From: Patescibacteria group bacterium
GTDB lineage: Bacteria > Patescibacteriota > Patescibacteriia > 2-01-FULL-39-33
Assembly: GCA_041649575.1 (NCBI GenBank)
Contig: JBAZMW010000001.1
Span: 87,944-151,943, forward strand
Length of the DNA: 64,000 bases
Reading direction: 5' to 3'
The notes under the pieces were generated by a model that was not told the DNA's origin, did no database searches, and saw only the letters and a program-made list of their open reading frames with translations. How positions within the stretch are numbered: position 1 is the stretch's first letter; every line of letters starts with the position of its first letter. The translations under genes were made by a program, and so were the position numbers. This document shows positions 1 through 64,000 of this stretch, one piece after another.

Positions 1-675
1 GTTAATTCATTTAAAAAGATTTTCACCAAACCCAAAAAGAATTTGAAAATCCTTTTGACCGGAGCCAGCAAAAACTTAGTAAAGAAATACATCGATATTT
101 TCAGACGTTCTGGCTTGAATTTATTAAGCCTGGAGACGGAGAGCTTCGCTTTAATTCGCTCGCTGGTTGGTAATGATAAATCAATAATCATGCTGGTGGA
201 TTTGGGCGCTACCACCTCCAGCATCACGGTGGTAGATGGGGGGGTGCCGGTTTTGAGTCGGAGCATCGAGGTTGGCGGCATGATGATAACCAAGGCAGTC
301 TCGGCCAGCCTCAATGTTAATCTGGAGCGAGCCGAACAGTTTAAGCAAGACATGTCTTTGGGTGGAGAAGAGGCGGACAATTCCCTGCCACAGATAGTGG
401 AAAGATCGTTTTCCTCGATTTTTAATGAAATAAAATACACCGTTAATCTGTATCAAGAGCAAAACAATAAAAAAATTGAAAAAATTATTTTGACCGGCGG
501 TTCGGCTTTACTGGGTAATTTAACGGGTTATTTGTCGAGAGCGCTTAATATTAATACTTATATTGGTGATCCCTGGTCGCGGGTCATTTTTCCCACCGAG
601 CTCAAGCCGATCTTAGACCGCCTGGGAGCCAGATTTGCCGTGGCCATCGGATTGGCAATGCGTAATATCGAATAA
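1..675 (+). CDS. pilM: type IV pilus assembly ATPase-like protein PilM, partial (5' end lies outside the window)
   Basis: The frame is open from position 1. It has an actin-like ATPase fold typical of PilM/FtsA (VDLGATTSSITV, SIEVGGMMIT). A PilN-like gene follows directly. Confidence 0.8.
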   Translation, partial: VNSFKKIFTKPKKNLKILLTGASKNLVKKYIDIFRRSGLNLLSLETESFALIRSLVGNDKSIIMLVDLGATTSSITVVDGGVPVLSRSIEVGGMMITKAVSASLNVNLERAEQFKQDMSLGGEEADNSLPQIVERSFSSIFNEIKYTVNLYQEQNNKKIEKIILTGGSALLGNLTGYLSRALNINTYIGDPWSRVIFPTELKPILDRLGARFAVAIGLAMRNIE

Positions 676-681
676 TTATTT

Positions 682-1863
682 ATGCCCAATATTAATCTTT
701 TACCAGAAGATTTGCGAGAGAAAGAAACCAAAGAATTGGAAAAATTGGCCAAACAGCCAAAGGTTTTGCAGGTGGAATTGACCGAACCAGAGAAAGAGAA
801 GCTTAAAGAAGTTATGAGCGATAAAGCAAAACCATCTTTTTGGACCAAAGTGCTTGGCCCGAAAGATAAAAAAACAGTGTCTGGGATAGAGGCCGAGGTG
901 CCAGCGGTTGCTCCCAATGAAAGTATTGATATCTTATCCTCGGCTCATAACCAAAAAGTTAGTTTTGAAAAGGCGAAAAAGCCAGTCTCTTGGTCGGGTG
1001 TTTTGGGTCCGGCCCGCTCACCTATCAGGCCGGCAGAATCAAACTCAAATACCGCGACTTTTTCCAGCCAGGAGCCGCTGAGAGATAAAAATACAGTCAG
1101 GCAAGAGATAATTAAGAATATTGAACTGACAAAACGACAAGGACAACAAAAAGTAAGCTGGTGGAGTAGAATTTTTCAACCCAGGCCCAGGAAGCCGGAG
1201 TTAATAAAATTAGCAGCGGCTCGAGAGCCAGAAAAGAAAATTGTTAACAATAAGGGCGGTTATCATCAGGCGCCTATGAGCGAAAGATCGATTTTTGATA
1301 TAAATTTAATACCGGAGGAGCTGCTGATGATAAAGAATCGGACTGCGGCTGGCAGGGTAATCTCAATTTTATTGGTTGTTATTATTGCCGGTCTCTTGGT
1401 CGGCGGTTTATACTGGTTCTTGGGTTTGAAGCAAACCGAGCTGAATAAACAACTGGCCGTTGAAGAAAAGAATTTAAGCAGTCTAAGGAATAGAATCGAC
1501 GGCTATGAACTTCAATATCAAAACAGCCTGGCCTTCCAGGACAAGCTGCTGGTTTTGAGGGATTTGCTGGTCAGTCACGTTTATTGGAGCAATTTTTTTA
1601 ATCTGCTGGAAAAATATACTTTGGATGATATTTATTATACCAACTTAACCGCTGATGTTTCGGGAGAATTTGTTTTGCCGGCGGTGGCCAGCGACTACCA
1701 GGCGGTCGCCAAACAGATAGAGGTTTTGAAAGAAGCCAGGGATTTTGTTAAAGAAGTCAAAGTCGATGATATTAAGTTGCGTTTTGACGACCGTAAAGGA
1801 GTCGACGGAGTGGCTTTCAAATTAAAAATAGTTTTAGCCGATGGTGTTTTAGCCAAGCGTTAA
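682..1863 (+). CDS. pilN: PilN-like pilus assembly protein with a long N-terminal extension
   Basis: A single TM helix (ISILLVVIIAGLLVGGLYWFLGL) is followed by a coiled coil. There are two INLLP-type PilM-binding motifs: MPNINLLPEDL at the N-terminus and INLIPEEL just before the TM helix. Confidence 0.65.
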   Translation: MPNINLLPEDLREKETKELEKLAKQPKVLQVELTEPEKEKLKEVMSDKAKPSFWTKVLGPKDKKTVSGIEAEVPAVAPNESIDILSSAHNQKVSFEKAKKPVSWSGVLGPARSPIRPAESNSNTATFSSQEPLRDKNTVRQEIIKNIELTKRQGQQKVSWWSRIFQPRPRKPELIKLAAAREPEKKIVNNKGGYHQAPMSERSIFDINLIPEELLMIKNRTAAGRVISILLVVIIAGLLVGGLYWFLGLKQTELNKQLAVEEKNLSSLRNRIDGYELQYQNSLAFQDKLLVLRDLLVSHVYWSNFFNLLEKYTLDDIYYTNLTADVSGEFVLPAVASDYQAVAKQIEVLKEARDFVKEVKVDDIKLRFDDRKGVDGVAFKLKIVLADGVLAKR

Positions 1864-1883
1864 ATTTTAAACAATAGCGATTT

Positions 1884-2504
1884 ATGAACGGTAATCTAGA
1901 AAACAAAACAAGCCAGCCTCTAAAAAAGAAAGAAGGGCGTTTTGGTTTTATTGTTAATCAATTTTTCCCGCTAATGGTGGTTGTAATTTTTCTGGCTGTT
2001 TTAATCGGCGGTTATCTATTGGTCGTCAGATGGCAATACGAGAAATTAATCAGCAGTCGAGCCGACTTGCAGCGGCTAAAAACCGGAATAATAAATTTGG
2101 AACAGAGGGAAAAATTATTAAAGAAATACCAATCGGAGGGTTTTAGGTTTTCGGAAAATGAGCAAGATTTGCTGTCTCTAGCCCTGCCCAAGGATTTTGA
2201 CTTGCCAGCTTTTATTATTCAGCTAAAAAACTTGGCCGATAATTATGGCTTCTTGATAAACAATATAAAAATAACCGAGACTGCTGCCGGAGCAGCGGGC
2301 AATAAAGTTCAGGTGGCCGAACAGGCCAACCATTTGAAAAAATTGGGAATCGAATTGGAGCTGATCGGCGGTGATTACGGTAATTGGAAAAAAGTATTAA
2401 CTGCCATGGAGTCCAGTATTATGATTTTTGATGTCACGGCTTTGGATTTTTCGGCCGACAACCCGGTTTATAAGTTGAAGCTGGTTACCTATTATTACAA
2501 TTAA
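1884..2504 (+). CDS. pilO: PilO-like pilus assembly protein
   Basis: An N-terminal TM helix is followed by a coiled coil and it sits directly after pilN. Size and topology fit PilO. Confidence 0.6.
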   Translation: MNGNLENKTSQPLKKKEGRFGFIVNQFFPLMVVVIFLAVLIGGYLLVVRWQYEKLISSRADLQRLKTGIINLEQREKLLKKYQSEGFRFSENEQDLLSLALPKDFDLPAFIIQLKNLADNYGFLINNIKITETAAGAAGNKVQVAEQANHLKKLGIELELIGGDYGNWKKVLTAMESSIMIFDVTALDFSADNPVYKLKLVTYYYN

Positions 2505-2520
2505 TTTAAACTAACGTTTT

Positions 2521-2874
2521 ATGATATCCAGGGAGAAAAAGAAGGGGTTTAATGTTTATTTAGTTTTAATAGTGGTGGTTGTTTTATTTTTGGCTTTGCT
2601 GGGCGCTAATTTTTGGCTGGTCAATAAAAGCTTTCAGCCTTTGGAAAAAAGCCAGGACAGTAATGTGGACATCGCCCTGGATAAAAGCCGGGCAGCCACG
2701 AAGATCAAGGAGGAGTTAGTTGTCAAATTAGAACAAATGGAAAAAAGGGGGAAATTCGGCAATTGGCCTTTGGTTTTGGCCGAGATCAAGCTAAGTGACA
2801 ATCGAGACAACCCTTTTGTCAAAAAGTTAGTCAAAGAAAGCGATATTATTTTAGCGCCATTATTGAAAGATTAA
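2521..2874 (+). CDS. small membrane-anchored protein in the PilP position (hypothetical)
   Basis: Single N-terminal TM helix, 117 aa, located between pilO and pilB. Confidence 0.4.
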   Translation: MISREKKKGFNVYLVLIVVVVLFLALLGANFWLVNKSFQPLEKSQDSNVDIALDKSRAATKIKEELVVKLEQMEKRGKFGNWPLVLAEIKLSDNRDNPFVKKLVKESDIILAPLLKD

Positions 2875-2927
2875 CGCCAGTCAAGCCATGGGTTTTATTA
2901 TAAATAGCAGCCCGCTCTAGGATTTTT

Positions 2928-4670
2928 ATGAATCTCAACAATACCGATAGAATTAAAAACGCACTGCTTAGCAGAAATTTAATCGATCCTAAGGATTTGG
3001 CCGTAGCCGAAGCCAAGGCGATTGAGACCAACAAGAGTTTGGAGGAGATTTTAGTTCAGGAGCGATATTTTGCCAGCAAGGAATTCAATAAACTAAAAGG
3101 AGAAATTTTTAATTTGGAAACAATTGACCTGGAAGAGATAACGGCTGATCAGGCAACCTTAAACCTATTGGCTCCCAAAGTGGCAGAAAATTATCAGGCG
3201 GTGATTTTTGCCAGAGCCGGCGACGAGATAAAGGTGGGCTTGGTTGATCCCGGAAATTTTCAGGCTCATGAGGCCATAGACTTTTTGGCGACACAAAAGG
3301 GATTGAGACCAAGGTATTACGCGATATCTTTTCAGGATTTTAGATCGACCTTCAATCAGTACAGCGGCTTTAAAAAAGAAATTGGAACGGCGGTCGAGGC
3401 GGCTAAAGTCAAGTTTGCCCAGCGGGAAGGATTTTTAAAAGTAAAAGAAGAGGAAGAAGACTTCGATCAGGTAGTCAAAAGCGCGCCGGTGGCAAAAATT
3501 GTTTCGGTAATCGTAAAGCATGCTGTCGATGGCGGCGCTTCGGATATTCACATCGAGCCAGGAAGAAGCACCGGTCGGGTACGTTATCGCGTTGATGGCA
3601 ATTTGTTTAATTCGCTGACTCTGCCAGATTATCTTTATAATGCCGTGATTTCTAGAATCAAGGTTTTAGCCAACATGAAATTAGATGAAACCCGTTTGCC
3701 GCAAGATGGCAGAATCAGGTTTAAGCTCGATGATCGCGAGGTAGATTTGAGAGTCTCTGTCTTGCCGACTCTAAACCAGGAGAAAGTGGTGATGAGGGTT
3801 TTGGACACTTCGGCGGGAGTGCCCACCTTGGCCGAGCTGGGTTTTTCTGACTATCATATTCAAATAATTGAAAAAAACATTAAGAGGCCATACGGATTAT
3901 TTTTACTGACAGGCCCGACCGGGAGTGGCAAGACCACCACCCTTTATTCTGTTTTAAATATTTTGAATTCAGACCAGCAAAATATCACTACCCTTGAAGA
4001 TCCGATAGAATATTATATCGACGGGGTTAACCAGTCGCAGATTAATCCTGATATTGGATTTTCTTTTGCCTCCGGACTAAGATCGATACTGCGCCAGGAT
4101 CCCAATATTATCATGGTTGGCGAAATTCGCGACAGTGAAACCGTAGAGCTAGTGATTCACGCGGCTTTGACCGGTCATTTGGTTTTTTCCACCCTGCATA
4201 CCAACAGCGCCTGGGGAGCGATTCCCAGATTAATAGACATGAAAGCCGAACCATTTCTTTTGGCCTCGACTCTCAATCTGGTCATGGCGCAGAGGTTGGT
4301 CAGAAAAGTCTGCCCCAATTGCAAAACAGAGGCCAAGCTGCCCCCCAAAGTATCGGAAAAAATAATGCTGGAAATAAAAAAGATACCGGATGTTTTTTTA
4401 CAGTCGCTAAAGGGCAAATACGCTTTCTATCGAGGCCAGGGTTGTCAGAGTTGCAATAACACCGGCTACCTTGGTCGGACGGTGGTGGGGGAAATAATGG
4501 ATATCACCATGGAGCTAAAGGAGCTGATGGTTAAGGATTTTACTATCAAAGATATTCAGGATCAGCTCCAGAGACAAAACTACATCAACCTAGCTCAAGA
4601 CGCCATTCTCAAGGCTTTGCAGGGACTGACAACGATAGACGAAGTACTTCGAGTTTCTCAAGATCAATAA
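2928..4670 (+). CDS. pilB: type IV pilus assembly ATPase PilB/GspE family
   Basis: Walker A GPTGSGKTTT, Asp box IIMVGEIRD, His box GHLVFSTLHT, tetracysteine CPNC...CQSC, and a GspE N-terminal domain. Confidence 0.93.
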   Translation: MNLNNTDRIKNALLSRNLIDPKDLAVAEAKAIETNKSLEEILVQERYFASKEFNKLKGEIFNLETIDLEEITADQATLNLLAPKVAENYQAVIFARAGDEIKVGLVDPGNFQAHEAIDFLATQKGLRPRYYAISFQDFRSTFNQYSGFKKEIGTAVEAAKVKFAQREGFLKVKEEEEDFDQVVKSAPVAKIVSVIVKHAVDGGASDIHIEPGRSTGRVRYRVDGNLFNSLTLPDYLYNAVISRIKVLANMKLDETRLPQDGRIRFKLDDREVDLRVSVLPTLNQEKVVMRVLDTSAGVPTLAELGFSDYHIQIIEKNIKRPYGLFLLTGPTGSGKTTTLYSVLNILNSDQQNITTLEDPIEYYIDGVNQSQINPDIGFSFASGLRSILRQDPNIIMVGEIRDSETVELVIHAALTGHLVFSTLHTNSAWGAIPRLIDMKAEPFLLASTLNLVMAQRLVRKVCPNCKTEAKLPPKVSEKIMLEIKKIPDVFLQSLKGKYAFYRGQGCQSCNNTGYLGRTVVGEIMDITMELKELMVKDFTIKDIQDQLQRQNYINLAQDAILKALQGLTTIDEVLRVSQDQ

Positions 4671-4703
4671 TAAAATAACTAGGAAATATAATAAAAGAAT
4701 ATT

Positions 4704-5096
4704 ATGCCTAAAAAAGAAAAAGCGATATCGATTTTGATTGTGGAAGACGACATTTTTTTGGCCGATCTTTATCGGACTAAATTTGAGTTGGAGGGATTTA
4801 AGGTTTTTGTGGGTTATGACGGTGAAAAGGGGCTGGAGTTGGCTAGTAAAAATTTACCCCAAGTCATTCTTCTGGACTTAGTTTTGCCAAAGATGAGCGG
4901 TTTCCAGGTTTTGGAAGCTCTAAAAAACGATAAAAGACTAAGAGAAGTCCCGGTGATTCTCTTGACCAACCTAAGCCAAAAGGCAGACGTGGAAAAGGGT
5001 TTGAGTCTGGGGGCTAATGACTATCTAATCAAAGCCCATTTTATGCCCTCGGAAGTAGTGAATAAAATTAAAAAATTAGTTGACAGGGCGGTTTAA
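4704..5096 (+). CDS. single-domain response regulator (CheY-like receiver; PilG/PilH-like)
   Basis: Receiver-domain motifs are present: the acidic pair in IVEDD, the phospho-acceptor Asp in ILLDLVLPKMSG, and LTN...K. There is no output domain. Confidence 0.85.
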   Translation: MPKKEKAISILIVEDDIFLADLYRTKFELEGFKVFVGYDGEKGLELASKNLPQVILLDLVLPKMSGFQVLEALKNDKRLREVPVILLTNLSQKADVEKGLSLGANDYLIKAHFMPSEVVNKIKKLVDRAV

Positions 5097-5099
5097 TCT

Positions 5100-6179
5100 A
5101 TGGAATCTTCGCAATACTTGTTGGTCAAGGGTATCTTAATTGAAGCCGTGACTCGGGGAGCGGTTGATTTGCATTTTTCCGTGGGCAACAACCCGGTTTT
5201 GCGAGTTAACGGGGAACTGGTTGTTTTACAGGATAAAGACTTGATCACGCAGGATTTTATGGAAAAGCTGATGGCTTCGCTACTGACAGTAGAACAGAGA
5301 AAAAAAGTAGAAGTCGACCGGGAGATAGTTCTGACCCACAACTTTGACAAAGATTTAAGATTCAAAATAAACGTCTTTTATCAGCGGGGTTTTTTATCGG
5401 CCACCCTGCGTCATATTCCGGCCAAAATCCCGACTATCGGTTCCCTGGGGCTTAATTCGGTGATCAGGGAGCTAACCAAATTGAAAAGTGGTTTGGTCAT
5501 TATTTCCGGGCCTTTCGGCTCAGGCAGAACAACCACGGCCATCGCCATGCTTGAGGAGATAAATCAAACCAGAAAAGAGTACATCATTACCATTGAAGAT
5601 CCGATCGAATACCTTTTTGCAAATAAAGAAAGCATTGTTGAACAGAGAGAGGTTGGGCGAGATACCAAATCATTTTTGGATGCCCTGCATTATTTTCAGG
5701 AGGAAGACGGCGATATTTTGTTTCTCGGTGAAATGGGCGACAGTAAAACCATTCCCATGGTTTTGGAAATAGCCCGGGGCAGCTCGCTGGTTTTGACGGT
5801 CTTGGGCGCTGCCTCCGCTGTTAATACGGTGGCCAGCATTTTGGACATTTTTCAAAGCTTTGATCAGGAAAGGGTCAAGGATTTATTGGCTACCTCCTTA
5901 AGAGCGATAATTTGTCAGAAGATGGTGCCAAAGGTGGGTGGTGGCAGTTTGGTGGTACAGGAAATCATGCTGGTTAATGATGCTGTTAAATCAATTATTC
6001 TCGGCGGCAGCAATCAACAGTTAGACAACATCATTCAGACTTCAAGAAAAGAAGGCATGATTTCTTTTGATCAGGCGTTGGCTCAATTGGTTAATGAAAG
6101 AAAAATTCTTTTAAAGGATGCCATTGACAATGCTTCCAACCGTTTGGCGTTAGAAAGTTTGCTTAGAGAAAAATATTAA
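5100..6179 (+). CDS. pilT: PilT-like retraction ATPase paralog with degenerate catalytic motifs
   Basis: Overall PilT architecture (IITIEDPIEY, REVGRDT). The Walker A motif is GPFGSGRTTT (Lys to Arg), GEMRD is GEMGD, and both His-box histidines are absent (ARGSSLVLTVLGAAS). Confidence 0.8.
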   Translation: MESSQYLLVKGILIEAVTRGAVDLHFSVGNNPVLRVNGELVVLQDKDLITQDFMEKLMASLLTVEQRKKVEVDREIVLTHNFDKDLRFKINVFYQRGFLSATLRHIPAKIPTIGSLGLNSVIRELTKLKSGLVIISGPFGSGRTTTAIAMLEEINQTRKEYIITIEDPIEYLFANKESIVEQREVGRDTKSFLDALHYFQEEDGDILFLGEMGDSKTIPMVLEIARGSSLVLTVLGAASAVNTVASILDIFQSFDQERVKDLLATSLRAIICQKMVPKVGGGSLVVQEIMLVNDAVKSIILGGSNQQLDNIIQTSRKEGMISFDQALAQLVNERKILLKDAIDNASNRLALESLLREKY

Positions 6180-6197
6180 TTATAAATAATAAAGTAG

Positions 6198-7409
6198 ATG
6201 CCTATTTTTTCCTATAAAGCCAGAAACAGTCGAGGCCGTTTGATCGAGGGGGTAGTCGATGCGGTTACGGCAGACGCGGTAGCCAACTTGTTGGTGGAAA
6301 AAAATTTAGTAGTAACAAATATCGAAAGGCAGGGTGGTGAATTTTTAAAAAGCCACGGTCTGTTTTTTTTCAGAAGGGTCAAAAACAAAGAACTGGTTTT
6401 TTTCTTTCGTCAGTTGGCGGTAATGATTGAGGCTAATTTGCCGATAGTCAGGGCTTTAAAAATTTTAGTGCGGCAAACCGGTGATAAAAAATTAAAAAGG
6501 ATCATCGCGACGGTGGCCGACGAGGTTGACGGTGGCTCGAAGCTATCGGAGGCGATGGCCAGCTTCCCGGAAGTTTTTGGTGTTTTTTACATTAATATGA
6601 TTGGTTCCGGCGAGACCTCCGGTCGTTTGAGCGAGGTGGTTAATTATCTGGCTGATCAGCAAGAAAAAGATTACGATTTACAATCAAGAGTTAAGGGTGC
6701 CCTGATCTACCCGGCTTTTATAATAGTCAGTCTGCTGGTGGTGGCTTTTATTATCATGACTTTTGTTATTCCCCAGATCTCTTCCTTACTTAAAGAATCG
6801 AATGTGACCCTGCCTTTGACTACCAGGATTCTGATGGCGGTCTCTGATTGGTTGAGAGCCTGGTGGTGGCAGGCTATAATAGCGATCATTCTACTAATTG
6901 GTGGCTTAAGCGTTTACGGCAGGTCAGAGACCGGCGGCCATTTTTTTGACTGGCTAAAATTAAGAGTACCTATTTTTGGAAAGATTTTTAGAGAAATTTA
7001 TATTGTCAGAATAACTCGAAGCTTAAACACCCTCTTGGCTGGCGGTGTGCCGGTAGCCAGGGCCTTAGAGGTGGTAAAGGAGGTTGTGGGCAATAAAATC
7101 TATAAAGAAATATTGGAACAGGCCATTAAAGAAGTTGAAGAGGGCAATCCCTTGGCTGACAGCTTGTTGGTTTTCGAGAGTTATTTGCCCTTGGCGGTGT
7201 CACAAATGGTCAGTATTGGCGAAGAGACTGGCAAATTAGAGGAAGTGACTGGTAAAATAGCCGATTTTTACTCACGAGAGGTTGATGCCAGCACCAGGAA
7301 CTTAACGGTCTTAATAGAACCGGTAGTGATGATAATTTTGGGCGTGGGCATAGCTTTTTTCATCATGGCCGTGATCACGCCCATGTGGCAATTATCGGCG
7401 TCGATGTAG
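6198..7409 (+). CDS. pilC: type IV pilus platform protein PilC/GspF family
   Basis: Two GspF repeats, a polytopic membrane protein, and the conserved position after pilB/pilT. Confidence 0.9.
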   Translation: MPIFSYKARNSRGRLIEGVVDAVTADAVANLLVEKNLVVTNIERQGGEFLKSHGLFFFRRVKNKELVFFFRQLAVMIEANLPIVRALKILVRQTGDKKLKRIIATVADEVDGGSKLSEAMASFPEVFGVFYINMIGSGETSGRLSEVVNYLADQQEKDYDLQSRVKGALIYPAFIIVSLLVVAFIIMTFVIPQISSLLKESNVTLPLTTRILMAVSDWLRAWWWQAIIAIILLIGGLSVYGRSETGGHFFDWLKLRVPIFGKIFREIYIVRITRSLNTLLAGGVPVARALEVVKEVVGNKIYKEILEQAIKEVEEGNPLADSLLVFESYLPLAVSQMVSIGEETGKLEEVTGKIADFYSREVDASTRNLTVLIEPVVMIILGVGIAFFIMAVITPMWQLSASM

Positions 7410-7436
7410 TCTGAGTTCGGAATTTGTGCTATAATG
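7408..7436 (+). promoter_or_regulatory. extended -10 promoter (TGcTATAAT) upstream of the pilin gene
   Basis: TGCTATAAT at 7428-7436 with a weak -35. The long 5' UTR contains a GATCCGACGGATC hairpin. Confidence 0.45.
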
Positions 7437-7592
7437 GTAATAAGAGCCTAAAGGGGCAGAAACTTTCCGCAAATTTAATTATTAATAATCAAAAAGGTCG
7501 AAAAAAATAAAAGTTTTATCTACTCGAGTGGAAAAAACAGCTTCGATCCGACGGATCGGAGAAAAAGTCAACTTAATAAAAAAATTTAAGCT

Positions 7593-7985
7593 ATGAAACA
7601 AAAAGGTTTTACTTTGATTGAACTTTTGGTGGTAATTGCCATTATTGGCTTGTTATCTTCTTTGGCAATTATCTCCCTAAACAGCGCCAGAAACAAGGCT
7701 TACGACGCTCAAGTTAAGAGCGATTTGGTACAAGTCAGAAATTCGGCTGAGATTTACTATGATACTAACGGTTCTTATACTGGTTTTACTGTACCAACGC
7801 AGCTGGTAGCGCCTAATTGCAGCGATGACGCCGCTTACGTGGTGACTATTTCAGCCGATGGCACGGCTTATGCCTCTTGGGCCGACTTATGCGCCGATAC
7901 GGACAACGATTATTGTGTTGATTCGGTCGGGGTGTCAAAGGTGACCGCTGGCCATGTGGCCGATGGGGCTACCGCCTGCCCATAA
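7593..7985 (+). CDS. pilA: type IV major pilin (prepilin with class III signal)
   Basis: MKQKG/FTLIELLVVIAIIGLL N-terminal cleavage/methylation motif, C-terminal Cys pairs, its own promoter and terminator. Confidence 0.88.
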   Translation: MKQKGFTLIELLVVIAIIGLLSSLAIISLNSARNKAYDAQVKSDLVQVRNSAEIYYDTNGSYTGFTVPTQLVAPNCSDDAAYVVTISADGTAYASWADLCADTDNDYCVDSVGVSKVTAGHVADGATACP

Positions 7986-8010
7986 TTCAAACTTTCTTTT
8001 TCAAGATTAA

Positions 8011-8041
8011 AAGCTCTCTTCCTCAAAGAAGAGAGCTTTTT
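8011..8041 (+). terminator. rho-independent terminator after pilA
   Basis: AAGCTCTCTTC / GAAGAGAGCTT 11 bp stem, 6 nt loop, then a T-run. Confidence 0.75.
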
Positions 8042-8100
8042 GTCTGGCCAGATTTATGGTATAATATTAAGCAAGAATAAGGAAATTAAAACCAGACAGC

Positions 8101-8508
8101 ATGACCAAGCGCACAAAATTTAAACTGATAATTTATTTATTATTATTGATTTTGGGTATTACCGGATTGATTTTGTGGTCTATTTTTAATGCGGCTCGGG
8201 GTCGGGACTATAAAAGACTGGGAGAAATAAAAATAATAGAAGCAGAGTTTAACAGTTATTTTAATAAGTTTAACACCTATCAGGTGCCGGATTGTTCGCC
8301 ACCCATGTTGGTTAACTATTGTAGTGGTAAAGGCGAGAGAGTTTTGGCTATAGATACGATAGTCGACCCTGTCAATAAAGGAAATTTTCAGTATTTAGTG
8401 AGTTCATTAAGTGACGATAATTTTCGAGTCGATTTTTCTCTGGAGATGGGTATCGGCACTCTGGCAGCGGGTAATTATCTGCTGACACGTCAGGGTATTT
8501 CTAAATAA
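8101..8508 (+). CDS. hypothetical membrane-anchored protein
   Basis: N-terminal TM helix. Preceded by an extended -10 (TGGTATAAT, 8057-8065). Lies between pilA and pilD. Confidence 0.45.
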   Translation: MTKRTKFKLIIYLLLLILGITGLILWSIFNAARGRDYKRLGEIKIIEAEFNSYFNKFNTYQVPDCSPPMLVNYCSGKGERVLAIDTIVDPVNKGNFQYLVSSLSDDNFRVDFSLEMGIGTLAAGNYLLTRQGISK

Positions 8509-8525
8509 AGCGACTGGTTTTCTCT

Positions 8526-9308
8526 ATGTTTTATTTTTTGATTTTTGTTTTTGGTTTAGTGATTGGCAGTTTTTTAAATGTAGTTATTTTTCGTTTACGC
8601 AGCGGGGAGAAGATTGTTAATTCTCGCTCCCACTGCCGGAGCTGTAAGAAGCAGCTGACCTTTAAGGACCTAATTCCGCTGGTAAGTTTTGTTTGGCAAA
8701 AAGGACGTTGCCGTTATTGCGGGGCAAAAATTTCTTGGCAGTACCCATTGGTGGAGCTGGTTACCGGTCTGTTGTTCGTGGCGGCAACTTTTAATATTAT
8801 CGGTAACTTGGGAGCGGGCATGTTATTTTACAATTCGGATATTTTTTTTAATTGGTTAAAAAGTTTGGTTTTTATCTCTTTTCTGGTGGTAATTTTTGTT
8901 TATGATTTGAAGTGGTTGCTTATTTTAGACAAGATAACTTTGCCGGCAGGGATTCTGGCCTTGGCTTTCAATTTGTTTTTGGGAATTAGCTGGAAGAGTC
9001 TGCTGCTGGGGGTTGTTGTCGGCCTGGGATTTTTTCTAATCCAATTTTTGGTTTCCCGGGGCCGGTGGATCGGCGGCGGCGACTTAAGGCTGGCGGTGGT
9101 AATGGGGTTGATGCTGGGCTGGCCCAAGATTCTAGTGGCTCTGTTTTTCGCTTATATAATCGGCGCCCTGATCGCTTTGATTCTAATGGCTTGGGGGAAG
9201 CGCGGTCTGAAATCACAGGTTCCGTTTGGCACCTTCTTGTCGCTGGGCACGTTGGTAGCTATTTTTTGGGGCGAAGAAATAATCAAATGGTACTTAAGTC
9301 TCGTTTGA
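8526..9308 (+). CDS. pilD: prepilin peptidase (A24 family)
   Basis: Tetracysteine CRSC...CRYC, a GGGDLRL aspartyl-protease motif, polytopic membrane protein. Confidence 0.92.
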   Translation: MFYFLIFVFGLVIGSFLNVVIFRLRSGEKIVNSRSHCRSCKKQLTFKDLIPLVSFVWQKGRCRYCGAKISWQYPLVELVTGLLFVAATFNIIGNLGAGMLFYNSDIFFNWLKSLVFISFLVVIFVYDLKWLLILDKITLPAGILALAFNLFLGISWKSLLLGVVVGLGFFLIQFLVSRGRWIGGGDLRLAVVMGLMLGWPKILVALFFAYIIGALIALILMAWGKRGLKSQVPFGTFLSLGTLVAIFWGEEIIKWYLSLV

Positions 9309-9317
9309 ACAAATTTA

Positions 9318-9859
9318 TGCCAAAACAAAAAATGACCGCCGGTTTCACTTTGATAGAAATTTTGGTAGTTATAGCCATCATGGGCGCGCTCTCTTCTTTT
9401 TTAATAATCAATTTTCGAGTTAACGAAGACAGCCGTAAATTTAAGAACGACTCTCTGCTGGTGATGGACGGTTTTAAAAAGGCCCAAACCATGGCTTTGG
9501 CCAGCCAGCTGGTAGAGGGTCGGGCGCCGGTCGGTTACGCGGTGTTATTGGACGATTGCTCTTTTGGCTCCTGCTCTTACGAAATCGCCTCTTATGGCGG
9601 CGATAAAAAAGACTTTAGCAACCAAAGTGATTTTAAAACAATTGAAAAAGTAAATTTAAGCGAGGAAGTAGAGCTAAAAGCCAAAAATTCGCGGATTATT
9701 TTTTTCCCGCCGCGGGCCGAATCGGTAATTTTGGTCAATGGAGAAATTACCAACTATCTGCCGGTTGAGTTGCGCCACAAAAAAGGCAAACTTTTGCCTA
9801 TCTGCGTGACAGTAAGCGGCATGTCGGGCAGAATTGATTCGAGTCCCTGTTCCATGTAG
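9318..9859 (+). CDS. minor pilin / pseudopilin (FimT/GspH-like)
   Basis: TAGFTLIEILVVIAIMG prepilin N-terminus. The internal ATG at 9318 is preferred over the ORF-track start at 9065, which overlaps pilD. Confidence 0.75.
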
Positions 9860-9863
9860 TTTT

Positions 9864-10535
9864 ATGATTTCAAAAATAAAAAAATTTTTTAGCAACCAAA
9901 CCGGCCAGAGTCTTTTGGAACTGATTGTGGCCATGGCCATTATTAATGTTGGTTTGTTTGCGGTCTGGGCGCTCTTTCTGTCTAACTTTTCAGGCGAACA
10001 AGAAGCCAAGGCCAGAATCGTTGGAGTCAATCTGGCCAGAGAAGGAGTGGAAGCGGTAAAAAATATCAGAGATTCTAATTGGCTTAGGCTGGAAGACAAT
10101 AAGCGCTGTGGCCAAAATCTTTGCAGTTGGGATTATGGCCTGGTCGGCCCTGGCGGCGATGACACCGCTATTTTAGTGGATCTGTTTGAAACCAGCGGTG
10201 AAGCCAGATTGGATTTTGGTCCCGATAGTTTAAACGACAATTCAACAAAGATTTTTATCGATCAATCTCTGGCCAAGGGTTTTTTTATCCAGCACCCCAG
10301 TGGTAGCGCCCAGACCGGCCAGCCGACGATTTATCGTCGGCTGATAACTCTTGATGATATTTGCTGCTCTGATATTAACGGAGACGGTGATTGCGACGAC
10401 AATGCGTTTAAGGCTTGTTCGGAGACGACCGGCTCGTTGAAAGTCGGCCTGGAGGTCAGCTCCAGGGTGCAGTGGCTGCTTAACGGTAAAAGCAGGGAAG
10501 TGGTGGCGGAAGACCATTTGTTTAATTGGAAATAA
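9864..10535 (+). CDS. minor pilin (PilV-like)
   Basis: GQSLLELIVAMAII prepilin-type N-terminal motif followed by a hydrophobic helix. Confidence 0.7.
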   Translation: MISKIKKFFSNQTGQSLLELIVAMAIINVGLFAVWALFLSNFSGEQEAKARIVGVNLAREGVEAVKNIRDSNWLRLEDNKRCGQNLCSWDYGLVGPGGDDTAILVDLFETSGEARLDFGPDSLNDNSTKIFIDQSLAKGFFIQHPSGSAQTGQPTIYRRLITLDDICCSDINGDGDCDDNAFKACSETTGSLKVGLEVSSRVQWLLNGKSREVVAEDHLFNWK

Positions 10536-10546
10536 TTTAAACCTCA

Positions 10547-11143
10547 ATGAAATTTTTTAGAATAACTTCGGGCAACAATTCAAAACAAGGCTTTACTCTG
10601 GTGGAGGTGCTGGTGGCAGTGAGTATTTTTAGTATTTTGTCGGTGGTGGTGTCTTCGATTTTTTTGAACGTCAATGGCTTGCAGCGCAATACAGCCAGCT
10701 ATCAGCGATTGCAGAACGAAGGCCGTTATATGTTGGAAAAATTGGCGCGCGAAGTGAGATCGAGAGAAATAAGCTATCCACTGGAAAATCCTCAAGACCA
10801 CCTTTTTTTCAAAAAAGACGAAAAAGGCAATTATTTGAGAATTTGCTGGGTGGACGACTGGTTAAAATATTATCTTGACGCCGATAATTCTTTGGATAAC
10901 GAAGAGAATTTGAACAACTGCCGAACCAAGGGACAGCCGCTTAATGCTCATGACGTCAGCGTGACCGAGGCCAGTTTTTTTATTCTGCCGGTCTTGGAAG
11001 ATCGCTGGGGCGAGAAGCCGCTTTCTAACATCCAGACTCGGGCGACCGTTCTTCTGAAAATAAAAAACAATTCAGGCAACAGCAAAGATCAAAAGGAACT
11101 GACGCTACAAACCACAATCTCCAGCAAAATTTATAAAAGATGA
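10547..11143 (+). CDS. minor pilin (PilW-like)
   Basis: QGFTLVEVLVAVSIFSIL prepilin N-terminus. Confidence 0.7.
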   Translation: MKFFRITSGNNSKQGFTLVEVLVAVSIFSILSVVVSSIFLNVNGLQRNTASYQRLQNEGRYMLEKLAREVRSREISYPLENPQDHLFFKKDEKGNYLRICWVDDWLKYYLDADNSLDNEENLNNCRTKGQPLNAHDVSVTEASFFILPVLEDRWGEKPLSNIQTRATVLLKIKNNSGNSKDQKELTLQTTISSKIYKR

Positions 11144-11144
11144 C

Positions 11145-14118
<2,974 letters not shown>

Positions 14119-14173
14119 AAGAGTGGCAATTTGAGAACGACCCGACTCGGCCGCTTTTTATTTTTCTTAATGC

Positions 14174-14202
14174 TTGTCAAATTAATTCAAAGGTGCTAAA
14201 AT
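14174..14202 (+). promoter_or_regulatory. sigma70-type promoter for gatCA
   Basis: TTGTCA, a 17-nt spacer, then TAAAAT. Confidence 0.5.
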
Positions 14203-14226
14203 TTTTCTAGTTTTAACCGTCAAAAT

Positions 14227-14520
14227 ATGAAACTCTCTCAACAAGAAGTCGAACACATTGCCTCGTTGGCCCGTCTGAAGCTAAGCCAAGAGGAAAAGGA
14301 AAAATACGGCGAGCAATTGTCGGCCATTTTGGATTATATGGAAAAATTGCAAGAAGTGGCTACCGACAACATCGAGCCGACTTCGCAAGTCACCGGACTG
14401 GCCAATATCATGAGAGAAGACGAGATAAAAGAATCGGGGATAGCCGCCGGTCTGCTTGGCTGCTCTCCGGAAAACGACAGCGAAATGATTAAGATTCCCA
14501 AAATTTTTACCGACAAATAA
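14227..14520 (+). CDS. gatC: Asp/Glu-tRNA amidotransferase subunit C
   Basis: 97 aa with typical GatC sequence (LARLKLSQEE...IEPTSQV). gatA follows directly. Confidence 0.88.
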   Translation: MKLSQQEVEHIASLARLKLSQEEKEKYGEQLSAILDYMEKLQEVATDNIEPTSQVTGLANIMREDEIKESGIAAGLLGCSPENDSEMIKIPKIFTDK

Positions 14521-14521
14521 T

Positions 14522-15979
14522 ATGGGCCTAAACGAACTAACACTACTGGAGGCCTTCAGGGGCCTAAGAGAAAAAGAATTTTCCAGCCAGGAATTGACAG
14601 CCGATTGCCTGAAAAGAATAAAAGAGACTAACGGCAAGCTGAATTCTTTTATTACTATTAGCGAGGAAGAGGCTATGGCCAAAGCCAAAGAAGTGGACAA
14701 GAAGATCAGCCAGAACGAAGAACTCTCGCCTCTGGCCGGCATACCCGTCTCGATCAAGGACTTGCTGTGCACTCAAGGAATCAAAACGACAGCCGCTTCC
14801 AAAATTTTAGAAAATTATGTTCCGCCTTTTGACGCCACGGTAGTGGAAAGACTGAAGGCCAACGAAGCGGTAATTGTGGGCAAGACCAATTTGGACGAGT
14901 TCGCCATGGGCTCCTCGACAGAAAATTCGGCTTTTGGCACTACCAAAAATCCATGGGATGTGTCGAGGGTGCCGGGAGGCACTTCGGGCGGCTCCACGGC
15001 TTCTATCGCCGCCGACCAAAGCATTTATTCGATTGGCACGGATACTGGCGGTTCAATCAGGCAACCAGCCTCTTTTTGCGGCGTCACAGGCCTAAAAGTG
15101 ACCTATGGGCGCGTTTCACGCTATGGGGTGGTGGCTGATGCCTCGTCCCTGGATACCATTGGCCCAATAGGCAAAAACGTGGCCGACATCGCCGTAGTTT
15201 TGCAATATATTGCCGGCCGGGACGACAAGGATTCCACCACTCCAGAAGTGGCGGTGGAGGATTATAGCGAAGAGATAGCCAAGGAGATAAAGGGACTCAA
15301 AATTGGTTTGCCCAAGGAATATTTTGTCGAAGGCATTGATCAAGACACCAGAGAAGTGATTTTGAAGGCAGTAAAAAAATTCGAAGAATTAGGCGCGGAG
15401 ATTATTGATATTTCTTTGCCGCTGACCGACCCGGCCCTAGCCGCCTATTACATTATTCAGCCGGCCGAGGTTTCTTCTAATCTGGCTCGTTATGATGGCA
15501 TCAGATATGGTTTTTCCAAGCGAGCGGACAGCGACCTGTTGAATGTTTATTTAAACAGCAGGAGCCAGGGTTTTGGGCCGGAAGCCAAAAGAAGGATTAT
15601 GATCGGCAGCTATGTGTTGTCGGCCGGTTATTACGACGCTTATTATAAAAAAGCGATGAAAGTGAGAACTCTGGTCAAAAATGATTTTGATAAGGCGCTG
15701 GAAAAAGTGGATATTATTCTGACACCGGTGGCGCCCACGCCGGCCTTCAAGATCGGCGAAAATATCGATAATCCTCTACAAATGTATTTGGCCGATGTCT
15801 TTACGGTGCCGGCTTCGCTGGCGGGAATTTGCGGCCTGTCGGTGCCAGCGGGATTTGCCGCCGGCTTGCCGGTTGGTGTACAATTACTGGGCGGGAGATT
15901 TGCCGAAAAAATTATTCTAAGAGCCGGTCATCAATACCAGCTGGCGACCGATTGGCATAAACAAAAACCAAAAATTTAA
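14522..15979 (+). CDS. gatA: Asp/Glu-tRNA amidotransferase subunit A
   Basis: Amidase signature GGTSGGSTASIAAD and the catalytic Ser-cisSer-Lys context. Confidence 0.93.
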   Translation: MGLNELTLLEAFRGLREKEFSSQELTADCLKRIKETNGKLNSFITISEEEAMAKAKEVDKKISQNEELSPLAGIPVSIKDLLCTQGIKTTAASKILENYVPPFDATVVERLKANEAVIVGKTNLDEFAMGSSTENSAFGTTKNPWDVSRVPGGTSGGSTASIAADQSIYSIGTDTGGSIRQPASFCGVTGLKVTYGRVSRYGVVADASSLDTIGPIGKNVADIAVVLQYIAGRDDKDSTTPEVAVEDYSEEIAKEIKGLKIGLPKEYFVEGIDQDTREVILKAVKKFEELGAEIIDISLPLTDPALAAYYIIQPAEVSSNLARYDGIRYGFSKRADSDLLNVYLNSRSQGFGPEAKRRIMIGSYVLSAGYYDAYYKKAMKVRTLVKNDFDKALEKVDIILTPVAPTPAFKIGENIDNPLQMYLADVFTVPASLAGICGLSVPAGFAAGLPVGVQLLGGRFAEKIILRAGHQYQLATDWHKQKPKI

Positions 15980-15996
15980 AAAATAAATTTAAAACT

Positions 15997-16611
15997 ATGA
16001 GTGAGGAACAAAAGCAGAATAAGCAACAATTTTTAACCGGGCTTTTTGGCGGTATCGCCGTGGTGGCTGTGATTGGCTTGATAATTTTGGGTGTGGCTTT
16101 TATTTCCATGTCGAAAAATAACAATAATCCCAGCGTCAATAACAACCAGGGCAATCAAAACAACTCGCCAACGCCCACCGCCAATGAGCCGGCCACTACG
16201 CCCATTGACATTAAAGGGGCTATGACTTTCTCGCAAAAGAAAGACGCAAATCTTTGCAAAGAAGACGGCAAGCCGGTGGTCTATCTGTTTTCCACCACCT
16301 GGTGCCCGCATTGCGAGTGGGTAAAAGCGGCCTTTGACAAGGTGGCCAAGGAATATATCGATGCCGGCAAGATCAAGGCCTATCACTGGGAAGTCGATAC
16401 CAACGACGACACTCTGACTTCGGAAAAAGAGAACCAGGTGCCGGAGGCGGCCATGAAGGCTTATCAGGAATTTAATCCGCAGGGGTCAATTCCCACTTTC
16501 GTTTTTGGTTGCAAATATTTCCGAGTGGGCAATGGTTATGAGAGAGAAGACGACTTGGCCAAAGAAGAAGCCGAATTCAGGCTGATAATTGATAGTTTAA
16601 TCAAACAATAA
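15997..16611 (+). CDS. membrane-anchored thioredoxin-fold protein
   Basis: N-terminal TM helix, an N/Q-rich linker, and a WCPHC redox motif. Confidence 0.7.
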   Translation: MSEEQKQNKQQFLTGLFGGIAVVAVIGLIILGVAFISMSKNNNNPSVNNNQGNQNNSPTPTANEPATTPIDIKGAMTFSQKKDANLCKEDGKPVVYLFSTTWCPHCEWVKAAFDKVAKEYIDAGKIKAYHWEVDTNDDTLTSEKENQVPEAAMKAYQEFNPQGSIPTFVFGCKYFRVGNGYEREDDLAKEEAEFRLIIDSLIKQ

Positions 16612-16626
16612 GCGATTTTTTCCAAT

Positions 16627-16666
16627 CCAGCCCTACACTTTTATAAAGGTGTAGGGCTGGCTTTTA
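16627..16666 (+). terminator. rho-independent terminator
   Basis: CCAGCCCTACAC / GTGTAGGGCTGG 12 bp stem followed by CTTTT. Confidence 0.75.
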
Positions 16667-16730
16667 AATTGGACAAAACCGATTTTTTTGGCTAAACTTG
16701 TTATTAGTTTCAAAAATGGAAAGCAAAAAT

Positions 16731-16821
16731 GGAGAGTTCGCATAGTTGGTCTAGTGCGCACGCTTGGAAAGCGTGTAGGGTGTCAAAACCCTCGAGGGTT
16801 CGAATCCCTCACTCTCCGCCA
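16731..16821 (+). tRNA. tRNA-Ser (anticodon GGA)
   Basis: Acceptor stem GGAGAGT/ACTCTCC, anticodon loop TTGGAAA, long variable arm, T-loop GGTTCGAATCC, CCA encoded. Confidence 0.85.
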
Positions 16822-16859
16822 ATTCAATAGGGATAATAAACAACATAACCAAAAATAAT

Positions 16860-17345
16860 ATGACCGAACAAACAATAAAATCAACCGGCTGTTGCGAACC
16901 GTTCAACCCGGAGCCCTGGCAAGAAAAAGAGATTAACTGGCAAGACAAAATTTTTGTCAAAGACCAGGTGACGAGCTTTCTTCACATCCCGCTTAATTTT
17001 GGAAAGATAGTGGTCAAAAACATGAAGCTGATTGAAAAGGCAGGAGCCAAGGCGCCTCATCAACTGATGCTCACCGATGAGAAATCTCTTTGGGGCGCGG
17101 ATATTTACATTGATGTTGCCAAGGAGGTGGCGGGAGCGCAAATGGCCAAACTTTCCGGCATCTTCCTGACAAAGGTCTTTGAAGGGCCCTACCAAAACGC
17201 CGGCAAATGGGCGCTGGAGATGAAAGAATACGTAAAAAGCAAGGGTAAGGAAATAAAAAAGTTGTATTTTTCTTATACTACTTGTCCCAAATGCGCCAAG
17301 GCCTACGGGAAGAATTATGTGGTACTTTTTGCCCAGATAAATTAA
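16860..17345 (+). CDS. hypothetical protein with Cys motifs (GCCEPF, TTCPKCAK)
   Basis: 161 aa ORF with no overlapping alternative. Family not recognised. Confidence 0.45.
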   Translation: MTEQTIKSTGCCEPFNPEPWQEKEINWQDKIFVKDQVTSFLHIPLNFGKIVVKNMKLIEKAGAKAPHQLMLTDEKSLWGADIYIDVAKEVAGAQMAKLSGIFLTKVFEGPYQNAGKWALEMKEYVKSKGKEIKKLYFSYTTCPKCAKAYGKNYVVLFAQIN

Positions 17346-17348
17346 ACA

Positions 17349-17377
17349 TTTGACATAATCTATTTAATCGGTTATAA
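17349..17377 (+). promoter_or_regulatory. consensus sigma70 promoter (TTGACA-17-TATAAT)
   Basis: Perfect -35 and -10 hexamers with a 17-nt spacer. An ~125 nt 5' UTR leads to the RRM gene. Confidence 0.7.
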
Positions 17378-17507
17378 TAGGGGAGTAAGTATTTCTCTCA
17401 AGCGAGTTAGCTTTTCTTATATGTTTAGTGGCCGAGCCATTATATATAAGTGACAAAGGAGAAGAGAGGTCGTCTTACAACTTAAAAAATCAAGAACATA
17501 TAAGAAA

Positions 17508-17834
17508 ATGGCAAAAAAGTTATACGTAGGCTCTTTAGCCTATAGCATTACCGACGACCGCTTAAGAGAAGTTTTCTCTGAAGCCGGTGCCGTCGAATCC
17601 GCCACGGTTATCATCGACAAGATGTCTGGACGTTCCCGAGGCTTTGGTTTCGTGGAAATGTCCAATGATGACGAGGCGGCAAAAGCGATTGAGATGTTCA
17701 ATGGCAAAGACGTCGATGGCATGGCCATCACTGTCAACGAAGCCAGACCAATGTCCGACAGGCCGCGCCGATCTTTTGATCGCAACAGCAGCGATAGAGG
17801 CGGTTATGGCCGCGATCGCAGACGATCATTCTAA
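17508..17834 (+). CDS. RNA-binding protein (RRM domain, glycine/arginine-rich tail)
   Basis: RNP-2 KLYVGSL, RNP-1 RGFGFVEM, and a C-terminal RGG-like tail. Confidence 0.9.
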   Translation: MAKKLYVGSLAYSITDDRLREVFSEAGAVESATVIIDKMSGRSRGFGFVEMSNDDEAAKAIEMFNGKDVDGMAITVNEARPMSDRPRRSFDRNSSDRGGYGRDRRRSF

Positions 17835-17852
17835 GGATCATCTATAAAAAAA

Positions 17853-17885
17853 CAGCTTCCGCCAAAAGCGGAAGTTGTTTTTTTT
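17853..17885 (+). terminator. rho-independent terminator
   Basis: CAGCTTCCGC / GCGGAAGTTG stem followed by a T-run. Confidence 0.75.
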
Positions 17886-17926
17886 GTTTGGCCGTTTTTA
17901 TGATAAAATAAGGTAAACTAAAATTT

Positions 17927-18784
17927 ATGGGAATATTTTTCGCTTTTTTGGCTTTGTTGTTTTGGGGTGGAGGAGATTTTTTAATTCAAAAAAGCGCGAG
18001 AAAATTTGGCAACTGGTTGACGCTTTTTTATATTACGGCTTTTGGCTCAATCATCCTTTTGCCTTTCGTTTACTCCCGGCTGGGGGAGGTTTTTTCTTTT
18101 GGCAAGGAATTTTGGTTTTTATTGTTGGTCTCGGTGGTCATTTTGTTGGCCGCCTTATTGGACTTCGAGGCTCTAAGAGTTGGAAAGATTTCGGTGGTGG
18201 AGCCGGTTTACGCTCTAGAGATTCCGGTCACTATTTTATTGGCTTCCCTGATAATAGGGGAATATTTAAGCGGCCCGCAGTTGTTTTTGGTGGTCGTGCT
18301 TTTGGTTGGTATTTTTTTGGTTTCCGTTAAATCTTTAAATAAATTAAAACGGTTCAGGCTGGAGCGGGGCGTTTTGCTGGCCGTGGTCGCTACCGTGGGC
18401 ATGGGCCTGGCTAATTTTTTGTTTGGCTTCGGCGCCAGAGAGACCGGCCCGCTACTGGTTAACTGGTTCACCAGCCTGGTAATGGCCTTGGTCGCTTTAA
18501 TTTATTTGGTTGGCCGGGCGCGGGCCAAAGAGATATTCAGCGGCTGGAAAAGAGAGAAATTGTTGATTGTGGGAACTGGTTTGATTGATAATTTGGCATG
18601 GATCTCTTTTACTTGCAGCACTCTTTATATTCCCATAGCCATCACCACCAGCATTAGCGAAAGCTATATCGCCTTGGCCTCGGCCTTGGGTTTATTTTTC
18701 AACAGAGAAAAGCTAAAAAAGCATCAATGGCTGGGACTGATTCTGGCCGTAGTGGCGGTGGTTGTTTTGGCGATTATCACCTGA
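17927..18784 (+). CDS. EamA/DMT-family transporter
   Basis: About 10 TM helices organised as two EamA-like repeats. Confidence 0.75.
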   Translation: MGIFFAFLALLFWGGGDFLIQKSARKFGNWLTLFYITAFGSIILLPFVYSRLGEVFSFGKEFWFLLLVSVVILLAALLDFEALRVGKISVVEPVYALEIPVTILLASLIIGEYLSGPQLFLVVVLLVGIFLVSVKSLNKLKRFRLERGVLLAVVATVGMGLANFLFGFGARETGPLLVNWFTSLVMALVALIYLVGRARAKEIFSGWKREKLLIVGTGLIDNLAWISFTCSTLYIPIAITTSISESYIALASALGLFFNREKLKKHQWLGLILAVVAVVVLAIIT

Positions 18785-18788
18785 ACAA

Positions 18789-19076
18789 ATGAACACGGAT
18801 TTTTCTAAAAATATTTTTAAGGTCGTGGCCCGGATACCGCCGGGCCGGGTTTTGACTTATGCCCAGGTGGCAAGTAGAGCCGGCCGGCCGCTGGCTTACC
18901 GGGCGGTTGGCAATATTTTGAGCCAAAACCATGACCCCCAAATACCCTGCCATCGAGTGATCCGTTCGGACGGGCTGGCCGGCGGCTATAACCGGGGCAA
19001 GAGAAAAAAATTGGAATTACTGAAGAAAGAGGGGGTGATTAAAAATAAGTTGCCCTCTTTGGGGGGGGCATGCTAA
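18789..19076 (+). CDS. ogt: methylated-DNA-protein-cysteine methyltransferase (DNA-binding domain only)
   Basis: Active-site PCHRVIRSDG. The start is taken at MNTDFSK after the EamA stop. Confidence 0.85.
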   Translation: MNTDFSKNIFKVVARIPPGRVLTYAQVASRAGRPLAYRAVGNILSQNHDPQIPCHRVIRSDGLAGGYNRGKRKKLELLKKEGVIKNKLPSLGGAC

Positions 19077-19107
19077 AATAAGCCCATAAAAAATAATCAT
19101 AAAACCC

Positions 19108-19692
19108 ATGCAGGAAACTTTAAAGAATCTGACCAAAGCTTTTATCGGCGAATCGCAGGCCAGAAACCGCTATACCATGTATGCCAGTGTAGCCAAAAAA
19201 GAGGGCTTTGAGCAGATAGCCGAAATTTTTTTGCTCACCGCCGATCAAGAGCGGGAACATGCCAATAAAGTATTTAAAGAAATTCAGGAACTCAAAAAAG
19301 ACAATCCCGAAGAATTGGCCGCGATCAGGGTGGAGGCCGAAGCGCCGACCGCTTATGGCACCACGGCCGAAAACCTGAAGGCGGCCATTGCCGGCGAGAA
19401 TTACGAACACACCAAGATGTACCCGGAGTTTGCCGACGTCGCCGATAGCGAAGGCCTAAAAAGCGTTGCTTTTAGATTGCGCCACATCGCCACAGCCGAA
19501 GAGCATCACGAAGAAAGGTATAAAAAATTATTAAAAGAAGTAGTAGCGGACACCGTCTTTAAAAAAGACAAGGAAGTTTGGTGGGTCTGTCGCGAATGCG
19601 GTTATCAGCATTTTGGCAAAGAAGCGCCCCAGGAGTGCCCGTCTTGCAATCACGCTCAAGCATTTTATCAGGTGAAGTGCGAAGAGTATTAA
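19108..19692 (+). CDS. rubrerythrin
   Basis: Ferritin-like diiron domain with ExxH motifs and a C-terminal rubredoxin-like CxxC...CxxC. Confidence 0.88.
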   Translation: MQETLKNLTKAFIGESQARNRYTMYASVAKKEGFEQIAEIFLLTADQEREHANKVFKEIQELKKDNPEELAAIRVEAEAPTAYGTTAENLKAAIAGENYEHTKMYPEFADVADSEGLKSVAFRLRHIATAEEHHEERYKKLLKEVVADTVFKKDKEVWWVCRECGYQHFGKEAPQECPSCNHAQAFYQVKCEEY

Positions 19693-19700
19693 TTTAATTT

Positions 19701-20303
19701 ATGCAGTATTATATCCCTCTAATCATGGAGGGGCTGCGCCATTACGGCTATTTTATTTTATTCTTTGGCGCTTTTTTTGCCGGCGAAACCTTTATCCTGG
19801 CGGCGGCATTTTTGGCTTCTTGGAAATATTTTAATTTGCAGTGGGTGATTTTGGTCAGTTTGTTGGCAGTGCTTCTTTCAGACAGCCTTTGGTATTTCAT
19901 CGGGCTGAAATTTTCCCAGCCCATCAGCCGCTTCAGGCGTTTCTTCTCACCAGTTAGATACGAAAAAAGAATTGCCGCTTTCAAAAACGGTTTTAATAAA
20001 CACTATCGGGAGTTTTTGATTTTGGGGAAATTCGTTTATGGAGCGAGGATTTTGACGCTTTTGGCCGCCGGCCATCAAAAAATAAATTATAAAAAATTCT
20101 TATATTATAATTTTATCGGCAATATTATCTGGCTGTTTGCGGTAATAATCGTGGGCTGTCTGATGGGCCTGGCCTGGGATTATCTTGATCGGTTCAATCA
20201 CTATTGGCGTTATTTGATTTTGGTCGGCTTGGCCCTGCTACTGGCGGTCAGATTCGTTTTCAGTAAAATTATTAAAAAACTCAATTATGAGCCGGGAAGT
20301 TGA
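19701..20303 (+). CDS. DedA/SNARE-associated family membrane protein
   Basis: FFAGETFILAAAFLAS motif and TM topology. Confidence 0.75.
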   Translation: MQYYIPLIMEGLRHYGYFILFFGAFFAGETFILAAAFLASWKYFNLQWVILVSLLAVLLSDSLWYFIGLKFSQPISRFRRFFSPVRYEKRIAAFKNGFNKHYREFLILGKFVYGARILTLLAAGHQKINYKKFLYYNFIGNIIWLFAVIIVGCLMGLAWDYLDRFNHYWRYLILVGLALLLAVRFVFSKIIKKLNYEPGS

Positions 20304-22122
20304 AGAGATAAAAGCCAAGCTGGATTTGGTGGATTTTATGAGCGAATACGTCAAACTGTTGCCGGCGGGCGGTAATTTTAAGGCTCTTTGCCCTTTTCAT
20401 AACGAAAAGACCCCGTCTCTAATGGTCAATCGCCAGAGGCAAATTTGGAAATGTTTCGGTTGCGGCGAGGGCGGAGATGTTTTTAATTTTTTGATGAAAA
20501 TAGAAGGGTTGGAATTTGCCGAAGCACTGAAGGTTTTGGCGCAAAGGGCGGGCGTGGCCCTAAGAACCCAGGACCCGGCGCTTAACAGCGAAAAAAATCG
20601 TCTTTATGGTCTTTTGGATTTGGCTGCGCGTTATTGGCACAAGGTGCTTTTGGATTCTTCGGCGGCCAAGGAAGCCAGGGATTATTTAAGCCAGCGGGGC
20701 CTAAGCTGGGAGACGATCGAAGATTTTCGCCTGGGTTATGCCATCGAAGCCTGGGATGATTTGAATAACTTTCTGATTAAGAAGGGTTTCACTGAAGCAG
20801 AAATTTTTTCAGCCGGTTTGTCGGTAAAAAAAGAGCGGGGAACCGGTTTTTATGATCGTTTCCGAGCCAGAATAATGTTTCCCATTCTTGATTTGCACGG
20901 GCGGGCAGTGGGCTTTGGCGGCCGGACTCTAAAAAAAGAAGAAGCCGCCAAATACATCAATACGCCGCAGACCAGCGTTTATAATAAAAGTTCGGTTCTC
21001 TATGGCTTCTACCGGGCCAAGGAGACAATCAAAAAAAATGACTTGTGCATTTTGGTTGAAGGCTACATGGACGTTTTGCCTTCTTATCAGGCGGGGGTAA
21101 AAAATGTGGCGGCGATTTCTGGCACCGCCTTGACCGGGGAGCAAATAAAAATTTTAAAAAGATACTCAAACAATCTGGCCCTGGCTCTGGATATGGATGC
21201 GGCCGGTCAGCAGGCGGCTTTGCGTAGCATTGATCTGGCCTTGGCCGAAGAAATGAACGTCAAAATAATCAGCCTGCCTTTTGGTAAAGATCCGGGGGAG
21301 TGCATTAAGAATAATCCTCAAGATTGGCCGGACTCGATAGTAAAGGCGCAGGCGGTGATGGATTATTTCTTTGGCTCGGCCCTGTCCAAATACGACATCA
21401 GTCAGCCGGAACAAAAGAAAAAAGCCGCTAAATTTTTGCTGGAGAAAATCAGTAAGCTGGGGGACAGGGTGGAGCAGGATTATTGGCTGAAAAAATTGGC
21501 CGCCACTCTAGCGGCATCAGAAGCGGTTCTAAGAGAGCTGCTGGTCAAGCTGGAGAGGGGATTTGGCAAAAGAGTCGGCGTCAAAAAAACGGAAGCCGCG
21601 CAAAACAGGCCGTCAGAAGATCAGGAACTGATACTTTTGAAAAGGCTTCTGGTCTTGGCTTTTAATTTTCCTCAATATTTTTTCAGAATCGTCGAGAGCG
21701 TCTCCCTGGATTTTTGGAATAATGATTTAAATCTTAGTCTTTACAAAAAGATTGTATTATTTTATACTAGAAATACCGGTTCATTGGAAAAGTTGTCTGT
21801 GGATAAGCTGGGAACAGAAATTTGGAAAATATTCGACGAGTGGCTAAAGCGGGATAAGCCGGATTTTAGCGCCGCAGAATCAAAATTATTGGAAGAAGTT
21901 TTTTTATTGGCTCAGGCCGAGCGCGGTGTGATTGAGGAAAAAGCGGCCAAAGAAGAGCTGGATAATTTTTTAAAGTTGCTTAAAAACAATTATTTGACCG
22001 GCGAGATAGACAGATTAAAACAGACTCTGGAAAAAGCGGAACTGGCCGGCCGGCCGGCAGAAGAGCTGGCGCAGATTTATTTGAAACTTAACGAATTAAT
22101 CAAACAAAAAAATATTAATTAA
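20287..22122 (+). CDS. dnaG: DNA primase
   Basis: CHC2 zinc finger [10 protein letters not shown]...CFGCG and a TOPRIM core (EGYMD). Confidence 0.93.
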
Positions 22123-22169
22123 TACGCCTCGTTAAAATCAGCGGGGCAATTATCAAAGGTTCTAATTTA

Positions 22170-23474
22170 ATGTCCTCGAAAAAAAATAGAGGCAAGAAGA
22201 ATAGAAATAAAAAGCCGGCCAAAACCAAAACCGCCGGCAGGCGAACAGCCAAAATTAGGAAGACGGCAGGTTCCAAAAATAAAAAATCTCAGTCCGCCAA
22301 ACACAAAAAAAATTTAAAGGCGGCTATTAAAAAAAAGAGAGCCAAGCTTCGCAAACTTCCTAAGGCCATAGTCAAACCAGACGAAGAAGCGATCCAAACC
22401 TTGATTCGAAAGGGTAGATCGCGTGGTTTTATTACTGAACAAGAATTGCAGATAATTTTGCCGGAGCTGGAAGAATATATTATTCGCTACGAAGATTTGC
22501 TGGAAGAACTAGATCGGTTGGGAATTAATATCATGGAGTCGGGCGGTTTCTTTTCTTCGGCCCAGGCTAAAACCGAAGAGAAAAAGCCTGAAAAAAAGAG
22601 AAAGCCCAAAGCCAAAGCGATTACCGAGAGCGATATTAGCTTGGGGGATATTTCCACCGATTCGATCCAGATGTATTTGAGAGAAATCGGCCGAGTGCCG
22701 TTGTTGTCTTCCGAGGAAGAAGTTTATCTGGCCAAAAAAATAGAAGAAGGCGAAATCGAGGCGCGGCAAAAATTGATCAGGGCTAATCTGCGCCTGGTGG
22801 TTTCGGTGGCCAAAAAGTTTCAAGGCAAAAGCCTGTCTCTTTTGGATTTGATTCAAGAGGGAAATATCGGGCTGTTTCGGGCGGTAGATAAATTCGATTA
22901 TCGCAAGGGTTATAAATTTTCCACTTATGCCACTTGGTGGATCAGGCAGGCCATCACCCGCTCTCTGGCCGATCAGTCGCGCACTATTCGCATTCCGGTG
23001 CATATGGTGGAAAACATTAATAAATTTCAGCAAGTAGAGCGGCGTCTGGTGCAGGATCTGGGCCGCGAGCCGTTGCCGGAAGAAATTGCCGCCGAGATGG
23101 GCGAGGAGTTGGTCAAGATAAATCATATTATAAAAATTTCCCAAGAGACGATTTCTCTGGGCACGCCGGTAGGCGATGATAGTGATGACAGTATTCTGGA
23201 AGATTTTATCGAAGATCAGAAGACCATTAGTCCGGATAAGGCAGCCGCTTTGCAGATTCTGGGCGATTATGTGCGACAAGTGATTTCCGAGCTCACGCCG
23301 CGCGAACAAAAGGTGCTCGAGATGCGTTTTGGGTTAAAAGACGGCGTAGCACATACATTGGAAGAAGTGGGTCAGGAGTTTGATGTTACGCGTGAGCGTA
23401 TTCGGCAAATAGAGGCCAAGGCGTTGGAAAAGATTGAAAAAATAAAGGGCATTGAAAAATTGAAAGATTTCTAA
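22170..23474 (+). CDS. rpoD: primary sigma factor (sigma70 family) with a lysine-rich N-terminal extension
   Basis: Regions 1.2-4.2 are conserved ([12 protein letters not shown], the region 4.2 HTH). The first ~65 aa are about 45% Lys/Arg. Confidence 0.93.
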
Positions 23475-23694
23475 ATTATTGACAGCGGCTGGGTTTTTTG
23501 TTAATATTTTTTTAGAGTCATGTCTGATGGCTCTTTTAAAAAAACAAATGATCCGCGATAGCGAAATGGGTCGAGGCCATAGGCCGAGACGGGCAGAAGC
23601 GAGCAAAGCGAGAGTCGATGAATGCGACCTTAGGGAGCATTCAGCGCTGCCCCGGAAGAGCAACCGGCGTTTAGTATATGGCAAAAGTAACAAA

Positions 23695-25164
23695 CTAAAA
23701 ACAAATGATCCGCGATAGCTCAATGGTAGAGCAACCGGCTGTTAACCGGTAGGTTGCTGGTTCGAATCCAGCTCGCGGAGCCAAGAAACTAGATACGAAC
23801 TCATTTTTTGAAGATGAGAGTGTTCGCTCGCCCAGCCCCGCCAATGGCGGGGCTGGCCTTCGCTCCGCGACGGCTTCGCCGTCGTTTTGGCGGGAAATGA
23901 AGCGAATTTTAATGCTTTCGGGGGAATAGAAAATGTTTGAAAGAAACTTTTTAGCAAAAAGATTTCTTTCAATTCCTTTGGTAGTTTTGAGTCCGGTAAT
24001 GAAAAATTTTAGAGTGTCCGAAATGCTTTCGGTGGAAAATTTAGAGCATCCATCCGTTAGTTCGTATCCAGCGCGGTGTCCCGCTTGTTCGTCGTTGTTT
24101 AAGCGAAAAACAAGATTTTCAACATAATTTTTATCAACCGAAATGCGCTCTAAATTTTCCAAACAAAAATCTTCTAATCGTTCGGCGGACACTTGTTTTA
24201 CTGAACACGCTTGCCAGTCCTGTTTCATCGTGGCGGTGCAACGATAGTAATAATAGCGGTTCAATTTTCCAGCGATATATTTGTTGGTAAAACAAGAAGT
24301 CATATTTGAACCACACTCTTCACATTTTATAAGTCCGCCGAACAGGAAGTTTTTGTACACTCTAAAATTTTTCCGCTTTTCCTTATGAATTTTTTGAGCA
24401 AGGGCAAAAATTTCTTCTGAAATTATCGGCTTGTGAATACCTTGATAAATTTCGCCATTGTGTAAAACCTTACCTATGTAGATAACATTTCGCAAAATGT
24501 GGCTGATATTTGTTTTAGAGAAATTTTTGCCTAACTTATTTTTGATACCTCTATCTTTCAGCATTTGGTAAGTTTTCGCCGTTGAGCCGGTTTCAATATA
24601 AGTTTCAAAAATTGATTTTATTTCTTCCGCTTCTTTTTGGTGCGGGATAAGTTTCTTATCTTCTCGCTTGTAGCCATAAGGAGTTAGCCCGCCGTTTGCG
24701 AGCCCCTTTTTCGCGCGCTCCAACATTTTGTCTTTTGTTCTCTCGCTGGTTAGCTCTCGCTCAAATTGAGAAAAAGTGAGCATAATATTGCGAAGCAATC
24801 TTCCGGCGGGCGTTGAAGTATCAAACCTTTCCGTAATGGAAATAAAATCAATTTTTGCTTGCTCAAAAAATTCTATCAGTTGGTAAAAATCTTTTGGAGA
24901 ACGAGTGAGCCGATCGATTTTGTAGACCAAAACCACATCAATTTTTTCTTTTTTCAAATCAGCAAGTAATTCCTGCAAGGCGGGACGTTGTAAAATTGCG
25001 CCAGAAAATCCAGCGTCGTTATAAACTTTAAAAACCTGCCAATCATTTTGACTTTCGATAAACGACCGGATTTTCTGCTCTTGCGCTTCGCAAGATGAAA
25101 ATTCTTTTTCCGCTTGGTTATCAGTTGAAACTCTTGTATAAATGGCGCAATTTTTCATATTCAT
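23695..25164 (-). CDS. large serine recombinase/integrase. The ORF reads through the att arm and the antisense tRNA; the functional core is about 23930-25164.
   Basis: N-terminal catalytic motif AIYTRVSTDNQ, a recombinase domain, and a zinc ribbon (CEECGS...YYYYRC) followed by a coiled coil. The C-terminal AGFEPATYRLTAG is translated antisense tRNA. Confidence 0.88.
   Translation of the reverse strand: MNMKNCAIYTRVSTDNQAEKEFSSCEAQEQKIRSFIESQNDWQVFKVYNDAGFSGAILQRPALQELLADLKKEKIDVVLVYKIDRLTRSPKDFYQLIEFFEQAKIDFISITERFDTSTPAGRLLRNIMLTFSQFERELTSERTKDKMLERAKKGLANGGLTPYGYKREDKKLIPHQKEAEEIKSIFETYIETGSTAKTYQMLKDRGIKNKLGKNFSKTNISHILRNVIYIGKVLHNGEIYQGIHKPIISEEIFALAQKIHKEKRKNFRVYKNFLFGGLIKCEECGSNMTSCFTNKYIAGKLNRYYYYRCTATMKQDWQACSVKQVSAERLEDFCLENLERISVDKNYVENLVFRLNNDEQAGHRAGYELTDGCSKFSTESISDTLKFFITGLKTTKGIERNLFAKKFLSNIFYSPESIKIRFISRQNDGEAVAERRPAPPLAGLGERTLSSSKNEFVSSFLAPRAGFEPATYRLTAGCSTIELSRIICF
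23709..23783 (+). tRNA. tRNA-Asn (anticodon GTT)
   Basis: Acceptor TCCGCGA/TCGCGGA, anticodon loop CTGTTAA, T-loop GGTTCGAATCC, CCA encoded. Its 3' end forms the attL core of the element. Confidence 0.88.
23778..23927 (+). repeat. attL arm (P') of the integrative element. It is the inverted copy of 25202-25353.
   Basis: 150 bp with 1 mismatch to the reverse complement of 25202-25353. It begins with GGAGCCAA, which overlaps the tRNA-Asn 3' end. Confidence 0.9.
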
Positions 25165-25201
25165 AAATTTATATTATTAGTTTTTAAAAAGAAAAAATTG
25201 A

Positions 25202-25555
25202 ATTCCCCCGAAAGCATTAAAATCCGCTTCATTTCCCGCCAAAACGACGGCGAAGCCGTCGCGGAGCGAAGGCCAGCCCCGCCATTGGCGGGGCTGGGCG
25301 AGCGAACACTCTCATCTTCAAAAAATGAGTTCGTATCTAGTTTCTTGGCTCCCGAATTAAAACCTTCGCAAACTTTTGAAATTATTTTGCCAAATCTGAT
25401 ACACAAATCCAAAAAGCGAAACCTGAAATGATACGCCCCGCCACTATTTTTCTGGGGCAAAGGAGGCGGGGCGACGGACTCGCCCGCGCAGAGGAGGGGT
25501 CTGGGGAGGAATCCGCGCGGGCTTCGGCTTTCCTTTTTGAAAAAATCGGCGGCTA
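25202..25555 (+). repeat. composite attP-like repeat (inverted): arm a 25202-25353, core around 25345-25353, arm b 25345-25555
   Basis: The left part is the reverse complement of 23778-23927 and the right part is the reverse complement of 28523-28733 (211/211). It contains GC-rich hairpins. Confidence 0.9.
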
Positions 25556-25633
25556 AAAATTGAAGAAAAATAAAATTCATGTTAGTATAGTTGTGAGGGT
25601 TAAGTTCAACGCTCATACTTATACTATCATACT

Positions 25634-25843
25634 ATGGAAAGTAATAAAAAACAAATTGGGGATAAAATTAAAGCCGTCCGCACAAAACAAGGATTGACGC
25701 AGGATGCCCTTGCTCGAAAATGTGATATTCCCTACACAACACTGACAAAAATTGAATCAAATGTCATAACCAAGCCGTCAATCCAAACAGTTGTTAAGAT
25801 TGCCACAGGGTTGGGCATTTCAGTAGATGAACTTTTGAAATGA
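25634..25843 (+). CDS. XRE-family helix-turn-helix transcriptional regulator
   Basis: HTH_3 motif (LTQDALARKCDIPYTTLTKIESN). Upstream are direct repeats of CATACT/TATACT. Confidence 0.85.
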   Translation: MESNKKQIGDKIKAVRTKQGLTQDALARKCDIPYTTLTKIESNVITKPSIQTVVKIATGLGISVDELLK

Positions 25844-25844
25844 T

Positions 25845-27302
25845 ATGAAATTAACCTCGCTTACAATAAAAAATTTTCGAAGTATTGAAGAGGAAACTTT
25901 TGATATTACAGAAGTTGATAACACCTATACTTTTACGCTCATAGGCATTAACGAATCCGGGAAAAGTAGTTTTTTGAAAGCAGTTTCGTTGGTTGATAAT
26001 GATGATGAAAAAGTTATTTTCCCTAAAGATTATTTTGAGGAAACAGAATCAATTAGCATTGTTTTGAATTACGAGCTTGAAACACAAGAAGAAAAAGACC
26101 TAAAAAGTGCTCTTACAGAAAAGGGATTTGAGAAAGACATTTTATCAAAAATAAAGGTCGAACAGGTTTCTGTTTGTGCGACTTTTGAACCGGTGGCAAA
26201 TGCACCAAAGAAAGTTTTTGATCAGATTACATTTCAGCAAAAAGTTTTTGACGACTACACCTTACTTGGCGACAAACCTACTAAAAAAGACCCACAACAA
26301 ACACAGGAGGATTTTGACATTGAGAAGTATTTTGAAGTGCATTTGCCGAAATATTTTTGGAAAATTGCTCACAGGATTGTTTTTTGGAAATCTGATAGTA
26401 AGCACCTTATCAATGAACAAATAAACCTTGATACATTTGCTGCTAACCCTGAAGAAACATCAATCCCATTGATAAATTGCTTTGAGTTGGCTGGTGTGGC
26501 ACAAGATCAAATTGTCTCGCAAGTTGCTAAACTAAAAACTGACGATGCTGAGATAGATAATCTTGAAGAAAAGCTTGGAGACAAAGTAACTGCCCATATC
26601 AAGAAAGTTTGGTCTAATCATCCAATCAAAATAAAATTTAAGATAAATAATTCATTGCTAACACTTCTCGTTGAGGATGATAAAGTAAAATACAAATCAA
26701 AGACAACCGAGCAGAGAAGTGATGGCTTTCGGCAGTTTATTTCATTCCTCCTAACAATTTCGGCAGAAAGCGCGACAAATCAGCTCTCTAATTCTTTGCT
26801 ATTACTTGATGAGCCGGAAACCCATTTGCATCCCCAAGCACAAGAGTATTTGAAAGACGAATTGATTAAGATAACGAGAAATGACGAAAACAACATCGTC
26901 TTTTTTGCCACGCACTCAAACTACATGATTGATAAGGAACATATTGAACGATGTTTTAGAGTTTCCAAACAATCAAACCGAAGGACAAAATTGGAAAAAT
27001 TTCAAGCAGGTCAGAAATCATATGCGGAGGTAAACTATGAAGTTTTTAATATCGTATCTTCTGACTACCACAACGAGCTATATGGATATTTAGAAGATGT
27101 AGACAAAACAAAATTAGATGGATTAGATAAAACGAAAAAGTGGAAGAATAAGAAAAATAATGGTGTAGAGACAGATGTCTCATTGGCAACTTATATTCGA
27201 CATTCAATCCATCATCCCGAAAATACACTTAATGCAAAATTCACTCCCGAAGAATTGGAGGGGTCAATTGAAAGTTTAAGAAAATTGAAATATGGAAACT
27301 AA
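25845..27302 (+). CDS. AAA_15/AAA_21 (OLD-like, SMC/RecF-like ABC) ATPase without a Toprim domain
   Basis: N-terminal LTIKNFRSI...GINESGKSS, Walker B/D-loop LLLLDEPETHLHPQAQ, and His-loop FFATHS. The ~120 aa C-terminal region is uncharacterised. Confidence 0.85.
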   Translation: MKLTSLTIKNFRSIEEETFDITEVDNTYTFTLIGINESGKSSFLKAVSLVDNDDEKVIFPKDYFEETESISIVLNYELETQEEKDLKSALTEKGFEKDILSKIKVEQVSVCATFEPVANAPKKVFDQITFQQKVFDDYTLLGDKPTKKDPQQTQEDFDIEKYFEVHLPKYFWKIAHRIVFWKSDSKHLINEQINLDTFAANPEETSIPLINCFELAGVAQDQIVSQVAKLKTDDAEIDNLEEKLGDKVTAHIKKVWSNHPIKIKFKINNSLLTLLVEDDKVKYKSKTTEQRSDGFRQFISFLLTISAESATNQLSNSLLLLDEPETHLHPQAQEYLKDELIKITRNDENNIVFFATHSNYMIDKEHIERCFRVSKQSNRRTKLEKFQAGQKSYAEVNYEVFNIVSSDYHNELYGYLEDVDKTKLDGLDKTKKWKNKKNNGVETDVSLATYIRHSIHHPENTLNAKFTPEELEGSIESLRKLKYGN

Positions 27303-27615
27303 AAATGTAAAATTTGTTGTTTTTGTTCCACTCTCTCACGCTGGCGCTGTGCGCCAAGCTCTTGGTGAAGCTGGAGCGGGAAAAATAGGAAATTATGACT
27401 TCTGCTCTTTTTCTTCTCGTGGCACCGGTCGCTTTCGCGGTAATGAAAATACAAATCCTACTATTGGCGAAGCCGGAAAATATGAAGCAGTTGAGGAAGA
27501 ACGGATTGAGGTGATAGTGCCACGAGATATTTTGAGAGAAGTCATCGAAAAAGTAAAAAGTGTTCATCCATATGAGGAAGTCGCTTTTGATATTTATCCG
27601 CTAGAAAATATATGA
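27292..27615 (+). CDS. small PII-like protein (Nif3 insertion-domain/CutA-like)
   Basis: KFVVFVPLSHAGAVRQALGEAGAGKIGNYDFCSF...HPYEEVAFDIYPLEN matches the Nif3 central PII-like domain. Its start overlaps the upstream gene's stop. Confidence 0.6.
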   Translation: METKNVKFVVFVPLSHAGAVRQALGEAGAGKIGNYDFCSFSSRGTGRFRGNENTNPTIGEAGKYEAVEEERIEVIVPRDILREVIEKVKSVHPYEEVAFDIYPLENI

Positions 27616-28067
27616 CCGACAAACAATTTCTCCAAAAAGCAATAGAAAAAGCGAGAGAGTCTGTGGCACAGGGTGGTTTTCCTGCTGGTGCGATAGTCGT
27701 TAAAAATGGAGAAATTATCGGCGAAGGAGTTTCTGTCGGCAATAAACTGAACGACCCGACTAGCCACGGCGAAATGGCCTCAATTCGGGCGGCATGCAAA
27801 AACCTCAATACTTCCGATTTATCAAACTCGATACTCTATGCGTCCATGCAACCTTGCCTAATGTGCCTCGGTGCGTCTATGTGGAGCGCGATACCGAAAA
27901 TCGTTTTTGCATGCCCCAAAGAGAAAGTATCGACTGAATACTACGGCGGACATTACAAGCCGTCTGCTATCAACGCAGAACTAACTCGTCCGATTGAATT
28001 AGTCCATTTCGCCGAACTGGAGAACGAATCGTTGACGATCGTCCGCGAGTGGGAAAAATCATTATGA
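27612..28067 (+). CDS. CDA-fold zinc deaminase (TadA/guanine-deaminase-like)
   Basis: Zinc ligands HGEMASIRAA (HxE) and PCLMCLGA (PCxxC). The start overlaps the upstream stop as ATGA. Confidence 0.85.
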   Translation: MTDKQFLQKAIEKARESVAQGGFPAGAIVVKNGEIIGEGVSVGNKLNDPTSHGEMASIRAACKNLNTSDLSNSILYASMQPCLMCLGASMWSAIPKIVFACPKEKVSTEYYGGHYKPSAINAELTRPIELVHFAELENESLTIVREWEKSL

Positions 28068-28525
28068 ACACCGACAAACTCGCAAAATTTCTAAACGAAG
28101 CAAACAAAGCGACCTACGCCAATAAAACTGCGCCAAAAGTCGCACCCTCTCGTTTAAAGTCAGAGGATTACCAATTTGAAAAAGACGGACTAATTTATCA
28201 CGATACTTATTTTGGTGGGCGCGACTTTATCGGCGAGGAAATCGTATACGAAAATGAGAAACCAGCATGGGGCGCAAATTATTTTGGTTTCGTGCTTGAT
28301 AAAAGTATTAGCGAGAAAGATGTATACGATTTTCTGCGCCGTGCGCTCATGCAGGAATATAATGATGTGATTCCAGTACGAGGACCAAGCAACTTTTCCG
28401 TTGACGACAAAGAATATCGTTTTGTTGTGAATGGCGACCTTGCCAATTTCTCTGGCACAGAGGAAATTTTATTTGACGGAAAAGTTGTTTATCGCTGTCT
28501 AATACACGGAGGATTTATTAGATAG
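28064..28525 (+). CDS. DUF5680-like protein of unknown function
   Basis: YHDTYFGGRDFIGEEIVYENEKPAWGANYFG motif. The start overlaps the deaminase stop as ATGA. The stop codon is the first triplet of the attR arm. Confidence 0.6.
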   Translation: MNTDKLAKFLNEANKATYANKTAPKVAPSRLKSEDYQFEKDGLIYHDTYFGGRDFIGEEIVYENEKPAWGANYFGFVLDKSISEKDVYDFLRRALMQEYNDVIPVRGPSNFSVDDKEYRFVVNGDLANFSGTEEILFDGKVVYRCLIHGGFIR

Positions 28526-28733
28526 CCGCCGATTTTTTCAAAAAGGAAAGCCGAAGCCCGCGCGGATTCCTCCCCAGACCCCTCCTCTGCGCGGGCGAGT
28601 CCGTCGCCCCGCCTCCTTTGCCCCAGAAAAATAGTGGCGGGGCGTATCATTTCAGGTTTCGCTTTTTGGATTTGTGTATCAGATTTGGCAAAATAATTTC
28701 AAAAGTTTGCGAAGGTTTTAATTCGGGAGCCAA
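28523..28733 (+). repeat. attR arm (P) of the integrative element, ending in the GGGAGCCAA core
   Basis: 211 bp identical to the reverse complement of 25345-25555. Confidence 0.9.
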
Positions 28734-28743
28734 ATTGTATGTT

Positions 28744-28773
28744 CGCCACCCTTATGGGTGGTGTTTTGTTTTT
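28744..28773 (+). terminator. rho-independent terminator, probably the original tRNA-Asn terminator displaced by the insertion
   Basis: CGCCACCC / GGGTGGTG stem with a TTAT loop and a T-rich tail, immediately after the attR core. Confidence 0.6.
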
Positions 28774-28803
28774 GATTTATTTTTTTGTTATAATCTAGAT
28801 AAG

Positions 28804-29199
28804 ATGAACACCTACAACTGGTATTCACAACTCATCAAACCATTATGGTCACCGCCAAGCTGGCTTTTTGGACCGGTGTGGACGGTGTTATACGCGATTA
28901 TAGTCGTTTCTTTCGGCACGGTGTTTTATAAAATGCTTACAGGCAAAATTACTTGGATTGTCGCTTTACCGTTTGTGCTCAATCTAGTTTTCAATTTTAT
29001 TTTTACGCCAATTCAATTTGGACTTAAAAATAATCTTTTGGCGGCAATAGACATTTTGCTCGTTCTTGGCACACTCGTTTGGGCAATGGCGGCCATTTAT
29101 CCGTATGCTCGTTGGATCGCATACATCCAAATCCCGCACTTGCTCTGGGTTTCGTTCGCGACTGTTTTACAATTAACCATTACTTATTTGAATAGATAG
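28804..29199 (+). CDS. tspO: TspO/MBR family tryptophan-rich sensory protein
   Basis: WYSQLIKPLWSPPSWLFGPVWTVLY and a five-TM topology. Preceded by an extended -10 (TGTTATAAT, 28786-28794). Confidence 0.85.
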   Translation: MNTYNWYSQLIKPLWSPPSWLFGPVWTVLYAIIVVSFGTVFYKMLTGKITWIVALPFVLNLVFNFIFTPIQFGLKNNLLAAIDILLVLGTLVWAMAAIYPYARWIAYIQIPHLLWVSFATVLQLTITYLNR

Positions 29200-29287
29200 A
29201 CGGCACGCTAGTCAATATTGGCACGAAATTCGGCATCAGGGTTTTTTAAAAAATTCGTATTTTAATTAAAAGGCGGAGCTATTAAAC

Positions 29288-29467
29288 ATGAATAAAAATG
29301 GAATTAGAATATTATATTTTATTCTTGCCATACTGCTCGGTATTTTTATGTTTGTATATGGCGGATTTGACGATAGTCCCGGGGGACAACTTATAGGGGT
29401 AATAGTAATTATTATCGGAATTATAGGATTGATAAAGCGCAAGAAAAAAATTTCATTCACCAAATAG
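29288..29467 (+). CDS. small membrane protein (59 aa, below the ORF-track cutoff)
   Basis: ATG at 29288, two hydrophobic helices and a KRKKK tail, followed by a terminator hairpin at 29527-29554. Confidence 0.4.
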   Translation: MNKNGIRILYFILAILLGIFMFVYGGFDDSPGGQLIGVIVIIIGIIGLIKRKKKISFTK

Positions 29468-29526
29468 AGCAATGATTTAAGTTAACGCATGTCCTGATTT
29501 TATTAATGAGGCGGAGTTAGCAAGAG

Positions 29527-29554
29527 TAACCCCTATTTCAGGGGTTATTTTTTT
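29527..29554 (+). terminator. rho-independent terminator
   Basis: TAACCCC / GGGGTTA stem followed by a T7 run. Confidence 0.65.
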
Positions 29555-29653
29555 AACTAGCAAATCCTGCAAACTGTTCATTATAAATTCTGATTAAAAA
29601 AACGAGGGCGGAGAAAACAAGTTCCCCGCCCTATAAAACGACTCGGTCGCGTT

Positions 29654-31405
29654 CTAGACCTCTGCCTTCAGCGCGCCGTGATGGGCTACCCCCTTCTTAC
29701 GCAGCTCTCCACCCGTTCCCTCCAGTAGGATGGTCAGGTTTGCCCCCTCTTCTCCCTGACCGCAGAGCAACTGGCTGGCCGCCAGCATGTAGGTGACGAG
29801 CACGTAGTGAGCACCCATCTCATACAGCTCCATAGCTTTCTTCCTGGAGTCCACAATCCCGATAAAGTTGACCTCGGGGTTCTGCTCCTTGACGTGTCTT
29901 AGAAGCAACTCCGTGTCTCTCATGTCGGGAATGGATGAGAACACGGTTTGGATTTTGGACCAGTCTATAAGAGCCAGCACCTCATGACTCGAGGTGTCCC
30001 CAAAGATGCAGGGCACCTTGTCTCGTTCCAGTTGAGCAATGACGTCGGGGTTGTGATCTATAACCACATATTTCTTCCCGAGCTTACGTAACGCTCGTTC
30101 CAGGATTCGGCCCAGCCGGTCGTGTCCCACCAGAACCACTTCGAACCCGTCTCGTGTCGCTATCTCCGTGCCATCTTGCAGCTGCTTCCTGGAGGTCAGA
30201 CGATCCAGCCATTTCAGTCTGTCGCCCAGCAGCCGATAGAGCGACTGGCTGTATTTCATGGAGTACGACGATAGGGCAATAGACACGACCGTGATGATAA
30301 TGATCGGCGACAGCAGCGACGGGCTGAGGTGGCCCAGGGCAATGCCTTGAGCTATCAGGATGAGACTGAACTCGGACAATTGGCCGACTGCCAGGCCTAC
30401 ACTGAAAGAGGTAGACCGGCGATAGCCAAACAGCCCCACAATAACCATCGTCATTATCGGCTTGATCACCATGGCGATCACCGAGAAGACAACAATTAGC
30501 AGCCAGTACTGCGAGAGGGTGCTGTAGAATGTCAGGACCTTCAACTGGTCGACCGTTTCAGTAAACAGCGACTCCGGAGCCAACTGCAGTCCCAAAGAGG
30601 CAAAGAACAGCACCGTGAAGAAGCTTTTCAGTGCCTCCAGGTCGCCGATGATCTCATAGCGATAACAGAGACGCGCGATAGCCAGCCCCGCCAGAAAAGA
30701 GCCGATGCCCATGGACAACTTCTGATGCTGGGCGTAGAACGCCGTGATAAACAGGATGCCCATGGTCACCACAAACAGCACTTCTCTTTCCTTGGCCACA
30801 TACTTGAAGACCTTTGGGAAGACAAACCGCCCGCAGACGAAGACGATTATCAGTATCAGACCGGCGGCCAGCGTCAGCGTCGAGAGCAGGATGTCCGGCG
30901 AGAAGTCATTGATGGTGGTCAGGATGGAGAGGGCAAAAATCGCCATCACGTCCTGCATGACCAGAATGCCAATGACGATCTTGCCGTAGAGGGAGTCCAG
31001 GTCATACTTCTCTCCCAAGACCTTGACGACCAGCATGGTGGAGGAAAAGGCCGAGATCAGCCCGAAATAGACGGCCGTGACATTGCTAAGCCCGAAGAGC
31101 TTGCCGGCGCCAAAGCCCAAGGCAAGGGTTGTGGCTACCTGCAGAGCTCCGCCCAACATCGCCACCGCACCCACTTTCTTGAGCCGTTCCAGGTCCATCT
31201 CGATACCGATAATGAACAACATCACCACGATCGCCACCTCGGAGAGTTCTGCGATGGCTTCGGGATGGTTGATCAGGTTGATCCCGAGAGGCCCCAGGAC
31301 AACTCCCACCAGTACATAAGCGGGAATCATGGGCTGCCTCAAGGCCTTGAATACTAGCCCGGCGATCCCGGCGAGCACGAAAATCGCTCCGATTTGCGCT
31401 ATCAT
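29654..31405 (-). CDS. CPA2 monovalent cation:proton antiporter with a C-terminal RCK/TrkA-N domain (KefB/KefC-like)
   Basis: About 12 TM Na+/H+ exchanger domain plus a Rossmann-like RCK domain (VVLVGHDRLG). GC is ~57% against an AT-rich background. Confidence 0.88.
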   Translation of the reverse strand: MIAQIGAIFVLAGIAGLVFKALRQPMIPAYVLVGVVLGPLGINLINHPEAIAELSEVAIVVMLFIIGIEMDLERLKKVGAVAMLGGALQVATTLALGFGAGKLFGLSNVTAVYFGLISAFSSTMLVVKVLGEKYDLDSLYGKIVIGILVMQDVMAIFALSILTTINDFSPDILLSTLTLAAGLILIIVFVCGRFVFPKVFKYVAKEREVLFVVTMGILFITAFYAQHQKLSMGIGSFLAGLAIARLCYRYEIIGDLEALKSFFTVLFFASLGLQLAPESLFTETVDQLKVLTFYSTLSQYWLLIVVFSVIAMVIKPIMTMVIVGLFGYRRSTSFSVGLAVGQLSEFSLILIAQGIALGHLSPSLLSPIIIITVVSIALSSYSMKYSQSLYRLLGDRLKWLDRLTSRKQLQDGTEIATRDGFEVVLVGHDRLGRILERALRKLGKKYVVIDHNPDVIAQLERDKVPCIFGDTSSHEVLALIDWSKIQTVFSSIPDMRDTELLLRHVKEQNPEVNFIGIVDSRKKAMELYEMGAHYVLVTYMLAASQLLCGQGEEGANLTILLEGTGGELRKKGVAHHGALKAEV

Positions 31406-31597
31406 TAGTCTTCTCCTTTTGCAAAATTGAACGCGATTAAGACATCTTATTATGTGCGATGTTACCTTTACGGATAACTTTTTATTTTATAATAAAAATT
31501 GGGTTTTTGTCAATATAGAAGACATCATTGTTACTAGTAGGATTCTTTCATAATGTTTTATATATTTTTTGTTTTTTTATTTGTGGATAACCAGGTC

Positions 31598-31626
31598 TTG
31601 ACTCTATGTAAAGTATACATTACAAT
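31598..31626 (+). promoter_or_regulatory. sigma70-type promoter TTGACT-17-TACAAT
   Basis: Located in the AT-rich gap upstream of 31654. Confidence 0.55.
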
Positions 31627-31653
31627 AAGTAATATAAGCTTAACTTTATCTAT

Positions 31654-32055
31654 ATGAACTACAAACAATTCAAGAGAATAAAGGTGTTAATCGCTTCTTT
31701 TATTTCGGCTATGGTGGCGATAGCGGTGGTATTTAATAATATTATTTTGGCTTTAGCCGGAGTATTGATCGGATTACTTTTTCTTTTTTTGGTCAGAAGA
31801 AAAACCAAGGCGGTTTTGGTTGATGAAAGAATTCAAAATATCGGCGGTCGCGCTTCTCGCCTTACTTATGTGATTCTAACCATTACTGTCGCTTTTCTTT
31901 CTTTAGTTTTTATTCTGAGTGGCAGACGAATGGGCGAAGCGAATTACGAAACGCTAGGTATTATCTTAAGCTACATAACTTTATTTAGTCTGGCTCTGTA
32001 TTCGCTCTCTTACAAATATTTCAGCAAAAAATATGGAGAAACTGACGACGAATAA
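31654..32055 (+). CDS. small membrane protein (DUF2178-like), paired with the XRE regulator
   Basis: Four predicted TM helices. The downstream HTH gene overlaps it. Confidence 0.5.
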
Positions 32056-32239
32056 AATCAAGGTTTATCGGGCGATGCGCAATATGACGCAGGAAGAGCT
32101 GGCCGAGGAGGTTGGCGTCACTCGCCAGACTATTATCGCGATTGAAAAAAATAAATATGTGCCGTCCTTGGAGCTGGCTTTCAGGATTACCAGAGTTTTT
32201 AATGAGACAATAGAAAATGTTTTTCAGTATCAAAAATAA
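32033..32239 (+). CDS. XRE-family HTH transcriptional regulator
   Basis: [35 protein letters not shown]. Confidence 0.85.
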
Positions 32240-32256
32240 AAATTTAAATTAAAATC

Positions 32257-32667
32257 ATGGGCATTCTTAAAAAAATTGATAAAAATTTGATTGGCTATAT
32301 TATTGGTGTTGGAATTCTTCTTTTTCTTTTTATTTTTTTTATCACTTGCACGCAAATCGGCCATGACGTAAAAAAGCGCTGCGAGCTGGCTCAAAGCAGA
32401 TATGGAGGCGAGTGCGTCGAGGCTTTAATGAGCCAGGTTGCCGACAGCTCCAGTCTATATGGGAAAAACAGTGCCATTTGGGCGTTGGGACAGCTGGGCG
32501 ATAAAAAAGCGCTGCCATTTCTGGAAAGATATGACACACGAGAGCCGTTGCCTGATCGTGGAATTCGCGGAGAATGGAACAAGGGAATCAGCCAGTATGA
32601 ACTGCGCAAAGCCATCAAGCTTTTAAAGAGCGGATTCAATCTCTCGGCTTTTGTCTGGCGTGATTAA
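32257..32667 (+). CDS. membrane-anchored HEAT/PBS-lyase-like repeat protein
   Basis: N-terminal TM helix and an ALGQLGDKKALPFL HEAT-like repeat. Confidence 0.5.
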   Translation: MGILKKIDKNLIGYIIGVGILLFLFIFFITCTQIGHDVKKRCELAQSRYGGECVEALMSQVADSSSLYGKNSAIWALGQLGDKKALPFLERYDTREPLPDRGIRGEWNKGISQYELRKAIKLLKSGFNLSAFVWRD

Positions 32668-32682
32668 TAACCGTAAGGGAAG

Positions 32683-33381
32683 TTGGCCGGCTGGTGTATT
32701 TATGGCCGCTGGTTTTATAGAAGTTTCAATAAATTTATGAAAAATAATTTACCTCCAAGAGAGTTTAGGATTTTAAAAAGGTTAAAAACTCCAGCTAAGA
32801 TCCAAGATTTTTTAAATACCATAAAAATTAATTTTGAAGAGGACGGGGATACCTCTCTATCGCCCATGTCGGTGCTGGAAAGGGGCGTTTGCCATTGCGC
32901 CGAGGGAGCGATTTTGGCGGCGTTGGCTTTGCGCGTCAATGGCTACCCGCCGCTGGTGCTCGACCTCACCGCCAATAAAAACGATTTTGATCACGTGGTG
33001 GCTGTTTTTAAAAAAGACGGGAAGTGGGGAGCGATATCAAAAACCAATCACGCGGTTTTGAGGTATCGGGAACCGGTTTACGGTTCGATTCGGGAATTGG
33101 TCATGAGTTATTTTCACGAATATTTCGACGATCAAGGCCGGAAAAATTTAAGGAGTTTTTCCAGGCCGGTCAACCTCAAAAGATTCGACCGTCGTGGCTG
33201 GATGACAACCAAGGAGGAGGTCGATTATATTATTGAGTATCTGGCTGACGTCAAACACTTTCCTATAATCAACAGAAAACAAATCAGAAACCTGAAGAAA
33301 GCCGACCCGATTGAGATAAAAGCGGGATTATTGGTGGATTGGAAAGAAAAAAATAATCCCATGCCCGAAGGCAGGGATTAA
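32683..33381 (+). CDS. transglutaminase-like cysteine peptidase domain protein
   Basis: GVCHCAEGAILAALALRVNGYPPLV (catalytic Cys) and DHVVAVF...W..I (His/Asp). An alternative start is possible at 32737. Confidence 0.65.
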   Translation: MAGWCIYGRWFYRSFNKFMKNNLPPREFRILKRLKTPAKIQDFLNTIKINFEEDGDTSLSPMSVLERGVCHCAEGAILAALALRVNGYPPLVLDLTANKNDFDHVVAVFKKDGKWGAISKTNHAVLRYREPVYGSIRELVMSYFHEYFDDQGRKNLRSFSRPVNLKRFDRRGWMTTKEEVDYIIEYLADVKHFPIINRKQIRNLKKADPIEIKAGLLVDWKEKNNPMPEGRD

Positions 33382-33420
33382 AGAGGGGACCATGGTGCAA
33401 GCGCGGGTCTGGCAGGCGAG

Positions 33421-33909
33421 CTACTTGGCCGCATCGGGAGGAGAGGCGGCCTCCGGAGGAGGACTGATGTCCAGGTGGCTATAGTGGATGATGCTGTCGG
33501 TCAACCAGAAGCCGGGCAAGAAGTCGGGACCGACATAACCTAATTTCACGGTCAGTGTTCGCGTTTCCTCGTCGACTTGGTAATCGCCGGCGCCTCTGAC
33601 GATTATCTCCAGGCGTTGAGGCTGGGGATCTTCTGGCGGCAACGCGGTCCAGATTGTCAGCCAGGTCTTCGCCTGGACGGCGCCGGCAACGGATTTCAGA
33701 GCCAGTTTTGTCTCTCTTGCGGAGGGAGCGTAGTTGGGACCCAGTTTGCCGCACTCCTCGTCGGTCAGAGCCTCGCCCTTGACCATCTTCTCCCTTATGG
33801 GCTTGGTTTGATCGACAAGGAAAGTGCTCGCGGCCAACCAAGCAATTACAGCCAGGAACATCACCACCACCAGCAGTTCGAGCAGTGTAATGCCACTCTT
33901 CTCGTTCAT
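33421..33909 (-). CDS. prepilin-type N-terminal cleavage/methylation domain protein (orphan, GC-rich)
   Basis: GITLLELLVVVMFLAVIAW N-terminus. GC is ~58%, against flanks below 40%. An AGGAGA RBS is present. Confidence 0.65.
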   Translation of the reverse strand: MNEKSGITLLELLVVVMFLAVIAWLAASTFLVDQTKPIREKMVKGEALTDEECGKLGPNYAPSARETKLALKSVAGAVQAKTWLTIWTALPPEDPQPQRLEIIVRGAGDYQVDEETRTLTVKLGYVGPDFLPGFWLTDSIIHYSHLDISPPPEAASPPDAAK

Positions 33910-34035
33910 TAGAGTTCTCCTGTTGAAGGTTCGTTTTTGTGTGCTGGATTTAAGCTATAATAAATAATCGAATTTGTCAAAGGATGGTTTTTTTAGTAAA
34001 ATAAAAAGACCATTTATTTTATTAAAGCTTCTGGC

Positions 34036-34782
34036 ATGACGGTCTTATTTTATTCAATAATCAGCGTTTTACTTATTAGTCTGGTCTCTTTGGTGGGAGT
34101 CGCGGCTTTCTTTTTCAAAGAGAGAGTTTTAAACAGAATTCTGCTTTTTTTCATTTCTTTTTCCGCCGGCAGCTTGATGGGCGGGGCCTTTTTCCACCTG
34201 CTGCCGGAAGTTCTGGACGAGGGCGTTCGGCCGCTAGAAATTTTTGTTTATGTGCTGGTCGGTTTCTCTTTATTTTTTATTTTGGAAAAATTTCTACGCT
34301 GGCGCCACTGCCATGACAGCGACTGCGCCAAACACCATCATTTGGGTTGGATGAACCTGATCGGTGACGGTGTCCACAATCTGATTGATGGCCTGATAGT
34401 TTTTTCCGCTTTTACACTGGGGCCGCAACTGGGCGTACCGGTAATGGTTTCCATAATTTTGCACGAAGTGCCGCAGGAGTTCAGCGATTTTGGAGTTTTG
34501 GTTTATTCCGGTTTCAGCCGCTTGAGAGCGCTGGCCTACAATTTACTTTCGGCTTTAGCAAGTGTCTTAGGAGTTTTTATAGCTTATTTTTTGGTTGGCC
34601 TTGATCAGTCGATCAACGATTTGCTTTTGCCGCTGGCCGCCGGCGGGTTTATTTATATTGCCGCTTCCGATCTCATTCCCGAACTCCACAAAGAAAGAAA
34701 ATTTTTCAACTCCCTGGTTTCTTTTTTATTTTTTTTATTGGCCTTGATTTTTATGTTCGCCATTAAGTTTCTACTGGAGTAG
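34036..34782 (+). CDS. ZIP-family metal (zinc) transporter
   Basis: HEVPQEFSDFGVL and a histidine-rich loop (HCHDSDCAKHHH). Confidence 0.85.
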   Translation: MTVLFYSIISVLLISLVSLVGVAAFFFKERVLNRILLFFISFSAGSLMGGAFFHLLPEVLDEGVRPLEIFVYVLVGFSLFFILEKFLRWRHCHDSDCAKHHHLGWMNLIGDGVHNLIDGLIVFSAFTLGPQLGVPVMVSIILHEVPQEFSDFGVLVYSGFSRLRALAYNLLSALASVLGVFIAYFLVGLDQSINDLLLPLAAGGFIYIAASDLIPELHKERKFFNSLVSFLFFLLALIFMFAIKFLLE

Positions 34783-34804
34783 TCATTTAATCAGCAATAT
34801 AGTT

Positions 34805-35071
34805 ATGAAAATTCTAAGAATTACCGCCAGCTGGTGCCCGGAATGCGCTATTATGGGATTTCGTTGGCAAGAAATAAAAAAAGAATTTCCGCAATTAGCC
34901 ATTGAGGAGGTTGATTTTGATAAGCAGCAGGAGCTAAAGCAAAAATATCAGATTGATAAAGCCTCGACTTTTATTTTTTTTGATCAGCAGGGGCAGGAAT
35001 TATTAAGAAGGCATGGTTTATTGGAAACAAAGGAGTTAATTCAACTTATTAAAGAAAATCAAAATAAATAG
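34805..35071 (+). CDS. small thioredoxin-fold protein
   Basis: WCPEC redox motif, 88 aa. Confidence 0.65.
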   Translation: MKILRITASWCPECAIMGFRWQEIKKEFPQLAIEEVDFDKQQELKQKYQIDKASTFIFFDQQGQELLRRHGLLETKELIQLIKENQNK

Positions 35072-35074
35072 GTT

Positions 35075-36274
35075 ATGACTATAAAAAAAATAATTAGACC
35101 GGTTTTGCTGGTGATTTTATCGGTTTTGGTGGCTGGTTTTTGCCTGGGAGTCGCCAGCCAGCCGGCCAGAGCCGAAGCCGCGGAAGTCAACCTTTTCTAT
35201 AGTCCGACCTGTCCGCACTGCACCAAGGAAAGGGCTTTTTTGGATGTGATAGAAAACAAATACCCGCAGATAAAGGTGAACCGCTTTAATGTCACCGAGG
35301 CGGGCAGTGTTGATAAGTTGAAGGAGTTTTACGGCAAATATAAAGTGCCAGAAGATTCCTGGGGGTTGGTGCCGGTGACTTTTATCGCCGATAAGTTTTT
35401 CTTGGGTTTTAGCGACAGCACGGCCAAAGAAATCGAGAACTGTCTGACCGATCTGTGCCAGGTCGATATCAGCGCCGGCGGTGCAACCGGCGACAGCTTT
35501 ACCCGTTGGTTGTCCCTGCCGTTTGGCAAACAAATTGACGTTTCCAAATTCTCGCCCCTAACCCTAAGTATCGTAGTGGGGTTTCTGGATGGTTTTAATG
35601 TTTGCTCTATGATGGCCCTGATTTTTTTATTGACGGCCATGGCCTCAACCGGCCGCCGGCGAAAAGTGATTTTGGTGGGAGGTGTTTTTATTCTGGTTTC
35701 CGGCTTAATTTATTTTTTGTTTATCTCGGCTTGGCTGAATTTATTTTTATTCTTGGGCTACATTAAGATAATTACTGTCGGCGTAGCGGTGTTGATTATA
35801 ATTTTTGCCGCCCTGCTGCTAAAGGAATATTTCGCCAATATCATTTGCAAGCTTTGCGATGTCAAGGAAGAAAAAGAAAGTTTTTTTGTTAAGGCGCAAA
35901 AAAGGCTGTTCACGCAGATGATCAAGCTTTCGGCCGCCGAAATGCCTTTGATTTTAACGCTGTTAGGAGTGGCTTTGGTGGCCATTGGCGTTAATACTAT
36001 CGAGCTGATGTGTTCCCTGGGTTTTCCCATGGCTTACACTAAGATCTTAGCCGGCCATCACCTGGCCACGGCAGCCTATTATTTTTATCTTTTTATCTAC
36101 ATTTTCTTTTACATGTTGATCGAATTTGTCATTTTTTTGGCGGCGGTGGTGACGCTAAGAGTTGTCAGCTTGTCGGATAAATATTTCAAAGCGATTAAAC
36201 TGGTCAGCGGTATAATTTTATTACTGCTGGGCCTGGCCATGTTGTTTAGGCCGGAGCTGTTGAATTTTGGCTAA
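35075..36274 (+). CDS. DsbD-like fusion: signal peptide, thioredoxin domain (CPHC) and CcdA-like membrane domain
   Basis: Signal peptide with AxA cleavage, YSPTCPHC, a Cys in TM (FNVCSMM) and IELMCSLGFP as in CcdA, plus a loop CKLC. Confidence 0.6.
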   Translation: MTIKKIIRPVLLVILSVLVAGFCLGVASQPARAEAAEVNLFYSPTCPHCTKERAFLDVIENKYPQIKVNRFNVTEAGSVDKLKEFYGKYKVPEDSWGLVPVTFIADKFFLGFSDSTAKEIENCLTDLCQVDISAGGATGDSFTRWLSLPFGKQIDVSKFSPLTLSIVVGFLDGFNVCSMMALIFLLTAMASTGRRRKVILVGGVFILVSGLIYFLFISAWLNLFLFLGYIKIITVGVAVLIIIFAALLLKEYFANIICKLCDVKEEKESFFVKAQKRLFTQMIKLSAAEMPLILTLLGVALVAIGVNTIELMCSLGFPMAYTKILAGHHLATAAYYFYLFIYIFFYMLIEFVIFLAAVVTLRVVSLSDKYFKAIKLVSGIILLLLGLAMLFRPELLNFG

Positions 36275-36367
36275 TTTGGCCGGCTGGAAAAGTAACTTGA
36301 TTGTTTTTTGATTTTTTTTGTAGTAAAATTAATAATGAATTAATTAAGATAAAAATAACCCAAATTT

Positions 36368-37300
36368 ATGTTTAACTCCTTGAAAAAGAAAAAAAATTCG
36401 TCCAAAGAGGAAGAAGGCCACAAGAAAAAAACGGAGAGTAATTTCGCCGTGGGCATAGCGGTGGGCGTGGTGGTAGCCGTGATCATTTTGGCGATTATCG
36501 GCGCTTTAGTTTTTGTGGTAGCCCAAAAAGGCAAACTTGGCAAAAAAACTGGAGATGGTTTGACCAACACCAATCAGGCGGCCAGCGCAGCGGAAAAGGC
36601 TAAATTAAGGATCACCATCGTTACCTCTAAAAATTGCCAAGAATGTTTTGATATTAATTTATTACTCCAGGCTTTGCGGCAGAACAACATAGAAGAAAAA
36701 GGCACGGAAACTTTGTATATCGAGGACAACGCCACTAAGACCCTGCTCGACAAATATAAAATCACCAAAATCCCGACAGTTTTAATCGCCGGCGAGCTAG
36801 ATAAAAACCCCAATCTAAAAAGCGCCTGGCCGCAACTGGGAGAGATTATCGATGGCGTTTTTGTCTTTAGGGAAATCATCCCTCCTTATATAGAAGTTGC
36901 CACGGGACAAGTCAGGGGTAAATTTTCCGTCATTTTTCTAACCGATAAGAGTTGTGATAAGTGTTACGATATCAATCTGCACAATACGGCCTTGACCAAT
37001 TTGGGCATGAAACCGTCCGAGACCAAAACAATAGATGTTGCCAGTGATGAGGGGAAGGCGCTGGTCAAAGAATATGGAATTAAGGCTGTTCCCACAATTC
37101 TCCTGCAGGGTGAGCTAAGTGAATACCAGAATTTGAGTCAGGTCTGGCCGACTGTTGGCACGGTGGCCGAAGATGGCACTTATATTTTTACCAAAATGGA
37201 CGAGATGGGGACTTATAAGGATTTGACCAAAGGCAAGGTGGTGGAAGTCAAGCCGCAATCGGCAACGACCGATCAGACAGCGACTCCAGTTAGTCAATAG
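36368..37300 (+). CDS. membrane-anchored protein with two tandem thioredoxin-fold repeats
   Basis: There are two homologous ~100 aa repeats. Each has CxxC (CQEC, CDKC) and a cis-Pro (IPTVL, VPTIL). Confidence 0.6.
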   Translation: MFNSLKKKKNSSKEEEGHKKKTESNFAVGIAVGVVVAVIILAIIGALVFVVAQKGKLGKKTGDGLTNTNQAASAAEKAKLRITIVTSKNCQECFDINLLLQALRQNNIEEKGTETLYIEDNATKTLLDKYKITKIPTVLIAGELDKNPNLKSAWPQLGEIIDGVFVFREIIPPYIEVATGQVRGKFSVIFLTDKSCDKCYDINLHNTALTNLGMKPSETKTIDVASDEGKALVKEYGIKAVPTILLQGELSEYQNLSQVWPTVGTVAEDGTYIFTKMDEMGTYKDLTKGKVVEVKPQSATTDQTATPVSQ

Positions 37301-37316
37301 AAATTACTATAAAAAA

Positions 37317-37346
37317 TTCATCCTGCTAATCGGGATGAATTTTTTT
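37317..37346. terminator. bidirectional rho-independent terminator
   Basis: TTCATCCTG / CGGGATGAA stem flanked by an A-run and a T-run, between convergent genes. Confidence 0.7.
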
Positions 37347-37375
37347 GTGGTTTAAGCAAATATTGAAAATCACCA

Positions 37376-37945
37376 TTATTTAAGAATGGTCACATCTTTA
37401 GGCAGTTTTTCTATAATGATATTTAAATCAAGCGCAGAATATTTATTGCCAGAAAGATTAAGCGTTTTGAGATTTTTTAAATTTCCCAACTCATAAGGAA
37501 GGCCCGTCAGCTGGTTGTTTGATAAATCTAATATTTGTAAATTTTGCAATTGGCCGATTTCTGCGGGAACACCAGTCATAAGATTATTACTGACGTTGAG
37601 CACCTTGAGATTTGACAGATGTCTAATCTCGGCCTGAATTGCTCCAGTAAGCTGGTTGTTAGATAAGTTTAATTCTTCTAAATTTGTCTGGCTAAAGACG
37701 TAATCGGGAACCTTTGTCAGTTGTTGATTGCTCAAATCCAGCTTGTTTTTTCCCGATAATGGCGACCCGTTATTGACGGGTAGGTTTGAATTGGTATTTG
37801 TTTGATTGGGTTGTCCCGACAAGGTACAGCCACTTAACAGTATGCTAGCGGCGATGACTAATAGAATTTTGTGCTTCATTTGTTTTAAATTAGGGTTAAT
37901 TAAAGTTAATCTTGTTATGTTACCAAAGAGGGTATGATTTTGCAA
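37376..37945 (-). CDS. leucine-rich repeat lipoprotein
   Basis: Lipobox LLSGC and repeated LxxLxLSNNQLTG LRR units. Confidence 0.75.
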   Translation of the reverse strand: MQNHTLFGNITRLTLINPNLKQMKHKILLVIAASILLSGCTLSGQPNQTNTNSNLPVNNGSPLSGKNKLDLSNQQLTKVPDYVFSQTNLEELNLSNNQLTGAIQAEIRHLSNLKVLNVSNNLMTGVPAEIGQLQNLQILDLSNNQLTGLPYELGNLKNLKTLNLSGNKYSALDLNIIIEKLPKDVTILK

Positions 37946-38071
37946 ACCAAGTGCAGGGTTTTACCAGGGCAGGCATTTCGAAAAGGGATGTCTTTTGCCG
38001 GTTCTCCACCATAAAATAAAAACTATTTTCAAGTTGCGTTTTTCTCCCTAAAATAGTATAATTCAGGCGTT

Positions 38072-38752
38072 ATGAAATTATATATCGTAGCCACGCCCCT
38101 TGGCAATTTGGGAGACATTACTTTAAGAGCGCTGGAAATTTTAAAGTCGGTACCACTGATTTTATGCGAAGACACACGTGTTTCGCAAAAGCTTTTGGAA
38201 CATTTTCAAATAAAATCAAGACTGATTTCCTACCATCAGCACAGCGGTCCGGCCAAGGTAGGGCAGATAATTAGTTTACTGGAAGAAAAAGGTGAAGCGG
38301 CTTTAATCACCGATGCCGGCACGCCGGGCATTTCCGATCCAGGCAATCAACTGATAGCCAGGTTGATCGCGAGTGAAGTAAACGATTGGGAAATTATTTC
38401 GATTCCCGGAGCTTCGGCCCTAACGGCCGCCTTATCGATCTCCGGCTTGCCGACAGACAAATTTTTATTTCTGGGTTTTCTGCCGCACAAAAAAGGCAAG
38501 GAGACGACCCTAAAGAGAATTGCCGAGAGCGAAGAAACAGTGGTTTTCTACGAATCAACACATAGAATTATCAAAACTTTAGAAAAATTAGCGGAATATT
38601 TGGACAAAAAAAGAAAGGTAATCGTCTGCCGCGAGCTGACCAAAAAATTTGAAACCGTTTATCGCGGCAGTATCAATCAGGTTTTGGAAAAATTGAAAGC
38701 CGATGTCACCAAAGGAGAATTTGTCGTGGTGGTCGGCGGGAAGCGGTTTTAA
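38072..38752 (+). CDS. rsmI: 16S rRNA (cytidine1402-2'-O)-methyltransferase
   Basis: Tetrapyrrole-methylase fold, MKLYIVATPLGNLGDITLRALEIL...LCEDTR. Confidence 0.88.
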   Translation: MKLYIVATPLGNLGDITLRALEILKSVPLILCEDTRVSQKLLEHFQIKSRLISYHQHSGPAKVGQIISLLEEKGEAALITDAGTPGISDPGNQLIARLIASEVNDWEIISIPGASALTAALSISGLPTDKFLFLGFLPHKKGKETTLKRIAESEETVVFYESTHRIIKTLEKLAEYLDKKRKVIVCRELTKKFETVYRGSINQVLEKLKADVTKGEFVVVVGGKRF

Positions 38753-38791
38753 AATCAAAAAACTGATTATCGTTTGAGAATTAATATTGAT

Positions 38792-40297
38792 ATGTCAAAA
38801 TTTTACATCACAACACCCATCTACTACGTAAACGACAAGCCGCATATCGGTCATGCTTACACCACGATTTCGGCTGATGTTTTGGCGCGTTATCACCGTC
38901 TGAAAGGCGAGGAGGTTTTCTTTTTGACCGGTACCGATGAGCATGGCTCGAAAGTGGCCCAATCAGCCAGAGCGGCCGAGATGACACCGCAGGAGTTTTG
39001 CGACCTGAATGCGGCCAAATTTCAACTTCTCTGGGATCGTCTGGATATTACCAATGATTTTTTTATTCGCACCACCAGCCAGGAACATCAAACCAGAGTA
39101 AAGAAATTTTTGGAGAAATTAAAAGACAAGGGCGCTCTTTACGAAGGCGAGTACGCCGGACTCTATTGCACCGGCTGCGAAAAATTCATCACCGAAAAAG
39201 AATTGGTTAACGGCAAATGTCCCGACCACAACATCGAGCCGGAAATATTAAAGGAAAAAAATTATTTTTTCAAATTAAAGGAATATTTGCCTGAAGTGGA
39301 AAAATTAATCGACAAAGGAGAACTTAAAATTTTGCCCCAAAGCCGGCACAAGGAAGTATTGGGGCTGATTAAGCAGGGGTTGGAAGATTTTTCTATTTCT
39401 CGCGAAAGCGTTAAGTGGGGGATAGATTTGCCTTTTGCCAAGGGGCAGGTGGTTTATGTCTGGGTGGAAGCGCTTTTAAACTATATTACCGCCTTGGGTT
39501 ATGGAGAAGCTGGCGACGATTTTAAGAAGTTTTGGCCGGCGGATGTCCATCTAATGGCTAAAGATATTATTAAATTCCATGCCTTGTATTGGCCGGCGCT
39601 CTTGTTGGCGGCCGGTGAACAGCCGCCCAAAGTGATTTTTGCCCATGGGTTTTTCACAGTCGATGGACAAAAAATGAGCAAAACACTGGGCAATACCATC
39701 GACCCGGACGCTTTGATTGATGAATTTGGAAGTGATGCGGTGCGCTATTTACTGCTGTCACAATTTCCTTTCGGGATTGATGGCGACGTCAAGGCTGGCA
39801 ATTTTGCCATTCAATACAACGCCGATTTGGCTAACGGCGTTGGCAATTTGGTCAGCCGGGTGCTGGCAATGACAGAAAAATATTTTTTTGGCCTGGTTCC
39901 CAAGACCCAGGAAAACGAGCTGGCTGAAAAGACAGACATAATTTGGCAAGAATACGAAGCGGCCATGGAAAATTTTGGCCTTGATAAGGCGGTGGAAACT
40001 ATTAAAAAACTTAATTCCCTGGCTGATGGTTATATCGAAAAAAATCAGCCTTGGTCTTTGGCCAAGACTGATTCGGAAAAGCTGGAGACAATCATTTATT
40101 CTTTACTAGAGACTATTAGGCAGTTGGCAGTGATGATTTATCCATTAATGCCCAATACCGCCGAAAAGATTTTTTCTGGCTTAGGCCTGGGTGATTGGAA
40201 AAAACTCGCTTTTAGTGAGTTAAGGGCGAGCCGGATGCTGGCGCCGGGAACCAAAGTGAATAAAGGCGAACCGCTTTTCCCACGATTGGAGAAATAA
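38792..40297 (+). CDS. metG: methionine-tRNA ligase
   Basis: HIGH motif PHIGHAYT, KMSKS motif KMSKTLGN, zinc knuckle CTGCEKF...CPDH. Confidence 0.93.
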   Translation: MSKFYITTPIYYVNDKPHIGHAYTTISADVLARYHRLKGEEVFFLTGTDEHGSKVAQSARAAEMTPQEFCDLNAAKFQLLWDRLDITNDFFIRTTSQEHQTRVKKFLEKLKDKGALYEGEYAGLYCTGCEKFITEKELVNGKCPDHNIEPEILKEKNYFFKLKEYLPEVEKLIDKGELKILPQSRHKEVLGLIKQGLEDFSISRESVKWGIDLPFAKGQVVYVWVEALLNYITALGYGEAGDDFKKFWPADVHLMAKDIIKFHALYWPALLLAAGEQPPKVIFAHGFFTVDGQKMSKTLGNTIDPDALIDEFGSDAVRYLLLSQFPFGIDGDVKAGNFAIQYNADLANGVGNLVSRVLAMTEKYFFGLVPKTQENELAEKTDIIWQEYEAAMENFGLDKAVETIKKLNSLADGYIEKNQPWSLAKTDSEKLETIIYSLLETIRQLAVMIYPLMPNTAEKIFSGLGLGDWKKLAFSELRASRMLAPGTKVNKGEPLFPRLEK

Positions 40298-40323
40298 TTG
40301 ATTTAATAATAAATTAACAAGGG

Positions 40324-40815
40324 ATGATTTTTACCTTGATCGACGTGATTTTGGTGGTGGTAGTGGTGGTTTTTGCCGTGATCGGGCTGATGATGGGACT
40401 GATAGAGGCGATAGGTGCTTTAATAGGAGTGATCGCTGGCGCTTGGCTGGCCAGTAATTATTTTTTGAATGTCGCCGATTGGCTGACGCCGATTCTGCTA
40501 GGCCACTCTGGCGCGGCTAAAATCATTGCTTTTTTGGTGATTTTTATTATCGTCAACAGATTAGTGGGATTGATTTTTTGGCTGTTAAGTCGTTTTTTGA
40601 AACTACTCTCGATAATTCCTTTCTTAAAGTCGATTAATAAAATAGGCGGTTTCATTTTGGGTTTGGGTGAAGGCGTTTTGGCGACCGGACTGATGGTTTA
40701 TGTTATCGTAAAGTTTTTGCCGGATCAGTCGGCGCTATTGGCCGGCTTCAATGGTTCAAGAGTCGCCCACTTGCTGGTTTGGGCCACGCAATTTCTCACT
40801 AATTTAATGCCCTGA
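40324..40815 (+). CDS. cvpA: CvpA-family membrane protein
   Basis: N-terminal IDVILVVVVVVFAVIGLMMGLIEAIGALIG and four TM helices. Confidence 0.7.
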   Translation: MIFTLIDVILVVVVVVFAVIGLMMGLIEAIGALIGVIAGAWLASNYFLNVADWLTPILLGHSGAAKIIAFLVIFIIVNRLVGLIFWLLSRFLKLLSIIPFLKSINKIGGFILGLGEGVLATGLMVYVIVKFLPDQSALLAGFNGSRVAHLLVWATQFLTNLMP

Positions 40816-41648
40816 TGCTGGTAGATTCTCACGCCCATTTAAATTTTAAGGCCTTTGATGATGATTTGGAAGAGGTAGTCGGCCGTTGCCGCAATCGAGA
40901 GATGAAGGTCGTCAATGTGGGCTCACAATTTATTACCTCCCTGAAAGCCATTAAGATCGCTAAGGATTATGATGGTTTTTTTGCAGCCGTTGGCATTCAT
41001 CCGATCCATTTAGGAGAACATAGTCAAGACCAATTAGAGGAAGCGCAGCAGCAAGAAACGGCCAGCGCCGGAGAAGAGTTTGCCAAAATAAGAGAGTTGG
41101 TCAAGGAAAAAAAGGTGATAGCTGTCGGCGAGACTGGCCTGGATTATTTCCGGCTGGCTGGTGATAAGGAAAAAACCAAAGAATTGCAAAGGGAGTATTT
41201 TATCAAACACCTTGAACTGGCCAAGGAAAACAAACTGCCGGTAATCTTGCATTGTCGTGGCAGCGAGGATAGCCCCAGAGACGCCTATAAAGAGGTTTTG
41301 GAGATTATCAAAGGCAGAGAGCCAAGGGGCGTGCTTCATTGCTTTGGAGCCGATTGGGAAACGGCCAGCGAGTTTGTGGCTCGGGGAATACTGGTGGGTT
41401 TTACGGGCATTGTCACTTTCAAAAAAAAGGCGGAAGAGTTGCAAGAGGTAGCCCGGCGGGTACCCTTAAAAAATATTTTAATTGAAACCGACTCTCCCTA
41501 TTTGGCTCCCGAACCGCATCGGGGCGAGCGTAATGAGCCGGTTTATGTGGAAGATGTGGCCCGAAAGATCGCCGAACTCAGAGAATTAGATTTGGAAGAA
41601 GTGATAAGTGTTACGGCAAAAAATGCCCAGGAATTATTTAATATCTAA
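40815..41648 (+). CDS. tatD: TatD-family metal-dependent DNase/hydrolase
   Basis: MLVDSHAHLNF, VAVGETGLDY, HCF, and ETDSPYLAP. Confidence 0.9.
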   Translation: MLVDSHAHLNFKAFDDDLEEVVGRCRNREMKVVNVGSQFITSLKAIKIAKDYDGFFAAVGIHPIHLGEHSQDQLEEAQQQETASAGEEFAKIRELVKEKKVIAVGETGLDYFRLAGDKEKTKELQREYFIKHLELAKENKLPVILHCRGSEDSPRDAYKEVLEIIKGREPRGVLHCFGADWETASEFVARGILVGFTGIVTFKKKAEELQEVARRVPLKNILIETDSPYLAPEPHRGERNEPVYVEDVARKIAELRELDLEEVISVTAKNAQELFNI

Positions 41649-41657
41649 ACTGCCGAG

Positions 41658-43250
41658 ATGTTCAAGAATAAAAAAATATTAATTATAATTATCTTAGCGG
41701 TAGTTTTGTTTTTCGTTTATGCCTGCCCCTATTTTGAGCTGCGGCCGCAGACCGATACAGGCGAGATGTGGATTTTTAATACGCCGGACGAAATGGCTAA
41801 TTATTTTTTTATCGCCAATTTTAATAATAACAGTGAGTTAAAAGTCAGCGAACCCCTGAATAACCTTGTCGGCAGTTTGAATATCGTGCATCCGCGCAGT
41901 ATGCAAGTGGCTAGCGGCAATTTGGTCCCGGGAAATTTTTTGGGTTTCATTTTAATCTTGGGGTGGCTGGCCAAAATTTTTGGTTTGGCCTCGGTGCCTT
42001 TTATTATCCCATTTTTTTCTTTACTGGCCATCATTTGTTTTTATCTGATACTAAAAAGTTTTTTCGAAGAAAAGATCGCTTTTTGGTCGGCTTTGCTGCT
42101 GATGATCTTGCCGGCTTTTTGGTATTACAGCTCACGGTCGTTGTTTAATAACGTTCTATTTTTGGATTTTTTGATCATCGGTTTTTATCTGCTAGTCAGG
42201 TTTTCAAATAAAAAAAATGTTGTTAACTTGGTGGTGGCCGGCTTACTGATTGGCTCGGCCCTGACAATGAGGACTGCCGATCTGGCTTGGGTGGGCCTGT
42301 TGTTGATTTTATTTTGCTGGTTTCGGCGGCGAGAGATCGGCTGGCCCTATTGGTTGCTTTTAATCGTCTTGATTTTCGTGCCATTTCTGCCGATATTGTT
42401 TTATCAGCTTCAGCTCTATGGCGGGGCGTTGGCAACTGGTTATAGCCTGAAAGCTCAAGCCGTCGGTAGCTTTTGGCTACTTCATACTGCCCAAAAATTT
42501 CTTTTGCCCTTCGGCTTCAGTTTAAAAAATATTTTTTATAATTTTTATTTTTATTTTATCAAGATGTTCTGGTGGTATTTCTGGCCTGGCCTTTTGGGCG
42601 GACTAACTCTGATCTACCAGTGGCTGAAAGGCAGGTTAACGTTAGAGAAAAAGAGGTATTTTGTTTTATTTGTTTTGGTTTCACTATTTATCTTGTTGTA
42701 TTACGGTTCGTGGTTTTTCTTTAATAATTTAATGGGCAAGGCGCTGATTGGCTCATCGCAGACTCGCTATTTGTTGCCAATTTATATTTTATCGTTACCG
42801 CTAGCCGTTTATGGCTTTGATAAGGTCTTACAATTTATAAAAATTATTTATTTAAAAAAAATCATTTTTTTGTTAATAGCGGTGATAATGATATTTTTTT
42901 CGGTTCGCGTGGTGTGGACTAGTGGCGAGGAGAGTCTGGGCAGTGTTATTAAAACGGTAAAGAGCTATCAGCAGATAAACAAAGAAGTGAGAAGACTGAC
43001 CGAGAATAACGCCATTATTGTTTCTAGCTATAACGACAAAGTATTTTTTCCCCAGCGCAAAGTAATTTACTATTGGCAAGAGCCGCAGTTTTTGGCAAGC
43101 ATAAGTTTGTTCATGAAGGAGGCGCCGGTGTATTTGTATAGCATTAATGGCCCGGCCGATGAGAATTATATTAAGAGCAATTCACAGCTGAAGCTGGAAT
43201 TGGTAAAAAAAATTAATGCCAGCGAGACGCTCTATAAATTAACTAATTAA
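41658..43250 (+). CDS. polytopic membrane protein, possibly a GT-C (ArnT/PMT-like) glycosyltransferase
   Basis: More than 10 TM helices and a first-loop acidic motif TPDEM. Confidence 0.4.
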   Translation: MFKNKKILIIIILAVVLFFVYACPYFELRPQTDTGEMWIFNTPDEMANYFFIANFNNNSELKVSEPLNNLVGSLNIVHPRSMQVASGNLVPGNFLGFILILGWLAKIFGLASVPFIIPFFSLLAIICFYLILKSFFEEKIAFWSALLLMILPAFWYYSSRSLFNNVLFLDFLIIGFYLLVRFSNKKNVVNLVVAGLLIGSALTMRTADLAWVGLLLILFCWFRRREIGWPYWLLLIVLIFVPFLPILFYQLQLYGGALATGYSLKAQAVGSFWLLHTAQKFLLPFGFSLKNIFYNFYFYFIKMFWWYFWPGLLGGLTLIYQWLKGRLTLEKKRYFVLFVLVSLFILLYYGSWFFFNNLMGKALIGSSQTRYLLPIYILSLPLAVYGFDKVLQFIKIIYLKKIIFLLIAVIMIFFSVRVVWTSGEESLGSVIKTVKSYQQINKEVRRLTENNAIIVSSYNDKVFFPQRKVIYYWQEPQFLASISLFMKEAPVYLYSINGPADENYIKSNSQLKLELVKKINASETLYKLTN

Positions 43251-43265
43251 TAATTTATATGATTT

Positions 43266-43673
43266 ATGGACGATTGTCTTTTTTGTAAAATTATCAGAGG
43301 AGAGATACCGGCCAGCAAAGTTTATGAGGACGAGGAAGTGGTGGCTTTTTTGGATATTTTTCCGGTAAACCCTGGACACACCCTGGTGCTGCCCAAAGTT
43401 CATGGTGCTGGTTTTTTGGAATTGCAAAACGAGCTGATTTCCAAAATAATGATGGTAATCAAAAAAATTACGCCAGCGATTCTGGCCGGCGTTGATGCAA
43501 AGGATTTTAATTTTGGCTTAAATAACGGCGCTCTGGCCGGCCAGGCGATAGCCCACGTGCATTGGCATATTATGCCGCGATTTGAGGGGGACGGGCACAA
43601 GCTTTTTGCCGGCAGACAATACGAGCCGGGCCAGGCGGAGGCGGTACTGAAAAGAATAAAAGAAAATTTATAG
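43266..43673 (+). CDS. HIT-family (histidine triad) nucleotide hydrolase
   Basis: Histidine triad HVHWHIMPR and an N-terminal CLFCKI. Confidence 0.9.
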   Translation: MDDCLFCKIIRGEIPASKVYEDEEVVAFLDIFPVNPGHTLVLPKVHGAGFLELQNELISKIMMVIKKITPAILAGVDAKDFNFGLNNGALAGQAIAHVHWHIMPRFEGDGHKLFAGRQYEPGQAEAVLKRIKENL

Positions 43674-43693
43674 AGGAGCTGTCAGTTGAACGA

Positions 43694-43725
43694 AAACAAC
43701 CCCCGATTAAGCGAGGGTTGTTTTT
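43694..43725. terminator. bidirectional terminator hairpin between convergent genes
   Basis: AAACAACCC / GGGTTGTTT stem with A and T flanks. Confidence 0.5.
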
Positions 43726-43732
43726 CAAATAA

Positions 43733-45049
43733 CTATTTTATGTTGATTTTGAAAATGCCAGCCTGGTCGTTAAAAGTGCCGGCGAGATAAAGGTTGCTAC
43801 CGCTGCTGTCGCTGGCCAGATAGTCAAGCCGTTCTAGATCAATAAGATCGGTAATATTTCTGAGTTCGCGGTTGTCTAGCTCGATGATTCTGATTTTATT
43901 ATTTTCAGTAAAAATCAAATGGCGGCCAAGAGGATGCCAGAGCGCCTGTTTAATCGGCTGTCCTAAGCGAGTAATTAGTTCCGGTTCGTTTTTTTTGTTT
44001 TCATAAATCCAAAGTTCCCATTGATTGCTAAGTAAGAGAGAACCGTCTTTTAACCAATCAATTTGTCCGCTGTCAAGTTTGATTAGGGGATCAATCTGGT
44101 CGGGGTCGGCAATGAAGGTTTTTTGCGCTTTTTTATCGAGTAAAATTACCTTAGGAAAATAACGATTGGCAAAAAGACAATCATCGCACCTGACCTCTTC
44201 CAGGAATTCGGGATTTTGGCCGTTGGGTTGGACTTTATTGAGTTTTTGGTCCTTGAAGGAATAATACTGCCCATCAAGAAAAAGAAAATCTCTGATGCCG
44301 GTGTCGGCATATAACAATTTTTCTTGGCCGCTGAAGAGATCAATCTGCCAAGCGCCTTGCTCGTTAAGGCCATAAAGCAGGTTGTCATTTTCTAGATCCC
44401 ATTTCATCAACCGGTATTTCTGGCCAGAAATCTTAAATGGAGTCTTATTGATTTTTTGCTCAATAGTGTAAACCAGGTAGTCGCCAGTCTGGTCTGGTGA
44501 CGTTTTGACTAATATTTTTTTGCTGGTATTAGACCAGCCTTCAAGAGAAACTGTGGAATATTGGCTTAAATCCGCCAGCGGTAACAGTTTACCATCACTA
44601 AAATCTAAAAACAGTAATTGGTTTTTGTTGATAATGGCGGCTTTTTTTTGATCGGGAGCTGTCAGCCAGTCGCTGGGAGAGACCGAGCTTAAACTCACTG
44701 GCTGACTATTTTTCCAAAGAATTATTTTTTCTGCGAAAGTGGTAGAATTTTCCAAAACAGTCAATTTTTTTTGCCAGTCGTGATAGCCGTCTTTGGTTAG
44801 CTTGACTTCGTAATCGCCGGGTAGAATATTTTCCAATCTGGCGGGGGTAGTGTTTGGGAACGGTTCGCCATTTAGATAAATATTGGCGCGGCGAGGCAGA
44901 GAGCTAATAATAAAAATACCAGTTTTTTGGACGCGGCTTTTTTTGAGGTTGTAGCGGTAACCTTGGGTATAAAGAATTACCGCTGGCGCGGCCAACAAAA
45001 AAACGACTATAAAAAAAACATAAATCAGACGACGATGGAAAAGAGTCAT
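43733..45049 (-). CDS. PEGA-domain protein with a C-terminal beta-propeller-like region, membrane anchored
   Basis: N-terminal TM helix and a PEGA motif (ANIYLNGEPFPNTTPARLENILPGDYEVKLTKDGYHDW). Confidence 0.65.
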   Translation of the reverse strand: MTLFHRRLIYVFFIVVFLLAAPAVILYTQGYRYNLKKSRVQKTGIFIISSLPRRANIYLNGEPFPNTTPARLENILPGDYEVKLTKDGYHDWQKKLTVLENSTTFAEKIILWKNSQPVSLSSVSPSDWLTAPDQKKAAIINKNQLLFLDFSDGKLLPLADLSQYSTVSLEGWSNTSKKILVKTSPDQTGDYLVYTIEQKINKTPFKISGQKYRLMKWDLENDNLLYGLNEQGAWQIDLFSGQEKLLYADTGIRDFLFLDGQYYSFKDQKLNKVQPNGQNPEFLEEVRCDDCLFANRYFPKVILLDKKAQKTFIADPDQIDPLIKLDSGQIDWLKDGSLLLSNQWELWIYENKKNEPELITRLGQPIKQALWHPLGRHLIFTENNKIRIIELDNRELRNITDLIDLERLDYLASDSSGSNLYLAGTFNDQAGIFKINIK

Positions 45050-45051
45050 AA

Positions 45052-46338
45052 TTAATCGTTAATTTTTTCTATTCTGGCGCCAAGATTTTTTAGGCGTTCA
45101 ACGATATTTTCGTAACCCCGCTCGATTTGGTAGACGTTTTCGATGACGGTCTGTCCCTCGGCAGCCAAGCCGGCCAGCAGCAGGGCCATGCCGGCGCGCA
45201 AGTCCGGACTTTCCAGTTTTTTGCCATAAAGCTGGGTGGGGCCGCTGACAATTACGCGATGCGGATCGCACATAATAATATTGGCTCCCATTTGCACCAG
45301 TTTATCGGTATAAAATAGCCGGCCGTCATAAATCATTTCATGAATCAAGCTTTGGCCGCTGGCCTGGGTCATAAGTACGGTAAACGGTGCTTGGAGATCG
45401 GTGGGGAAGCCGGGATATTCGTGAGTGCGCAATTCCGTGCCGCAGAATTTACTGGTGTTGGTGGCAATATAATCGGAGCCGATTTCCAAATTAGCGCCGG
45501 CTTTTTTCAGGGTCAGAAGCACGGTTTCTAAGTGGTCGGGGCGACAGTTGGTGACAGAAATTTTACTGTTGGTGAGCAGCCCCATAATTACCAGCGAGCC
45601 GGCCTCGATACGATCGGGTAGCAATTGATGCTCACCGCCGCCGATTTTTTCAACGCCTTCAATGGTAATTTCCGGAGTGCCGGCGCCAGAAATTTTGGCG
45701 CCGCAGGAGTTAAGATAATCGGCCAGGGCCGGGATCTCCGGTTCCATGGCGGCATTAATAATTTTAGTGGTGCCTTTGGCCAGGCAAGCGGTCATCATCA
45801 TGCTTTCGGTGACGGTGACGGAAATCCAGGGCAGAACGATTTTGGCGCCGCGCAAATCCTTGGCCTTAAGGGTATAGAAGCCATTGTCTCGATTTTCATA
45901 GATAGTAGCGCCCAAAGCCTTAAAGCCGTCGAGAAACATACCTATCGGGCGTTTGCCGATAATGCAGCCGCCCGGGTGAGTGAGCGTGACTTCGCCAAAA
46001 CGAGCCAGGAGCGGCCCGGCTACCATAATCGAAGAACGTAATTTTTTGGCCAGTTCCGGATCGGCTGAAGTTTTACTTAAGTTTTTTGGTTCAATGGTCA
46101 GTCGGTGGTCTTGGCGCTCGATCTTGGCTCCTAAATTAGCCATGATTTCCACCAAACGGTTTATATCTTCGATATTGGGGAGATTGGTGATGGTGCAGGG
46201 CTCTTCAGACAATAAAGAAGCAGCTAAAATTTTTAAAGCGGCATTTTTTGCTCCGGAAACGGCAATTTTGCCGCCCAGCGGCCGACCGCCTTGGATTAGA
46301 TATTTTTCCATATAAATTGAAATTTTTGACTTTTTCAT
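45052..46338 (-). CDS. murA: UDP-N-acetylglucosamine 1-carboxyvinyltransferase
   Basis: LIQGGRPLGGKIAVSGAKNAALKILAASLL. The true start may be MEKYL at 46311. Confidence 0.92.
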   Translation of the reverse strand: MKKSKISIYMEKYLIQGGRPLGGKIAVSGAKNAALKILAASLLSEEPCTITNLPNIEDINRLVEIMANLGAKIERQDHRLTIEPKNLSKTSADPELAKKLRSSIMVAGPLLARFGEVTLTHPGGCIIGKRPIGMFLDGFKALGATIYENRDNGFYTLKAKDLRGAKIVLPWISVTVTESMMMTACLAKGTTKIINAAMEPEIPALADYLNSCGAKISGAGTPEITIEGVEKIGGGEHQLLPDRIEAGSLVIMGLLTNSKISVTNCRPDHLETVLLTLKKAGANLEIGSDYIATNTSKFCGTELRTHEYPGFPTDLQAPFTVLMTQASGQSLIHEMIYDGRLFYTDKLVQMGANIIMCDPHRVIVSGPTQLYGKKLESPDLRAGMALLLAGLAAEGQTVIENVYQIERGYENIVERLKNLGARIEKIND

Positions 46339-46458
46339 TATAGCAATTTAAACCGGCTTTGATAAGTCCCCGGACTTTTGCCAAAACGATTTTGCTAAAA
46401 GCCTTTTTTCTGTTAAAATGTTATTAATTATTATTAAGTTGTAAATCGTATTGATTTT

Positions 46459-47736
46459 ATGGAAAAGGATTTTGATTCCCAGCTCAAAACAGGAAATCGT
46501 TGGCAGTTTCCCTGGTGGCTGGTGGCAATTTTTATTTTGGTTGCCTTTGGCTTCGGCTTTTTGAGCGCCAGCGATGTTTTTTCGCCAGCCAGCCAAAAAG
46601 TAATTAAAGGTATTAGTCCAGAGCAAGCCAGCTCGACTCCCGGCCAGCTCAAAAATGCCGAGGGCAATCTGCCGGAATATCTTACCAAAGACGTTGATTT
46701 TAAATTGTTTTGGGAGGTTTGGAATTTGGTAAAAGACAAATATTACGACAAAAATATTCCGGAAACCCAGATGTTTTATGGCGCTTTGGCGGGGATAGTG
46801 GCTTCTTTAAAGGATCCTTATTCGGTATTTATGACCGCCCAGGATACCGACCAATTCACGGAAGAATTAAAAGGTAATTTTGAAGGCATTGGCATAGAGA
46901 TAGGCGTTAGAAATAATCTTTTGACAGTAATGGCGCCTTTGCCCGATACCCCGGCCTCGAGAGCCGGACTAAGGGCAGGAGACGTTATTCTAAAAATCGA
47001 CAAGCTTGATGCCGCCAGTATCAGCTTGGATAAAGCGGTTAGCTTGATTCGCGGCAAGAGAGGAACAGAAGTAGCCCTGACCATCACCAGGCATAATTTT
47101 AAGGAGCCAAAGGAAATAAAAATTGTCAGAGAGGCGATAACCGTAAAGAGCATAGCTCTGGAATGGAAAGATGACGTGGCTTATATCAAAGTGCGGCAGT
47201 TCAACGATGACACGATACCGCTTTTTGACCAAGCGATAGTAGAAATTTATAAAAAGAAAAATGTAAAGGGAGTTATTTTGGACTTACGAAATGATCCCGG
47301 CGGTTATTTGCAGTCGGCCATTGATATGGCTGGCGAATGGACTAATGGCGAAGTGGTGGTCTTGGAAAAAATGCGCGACGGCAGCGAGATCAAACATCGT
47401 TCCAGCCGTCAGGCCAGATTGACCAAATACCAAACCGTCGTTTTGGTTAATGGCGGCAGCGCCTCCGGCTCGGAAATAGTGGCCGGCGCTTTGCAAGACT
47501 TGAAAAAAGCGACGATTGTCGGAGAAAAAAGTTTTGGCAAGGGCTCGGTGCAAGACCTGACTAATTTGAGCGACGGCTCTTCCATCAAGCTGACTATTGC
47601 CAAATGGTTTACGCCCAGCGGCCGCTCCATAGAAGAAGCGGGTATTGAGCCGGATATCAAGATAGAACTGTCCGATGAAGACTACAACAATAATCGTGAC
47701 CCACAACTAGATAAGGCCCTGGAGATGCTAAGGTAG
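46459..47736 (+). CDS. ctpA: carboxyl-terminal processing protease (S41) with a PDZ domain
   Basis: PDZ (GIGIEIG...ASRAGLRAGDVILKID) and S41 core (VLVNGGSASGSEIVAGAL). Confidence 0.9.
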   Translation: MEKDFDSQLKTGNRWQFPWWLVAIFILVAFGFGFLSASDVFSPASQKVIKGISPEQASSTPGQLKNAEGNLPEYLTKDVDFKLFWEVWNLVKDKYYDKNIPETQMFYGALAGIVASLKDPYSVFMTAQDTDQFTEELKGNFEGIGIEIGVRNNLLTVMAPLPDTPASRAGLRAGDVILKIDKLDAASISLDKAVSLIRGKRGTEVALTITRHNFKEPKEIKIVREAITVKSIALEWKDDVAYIKVRQFNDDTIPLFDQAIVEIYKKKNVKGVILDLRNDPGGYLQSAIDMAGEWTNGEVVVLEKMRDGSEIKHRSSRQARLTKYQTVVLVNGGSASGSEIVAGALQDLKKATIVGEKSFGKGSVQDLTNLSDGSSIKLTIAKWFTPSGRSIEEAGIEPDIKIELSDEDYNNNRDPQLDKALEMLR

Positions 47737-47740
47737 TTTT

Positions 47741-48016
47741 ATGGAGAAAAGATTGGAGCTAAAAATAGAAGGCAGAGTGCAGGGTGTGGGTTTCCGGTTT
47801 GCGGCTCTTAGGAAGGCGCGGGAGCTGGGGCTGAAAGGCTGGGTGAAAAACGATTTCAATGGCAGCGTGGAAATAGTCGCCGAAGGGGTTGACGAAAATT
47901 TGAAAGAGCTTTTGGACTGGTGTTATAATGGAAGTGAAAATTCACAAGTGGAAGCCGTGACAGCCAATTGGCGGGCGGCTAATGATGATTTTAAGGAATT
48001 TTCAGTTTTAGATTAA
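47741..48016 (+). CDS. acyP: acylphosphatase
   Basis: [11 protein letters not shown]...[17 protein letters not shown]. Confidence 0.88.
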
Positions 48017-48038
48017 AAAATTAATAAGAAATAGGGGA

Positions 48039-48479
48039 ATGAGAGTGATTTTAACCAAAAAAGTGCCTACTTTGGGAGAAGCCGGCGAGGTTAAAGAGGT
48101 GGCTGATGGTTATGCGCGCAATTTTTTGTTTTCCAGGCGTTTGGCGGAGCTGGCAACCGAAGAAAATCTGAAAAAATTAGAAGAAAATAACAAGCACAAA
48201 GCCAAGCTGGCCGAGAAGGACCTGCTGCTGACCGAACAGCTGGCTGATAGATTAAATGGCACGGTGGTAGAAATAGAGGAAAAAGCCAATGAAGTTGGCA
48301 AACTATACGCGGCGGTCTCGCCCTCTGCCATTGCCAAAAAATTAAAAGAGCTGGGGCTGGAGATCAAAAAAAATCAGGTAACGATGCCGGAGCCGATTAA
48401 AGAGCTGGGAGAACATCGGGCCTTGATCAACCTGGATCATGGTTTGGAAGTCGAGATAACAATTATAGTGAAGGAATAA
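48039..48479 (+). CDS. rplI: 50S ribosomal protein L9
   Basis: [30 protein letters not shown]. Confidence 0.92.
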
Positions 48480-48505
48480 ACCTTTGTTTTTTAAGGATAA
48501 GAAAT

Positions 48506-48536
48506 AGGGGCCGATGCCCCTTCATTTATTTTTTAG
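48506..48536 (+). terminator. rho-independent terminator after rplI
   Basis: AGGGGC / GCCCCT stem, CGAT loop, T-rich tail. Confidence 0.7.
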
Positions 48537-48542
48537 GTTTAG

Positions 48543-49058
48543 TTGATATTGTGTTTAGTAAAAAATAATTATCGTAAATTTATCATTATTATGAAAGAGT
48601 ATAAATCATTTAAGAGAGAAAACTGGATTAATGCTTTTGCTTTTTATTCTCACGAAAGTCTGGAGGTTTCTAGGATAGCCCATTCGCTCTCAAAAAATAC
48701 GGTATGCTATCGGTTAGTCTGTGACTCAATAGAATTTTCTTTGAAAGGTTTACTTTGTTGTTTGGGCTATGAAATTAATTATCTTAAAAATGATTTTGGT
48801 CACGATATCTACTCTCTTGCCTCGACTTTATCTGCAGATTGGCTGAAAGTTCGGAATGGTAGTTTATTAAAACCCATTGATTTAGAAACAATAAAAAAGG
48901 CTTCAGGTTCGTATAAGAATAAAATTTTTCATTATCCCAATGAGTTAGAAAAAGGTAATCCAGCTTTTCAAAAATTAGAGAAGGTGGCTGAATTTTTAGT
49001 AAAAGAGTTAAGAATCGGGACTATTAATGTCGCACCTGCTGTTTCCGTGGTTAATTAA
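48543..49058 (+). CDS. HEPN-like domain protein (orphan)
   Basis: IEFSLKGLLCCLGYEINYLKNDFGHDIYSL resembles the HEPN helix pair. No adjacent nucleotidyltransferase partner was seen. Confidence 0.45.
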   Translation: MILCLVKNNYRKFIIIMKEYKSFKRENWINAFAFYSHESLEVSRIAHSLSKNTVCYRLVCDSIEFSLKGLLCCLGYEINYLKNDFGHDIYSLASTLSADWLKVRNGSLLKPIDLETIKKASGSYKNKIFHYPNELEKGNPAFQKLEKVAEFLVKELRIGTINVAPAVSVVN

Positions 49059-49152
49059 AATAGGTCTTGACAAGAGATAAATAATTTATTAAGATAATAA
49101 GTCCTACAATGGCGTAGGCGTACAATAGTCAACAACAAAGAGGAGAACAACG

Positions 49153-49254
49153 GTGAACATTCTGCAAGAGATTTTGGAAGGATCAGCGGCGGTGAAGCCG
49201 GAGACCGTGACGAAACACAGCCCTGACGTTAAGGTGGGCCTCGATTTTTTTTAA
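49153..49254 (+). CDS. small ORF (33 aa) with consensus promoter, strong SD and terminator
   Basis: TTGACA-17-TAAGAT (49067-49095), an AAAGAGGAG SD 6 nt before GTG, GC-rich codons, and the hairpin at 49271-49300 downstream. Confidence 0.35.
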   Translation: MNILQEILEGSAAVKPETVTKHSPDVKVGLDFF

Positions 49255-49270
49255 CAAAGATTTTTAGATA

Positions 49271-49300
49271 AAAAACATCCCCCTTGATGGGGGATGTTTT
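49271..49300. terminator. bidirectional rho-independent terminator (small ORF on plus, rpmA on minus)
   Basis: ACATCCCCC / GGGGGATGT stem flanked by an A-run and a T-run. Confidence 0.75.
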
Positions 49301-49312
49301 AATAAAACTAAT

Positions 49313-49585
49313 TTATTCGACGCTGACCATTTGCGCATATTGCAGCCGGCCGTCATATTTTTTAATTTTCTTTTTGGTAAATTTGACCAGGCCGACGGCG
49401 GTGGCAAAAACAGTGTCGTCTTTGCCGATTTTGGTATTTTTTCCGGCGCGATAGCGGGTGCCCCGCTGACGGACAATAATGGAGCCGGCCTTGGCCTGCT
49501 CGCCGCCGTAAAGCTTGATGCCCAGCCGCTGGGCATTGGAGTCGCGGCCGAGACGAGTACTGCCGCCAGCTTTCTTATGAGCCAT
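49313..49585 (-). CDS. rpmA: 50S ribosomal protein L27
   Basis: [29 protein letters not shown]...IIVRQRGT. Confidence 0.93.
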
Positions 49586-49732
49586 ATTTTGAGATTATTA
49601 ATACTTAAAGTTTAGTAATTAGGATTGTAATATATTATTATTTTTTTGTCAATAAAAATGGTTTGACCGGGGCCGTCCTAGCGCTGTGTAGCGTTGGGTT
49701 GGTCCCGGTCTGGGCGTAAGGTGCGACATGGG

Positions 49733-49945
49733 TCAGTTCTCCTTCAGGCAGATGTCAGGTTTCATTCTGGCCAACGCAAAGCCGTCCAATATGGCATCTC
49801 GCGGCACTCGCATGGCTTGAAGCGCTTGGACCACTGCATCGGGGTTGAAGTTGCTTCGCAGGACAATCCTGACCTTCTCTGAGGGAGGCAGCCCCCTCCG
49901 GCCCCGCCAGATATTTCTGACAAACTCTTCTGCCGTCTGCGGCAT
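49733..49945 (-). CDS. 70 aa ORF inside a GC-rich 0.3 kb block, possibly a mobile-element remnant
   Basis: Strong SD (AAGGAGGTGA) 6 nt before ATG and ~58% GC. It sits where rplU would be expected. Confidence 0.3.
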   Translation of the reverse strand: MPQTAEEFVRNIWRGRRGLPPSEKVRIVLRSNFNPDAVVQALQAMRVPRDAILDGFALARMKPDICLKEN

Positions 49946-50075
49946 GACCGATCACCTCCTTTCTTGTCAGATTTCCGATCTGGGCTCGGATGTCAATATC
50001 ATAAATATTTTTTAAGCATTAGTCAAGTGCTGGCGGTTTTGTTATAATAAATACAGAATTAATAATTTTATTTTT

Positions 50076-50720
50076 ATGAAAAAAATCGGTCAGCTTTTAT
50101 TTTTATTGCTATTAACTTTGCCTTTGGCCGGTTGTTTGAATAATCTCTCAAAGGAGAATCGGCTGGTGGATACCCCGGACAACAAAACAAAAAATAGCAA
50201 TCAGCAGCTTAACCGGGAAATCGACGCTCCAAGCAATATTAATATTAATACCAATATTAATACCAACACAACAGTAAAAAAATTTTACCCCGATGCCGGT
50301 TTGGCCAAGAGCGGACAGACAACCAATCAAGATTCACAAAACCAGTCAAAAAAGAATTTTATTATCACCCAAGAGCTGCAGGTCAAGTTTTATTTAGTTG
50401 ACAAATATAATCCCGGCACTTGTTATGGCCTGCCCGGGCCGGTACCTGCCGAAGCAATCGCTGGCATGATTGGCCGCAATCCGGAGTTGGCAGAACTGGT
50501 AAGGTCAAAATACAATCTGACTGCCGATTTGGATGTTTATAATAAAATCAAGCAGCTTAACGGCATTCAGCTGGAAAAATTGGCCGGCGGCAAATATCAG
50601 TTTGACTTTACCGATGGCCAGTGCTGTATTTTGAAAGCTTATGAAGGGGAGGTGACAATCGTCGGACAGACCATTAGTGACACAATTACTAAACAAGACA
50701 GCAAACAGAACCCATGTTAG
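50076..50720 (+). CDS. lipoprotein with an N-rich low-complexity region (hypothetical)
   Basis: Lipobox LPLAGC and an NININTNINTN low-complexity tract. Confidence 0.55.
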   Translation: MKKIGQLLFLLLLTLPLAGCLNNLSKENRLVDTPDNKTKNSNQQLNREIDAPSNININTNINTNTTVKKFYPDAGLAKSGQTTNQDSQNQSKKNFIITQELQVKFYLVDKYNPGTCYGLPGPVPAEAIAGMIGRNPELAELVRSKYNLTADLDVYNKIKQLNGIQLEKLAGGKYQFDFTDGQCCILKAYEGEVTIVGQTISDTITKQDSKQNPC

Positions 50721-51535
50721 GAAAATTTTCAATTAAACATAGGCCACCATTTTTGTTGTTGGGCGGGATTCTTATTTTGGTTTTGGCTGGCTGCCAGGGC
50801 GGAGCCAAGCTGATAAATATTAATATTGATAGTGAAGCCGAGGTCGCTACCGCAACTGTAAAAAAGATTGAAGCGACCAGCTCGCCGGAAGCCAAAACAG
50901 CAGAAAAGATTAAGGCGCCAATCGTCCCCGCTACCAACCTAAAACAAGTTTTATCCAAACTGGAGCTGCCGGTATTATTCGCCCAGCAAGCGCCTTTTGC
51001 CAATTGGGACGCCCTGCACGAAGAGGCTTGCGAAGAGGCAGCGATGATTATTGTCGCCAAATATTTTTTACACCAGCCGCTGAATGAGACAATCATGGAA
51101 CAGGAAATACAAAAGCTGGTAAAATGGGAAAAAGAGCGAGGATACGAAGTCGACTTGACGGCGCAGGAAACAGTTGAAATTTTGCAAACACTTTTTGGAT
51201 TAAAAACTGAAGTCAGTCAGGAAGTGACGGTTGATCAAATCAAATATGAGTTGTCTCAAGGCAATTTAATAATTGTGCCGGCTGCCGGACGAGAGCTTAA
51301 TAATCCTAATTTCAAGCAGCCAGGACCGATTTATCATATGTTGGTTATTAAAGGTTATAATGACCAGGAATTCATTACTAACGACCCGGGCACCAGAAAG
51401 GGCAACGGCTGGAAATACAAATATAGTCAGCTGTTGGATTCCGTTCATGATTGGAATCATGATTTGGCCAAAGACGGCTTGACCAATCAGGAGATGGCTC
51501 AGGGAGAAAGAGTGATGGTTATCGTTAGAAAATAA
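50714..51535 (+). CDS. lipoprotein with a papain-like (C39-like) peptidase domain
   Basis: Lipobox LVLAGC, a Cys motif EEACEEAAMIIVAKYF, and PGPIYHMLVIKGYND...DPG. Confidence 0.45.
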   Translation: MLGKFSIKHRPPFLLLGGILILVLAGCQGGAKLININIDSEAEVATATVKKIEATSSPEAKTAEKIKAPIVPATNLKQVLSKLELPVLFAQQAPFANWDALHEEACEEAAMIIVAKYFLHQPLNETIMEQEIQKLVKWEKERGYEVDLTAQETVEILQTLFGLKTEVSQEVTVDQIKYELSQGNLIIVPAAGRELNNPNFKQPGPIYHMLVIKGYNDQEFITNDPGTRKGNGWKYKYSQLLDSVHDWNHDLAKDGLTNQEMAQGERVMVIVRK

Positions 51536-51620
51536 TTTTTGACTTATCCACAACAGGTGGGTTGACACCCATTTTTTTTATTGATAAATTAATAAAACCT
51601 AGTAATTTAGTAGGAGTTAT

Positions 51621-52022
51621 ATGATGTTTACCACCAAAACCGAGTATGGGCTTCGTGCTATGGTCTCTCTGGCCAAAAATAAAGGCAAGAAGCCGTTGTC
51701 TTTGGCGCAGATAGCCAAAAGCAACCACATTTCCCAAGCTTACCTGGAGCAGTTATTTGCCAAATTAAAAGCCAATGATTTGGTAAAAAGCTCCAAGGGG
51801 GTGGAAGGTGGTTATGTGCTTTATCGGCCAGCCAGTAAAATCAATGTTTTTGAAATCGTGGAGGCGCTGGAGGGGCCGCTGGCGGTTTTTTATTGCATGT
51901 CCGGCGAACAAAAAAAAGCGGTTTGCTCGATCAAAGACTGCCTGACTAAAAAAATTTGGAGCGAGCTTCAGCGCAATATTATCAAAACCTTAAGAAGATT
52001 TAGCTTGGCAGATTTAATTTAA
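51621..52022 (+). CDS. iscR: Rrf2-family transcriptional regulator (IscR-like)
   Basis: N-terminal HTH (TEYGLRAMVSLA...LSLAQIAK) and three Cys (CMSGEQKKAVCSIKDC) for a cluster. Confidence 0.88.
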   Translation: MMFTTKTEYGLRAMVSLAKNKGKKPLSLAQIAKSNHISQAYLEQLFAKLKANDLVKSSKGVEGGYVLYRPASKINVFEIVEALEGPLAVFYCMSGEQKKAVCSIKDCLTKKIWSELQRNIIKTLRRFSLADLI

Positions 52023-52041
52023 AAATAAAAATTAACACTTT

Positions 52042-52422
52042 ATGTATAACGAAAAAGTTTTACAACATTTTAAAAATCCCCACAACCAAGGAATGATCAA
52101 GGGGGCCGATGGCGTAGGGCAGGTGGGCAATCCGGTTTGCGGCGACATCATGAAAATTTATATCAAGGTGGGTAAGAACAAGCGGGGAGAGGAAATAATC
52201 GAAGATATTAAATTTGAGACCCTGGGTTGCGGTGCAGCCATCGCCACTTCCTCGATGCTGACGGATATGGTCAAAGGCAAAACAATCAGTGAGTCGCTGA
52301 AAATCGGCAAGCTGGATATTGCCAAAGAATTGGGAGGCTTGCCGGAGGCTAAACTGCATTGTTCGGTTTTGGCGCATGAAGGCTTGGCTGAAGCAGTTAA
52401 AAATTATAGAAATAAAAAATAA
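52042..52422 (+). CDS. iscU: Fe-S cluster assembly scaffold IscU/NifU-like
   Basis: NPVCGD, LGCGAAIATSSM, and LHCSVLA. Confidence 0.92.
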   Translation: MYNEKVLQHFKNPHNQGMIKGADGVGQVGNPVCGDIMKIYIKVGKNKRGEEIIEDIKFETLGCGAAIATSSMLTDMVKGKTISESLKIGKLDIAKELGGLPEAKLHCSVLAHEGLAEAVKNYRNKK

Positions 52423-52423
52423 T

Positions 52424-52648
52424 ATGGAAAAAAAAATAAAAGAGGAGTTAGAAAAAATCCGTCCGTATCTGCAAATGGATGGCGGTGATGTCGAGTTTGT
52501 TTCTTTTGATGAAGCGACTGGTTTGCTAAGAATTAGAATGATGGGCGCTTGCGCGCATTGCCCGATGTCGCAGGTGACTCTAGGTGAAGGCATTAGGCGG
52601 ACTATTAAAGAGGCAATAAAAGAGGTAAAAGAGGTGGAGGCGGTTTAA
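52424..52648 (+). CDS. NifU C-terminal (Nfu-like) domain protein
   Basis: GGDVEFVSFDEATGLLRIRMMGACAHCPMSQVTL. The ATG at 52424 is preferred over the out-of-frame ORF-track start at 52319. Confidence 0.75.
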   Translation: MEKKIKEELEKIRPYLQMDGGDVEFVSFDEATGLLRIRMMGACAHCPMSQVTLGEGIRRTIKEAIKEVKEVEAV

Positions 52649-52657
52649 AAATATTAT

Positions 52658-53863
52658 ATGGAAGATAAAAAAAATATTTATTTAGATAATGCGGCCACCA
52701 CTAAAGTGGACCGGCGTGTGCTGGAGGCAATGCGGCCGTATTTTAGTGAGCAATATGGTAATGCCTCTTCTTTGCATCAGCCGGGCCTGGACGCCAGAGT
52801 GGCAGTAGACAGGGCTCAAGCCAAAATTGCCAGTTTTTTGGGCTGCCAGAAAGAGGAGGTATATTTTACCTCCGGCGCTACGGAAAGCGATAATATGGCA
52901 ATTTTGGGCCTTATAAGAGCTCTAGACGGCCAGGCGCAGAAAAAATCGCATTTAATCGTTTCAAAAATAGAACATGATGCCATTCTCGAGCCGGCCAAAC
53001 AATTAGCCAAGGAAGGCGTTGAGGTCACCTTTTTGCCGGTCAATAAAAAAGGACTGGTAGAGGTGGAGCAGTTAAGGCGAGCCGTTAAAGTAAACACAGT
53101 CCTGGTTTCTATAATGTATGTCAACAACGAGCTGGGCACGATTCAACCAATAAAAGAGATCGGCCAGTTAATCGGTCGGCTAAATAAAAAAAGAGGAGCT
53201 GGTAAGAATAAAATTTATTTTCACACCGACGCGGTGCAAGCCTTAAGCTATTGCGATTGTCAGGTGGAAAAATTAGGCGTTGACTTATTGTCTTTGTCGG
53301 GGCATAAAATTTATGGCCCCAAAGGAGTGGGAGCGATTTATATTAGACGGGGCACGCCGCTTAAGCCGCTGTTGTTTGGCGGGCACCAGCAAGAAGGAGT
53401 GCGTTCCGGCACCTATAATGTGCCGTCCATAGTCGGGCTGGGTCGGGCGGTGGAACTTTTGCTGGATGAAAGAAAATTAAAAACGGAAAACGAGAGAATA
53501 AAAAAATTAAGAGACTCCTTGATTAAAGGGGTTAGGGCCAAGGTGAGTGGAATTTTGATTAATGGTGATTTGGCAAAAAGAGTTCCTAGTAATGCCAGCT
53601 TTATTTTCAAGGGCGTGGAAGGGGAGAGCGTGGTTTTGCTGCTTTCGGAAAAAGGCATAGCCGTTTCCACTGGCTCGGCCTGTTCTTCTGGGTCGCTGGA
53701 GCCCAGCCATGTCCTTAAAGCGCTGGGAATAAAGCCAGAATTAGCCCACGGCAGTTTGCGAGTGACTTTGGGAAGATTTACCAGCCAAAAAGATATCAGA
53801 AAATTTTTAAAGGAGTTACCGTCGGCAGTCGCCAGACTAAGAAAAATTTCACCGTTTAAATAA
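52658..53863 (+). CDS. iscS: cysteine desulfurase
   Basis: PLP lysine in SLSGHKIYGPKGVGAIY and active-site SACSSGS. Confidence 0.92.
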   Translation: MEDKKNIYLDNAATTKVDRRVLEAMRPYFSEQYGNASSLHQPGLDARVAVDRAQAKIASFLGCQKEEVYFTSGATESDNMAILGLIRALDGQAQKKSHLIVSKIEHDAILEPAKQLAKEGVEVTFLPVNKKGLVEVEQLRRAVKVNTVLVSIMYVNNELGTIQPIKEIGQLIGRLNKKRGAGKNKIYFHTDAVQALSYCDCQVEKLGVDLLSLSGHKIYGPKGVGAIYIRRGTPLKPLLFGGHQQEGVRSGTYNVPSIVGLGRAVELLLDERKLKTENERIKKLRDSLIKGVRAKVSGILINGDLAKRVPSNASFIFKGVEGESVVLLLSEKGIAVSTGSACSSGSLEPSHVLKALGIKPELAHGSLRVTLGRFTSQKDIRKFLKELPSAVARLRKISPFK

Positions 53864-53873
53864 AATTTTTTAA

Positions 53874-53905
53874 AAGAAAGCCAGCTTGACTGGCTTTCTT
53901 TTTAG
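53874..53905. terminator. bidirectional rho-independent terminator
   Basis: GAAAGCCAG / CTGGCTTTC stem with A and T flanks. Confidence 0.75.
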
Positions 53906-53933
53906 TTGAGCTGTTAAATTGTTTACTGGCGGC

Positions 53934-54275
53934 CTAAGGTTTGGTAGAGGTGGCAAAAGTGGAAGTGGCTTTCGTGGAAGCGAGAGAAAAGCTAAATGGA
54001 TCACGAGGATTGACTAAATTGGTGGTCGGCTTGGTTTTTTCTGCTAAATTTTTGATGGTTTGTTGAAACCTTTCTTTCTCCAGGTTTTCTTCCAGAACCT
54101 GTTGTTTTAGTTGAGTGAGGATTTCGGCTTGGGCGATTGCTCGATAAACATTTTTGTAAAGAAACGAAAAAACTAGCCCTAAGATAATAATAATAATTAC
54201 AATTATAGCGGGATAAAGGTATTTAATTAGGGGAAAGATGCTCGGCCGGAAAGGCAATTTTTTATTATTGGACAT
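53934..54275 (-). CDS. small membrane-anchored coiled-coil protein at the end of pilus set 2
   Basis: TM helix followed by a coiled coil, in the PilP position. Confidence 0.4.
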   Translation of the reverse strand: MSNNKKLPFRPSIFPLIKYLYPAIIVIIIIILGLVFSFLYKNVYRAIAQAEILTQLKQQVLEENLEKERFQQTIKNLAEKTKPTTNLVNPRDPFSFSLASTKATSTFATSTKP

Positions 54276-54280
54276 GATTT

Positions 54281-54814
54281 TTATTTTAGATAAACAGAAC
54301 CGATTAATTGGAGGGTAATATTTTGATTGGCGTTTTTACTATTGGTCGAAGCTAGCAGCAGGTCCAGATTGTAGTAGTATGGCAAGTTTTCAACAGACCG
54401 CAGAAAACCCAGTAATTGGGGATACTCGCCAACCAAATTAATTTGCAAAGGAATCTGTTTGATGCCATCACCCAAATCTTTGCCATCAAGGTCGGGATTA
54501 AGGTTGATAAGCAGTCCATTTTGACTAGCCAGATTTTCTAACTGGGTAAAGAATTCCAATTCATGATTTTTTTTGACAAAAACCGATTCTAGCTGATTGA
54601 TCGTTTCTTTGATTTCTGTCAAATCAGTTTTAATTTTACGCAGGTTCATTCCTGAATTTAATTTTTGTTCCAATTTCAGTCTCTCGGAAGTTATCTCCTG
54701 GTTGATTTTGCTGATTTCGATGAAGTTGGGATAAATAATAAAGGCCGCCACTGCCAAAAGGACAATGACAACCGAGCCGATAGTTATAAAGTTTTTATTT
54801 TTTCGGTAATCCAT
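54281..54814 (-). CDS. pilO: PilO-like protein (set 2)
   Basis: TM helix plus coiled coil, downstream of pilN. Confidence 0.6.
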   Translation of the reverse strand: MDYRKNKNFITIGSVVIVLLAVAAFIIYPNFIEISKINQEITSERLKLEQKLNSGMNLRKIKTDLTEIKETINQLESVFVKKNHELEFFTQLENLASQNGLLINLNPDLDGKDLGDGIKQIPLQINLVGEYPQLLGFLRSVENLPYYYNLDLLLASTNSKNANQNITLQLIGSVYLK

Positions 54815-55355
54815 TTTCTGGTTGACTTACAGCTGATTTAATTTTGGCTCCAATGGTAAAGCTGTTATTTTCTTTGACCAGTAAGTTATTTAGGGGCAGG
54901 TCGATATCATAAAATCGTTCGTCGGCTTCCAGATTTTTTTTGAGTTCCAACAAGTCATTTCTGGTTTTTGCTATCCCCTGAATTTCTAATTGTGAGTTTT
55001 GTTGGTAAATTTTTACCAGATTGTAGGAAACGCCAGCTGGCGTAAGTTTTGATAAGTTGGTTAGGAAATCAGACCATTTCTGGAAATTTTTTTGGATTTT
55101 ATAAACGTTATTTATTTTTTTATTGATTAAAACAACTTCTTCGTTGGTTTTTTGGCTGATTTGAATGGCATTAATATTACGGGTGATCAGGCTGGCCAGT
55201 TGTTGTTCTAAGAAGTAGCGGGAAACTATAAGCAAGATAGCGATTAGGGCGGTAAAAAGCAAAAACAACATCAAAAGTTCTTTTAAAGCCAGGTAGATCC
55301 TTTTGGTCTTTAATTCTTTTTTTTGTTTGGGTGAAAGAAGATTTAAGGTAATCAT
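54795..55355 (-). CDS. pilN: PilN-like protein (set 2)
   Basis: N-terminal MITLNLLSP (an INLLP variant), TM helix, coiled coil. Confidence 0.65.
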   Translation of the reverse strand: MITLNLLSPKQKKELKTKRIYLALKELLMLFLLFTALIAILLIVSRYFLEQQLASLITRNINAIQISQKTNEEVVLINKKINNVYKIQKNFQKWSDFLTNLSKLTPAGVSYNLVKIYQQNSQLEIQGIAKTRNDLLELKKNLEADERFYDIDLPLNNLLVKENNSFTIGAKIKSAVSQPENGLPKK

Positions 55356-56410
55356 AAAAAAGTTTCCGGACTAAGGCCGCGGCGGGCTAAGCCCAGGGCG
55401 GTGATAAAAGACTGGGATTTGCCCGAAGAAAAATAATTGTTTTGAGGATTAATGATGTTTTGCCAGGGATTGGCCACCACGGCCGCTAATTTGATTTTAT
55501 TTTGGATATTTGCGGCCATTTCGGAAAAGCAAGCGCCACCGCCGCAGAGCATGATTTGTTTTAGTTCTTTGGCGTTTTTGAAGTTGTCGCGATAAAAATT
55601 AGTTGCTTCCAGAATATTGCGGCAGAGCTCATCAATGGTATCAGAAAGTATTTCCAGTAGCGCGCCATGGCATTTATTTTTGTCCAGGCCGCAGACAATT
55701 TTGGCCTGCTCGGCCTGTTCTCGGTCAAGCTCGAGGGCTTCGGCAATCAGCTGGGTGAGGCGATTGCCGGAAATCGGCAGACTGATCGTAAATTTTACAA
55801 AGCCTTCCTCAATCAGAAAAAGACCAGTGCGGTTGGCGCCGATATCAATGACAACCTTTGGTTCTTGATCTTGATCGGGAACAATGGCGCGGGCAATGGC
55901 GGCCGCCTCGATTTCTAGAGCGGTGGGGATCAGGCCGGCTTGAGTCAAAATGGCCACGTAGGAATCAATGATGTTTTGCGGCGAAATCCCAACAATCAAG
56001 GTTTGTTTCTCGGCCTCCGTTTTAATGATCTGCCAGTCAAAATAAACTTCCTCGATATTAAGGGGTACGTGTTGCGGTAGAACCAGTTTTATCTCGTCAT
56101 TTATCTTTTCTTTTTCAACCAGGGGAATATCGATGACTTTGAGAAAAGTTTTGCTTTCCGGCAAAACAGCGATAACTTCGTCGCTAAGTTTTCCGTGGCC
56201 GTGTCTGGTTTTGATCAACTTGACCAATGCTTCCAAAAAAGGTTTGCTCTGCTTGATCTCTCCCCCCTCCAGGCAGCCCGAAGGCAGACTGATCTCATTA
56301 TAAAGTTGGAGGCGTATTTTTTTGCCTCTTTTATGAAGCTGAACTAGCCGCAAACAGTGGTCGGAGATATCTAACCCAAAAGCGATTTCCTTGGTGGTAA
56401 AAAAAGACAT
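55352..56410 (-). CDS. pilM: PilM (set 2)
   Basis: Actin-like ATPase fold (FGLDISDHCLRLV, IDIGANRTGLF). Confidence 0.8.
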   Translation of the reverse strand: MSFFTTKEIAFGLDISDHCLRLVQLHKRGKKIRLQLYNEISLPSGCLEGGEIKQSKPFLEALVKLIKTRHGHGKLSDEVIAVLPESKTFLKVIDIPLVEKEKINDEIKLVLPQHVPLNIEEVYFDWQIIKTEAEKQTLIVGISPQNIIDSYVAILTQAGLIPTALEIEAAAIARAIVPDQDQEPKVVIDIGANRTGLFLIEEGFVKFTISLPISGNRLTQLIAEALELDREQAEQAKIVCGLDKNKCHGALLEILSDTIDELCRNILEATNFYRDNFKNAKELKQIMLCGGGACFSEMAANIQNKIKLAAVVANPWQNIINPQNNYFSSGKSQSFITALGLARRGLSPETFL

Positions 56411-56478
56411 CGATAAATTATTAAAGGTTTAGCCTGATTTATTTAATTATAGAGCATTATTGATTATTTTTCTAGGTT

Positions 56479-57780
56479 TTAATACTCTTCTTCCCAGTGC
56501 TCTACGGTGACAACCGGAGAAAATTGGGGGTCGCCCAGGGTGTAACTGATGATTTCGTTATCAAAGGTGATGTTAATGCCCTGCCAGAGACTAGTCAAAG
56601 TCAGTTTTCGCGAGATTAAGCCGCCAGTGACATCAAAGGCTCCGGGCAGGCTTAAAATATTAATTTTGTCGTTGGCATAAATTAACGCTTGAGCGTCGAA
56701 GTCGTCGAGACACAGCTCGAAATCGATACGGCCCATGGCCAGCAGTCCGGAAGGAGTGGTGGTGCCGACGCGACTGATATCCACATCAGAGCGCCCGCAT
56801 CTTAACCACCAACAGCAAAGCAAAGTGTTTTGGCCGACGGCAATGTCGCCCTCCGCCGCCAGAACGCCGTTAACAGTCAATTTTTGTCCGCCTTTAATAT
56901 CGATATCGCCGGTGACATAGGTAATCGGGCCAGGCAAAGTCAGCTCTTGGTTGTCCCACATCAGGTCTTCAAACTGACTCTCGCTGTAGATGGCATTGGC
57001 ACGATTTTTGTAAGAGTCAGGGTCGGCCGGATCGTTAAAAGAAATAGCCGGCATCGGTATGGGATCGGGGGCGGGGGGATAATTAGCCGCTTCCAGACTG
57101 GAAGCATTGATGGTGGAAGTCCAGTTCCTGTTTATATTGCCGGTGGCCCGTACGGCATTATCGACATTTAGGGTGCTCCAAAAATTGACAATAATATTAT
57201 TATTGGAAAACAAGCTGCCATTGTAAACGTTTATCAGACTGCCGGAAGTGTCGATATTGCCGTCGGCATATTCTCCGTTGTCACCGACTATACTTTCTCC
57301 CAAAGCTTTGTAGATGGTGGTTTTAACCACACGTTGGGCGGTGCTGCCATTTAAATCTAAAAAACCGGTAGCGGTGATTTCTCCTCTGGCCAGACCGGTG
57401 TTGCTGATGTGGATTTGATAAGAACCGTTAGCCAAGAGCGCCGAATCCCTGGTGTAAGTGAAAGACCAGCTGGGATTATTTTCAAAGCTGTCTTTCCAGG
57501 TCGGGTCGTTTTTTATTCTCCAGACGGCTTCGGCGATGGCGCTCTCGGCCAGATAGTAGGTTTTGGCGGCGGCTGATTGGCTGGAGGAAATTTTTAGTTC
57601 AGTCAGGGTAAAATTGACAAGATAAACAGCCAACAACAGCATCAGTGACATGATTAGAATGGAGGTCATTAGCACAAAACCCTTGGGGTTTTTGGTAAAG
57701 ATTTTTTTATAAATTGCGGCCATAAACGGAAGTAAAAATAATCTCCGACTGATTATCTTTGCTAAGATATAAATTGACAT
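56479..57780 (-). CDS. large PilX-like minor pilin / possible tip protein
   Basis: TM helix followed by YYLAESAIAEAVWRI (PilX_N-like) and a large C-terminal domain. Confidence 0.55.
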   Translation of the reverse strand: MSIYILAKIISRRLFLLPFMAAIYKKIFTKNPKGFVLMTSILIMSLMLLLAVYLVNFTLTELKISSSQSAAAKTYYLAESAIAEAVWRIKNDPTWKDSFENNPSWSFTYTRDSALLANGSYQIHISNTGLARGEITATGFLDLNGSTAQRVVKTTIYKALGESIVGDNGEYADGNIDTSGSLINVYNGSLFSNNNIIVNFWSTLNVDNAVRATGNINRNWTSTINASSLEAANYPPAPDPIPMPAISFNDPADPDSYKNRANAIYSESQFEDLMWDNQELTLPGPITYVTGDIDIKGGQKLTVNGVLAAEGDIAVGQNTLLCCWWLRCGRSDVDISRVGTTTPSGLLAMGRIDFELCLDDFDAQALIYANDKINILSLPGAFDVTGGLISRKLTLTSLWQGINITFDNEIISYTLGDPQFSPVVTVEHWEEEY

Positions 57781-58261
57781 TAATCAGCTTGTCGCCCCAG
57801 AATTCAATATCAGAAACGTACTCGCCAATAATTTTGTCTTCCAAAATGTTCATTTCTGGCGCTTGTCCGCTCTGACTGGTTGCATGCCAATAGACATAGA
57901 TATCAGGATCTTCTGGAAAAGAGTAAACAATGGATTGTCTTTTGATGTCGGAGTTTTCTAGATAATATCGAATGTAGCTGATGTTGGAAGTGTCATGACC
58001 GTCTTGGAACATGATTTCCTCAGGCAAACTGTCGGGGTCACCGTTGGTTTCGGGGATTTCAGTCACAATCTCTGGTGTCTGACGGATTTCTCTTATCAGG
58101 CGATCGAGGATTACCCGGCCATTTTGGGTGATCTCGGCCTTGGTATCATTGTGATTGTAGGTTTCCTGGCTAAGGCTATAAATAGAGGTGACCATGGTAA
58201 ATAAGAGAGCAGCAATAGCGATCGAGATAATAACTTCGATCAGAGTAAAGCCTTTTTTCAT
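57707..58261 (-). CDS. minor pilin (PilW-like)
   Basis: KKGFTLIEVIISIAIAALL prepilin N-terminus. The start is taken at the internal Met. Confidence 0.7.
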   Translation of the reverse strand: MKKGFTLIEVIISIAIAALLFTMVTSIYSLSQETYNHNDTKAEITQNGRVILDRLIREIRQTPEIVTEIPETNGDPDSLPEEIMFQDGHDTSNISYIRYYLENSDIKRQSIVYSFPEDPDIYVYWHATSQSGQAPEMNILEDKIIGEYVSDIEFWGDKLINVNLYLSKDNQSEIIFTSVYGRNL

Positions 58262-58290
58262 TTTGGTTATAAAAAAATAATCAGGCATAA

Positions 58291-58719
58291 CTATTTTTTG
58301 CTTATCAATAGCATCAGGCTGGTGTTTTTTTCCAGGGATAATAGAGGACTATGCCAAAAAACAGTGACGGTTATTTTTTTTATCCCCGTCTCCGCCACCG
58401 AATATTCCAAATCACCATCGACATATTCAGTGACCGTTTGGCGTTGGTAATAATAAAAAGGGTTGGCCTGGTCGCTGGAGAGGCGATGCTTGGCTTCGAT
58501 GGTCCCTAAATCGATATTTTCATAATTCAAATAAAACATTTCCTCAATTTTGGCTTGGGCCAGATTGGTGGCGATGGTGGTTTGTTCCGCCGACTTGTTA
58601 ATTTTTAGAGCCAAAGGAAAAATTCCGACGATTGCCAAAATACCAATCAATAAAACGGCCAGAGTGACCACTGTTTCTATAAGGGTGAAGCCGTAAGTGT
58701 TAGTTTTGAAGTTTGACAT
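58291..58719 (-). CDS. minor pilin (PilV-like)
   Basis: YGFTLIETVVTLAVLLIGIL prepilin N-terminus. Confidence 0.7.
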   Translation of the reverse strand: MSNFKTNTYGFTLIETVVTLAVLLIGILAIVGIFPLALKINKSAEQTTIATNLAQAKIEEMFYLNYENIDLGTIEAKHRLSSDQANPFYYYQRQTVTEYVDGDLEYSVAETGIKKITVTVFWHSPLLSLEKNTSLMLLISKK

Positions 58720-59182
58720 AACCGGATGGTTTAATCTCAATAGTTATAGTGCGATTGGCACTGTTAACCAGCACTAGGCTGCCGCTTTCGCCGGCGGCGC
58801 CAGTCGCGTTAAAACTAGCCGTGTCGGCGGTCAGATTATTAATAGACTGAATAGTGATTTGGGGATTGATGACCACGGTTTTAAGAGTAGTCTCTGGATT
58901 TGTTTTTATAATACTGTAGCTGTTTTGCAATTGATTAAAACTGACGGAATAGACGACCTGTTCGGTTACGGCTAGTTGTTGAGCGTAGCGTAGATCAGAA
59001 GCTATTTGCCGACTGGTTGAGTTTAGGGCCAGGTTGGGGCGCAGTTGTTTGTAAATAGGGAAGCTGATGGCGGCCAGGATGCCAATAACAGCCAAAACGG
59101 CGATCAAATCAAGCAAAGTAAAGCCAAAATTTTTTAAAAAACCATCCGTTCGGTTGGTCGCGTTTAGGATTGAATTTTTCAT
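58700..59182 (-). CDS. minor pilin / pseudopilin (FimT/GspH-like)
   Basis: FGFTLLDLIAVLAVIGILAAI prepilin N-terminus. Confidence 0.7.
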   Translation of the reverse strand: MKNSILNATNRTDGFLKNFGFTLLDLIAVLAVIGILAAISFPIYKQLRPNLALNSTSRQIASDLRYAQQLAVTEQVVYSVSFNQLQNSYSIIKTNPETTLKTVVINPQITIQSINNLTADTASFNATGAAGESGSLVLVNSANRTITIEIKPSGYVKLQN

Positions 59183-59190
59183 TGAGGCTT

Positions 59191-60261
59191 TTAAAATTTT
59201 TCACTCAAGGAATACATAGGCATTAAAATGCCCAGAGCGATGCCGGCCACACCCAAACCGATAACAAGCATTAGCAGTGGTTCAATAATGGTGGGCAGGT
59301 TATTCATGGTCTGGTAGACTTCCTCCTCGTAGAAGTCGGCCAATTTTTCCAGAACTTCATCGAGAGAGCCGGTTTCTTCGCCCACGGCCACCATCTGGTC
59401 GATAATTGCCGGGAAGATATGGGGATAGTTTCTAAAAGCATTGCCCATTTTTTCTCCTTTTCTGACTTGTTCGGCAATTTGGTTTAGGGCTTCGCGATAA
59501 AAATGATTGCCGACAACCCGGGAAGTGATGTTCAGAGTGTCAATGATGGGTATGTCCGCTTTTATTAAAGCGCTCAAACTGCGTGACAGCCGGGCTAAAT
59601 TTATTTTTTTGATTACCGAGGCGACGATAGGCGTCTTTAATAATAAGAGGTCAAGTCCTCTTTTGCCGGTTTTGGTTTTTAGAGCTTTAACCAAAATGGC
59701 CACGACGATAATAATAACAGTTAAAATTATCAAGCCATAGGATTGAGCCAGGTCGTTAATAGAAATTATTATTCTAGTGGCCAGAGGCAGCTCGACATCC
59801 AAGTCCTTGAAGAGCTTGGTGATGTTGGGCAAAACAAAGGTGATAATAAAGATGCCAATACCGACCATGGCGACCAAAATTATAGCCGGGTAAGTCAGGG
59901 CATTTCTGACTTTAAGCAGCAGATCATGATCCTTTTTGCTTTGCAGGTAAAGCTCATGCAAAACCTCTTCTAGACGGCCGGAAGCCTCGCCGGCTTTTAT
60001 CATATTAATGAACAGTTCGCCGAAATCTCTTTGATAAGTTTCCAGACTTTCACCAAAACTGCAACCTTTTTTTATTTGATCGCGGATGTTGGCCAAAATA
60101 TTTTTGAGCTTGTTGTTTTTGACTTGTTGGGCCAAGACGTCGAGAGCCTCGGCTAGAGGCACGCCGGTTTTTATCATAATAGAAAGATTCTGCACCATAA
60201 AAATTTTATTGGGCGTTGAGATTCTTTGCCAGCTGGTGAAAAAATTTTTTATTTTGGCCAT
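59191..60261 (-). CDS. pilC: PilC/GspF platform protein (set 2)
   Basis: GspF repeats and a polytopic membrane protein. Confidence 0.9.
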   Translation of the reverse strand: MAKIKNFFTSWQRISTPNKIFMVQNLSIMIKTGVPLAEALDVLAQQVKNNKLKNILANIRDQIKKGCSFGESLETYQRDFGELFINMIKAGEASGRLEEVLHELYLQSKKDHDLLLKVRNALTYPAIILVAMVGIGIFIITFVLPNITKLFKDLDVELPLATRIIISINDLAQSYGLIILTVIIIVVAILVKALKTKTGKRGLDLLLLKTPIVASVIKKINLARLSRSLSALIKADIPIIDTLNITSRVVGNHFYREALNQIAEQVRKGEKMGNAFRNYPHIFPAIIDQMVAVGEETGSLDEVLEKLADFYEEEVYQTMNNLPTIIEPLLMLVIGLGVAGIALGILMPMYSLSEKF

Positions 60262-60264
60262 AAA

Positions 60265-61995
60265 TTATTCCTGGGTTACTCTTAAGACTTCCTCAATAGT
60301 GGTAGTGCCGCTTTTGGCTTTAATGAAGCCGTCTTGCAGCAGAGTGGTCATGCCGTTTTCCAAAGCGGCGCGCTCTAATTCATCACGGGAAGCTTTGCTG
60401 ATAATCAGCTGACCGATCTTCTCGTTAATCTCCAGGGTCTCATAAATGCCGATGCGGCCCTTGTAGCCGGTACTGCCGCATTGCTGGCAGCCTTTCCCGC
60501 GATAAAAAAGAACGGATTTAATGCTTTGTTTGGCGTTTAAATAACCCTGTTGGATTAGATTTTTTTCTAATTTTTCCAGATTGAATTGTTTTTCCAGTTC
60601 TTCGATGGTTTTTTTATCTAACTTATAGCTTTCAATGCAGTTTTTACAGATTTTTCTGACCAGTCTTTGGGCAACAACCAGATTTAGAGTCGAGGCGATT
60701 AAGAAAGTCGGCACTTTCATATCGATAAGGCGAGGGATAGCGGTGACGGCGTCGTTGGTGTGCAGAGTGGAAAGCACCAAGTGCCCGGTCATGGCGGCGT
60801 TGATGCTGATTTCAGCCGTTTCTATGTCTCGGATTTCTCCGACCATAATAATATTGGGGTCCTGACGCAACAGGGCGCGCAGGCCGGCGGCAAAGGTAAA
60901 GCCAATCTTGGGTTGGACCTGGCTTTGGTTAATACCTTGAACACGGTATTCAATTGGATCCTCGACGGTAGAGATATTGACTTCTGGCTTGTTTAAAACG
61001 CCTAAAATGGTGTAAAGGGTGGTGGTTTTGCCACTCCCGGTCGGACCGGTGACCAAAATCATGCCATGCGGCTTGGCGATATTTTTTTTTATCACCTCCA
61101 GTGAATTTGGCTGGAAACCCAGCTGCTCCAAGGAAAGTTGTTGGGTCTGATCGGGCAACAAACGCAAGACCACTTTTTCACCGTCGAAAGTCGGCAAAAT
61201 GGAAACACGGAAAGACACTTGGTAGTCTTGAGTTTTAATCTTAAAGCGGCCGTCTTGCGGCAGGCGGTGCTCATCAAGCTTAAGATTAGAGAGGATTTTG
61301 ATTCTAGCGATAACGCCCGGATGCGTGTTTTTGGGCAGGGTCATGACATTTTTTAAGACGCCATCAATACGATAGCGGACATTCACTTCTTTTTCCGCCG
61401 GTTCGATATGAATGTCGGAAGCTTTTTCCAAAATAGCGTATTCCAGCATAGTATCGACAATCCTGACGATGGGCAAGTCTTGAGCTAGGTCTTTTAATTT
61501 GTCCGGATCGCCATCGGTTTCTGTTTTTTGTCCCTCGGTTTCCATCTCTTTAAGTTCGGCATTTAAGCCTTTGCGGTATTGCTTCAAAATTTCACGGATG
61601 TTATCGGGACTGGTGAGGTGAAGCTTGATGTTTAGTTGAGTTTTTTTGGCCAAAAAATCAAACAGTTCAATATTGGAAATATCCAAGGTGGCGACTTTCA
61701 GATCGCCATTATTTTTATCAAAAGCAATGGTCTGGTGCGCTTGCGCCGTGACTTCGGGTATGATTTGCAGAATATCTTTGCGAATAGTTTGGTTTTTCAA
61801 ATCAACGAAAGGCAGACCATAATACTTGGCAGCGGTTTCATAAAGCAACTCGGAAGAGATAATTTTCTGGGAAATTAAAAAATTTTCCAGAGTTTTGTTG
61901 TCTTTTCTGGCTTGTTCGGAAAAAGTTTTAAGCTGAATTTCGTCTAAGATCTTATTCCTTTTTAAGATCTCCTCCAGGTCTTTTTGGTTTATCAT
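60265..61995 (-). CDS. pilB: PilB/GspE assembly ATPase (set 2)
   Basis: GPTGSGKTTT, IIMVGEIRD, GHLVLSTLHT, and tetracysteine CKNC...CQQC. Confidence 0.93.
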   Translation of the reverse strand: MINQKDLEEILKRNKILDEIQLKTFSEQARKDNKTLENFLISQKIISSELLYETAAKYYGLPFVDLKNQTIRKDILQIIPEVTAQAHQTIAFDKNNGDLKVATLDISNIELFDFLAKKTQLNIKLHLTSPDNIREILKQYRKGLNAELKEMETEGQKTETDGDPDKLKDLAQDLPIVRIVDTMLEYAILEKASDIHIEPAEKEVNVRYRIDGVLKNVMTLPKNTHPGVIARIKILSNLKLDEHRLPQDGRFKIKTQDYQVSFRVSILPTFDGEKVVLRLLPDQTQQLSLEQLGFQPNSLEVIKKNIAKPHGMILVTGPTGSGKTTTLYTILGVLNKPEVNISTVEDPIEYRVQGINQSQVQPKIGFTFAAGLRALLRQDPNIIMVGEIRDIETAEISINAAMTGHLVLSTLHTNDAVTAIPRLIDMKVPTFLIASTLNLVVAQRLVRKICKNCIESYKLDKKTIEELEKQFNLEKLEKNLIQQGYLNAKQSIKSVLFYRGKGCQQCGSTGYKGRIGIYETLEINEKIGQLIISKASRDELERAALENGMTTLLQDGFIKAKSGTTTIEEVLRVTQE

Positions 61996-62018
61996 AATTT
62001 GTCACCAGTCCAAATGGA

Positions 62019-62027
62019 TATCGTTTC
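62019..62027 (-). promoter_or_regulatory. extended -10 promoter (TGTTATAAT) for pilus set 2
   Basis: The reverse complement of 62019-62027 is TGTTATAAT, ~25 nt upstream of the pilB2 start. Confidence 0.45.
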
Positions 62028-62061
62028 TATTATAACATAAAACAACCAATGAAAGCAAAAC

Positions 62062-62091
62062 AAAAAAACACCTCCGCTTTTAGGCGGAGGT
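62062..62091 (-). terminator. rho-independent terminator after the GT4 gene
   Basis: CCTCCGC / GCGGAGG stem, followed by a T-run on the minus strand. Confidence 0.7.
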
Positions 62092-62100
62092 AAAATTTTT

Positions 62101-63246
62101 TTAAGCTTTTTTTAGAGCCAGCCTTCTCTTTTCCGGCATAATTTCTTGATAGAGGCTAATGGTTTGTTTGACGATATTGTCCCAACCGTATTCTTTGTCA
62201 ACGCGGGTTTTGGCCAACTGGGCTTTATCTTTGATAATCTTAGGATTGTCACAGGCAAAATTTAATTTTCTGGCCAAATCCTCAATGTCTTTGTTTTTAA
62301 ATTCCAGAGCAAAGCCCTTGACCGCCTCCCGGTTTTCCTCGATATCACTAATCAGCACCGGAATATTATAGGCCATGGCTTCCAATAAGGCGATAGATAA
62401 TCCTTCGGCTTCGGAGGGCTGGATAAAGAGATAAGAGTTCTTAAATAAAGTTTCTAAATCACCGCCTGATTTTTGGCCGGTAAAAATTATTTTGTCATTA
62501 TTGGCCGACAAGTTTTTGAGATAGTTAACATAGTTGTCGGTATTGGCGCCAGTGCCCACCAGCACCAGTTTTTTTTCGGTTTTTAGCTGTTGGTAAGCTT
62601 TGATTAAGGTATGAATGCCTTTATGTTGGATCAGTCTGGAAACGGCAATCAGGTAGCCGTTTTTTTCCAGATTATATTTCTTTAAGATGTCGTTAGAATT
62701 TTTATTTTCGATCAACTGGACGCCGTTGGGGATATAGCTGGTTTCGCGATCAAAACGATACTTGCAATACTTTTTTAAGGTTTCAGAAACGGTAATGGTT
62801 TGGTGAGGAAAGCGGCAGGCAGCCCATTCGCCTAGTCCTAACATAAACCTGGCAAAGCCACCCCATTTTTGATGGTAGCGATCAATGCAGTGAAAGGTGG
62901 CGATTACTTTGGCCTTTGGCTTGAAAAGCCGCGGAATCCACGATAACAGAGAAGGCCCAACGCCGTGATAATGAATAATGTCATAATCCTTAAACAATGA
63001 ATCAATGGAAGCAAAAAGAGTATGAGTAATCGCATCCAAATTTTTAGTCTTAATTGAAGGCAAATTAATAATTTTTACTCCCTGATAGGTATAAGAATTT
63101 TTGTAATTACCGGTGTAGTAGGCACGACTATAAACCGTGACATCAAAGCCTGCCCGGGCTAGCCTGGTAGAGAGCTCTTCGACATGTTTTTCAATGCCGC
63201 CTTGTTTGGTTGGTATGCCTTTTTGCCCGATTAATGCTATTTTCAT
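62101..63246 (-). CDS. glycosyltransferase family 4 (GT-B fold)
   Basis: EX7E motif EGLSIALLEAMAYNIPVLISD and an N-terminal GGIEKHV. Confidence 0.88.
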   Translation of the reverse strand: MKIALIGQKGIPTKQGGIEKHVEELSTRLARAGFDVTVYSRAYYTGNYKNSYTYQGVKIINLPSIKTKNLDAITHTLFASIDSLFKDYDIIHYHGVGPSLLSWIPRLFKPKAKVIATFHCIDRYHQKWGGFARFMLGLGEWAACRFPHQTITVSETLKKYCKYRFDRETSYIPNGVQLIENKNSNDILKKYNLEKNGYLIAVSRLIQHKGIHTLIKAYQQLKTEKKLVLVGTGANTDNYVNYLKNLSANNDKIIFTGQKSGGDLETLFKNSYLFIQPSEAEGLSIALLEAMAYNIPVLISDIEENREAVKGFALEFKNKDIEDLARKLNFACDNPKIIKDKAQLAKTRVDKEYGWDNIVKQTISLYQEIMPEKRRLALKKA

Positions 63247-63340
63247 AGATTCTTTTTAAGGGTTAATCGTAGCAAATAAATAAAATCTTGTCAAGGGCTA
63301 TTTTTTGTTTTTAAGAGGATAAATCATTTTTGTTAAATTT

Positions 63341-63388
63341 AAGTAAAATAATAAGGTGGGGCCAAGCGATTTGCCGTCGCTTGGTCCC
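63341..63388 (-). terminator. rho-independent terminator
   Basis: GGTGGGGCCAAGCGA / TCGCTTGGTCCCACC 15 bp stem, followed by a T-rich tract on the minus strand. Confidence 0.65.
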
Positions 63389-63408
63389 ACCAGGTGATGC
63401 ACCTTCAA

Positions 63409-64000
63409 TCATCGGAAAAAGGGGACGCTCAGCGCCGCCATTTCCGGAGGCCGGTCTTCGAACACCAGCGAGCCACCTCGCAGGGTTATTGCCCGGCCAT
63501 CAGTCGTGGCCGTTGGCACAGACCAGTTCCAGAGCGCCGCTTCCCAGGTGTCGCCGTTGGAGTCAATCCCGTCCAATTGGGTCATCAGGGTGTTGCCTGG
63601 CAACTCCATAATGACCGCCTGGCTGATCGAGAAGATCTGTTGGCGATAAACCGTCGCCGAGTCGCTGGTCCAACAAGTGAAGCGTACCAGCATGATGTCT
63701 GGCGGGCTACCAGTAAACAGGTTGCCAATTGCTGCTCCGTCGGCGTCGATCGTGGCTGTCAGCTTGCGGCCGTCAGCGGCATAGGCGAAGACCAGGCCCG
63801 GATGCGGCGTGTTGGCGGCTACTGTCAGCGCGGCGACATTGGACATTGTCTCCACGATGACGTTTCTCACGACGCAGGTGTAGCTGCCGTTGTCCGAGAC
63901 TTGCGCGGCGGTGATGATGAAAGCAGAGTTGGTGGCCCCACTTATCGCCGTGCCGTCCTTCTTCCATTGATAGGTGAAGAGCGGCAGATTGAAGCTGGAA
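63409..64000 (-). CDS. GC-rich gene, partial (N-terminus lies outside the window), with an Ig-like I-set-type domain
   Basis: The frame is open to the window edge. FTYQWKKDGTAISGATNSAFIITAAQVSDNGSYTCVV is a classic Ig-like motif. GC is ~60%. Confidence 0.6.
   Translation of the reverse strand, partial: SSFNLPLFTYQWKKDGTAISGATNSAFIITAAQVSDNGSYTCVVRNVIVETMSNVAALTVAANTPHPGLVFAYAADGRKLTATIDADGAAIGNLFTGSPPDIMLVRFTCWTSDSATVYRQQIFSISQAVIMELPGNTLMTQLDGIDSNGDTWEAALWNWSVPTATTDGRAITLRGGSLVFEDRPPEMAALSVPFFR

What the first reader, a model, noticed from the sequence alone, without database searches (positions are those of the whole stretch)
5100..6179. PilT paralog with Walker A Lys to Arg and loss of both His-box histidines
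The motif reads GPFGSGRTTT instead of GPTGSGK(S/T)T. GEMRD is GEMGD, and ETGH...TLHT is replaced by RGSS...TVLGA. These residues are needed for ATP hydrolysis in PilT/PilB-family hexamers. The protein is probably a catalytically impaired regulatory or structural PilT-like subunit. It is paired with an orphan CheY-like gene immediately upstream.
Basis: seen in the sequence. Interest (0 to 1): 0.55.

Follow-up and report, generated by a model that had tools for sequence, protein, structure and literature searches.

The report
Catalytically remodelled PilT in pilus operon
The gene sits where a type IV pilus operon normally encodes its retraction motor PilT, but it lacks most residues PilT uses to burn ATP; this remodelled form is conserved across a group of ultra-small (Patescibacteria) bacteria, always next to a small phospho-receiver gene, so it probably acts as a switch or very slow motor rather than a normal one.

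Summary
ORF 5100-6179 (+) encodes a full-length, confidently folded PilT-family protein. An ungapped alignment to solved PilTs shows these changes:
- Walker A: GPFGSGRTTT (Lys to Arg, Thr to Phe).
- Walker B region: GEMGD.
- His box: both histidines lost (ARGSSLVLTVLGAASA).

It is not a decaying gene and probably not a spare paralog. It occupies the slot pilB-REC-[pilT]-pilC, where other Patescibacteria carry a canonical PilT.

It belongs to a conserved subfamily of 91 clusters with its own near-fixed signature:
- F139, R143 and E201 (a charge reversal of the invariant Arg195), plus E223.
- No His-box histidine in any member.
- The P-loop glycines, Ser/Thr, both Asp-box Glu and a Walker B carboxylate are kept.

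Within this subfamily the protein evolves about as slowly as PilB and PilC. A REC-only response regulator lies directly upstream in 10/10 such operons, against 11/58 canonical ones.

Best reading (inferred, untested): a nucleotide-binding PilT with crippled ATP turnover. It would compete with PilB at the PilC platform under control of the phosphorylated receiver.

I could not determine whether a canonical PilT exists elsewhere in this genome. The closest precedent is Bdellovibrio PilT1. I rate it a new variant of a known kind, of moderate interest.

The parts
5100..6179 (+). PilT-like gene (PilT*), 359 aa, end includes the stop codon
   Evidence: Searches give the ORF. Pfam T2SSE E 6.9e-22. 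PDB PilT 2ewv E 5e-78. AF2 model pLDDT 93.7, pTM 0.90. Foldseek top hits are GmPilT4 6ojx/6ojy, TM about 0.9. TIGR01420 scores 317.5 bits against a cutoff of 319.1.
5508..5537 (+). Walker A / P-loop GPFGSGRTTT (residues 137-146): Lys to Arg143, Thr to Phe139
   Evidence: alignment. In clade 1, R143 is in 90/91 clusters and F139 in 89/91. Canonical PilTs have K in 72/72.
5586..5612 (+). Asp box ITIEDPIEY (residues 163-171), intact
   Evidence: E166 and E170 are 91/91 in clade 1. GmPilT4 E164, which contacts Mg, corresponds to E170.
5700..5702 (+). Glu201, replacing the invariant inter-subunit Arg195 of PilT
   Evidence: Canonical PilTs have R in 72/72; clade 1 has E in 89/91.
5706..5741 (+). 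Walker B region DGDILFLGEMGD (residues 203-214): Glu211 kept, Arg to Gly213
   Evidence: In clade 1 an acidic residue sits at 210 or 211 in 90/91 clusters; the window protein is the only 'GE'.
5772..5819 (+). Former His box ARGSSLVLTVLGAASA (residues 225-240): Glu to Arg226, Thr to Gly227, His to Ser229, His to Gly236
   Evidence: No His at either position in 0/91 clade-1 or 0/29 clade-2 clusters.
5982..6005 (+). AVKSIILG, degenerate counterpart of the PilT AIRNLIRE helix (residues 295-302)
4704..5096 (+). REC-only response regulator (130 aa) with D15/D16, D58, T88 and K110
   Evidence: Pfam Response_reg E 1.4e-22. Key residues are conserved across 20 operon RECs. Directly upstream of PilT* in 10/10 degenerate operons.
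2928..4670 (+). PilB extension ATPase with canonical motifs
   Evidence: Pfam T2SSE E 6e-124 plus MshEN. GPTGSGKTT, GEIRD and TGHLVFSTLH are present.
6198..7409 (+). PilC platform protein
   Evidence: Pfam T2SSF E 3.8e-61.
43..675 (+). C-terminal part of PilM (gene begins upstream of the window)
   Evidence: Pfam PilM_2. The full 376-aa gene is seen in L085.
682..2874 (+). Three genes in the pilN / pilO / small-protein positions; none has a Pfam hit
   Evidence: The order is conserved in L001, L003 and L085.
7593..7985 (+). Major pilin candidate (N_methyl)
8526..9308 (+). Prepilin peptidase PilD
   Evidence: Pfam A24_N_bact and Peptidase_A24.
9287..12113 (+). Four minor-pilin-like genes (9287-9859, 9864-10535, 10547-11143, 11145-12113)
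   Evidence: N_methyl hits. Gene calls come from L085.

Best explanation
This is the PilT of the main type IV pilus operon of a Patescibacterium. It belongs to a lineage-wide subfamily in which the retraction motor has been remodelled into a nucleotide-binding protein with crippled ATP turnover.

**Shown.**
- The fold is an intact two-domain PilT.
- The gene occupies the pilB-REC-pilT-pilC slot.
- The P-loop glycines, Ser/Thr144, both Asp-box Glu, Arg87, Arg183 and a Walker B carboxylate are conserved.
- Several residues that canonical PilT needs are replaced: the Walker A Lys, the gamma-phosphate-contacting His, the proposed proton-relay residues (Thr133, Thr221, His230) and the inter-subunit Arg195. 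They are replaced by a new, near-fixed set (Phe139, Arg143, Glu201, Glu223, Gly227, Ser229).

**Inferred.**
- The hexamer still binds Mg-nucleotide but cannot run the fast hydrolysis cycle, coupled through the closed interface, that powers forceful retraction.
- It acts by occupancy. It competes with PilB for the PilC/PilM platform, ending extension. The pilus is then either locked or left to depolymerise slowly without a motor.
- The phosphorylation state of the co-conserved REC protein biases which hexamer is engaged.
For: **Identity and fold**
- Ungapped motif alignment to solved PilTs.
- AF2 model with pLDDT 93.7; Foldseek TM about 0.9 to GmPilT4.

**Conservation, not decay**
- All 120 best homologs are intact and share the changes.
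- Clade-1 counts: R143 90/91, F139 89/91, E166/E170/R87/R183 about 100%, His-box His 0/91.
- Nine residues invariant or nearly so (68/72 or more) in 72 canonical PilTs are replaced, several by a new fixed residue, such as R195 to E in 89/91.
- Identity of window proteins to those of L005, L006 and L001: PilT* 61-63%, PilB 62-65%, PilC 54-59%. PilT* is therefore under similar constraint.

**Operon position**
- Canonical PilT occupies the same slot in other Patescibacteria.
- REC lies directly upstream in 10/10 degenerate operons against 11/58 canonical ones (Fisher p = 1.2e-6, not corrected for phylogeny).
- The REC phospho-acceptor residues are conserved.

**Published work**
- PaPilT E204A and H229A abolish twitching; the paper proposes a proton relay through H230, T221 and T133 (PMC6858323).
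- ATPase-dead PilT K136A still works as a platform for PilU (PMC9815625). PilT bridges PilU to the machine (10.1101/2025.10.30.685630).
- CheY-like regulators bind the pilus motor in Synechocystis (10.1101/2021.06.11.447907).

**Own knowledge**
- Walker A Lys-to-Arg mutants of RecA-fold ATPases, such as RecA K72R, typically bind ATP but hydrolyse it very poorly.
Against: - There are no biochemical data.
- The window protein keeps the canonical catalytic Glu211. In clade 1, 90/91 clusters keep a carboxylate at 210 or 211. Together with the strictly conserved P-loop and Asp box, this is what one would expect if some hydrolysis were still selected.
- The invariant Arg143 could be a functional substitute for Lys rather than a lesion.
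- Binding to PilC and to REC is not tested.
- The REC association is not corrected for shared ancestry, and REC also occurs with canonical PilT.
- The grouping of all His-less PilTs in the NJ tree may be long-branch attraction.
Confidence: 0.5

Rival explanations
1. It is still a working retraction ATPase that uses an alternative catalytic arrangement. Arg143 would take the place of Lys, Glu211 (or Glu210 in relatives) would be the catalytic base, and Ser/Asp or Arg residues would replace the histidines. Retraction would be slower or regulated differently.
For: - The P-loop is strictly conserved, including Arg in 90/91 clusters, together with both Asp-box Glu and a Walker B carboxylate in 90/91.
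- The new signature is fixed rather than drifting.
- Clade 2 has Arg at the first His position in 24/29 clusters.
- The gene is the only PilT-like gene in 64 kb that carry two pilus loci.
Against: - In P. aeruginosa PilT, single changes of the catalytic Glu or of His229 abolish function (PMC6858323). Here the Lys, both His, Thr133, Thr221 and Arg195 are all changed.
- The exact catalytic Glu position is E in only 46/91 clade-1 clusters.
- No PilT with both His-box histidines among the 72 genome-derived PilTs or the best 150 representatives carries Arg in Walker A.
Confidence: 0.25
2. It is a non-catalytic adaptor that docks a second, active ATPase encoded elsewhere in the genome (a canonical PilT or PilU-like protein) onto PilC. 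The precedents are ATPase-dead PilT with PilU in Vibrio, and the Bdellovibrio pair of in-operon PilT1 and distant PilT2.
For: - V. cholerae PilT K136A supports PilU-driven retraction (PMC9815625).
- PilT bridges PilU to the machine (10.1101/2025.10.30.685630).
- Bdellovibrio PilT1 lies in a pilB-pilT1-pilC operon and lacks Walker A, while PilT2 is canonical and lies elsewhere (PMC4237445).
Against: - No other PilT/PilU-like gene exists in the 64-kb window.
- Contig-length fingerprints of long clade-1 contigs (up to 802 kb) do not recur among other His-less PilT types.
- Patescibacterial genomes are small and usually show a single pilT in the operon.
- The rest of this genome could not be scanned, so absence is not shown.
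Confidence: 0.15
3. It is a decaying relic of pilT (a pseudogene in progress) with no function.
For: Several residues known to be essential in PilT are lost. TIGR01420 scores just below its cutoff.
Against: - Intact full-length ORFs occur in 91 clade-1 clusters of the protein database (clustered at 90% identity), 51-68% identical to the window protein.
- Divergence equals that of PilB and PilC between the same genomes.
- The replaced positions are fixed to new residues.
- The structure model is of high confidence.
Confidence: 0.02

Closest known systems
Canonical PilT retraction ATPase (P. aeruginosa PilT, Aquifex PilT 2ewv, Geobacter PilT4 6ojx)
   Same: - Same length and two-domain fold (TM about 0.9, 36-39% identity).
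- Same operon neighbours, pilB and pilC.
- Intact Asp box, P-loop glycines and Ser/Thr.
- Arg87 and Arg183 retained.
   Different: - Walker A Lys to Arg and Thr to Phe.
- Both His-box His lost.
- Thr221 to Gly, Glu220 to Arg, Arg195 to Glu, Arg of GEMRD to Gly.
- AIRNLIRE degraded to AVKSIILG.
- TIGR01420 scores 317.5 bits against a cutoff of 319.1, while a canonical Patescibacterial PilT scores 437.
Bdellovibrio bacteriovorus PilT1 (Bd1510)
   Same: A PilT homolog inside a pilB-pilT-pilC operon that lacks a recognisable Walker A and other PilT motifs. It was proposed to be regulatory rather than a motor (PMC4237445).
   Different: - Bdellovibrio has a canonical PilT2 elsewhere; for this genome that is unknown.
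- Here the P-loop is retained with Arg.
- The degenerate form here is a large conserved subfamily with a REC partner.
- I did not compare the sequences directly.
ATPase-dead PilT (K136A) acting as platform for PilU in Vibrio cholerae
   Same: A PilT that cannot hydrolyse ATP still engages the machine and is functionally useful (PMC9815625; 10.1101/2025.10.30.685630).
   Different: That is an engineered mutant that needs PilU. No PilU-like gene is visible here.
CheY-like regulators of pilus motors (Synechocystis PATAN-CheY PixE/PixG; P. aeruginosa PilG/PilH)
   Same: A receiver-domain protein is coupled to type IV pilus motor choice (10.1101/2021.06.11.447907). PilG/PilH is cited from my own knowledge.
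   Different: Here the regulator is a bare 130-aa REC encoded between pilB and pilT. No Che-type kinase is nearby, and no interaction has been tested.
Other His-less PilT-like proteins of Patescibacteria: clade 2 (for example P0111, in-operon) and the PilM-adjacent type (P0117, Kerfeldbacteria)
   Same: No His-box histidines, Phe/Tyr in the P-loop, and the same size. Clade 2 sits in the same pilB-REC-pilT-pilC slot.
   Different: - Only 43-46% identical to the window protein.
- Clade 2 has Arg/Asn at the His positions and keeps AVRSLIREG.
- The P0117 type keeps Walker A Lys and the Glu, and lies beside pilM outside the operon.

Membership tests
PilT/PilU family type IVa pilus ATPase (TIGR01420; Pfam T2SSE) | Sequence similarity over the full length, at or above the curated HMM cutoff | tested here: inconclusive
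   Pfam T2SSE scores 78 bits against a cutoff of 24.9, which is met. TIGR01420 scores 317.5 bits against a cutoff of 319.1, just below, while a canonical Patescibacterial PilT scores 437.
PilT/PilU family type IVa pilus ATPase | Two-domain PilT fold (N-terminal PAS-like domain plus RecA-like C-terminal domain, no MshEN/N1 domain) | tested here: met
   AF2 model pLDDT 93.7. Foldseek TM 0.88-0.92 to GmPilT4, PaPilT and PilU.
PilT/PilU family type IVa pilus ATPase | Walker A GxxGxGK[ST] with the lysine | tested here: not met
   The motif is GPFGSGRTTT, with Arg143. Lys is present in 72/72 canonical PilTs.
PilT/PilU family type IVa pilus ATPase | Asp box (EDPIE) with both glutamates | tested here: met
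   The motif is ITIEDPIEY. E166 and E170 are invariant in the clade.
PilT/PilU family type IVa pilus ATPase | Walker B with catalytic Glu (GEMRD) | tested here: inconclusive
   Glu211 is present in this protein, but the motif is GEMGD. In the clade, E211 occurs in only 46/91 clusters, although an acidic residue sits at 210 or 211 in 90/91.
PilT/PilU family type IVa pilus ATPase | His box with two histidines (ETGHLVFxTLHT) | tested here: not met
   The motif is RGSSLVLTVLGA, with Ser229 and Gly236. His occurs in 0/91 clade-1 clusters.
PilT/PilU family type IVa pilus ATPase | AIRNLIRE helix (specific to PilT) | tested here: not met
   The sequence is AVKSIILG; only the A-[IV]-[KR]-x-[IL]-I pattern remains.
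PilT/PilU family type IVa pilus ATPase | Encoded with pilB and pilC in a type IV pilus locus | tested here: met
   pilM-N-O-x-pilB-REC-pilT*-pilC-pilin-pilD. The same order is seen in L001, L003, L005, L006, L008, L055 and L062.
PilT/PilU family type IVa pilus ATPase | Mg-ATP hydrolysis and hexamer formation; pilus retraction in vivo | not testable with these tools
   Needs purified protein or genetics.
Degenerate in-operon PilT (Bdellovibrio PilT1 type) | Degenerate PilT in the pilB-pilT-pilC operon, plus a canonical PilT elsewhere in the genome | tested here: inconclusive
   The first half is met.
CheY-like single-domain response regulator (the upstream gene) | REC fold with acidic pocket DD, phospho-acceptor Asp, and conserved Thr and Lys; no output domain | tested here: met
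   Pfam Response_reg covers residues 10-121 of 130 aa. D15/D16, D58, T88 and K110 are conserved in all operon RECs.

The most novel reading that the evidence does not exclude
A whole set of Patescibacterial lineages (Falkowbacteria, Buchananbacteria, Kerfeldbacteria and relatives) may have no conventional retraction motor at all. They would have converted PilT into an ATP-binding, essentially non-hydrolysing 'clutch', gated by a phosphorylated REC protein. Pilus retraction or locking in these episymbionts would then be governed by competitive displacement of PilB and by motor-independent depolymerisation. The fixed Arg143/Glu201/Phe139 set would create a new kind of nucleotide-sensing interface in the PilT/VirB11 superfamily.
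Probability: 0.3. Interest if true: 0.7.

Novelty: new variant of a known kind. Interest (0 to 1): 0.5.

Why it matters
- **Role of the pilus.** Type IV pili are thought to be central to how Patescibacteria (CPR) attach to hosts, move and take up DNA. Work on Saccharibacteria assumes a conventional PilT retraction motor (PMC11623550).
- **What is different here.** In a sizeable part of the radiation the operon's only visible PilT lacks the Walker A lysine, both His-box histidines and the inter-subunit arginine, yet it is strongly conserved with a new signature. That would mean pilus dynamics in these organisms follow different rules.
- **A natural experiment.** The subfamily offers a conserved natural variant for asking which PilT functions need ATP hydrolysis and which need only occupancy of the platform.
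- **Regulation.** It also points to a simple REC-to-motor regulatory link in genomes that otherwise have very few signalling genes.
- **Annotation.** These proteins are currently named inconsistently as PilT/PilU, 'T2SS/T4P/T4SS ATPase' or TadA. They should not be taken as evidence of powered retraction.

Tried and rejected
1. **Alignment offset.** Rejected. HMMER alignments to four solved PilTs are ungapped through all motifs.
2. **Pseudogene or relic.** Rejected on conservation, on divergence equal to PilB and PilC, and on the new fixed residues.
3. **A canonical PilT in the window.** phmmer of PilT* against all ORFs of 80 aa or more finds only the two PilB genes.
4. **A second PilT in the same genomes.**
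   - I then compared 'longest contig' lengths as fingerprints between clade 1, clade 2 and the PilM-adjacent type, using a second protein search with P0117. No shared contigs appeared. This says nothing about canonical PilTs, which could not be listed.
5. **Histidine kinase partner.** Pfam scans covered the pilus-operon genes, the ORFs of 150 aa or more from 14 to 64 kb, and the two upstream genes in L085. None found a kinase.
6. **Literature.** Searches for a described degenerate PilT in CPR found none. The Saccharibacteria papers report conserved Walker A/B, and the M. xanthus and Geobacter PilT paralogs all keep the four motifs.
7. **REC-PilT* complex prediction.** Not attempted.
8. **dN/dS.** Not computed. 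The only homologous DNA in hand is about 61-63% identical at protein level, so synonymous sites are saturated.
9. **NJ tree.** It groups all His-less proteins together, but I do not rely on it for a single origin because of the long branches.
Full report
**1. What is at the coordinates**

ORF 5100-6179 (+) encodes a 359-aa protein. It lies in a compact type IV pilus operon on the + strand:
- pilM (43-675, cut by the window edge);
- three genes without Pfam hits in the pilN / pilO / small-protein positions (682-2874);
- pilB (2928-4670);
- a 130-aa REC-only response regulator (4704-5096);
- the PilT-like gene;
- pilC (6198-7409);
- a pilin (7593-7985);
- pilD (8526-9308);
- four minor-pilin-like genes (to 12113);
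- then ligA.

The REC stop codon lies 3 nt before the PilT-like ATG. The exact protein is on record as a Patescibacteria-group MAG protein that NCBI names only 'ATPase, T2SS/T4P/T4SS family'.

**2.

phmmer against all PDB sequences gives PilT structures as best hits: Aquifex 2ewv at E 5e-78, then Geobacter PilT4, P. aeruginosa PilT and PilU. The alignments run without gaps through every motif.

| Motif | Window protein | Aquifex PilT |
|---|---|---|
| Walker A | GPFGSGRTTT | GPTGSGKSTT |
| Asp box | ITIEDPIEY | ITIEDPIEY |
| Walker B region | FLGEMGD | FVGEMRD |
| His box | ARGSSLVLTVLGAASA | AETGHLVFGTLHTNTA |
| AIRNLIRE helix | AVKSIILG | AIRNLIRE |

The two PilB genes of the same window keep GPTGSGKTT, GEIRD and TGH...H. 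The changes are therefore specific to this gene.

An AlphaFold model built on 68 homologs is confident (pLDDT 93.7, pTM 0.90). It superposes on Geobacter PilT4 with TM about 0.9.

NCBI's PilT/PilU model TIGR01420 scores 317.5 bits, just under its 319.1-bit cutoff. A canonical Patescibacterial PilT scores 437.

**3. It is a conserved subfamily, not a one-off or a relic**

All 120 best database homologs, named as Falkowbacteria, Buchananbacteria, Portnoybacteria or Patescibacteria group, show the same kind of degeneration.

Clade 1 (91 clusters, 51-68% identical to the window protein):
- Walker A Arg143 is present in 90/91 clusters and Phe139 in 89/91.
- Asp-box Glu166 and Glu170, Arg87 and Arg183 are essentially invariant.
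- Neither His-box position is ever His.

Comparison with Geobacter PilT4, using the interface and active-site residues listed in PMC6858323. These residues are invariant or nearly so (68/72 or more) in 72 canonical PilTs taken from GTDB genomes, and in clade 1 they are replaced, often by a new near-fixed residue:

| GmPilT4 residue | Clade 1 |
|---|---|
| K137 | R |
| T133 | F |
| R195 | E (89/91) |
| T217 | E (82/91) |
| E220 | R (53/91) |
| T221 | G |
| H223 | S/A |
| H230 | S/T/A |
| R296 | varied |

This is a coherent remodelling of the closed inter-subunit interface and of the proton relay that the paper proposes.

A Walker B carboxylate is kept in 90/91 clusters, but mostly one residue earlier (EE, EQ or DK). 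The window protein is the only clade-1 member with the canonical Gly-Glu.

Rate of change, measured as identity between the window proteins and those of L005, L006 and L001:

| Protein | Identity |
|---|---|
| PilT* | 61-63% |
| PilB | 62-65% |
| PilC | 54-59% |
| REC | 75-78% |

The gene is therefore under purifying selection comparable to its neighbours.

**4. Where the subfamily sits**

- An exhaustive HMMER search of 1.84 billion representatives finds 31,412 PilT-family proteins.
- Among the best 150, roughly fifty single-domain representatives lack both histidines. About 60% of these have Arg in Walker A.
- None of the PilTs carrying both histidines has Arg there.
- In GTDB species genomes, the slot pilB-[REC]-pilT-pilC in most Patescibacteria holds a fully canonical PilT (GPxGxGKSTT, GEMRD, AETGHLVFSTLHTNSA, AIRNLIRE). 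This covers records titled Saccharibacteria, Paceibacterota/Parcubacteria, WWE3, Moranii- and Wolfebacteria, and others.
- The same slot holds the His-less form in L001, L003, L005, L006, L008, L012, L034, L055, L062 and the window.
- PilB and PilC of the degenerate operons are also the closest to the window's PilB and PilC. This fits vertical inheritance of the whole operon.
- The gene is therefore best seen as a positional ortholog of PilT, not as an extra paralog.
- A third His-less type (P0117; Kerfeldbacteria and others) keeps Lys and Glu and lies beside pilM outside the operon.
- A neighbour-joining tree puts all His-less proteins together. I treat that as provisional because the branches are long.

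**5. The REC partner**

- The upstream protein has the full receiver signature (D15/D16, D58, T88, K110). These residues are conserved in all 20 operon RECs examined.
- It is directly upstream of PilT in 10/10 degenerate operons, against 11/58 canonical ones (Fisher p = 1.2e-6, not corrected for phylogeny).
- The REC gene is thus an older Patescibacterial operon feature that is universally retained where PilT is degenerate.
- I found no histidine kinase among the pilus-operon genes, the ORFs of 150 aa or more from 14 to 64 kb, or the two genes in the 4.9 kb upstream.

**6. How it most likely works**

Shown:
- an intact PilT fold;
- retained Mg-nucleotide ligands (P-loop, Ser/Thr144, Glu170);
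- loss of the Lys, of the gamma-phosphate His, of the relay Thr residues and of the trans Arg;
- operon position;
- the REC linkage.

Established knowledge:
- E204A and H229A each abolish PilT function in P. aeruginosa (PMC6858323).
- Walker A Lys-to-Arg in RecA-fold ATPases generally preserves binding but cripples hydrolysis (my own knowledge, for example RecA K72R).
- ATPase-dead PilT still engages the machine in Vibrio (PMC9815625; 10.1101/2025.10.30.685630).
- Motor-independent retraction exists (10.1101/2021.03.09.434644, listed).
- CheY-like proteins bind pilus motors in Synechocystis.

Inference (confidence about 0.5):
- PilT* is a nucleotide-binding hexamer with little or very slow turnover.
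- It acts by occupying the PilC/PilM platform in competition with PilB.
- This terminates extension and either locks the pilus or lets it depolymerise passively.
- REC phosphorylation sets the balance.

Rivals:
- A still-active but unusual ATPase (0.25). This is supported by the conserved carboxylate and P-loop.
- A docking adaptor for a second ATPase encoded elsewhere, as in Bdellovibrio (PilT1/PilT2, PMC4237445) or Vibrio PilT-PilU (0.15).
- A relic (0.02).

**7. What could not be settled**

Whether this genome also has a canonical PilT or PilU is unknown.
- Only the 64-kb window and 4.9 kb upstream were readable. No other PilT-like gene is there, although a second, PilT-less pilus locus is.
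- Contig-length fingerprints show no second His-less PilT on the long clade-1 contigs. Canonical PilTs could not be enumerated this way.

**8. Novelty and verdict**

- I found no paper describing this subfamily.
- The Saccharibacteria work reports conventional Walker boxes in TM7x PilT.
- The Geobacter and Myxococcus paralogs all keep the four motifs.
- The nearest precedent is the single Bdellovibrio PilT1 case.
- I classify the finding as a new variant of a known kind: a conserved, REC-linked, His-less, Arg-P-loop branch of the PilT family that occupies the retraction-motor slot.
- Interest is 0.5. It would be higher if complete genomes show that no canonical retraction ATPase accompanies it.

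Noticed in passing
window 54281-61995 (- strand): A second type IV pilus locus with no PilT-like gene. It holds pilB2 (60265-61995, canonical motifs), pilC2 (59191-60261), a GspH-like pseudopilin (58700-59182), an N_methyl pilin (57707-58288), a PilX_N protein (56479-57780), pilM2 (55352-56410), pilN2 (54795-55355) and pilO2 (54281-54814). This mirrors the T4P-1/T4P-2 split described for Saccharibacteria TM7x.
   Followed up: partly
window 23695-27302: A low-GC stretch (0.38-0.39 against about 0.44) holds a large serine recombinase (23695-25164, -), a small ORF with no hit (25161-25616, -) and an AAA_15/AAA_21 (AbiEii-like) ATPase (25845-27302, +). It looks like a small integrated mobile or defence islet next to rpoD and dnaG.
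   Followed up: no
P0121-P0127, P0129, P0136, P0216 (representative search): These are tandem PilT-PilT fusion proteins of about 700-1000 aa. In several, the C-terminal half is canonical and the N-terminal half is partly or fully degenerate; for example, the N-terminal half of P0129 reads GNRGSGRSCT and has no His box. They may be built-in heteromeric rings.
   Followed up: no
L004 8001-10156, L007, L011: A third His-less PilT type (GxFGSGKTTT, Glu kept) is encoded directly upstream of a pilM gene, away from pilB and pilC. It occurs in Kerfeldbacteria-like genomes, including contigs of 1.1-1.3 Mb.
   Followed up: partly
L001 13608-13955 (Falkowbacteria operon): A bAvd / 23S_rRNA_IVP family gene sits among the minor pilin genes of the orthologous Falkowbacteria operon. 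It could be a remnant or part of a diversity-generating retroelement acting on pilins. It is absent from the window.
   Followed up: no
L085 1-4418 (just upstream of window position 1); also L001 1-2482 and L003 1-2319: Two large genes (about 1000 aa and about 600 aa) with no Pfam hit are conserved directly upstream of pilM in three operons. They may be uncharacterised pilus-machine or cell-envelope components.
   Followed up: no
window 37376-37945 (-): A small leucine-rich-repeat protein (189 aa; LRR_8 and LRR_4). This could be relevant to host attachment in an episymbiont.
   Followed up: no
window 9065-9859 (+): The mechanical ORF starts at a GTG inside pilD. The gene call on the same contig starts at window 9287 (190 aa) and has an N_methyl prepilin motif. 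The true gene is therefore the shorter minor pilin.
   Followed up: yes

Follow-up and report, generated by a model that had tools for sequence, protein, structure and literature searches.

Do five closely packed genes on a small mobile element work together as one machine? In the DNA analyzed here (the window, a 64,000-nt stretch from a Patescibacteria group bacterium, GCA_041649575.1 JBAZMW010000001.1:87944-151943), five open reading frames (ORFs), all in the same direction, lie within positions 25634-28525, and an earlier note had proposed them as a new defense or toxin system. We find that they are carried by an integrative element of ~4.95 kb (window 23785-28733), which occupies a site at tRNA-Asn, next to a large serine recombinase (Table 1). 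The region is probably the cargo operon of this element, a mosaic of modules that travel separately and not one multigene machine, and the defense-like, conflict-related part of the cargo is its ABC ATPase.

Table 1. Features of the element and its surroundings, and R-M partners of the ATPase at other loci
Feature	Position (nt) or loci	Strand	Size and character	Evidence
Large serine recombinase	23695-25164	-		Pfam Resolvase 5.6e-42, Recombinase 4.5e-18, Zn_ribbon_recom 2.3e-11
tRNA-Asn (GTT), integration target	23709-23783	+		ARAGORN; Rfam tRNA 76 bits
Arm A, left end (attL = tRNA+A)	23777-23927	.	inverted repeat I2, 151 nt, 99%	junction comparison
Arm A', inverted copy of A, between recombinase start and arm B	25202-25352	.	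repeat I2
Arm B	25345-25555	.	inverted repeat I1, 211 nt, 100%	junction alignment
Unique upstream region	25556-25633	+	two CATACT boxes, TATACT, inverted half-sites	sequence
XRE/Cro-C1-type HTH regulator	25634-25843	+	69 aa	Pfam HTH_3 3.2e-16
AAA_15 ABC ATPase (OLD/PtuA-like class)	25845-27302	+	485 aa, without Toprim	AAA_15 1.6e-22
Family-specific C-terminal domain of ATPase	about 27000-27299 (aa 386-485)	+	invariant HNELYG, R452-x3-H456-H457-P-E-N
Stand-alone PII-like domain protein	27292-27615	+	107 aa	homologue of NIF3 insert domain
CDA-fold zinc deaminase	27612-28067	+	151 aa	Pfam dCMP_cyt_deam_1 7.6e-24
DUF5680 protein	28064-28525	+	153 aa, ATG start	Pfam DUF5680 2.3e-32
Arm B', right end (attR = B'+host)	28523-28733	.	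repeat I1; closes with GGAGCCAA at 28726-28733
Terminator-like hairpin in host DNA, just outside element	28744-28763	+	TspO comes next
Search pattern for empty attB site or excised circle			GCTCGCGGAGCCAAATTGTATGTTCGCC
ATPase partners MvaI/BcnI+MTase	L005-10, L036-38, L041, L053
ATPase partners MutH-like REase+MTase	L039
ATPase partners Tsp45I+MTase	L042
ATPase partners EcoRI-type MTase+GmrSD/HNH	L043, L045, L046
ATPase partner another MTase	L040, L044

Composition of the cargo operon

The four genes downstream of XRE had been described as tightly coupled, and the junctions bear this out: the ATPase and the 107-amino-acid (aa) ORF overlap by 11 nt (ATGGAAACTAA), and the PII-like/deaminase and deaminase/DUF5680 junctions are both ATGA overlaps. 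XRE is separated from the ATPase by a 1-nt spacer (TGA-T-ATG), and the ORF listing gives an alternative, earlier start for DUF5680, a GTG at 28049. The domain calls of the earlier note—XRE, OLD-like ATPase, PII-like protein, CDA-fold deaminase, and DUF5680—likewise agree with Pfam and PDB matches. As an observation that sits against a mosaic, the window's four genes are as tightly coupled as those of any operon.

The XRE regulator resembles the C (control) proteins known from restriction-modification (R-M) operons, with a PADLOC Control_protein match of 1.6e-10 and 40 to 46% identity to the XRE genes leading such operons at three loci (L005, L037, and L045); profile searches also return HipB/RstR-type antitoxins and repressors. 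As in C-protein type II R-M operons, a short XRE/C-like gene heads a tightly coupled operon, but whereas the layout among the ATPase's relatives holds a methyltransferase (MTase), a restriction enzyme (REase), and then the ATPase, the window operon has neither enzyme, and Pfam found no MTase or REase domain in the four proteins downstream of XRE. In the region upstream, CATACT occurs at 25614 and at 25628, where it touches the ATG of XRE, TATACT lies at 25620-25625, 8 nt before that ATG, and TAGTATA/TATACTA form inverted half-sites. The repeated CATACT boxes pointed out earlier thus stand as two local copies, but the hexamer is not enriched across the window, where it is at chance frequency (12 found against 14 expected), so that only the local pairing is notable. 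Judged from sequence, TATACT is a possible leaderless promoter, and the region may serve as both promoter and operator.

The 107-aa protein is matched by residues 163-262 of 2gx8, the PII-like insert of a NIF3-related protein from B. cereus (7.4e-36), and by SA1388 (9e-15), and Pfam returned no match for it, NIF3 included. It aligns end to end with the PII-like insert of NIF3 proteins (YqfO, SA1388) but, covering only residues 163-262 of 2gx8, is entirely without their dinuclear-metal catalytic domains; among its 1980 homologues, the best 120 are 82 to 92% identical. The deaminase has an intact zinc site (H52, E54, C82, and C85, as H-x-E ... PC-x-x-C) and aligns over residues 3-129 with the B. 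subtilis guanine deaminase GuaD (1tiy, 2.7e-22) and also matches TadA (2e-21), which places it, by sequence and not by substrate, in the GuaD/TadA/guanosine-deaminase clade; its score on the TadA NCBIfam model (74 bits) is below the equivalog cut-off of 150, and its C terminus is unlike that of GuaD. It also matches MafB19-deam in Pfam (1e-20). Membership in the defense dCTP-deaminase family was considered and rejected, the PADLOC dCTPase match amounting to 13 bits (E 0.0078) over 54 residues only, and the nearest relatives with known structures being guanine/guanosine deaminases and TadA. The model of the DUF5680 protein consists of two four-stranded beta-meanders and two helices and gave no confident fold match.

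The ABC ATPase and its link to R-M operons

Profiling of the ATPase against Pfam and PADLOC, which the earlier note had called for, together with structural comparison, confirms its membership in the OLD/PtuA/GajA/AriA conflict class. Pfam matches are AAA_15 (residues 1-362), AAA_21, and DUF2813; the PADLOC profiles matched include Old (1.9e-25), AriA (6.6e-24), and GajA and PtuA (about 1e-14), the PtuA and other defense-profile matches being partial; and Foldseek places the AF2 model (pLDDT 91.7) nearest to PtuA, OLD (6p74), Rad50, and GajA. Across 44 homologues, there is no variation in the Walker A motif, the signature-like QRSDGF, DE of Walker B, or THLHP/ATHS, H-loop residues included. 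By profile and structure, this core is shared with P2 Old, Gabija GajA, PARIS AriA, and Septu PtuA, but the ATPase has a C-terminal domain of its own and neither a Toprim nor a GajB, AriB, or PtuB partner: Pfam and PADLOC found no Toprim/DUF4435 in it or its four neighbors, Pfam no HNH protein (PtuB) in the window operon, and ORFs, Pfam, and PADLOC no helicase (GajB) anywhere on the element, the operon included.

The C-terminal domain (consensus HNELYG; R[NH]xIHHPEN) is known in 443 clusters at 50% identity, and AAA_15 precedes it in nine of the 10 scanned matches, the tenth being without a Pfam match. R452, H456, and H457 are 99 to 100% conserved, and R452-[H/N]-x-I-H456-H457, invariant in 76 diverse members, fits Rx4H, the literature defining HEPN by Rx4-6H. 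In the AF2 model, the final 100 aa are helical with one hairpin. Sequence searches of Pfam, PADLOC, and the PDB gave no match for the domain, known HEPN families included; from its motif and helix order, it may be HEPN-like, and it could act as the effector.

At 84 to 91% identity, relatives of the ATPase almost always stand at the end of XRE-led type II R-M operons, of at least five kinds (Table 1), with type II R-M genes directly upstream at ~18 close-relative loci and start/stop coupling to the gene before. R-M genes are absent from the window operon, where the ATPase is orphaned from them. These R-M operons support a defense setting for the ATPase family; the other three genes are absent from them.

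This setting recalls PrrC and RloC, anticodon nucleases that combine an ABC-ATPase N-domain with an HEPN RNase C-domain and are linked to R-M; they share with the ATPase the joining of an ABC-type ATPase to a small fused C-terminal domain with an invariant Arg...His motif, and with its family the placement of the gene in, or appended to, R-M operons, the window operon itself being without R-M. The same logic, with back-up firing when restriction fails, is suggested by analogy; we infer such a PrrC-like logic for the ATPase, and ABC-ATPase defenses described in the literature as embedded in or backing up R-M are in line with it. The ATPase differs, however, in having AAA_15/AAA_21 instead of a PrrC/RloC-type profile (no AAA_13 match in Pfam at E<=0.01), in that its family's partners are type II rather than type Ic R-M, and in that its C-terminal domain has no detectable sequence kinship to HEPN families, the likeness being one of motif.

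Gene combinations across loci and competing readings

The company that each gene keeps was read from 14 loci in genomes and 21 in metagenomes, supplemented by look-ups, sets that are pattern-seeded, small, and favor close relatives. The full gene set was found only in this element (contig L001 is the same sequence), and the recurrence check that the earlier note had proposed goes against its central claim of one system: the four-gene set is absent from the other loci examined. At about 20 loci with ATPase relatives of >=84% identity, neither the deaminase nor DUF5680 occurs once. The only other element among them with both ATPase and PII-like genes (L030/L031) contains recombinase, XRE, ATPase, and PII-like genes only, and its ATPase/PII-like junction has the same 11-nt overlap, so that these two could be functionally linked. 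The DUF5680 genome loci hold the deaminase in four of 14 cases and the ATPase and the PII-like gene in none; in three others of the 14, DUF5680 is accompanied by an REase (TdeIII or EcoO109I) or an EVE protein. Elsewhere it comes after restriction enzymes or small enzymes, and since it also stands at the tail of R-M operons, it may be defense related rather than metabolic. The PII-like gene lies between His_Phos_1 and GDSL at L032, follows RibD_C in XRE-HNH-RibD_C-PII-Ser_hydrolase and XRE-RibD_C-PII-SET operons, and is also found monocistronic, including as a lone chromosomal gene.

Small enzymes are among the neighbors of the cargo genes elsewhere (NDK, His_Phos_1, RibD_C, Ser_hydrolase, Peptidase_S51, SAM methyltransferases, and NUDIX), and at L029 one deaminase-DUF5680 pair adjoins a nucleoside diphosphate kinase, with surroundings typical of a chromosome. 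Such contexts would suit a purely accessory-metabolic cargo, in which small enzymes (a nucleobase deaminase, a PII-like regulator, and DUF5680 as a binder of ligands) make up for the reduced nucleotide metabolism of a CPR cell and the ATPase has no defense role; the closeness of the deaminase to guanine/guanosine deaminases, the lone chromosomal PII-like gene, and the IMG/VR viral contigs, among which no relatives were found, point the same way. The L029 case comes close to the metabolic context that the earlier note had named as telling against a defense system. We consider the purely metabolic reading rather unlikely: the ATPase family is consistently tied to R-M operons, DUF5680 follows restriction enzymes at three loci, and among the identifiable cargo of this element family R-M systems occur most often.

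It is improbable that the genes form one integrated new defense system of four or five genes, in which the ATPase would sense, the PII-like protein bind a nucleotide signal, the deaminase act as effector through depletion or editing, and DUF5680 serve as partner. Tight translational coupling, a conflict-type ATPase, carriage on a mobile element, and the recurrence of the ATPase+PII-like pair once and of the deaminase+DUF5680 pair four times argue for such a system, but, beyond the confinement of the full set to this element, at the ~18 close-ATPase loci R-M genes take the place of the other three, all of which are absent; the deaminase, DUF5680, and the PII-like gene are each found in many other combinations, some chromosomal; and the deaminase resembles a housekeeping GuaD/TadA enzyme, not a defense dCTP deaminase. 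We give equally little credence to addiction or toxin modules that stabilize the element, with XRE repressing a toxic ATPase-nuclease, the deaminase as a toxin, and DUF5680 as its immunity protein (an orphan DUF5680 being orphan immunity). The likeness of XRE to HipB/RstR-type antitoxins and repressors, the Pfam description of AAA_21 as a putative AbiEii toxin family, and the MafB19-deam match would fit, as would the presence of DUF5680 without deaminase, and never the reverse, within the loci examined, an asymmetry that is biased because these loci were chosen through DUF5680. However, the deaminase has no toxin-delivery domain and lies near metabolic enzymes, the DUF5680 fold shows no hint of an inhibitor, and DUF5680 follows unrelated genes in most operons.

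In the mosaic reading, which we think probable, insertion into this Patescibacteria (CPR) genome, at the 3' end of tRNA-Asn, was the work of a large serine recombinase, and the cargo is drawn from a shared pool of small, highly conserved genes that the CPR element family shuffles behind XRE. XRE would be a C-protein-like autoregulator acting on the TATACT/CATACT region, possibly with a leaderless start. The ATPase, as an ATP-dependent dimer, may respond to a cue of infection or to lost restriction, by analogy with PrrC, PARIS, Gabija, and Septu, and would then activate its fused C-terminal domain (R-[N/H]-x-x-H-H, an HEPN-RNase-like motif), with growth arrest as the expected outcome. The PII-like protein probably acts independently of the ATPase, as probably does the deaminase-DUF5680 pair, most likely on small molecules or nucleotides.

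Architecture of the element and its wider meaning

The element is laid out as tRNA/A-recombinase-A'/B-cargo-B'/host, with an internal inverted attP. Alignment of the junctions gives GGAGCCA(A), the 3' end of tRNA-Asn, as crossover core, and GGAGCCAA as the sole sequence common to tRNA+A, B'+host, and the internal reverse complement of B'+A. A'+B is the exact reverse complement of the attP (B'+A) predicted from attL and attR, with the core TTGGCTCC in the A'/B junction at 25345-25352, and attB and attP can both be reconstructed from the att junctions around a short core common to them. Arm A is GC-rich (GC 0.545) and built of hairpins, and arm B has four strong ones (z = -4.2). The recombinase has the N-terminal YTRVST motif with the catalytic serine and a CcrB-like profile match (6.6e-60, below cut-off); its ORF runs through arm A, and its final ~75 codons are supplied by that arm and the antisense tRNA, so that its C terminus would differ in the excised form. 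The terminator-like hairpin beyond arm B' is probably the original tRNA-Asn terminator. The tRNA-Asn, recombinase, inverted repeats, and att junctions together substantiate the mobile element at a tRNA site that had been proposed earlier.

The same layout occurs in at least four elements at different tRNAs, with unrelated sequences: copies lie at tRNA-Ser (L030), at tRNA-Gln (L045/46), and in CP129473.1 (L032), a record assembled as one 691,769-nt contig. The att logic also fits L030, L045, and L032, each with another core, and the repeats in these elements are 80 to 260 nt long and 98 to 100% identical. In the same metagenome, the same recombinase and attL occur with other XRE-led cargo, similarity to the window stopping at the inner edge of arm B. 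Independent MEGAHIT contigs bear out the boundaries, their breaks coinciding with the repeats: L001 stops 141 nt into both arms, and L003 right at 28523. That an assembler crossing the shared repeats (100% and 99% identical) joined to the recombinase and tRNA an operon that really lies elsewhere or on a separate molecule is highly improbable: in the MEGAHIT assembly ERZ27247363, a contig leaving the recombinase (L002) does reach different cargo, via an A'B copy that has diverged, and the operon forms a 3.2-kb contig of its own, but the layout recurs with unrelated sequences under different assemblers and within a single contig, L003 has host DNA joined to all of arm B', and the Logan unitig L004 stops 30 nt into B', as expected if B' runs on into two different sequences.

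The yeast 2-micron plasmid and the phage P1 C-segment are inverted-repeat isomerizing DNAs, the former with two unique segments between two inverted repeats. The present element likewise has two unique segments parted by two inverted repeats, a likeness in layout. With tycheposons and phage- or SCC-type serine recombinase elements it shares small size, the tRNA 3' end, and modular cargo differing between otherwise identical integration modules, but it is about 5 kb long, lacks a replication module, and relies on a large serine recombinase only; long, near-perfect inverted repeats enclose the recombinase and, separately, the cargo, and an inverted attP lies within the integrated form. For those elements, the literature accessible to us reports neither such bracketing repeats nor an internal inverted attP. 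Furuta, Abe and Kobayashi (2010) described R-M units, thus also defense cargo, between long inverted repeats, but these are imperfect and 26 to 65 bp long, with 8-bp direct target duplications and no linked recombinase, whereas the repeats here are longer, nearly identical, and coincide with the att arms of a serine recombinase.

We tentatively propose, as a joint claim that is possible rather than probable, that (i) Patescibacteria harbor undescribed ~5-kb large-serine-recombinase elements, whose excised form has two inverted attP copies parting recombinase and cargo segments, like the 2-micron circle, and whose inverted-repeat-bounded cassettes (R-M, ATPase, small enzymes) are swapped between elements with the same integrase, and (ii) the AAA_15 ATPase with the HNELYG/R[NH]xIHHPEN domain is a new, widespread effector that guards type II R-M as PrrC guards type I.

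The mosaic reading removes a false lead, the combination of ATPase, PII-like protein, and deaminase being probably a one-off mosaic and not a "system." Better targets are an uncharacterized ABC-ATPase family, systematically appended to many different type II R-M operons in CPR bacteria and with a candidate role as R-M back-up effector, and a compact recombinase element in which perfect inverted repeats surround each module and an inverted attP lies inside. The layout of this element could explain why small genes are 80 to 90% identical across distant CPR lineages and how cargo is swapped between elements in tiny CPR genomes.

Gene content of the operon

Five open reading frames make up the operon and follow one another across a 1-nt spacer, an 11-nt overlap and two ATGA overlaps, in that order; the gene calls and coupling described in the earlier note therefore stand, and each of its domain calls was upheld by profile searches. 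The repeated CATACT boxes that it reported hold locally, with two of them at most 20 nt from the start of the XRE regulator gene, but a hexamer scan found CATACT at chance frequency across the whole window, and we dropped it as a statistically enriched motif. In the segment 25580-25636, a TATACT lies 8 nt upstream of the XRE start codon, a Shine-Dalgarno sequence is not obvious, and TAGTATA (25583) pairs with TATACTA (25620) as inverted half-sites. Such a layout suggests a leaderless, autoregulated transcript, as for some C-protein genes of restriction-modification (R-M) systems.

Features of the window element and its operon, with the inverted repeats of three comparison loci
Feature	Position	Strand	Size	Remarks
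tRNA-Asn	23709-23783			
Large serine recombinase	23695-25164	-		
Arms A/A'	23777-23927, 25202-25352		151 nt	99%, inverted; flank recombinase
Arms B/B'	25345-25555, 28523-28733		211 nt	100%, inverted; flank operon exactly
Operon	25634-28525	+		five ORFs
XRE regulator			69 aa	HTH_3 (Pfam profile)
ATPase			485 aa	AAA_15/AAA_21 without Toprim (Pfam profile)
PII-like protein			107 aa	no Pfam match; aligned to NIF3 insert
Deaminase			151 aa	dCMP_cyt_deam_1 (Pfam profile)
DUF5680 protein			153 aa	DUF5680 (Pfam profile)
L030 repeats	713-832/2238-2357; 2352-2558/6315-6521			
L045 repeats	601-681/2180-2260; 2257-2408/6433-6584			
L032 repeats	21-144/1642-1765; 1761-2023/6989-7251			

The PII-like protein aligns over its full length with the PII-like insert found in NIF3 proteins (2gx8 residues 163-262 at 7.4e-36; SA1388 at 9e-15). 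PII and CutA folds bind small ligands, and by analogy this protein presumably does so as well. The deaminase has a complete H-x-E/PC-x-x-C site, is nearest to Bacillus subtilis guanine deaminase, TadA and plant guanosine deaminase, and scores below the TadA equivalog cut-off; judged by its sequence, it is a housekeeping-type enzyme. The predicted fold of the DUF5680 protein (pLDDT 94), two four-stranded meanders with two helices, has no good match in PDB or BFVD (in BFVD, nothing below E 0.008), and the one paper found on DUF5680 is irrelevant here. A search of IMG/VR viral contigs gave no relatives for the ATPase, DUF5680 or PII-like protein; a phage origin is not supported.

Genomic contexts of the operon genes

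The region is probably best explained as a mosaic cargo operon. The earlier note had proposed one new four-gene defence or toxin system, but this set is not a recurring entity: the module did not recur in the contexts of the ATPase, DUF5680 and PII-like genes (genome loci, metagenome scan and protein look-ups). Only L030/L031 resemble the window, with a recombinase, XRE gene, ATPase and PII-like gene and the same 11-nt overlap, but without the deaminase and DUF5680.

The ATPase has more than 1500 homologues, mainly in lineages of the Patescibacteria (CPR). In the contexts gathered through exact-protein look-ups and one metagenome scan, relatives at 84-91% identity nearly always come last in XRE-led type II R-M operons, with starts that abut or overlap the stop of the preceding gene. 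The R-M partners are MvaI/BcnI with an N6_N4 methyltransferase (MTase) (L005-10, L036-38, L041, L053), a MutH-like restriction endonuclease (REase) with an MTase (L039), T5orf172 and Tsp45I with an MTase (L042), an EcoRI-type MTase with GmrSD_N/HNH (L043, L045, L046) and other MTases (L040, L044); a serine recombinase adjoins several of these operons. Among more remote relatives, the gene stands alone in L011-15, comes after an IS1595 transposase in L048 and lies ahead of an MTase in L051.

The other genes keep different company. DUF5680 follows the deaminase in 4 of 14 genome loci (L016-18, L029); in L029, an ordinary part of a chromosome, the pair comes after a nucleoside diphosphate kinase. 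In the remaining loci its predecessors are XRE, TdeIII or EcoO109I, an EVE-domain protein, EamA or small enzymes, and neither the ATPase nor the PII-like gene occurs near it in any of the 14. It is notable that DUF5680 stands last in three R-M operons (L021, L023, L020), behind TdeIII or EcoO109I REases or the EVE-domain protein, which is the position that the ATPase takes in other R-M operons. The PII-like protein has about 2000 homologues, the best 120 at 82-92% identity; its gene is found monocistronic beside an MNT/HepT pair, flanked by His_Phos_1 and a GDSL lipase, or in XRE-RibD_C-PII-SET and XRE-HNH-RibD_C-PII-Ser_hydrolase operons. These varied contexts make the window operon one draw from a common pool, whose small, highly conserved genes the elements would arrange behind an XRE gene.

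The PII-like, DUF5680 and deaminase proteins are 70-92% identical across metagenome-assembled genomes labelled Paceibacterota, Moraniibacteriota, Saccharibacteria and Doudnabacteria (L016-L029), and equally similar in others that carry the labels Gammaproteobacteria and Asaia, possibly as a result of faulty binning. Such identities across distant CPR lineages point to recent, wide horizontal spread.

The ATPase and its C-terminal domain

Every ABC motif of the ATPase is invariant in 44 homologues. PADLOC returned partial matches to Old, AriA, GajA, PtuA, HEC-01A and others, none of which spans the whole protein, and the structures closest to the AF2 model (pLDDT 91.7) are PtuA from Septu and retron complexes, OLD from Thermus, the heads of Rad50/SMC, and GajA. 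Residues 386-485 (window 27000-27299) form a separate domain, with helices at 393-401 and 406-425, a hairpin at 431-445 and helices at 447-456 and 468-483, for which there was no match in Pfam (E<=10), PADLOC (E<=10) or, by profile search, PDB sequences. A search with this domain alone against 1.8 billion representatives gave 443 clusters (50% identity); it lies C-terminal to AAA_15 in nine of ten matches scanned with Pfam, the tenth being without a Pfam match. H409, E411, LYG, R452, H456, H457, P458, E459 and N460 are 95-100% conserved among 76 diverse members, and the motifs HNELYG and YIR[H/N]xIHHPEN are invariant.

An HNH (beta-beta-alpha) reading of this domain was dropped because the hairpin has no invariant histidine. 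HEPN RNases are defined by an Rx4-6H motif, usually with a polar residue after the arginine and an insert between helices 2 and 3. The R-[N/H]-x-x-H-H of the domain is compatible with this motif, including the polar residue, and the domain is compatible with the usual insert; on these grounds we hypothesize that it is HEPN-like.

Comparison placed the operon in none of the known systems. The operon is without the Toprim or partner of OLD, Gabija and PARIS, the HNH of Septu, and the MTase or REase of C-controlled R-M; its ATPase profile differs from that of PrrC/RloC and its RNase is only putative; nor does it belong to dCTP-deaminase defence. At the family level, the PrrC-type arrangement would be closest to the ATPase operon in its working. 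ABC-ATPase defences such as PrrC, PARIS and Gabija carry effectors, fused or adjacent, and frequently lie inside R-M or other systems, where they serve as back-ups that anti-restriction proteins trigger. By analogy with this published embedding, the family most likely acts as an R-M-linked, ATP-gated effector. The window ATPase, which has no R-M genes alongside, is the only member of the operon for which a conflict role is well supported.

An integrative element at tRNA-Asn

The operon lies in an element that extends from about 23785 to 28733. When aligned, the junctions of tRNA with A, of B' with host DNA and, as reverse complement, of B' with A have only GGAGCCAA, the tRNA 3' end, in common. 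The third sits between recombinase and operon and matches exactly, in inverted orientation, the attP that attL and attR predict; together, the three have the sequence pattern of an attL, an attR and an intact inverted attP within the element. The predicted empty attB is GCTCGCGGAGCCAAATTGTATGTTCGCC. With this internal copy, an excised circle would carry two inverted attP, in the manner of the 2-micron plasmid.

The arms have a GC content of 0.51-0.55, against 0.36-0.38 in the unique segments, and form four strong hairpins (z = -4.2); an Rfam scan of 23500-29000 matched the tRNA alone and no RNA family for the GC-rich arms. The recombinase ORF continues across arm A and on into tRNA-Asn, antisense to it (23695-23930), so that its final ~26 residues are tRNA antisense, and the inverted copy at 25198-25431 encodes the same residues in a 77-aa ORF that runs on into another tail; integrated and excised forms would thus differ in the recombinase C-terminus. 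Directly outside the right end lies a terminator-like hairpin (28744-28763), probably that of tRNA-Asn before insertion, followed by a TTGTTATAAT promoter-like sequence (28780-28803) and TspO. A tRNA-Ser(GGA) elsewhere in the window (16731-16821) has no insertion and shares its anticodon with the element-occupied tRNA-Ser genes of L030 and L019.

Repeats of this kind might be an artefact of assembly. An independent MEGAHIT contig of 3249 nt (L001) equals window 25415-28663 and has 141-nt inverted copies at both ends, as expected of a k=141 graph for a segment between inverted repeats; a contig from the TspO side (L003) breaks off precisely at 28523, and a Logan unitig ends 30 nt into B'. The same layout (tRNA, A, recombinase, A', B, cargo, B', host) is found, with unrelated arms and cores, at tRNA-Ser (L030), at tRNA-Gln (L045/L046) and at another tRNA in a 691,769-nt genome record assembled as one contig (L032, CP129473.1). 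Cargo alone is flanked by near-perfect inverted repeats of 100-260 nt in L018, L020, L022, L039 (twice), L042, L044 and L068-70. Recurrence in unrelated elements and with other assemblers, together with the independent contig breaks, makes an artefact very unlikely, and we rejected it. The B arms of different elements are homologous and have in common a GC-rich hairpin whose loop is G-rich (GGAGGGGTCTGGGGAGGAA).

A 116-kb contig from the same metagenome (L002; ENA ERZ27247363 k141_2981410, positions 1-2735 compared with window 25345-25555) has identical host DNA, tRNA-Asn, arm A and recombinase, followed by a diverged A'B copy (96-97%) and a different XRE-led cargo with three zinc-ribbon/DZR membrane proteins. 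It resembles the window as far as the inner edge of arm B and no further, a contrast which indicates that cargo has been exchanged at the arms inside a single population.

The element is like tycheposons in being a tRNA-targeting cargo shuttle and resembles R-M units flanked by inverted repeats. It differs from both in three ways: it has only a large serine recombinase, each module is enclosed by very long, near-perfect repeats, and an inverted attP lies inside. Literature searches gave nothing specific on CPR serine-recombinase inverted-repeat elements, and no description of this layout was found.

The genes, domains and mobile element at a tRNA site that the earlier note observed are thus confirmed, the last by the tRNA-Asn, recombinase and att-like junctions. 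Its interpretation is borne out in part, but its single four-gene system is not. What makes the region of interest is an R-M-appended ATPase family with an uncharacterised C-terminal domain, and a double inverted-repeat element layout.
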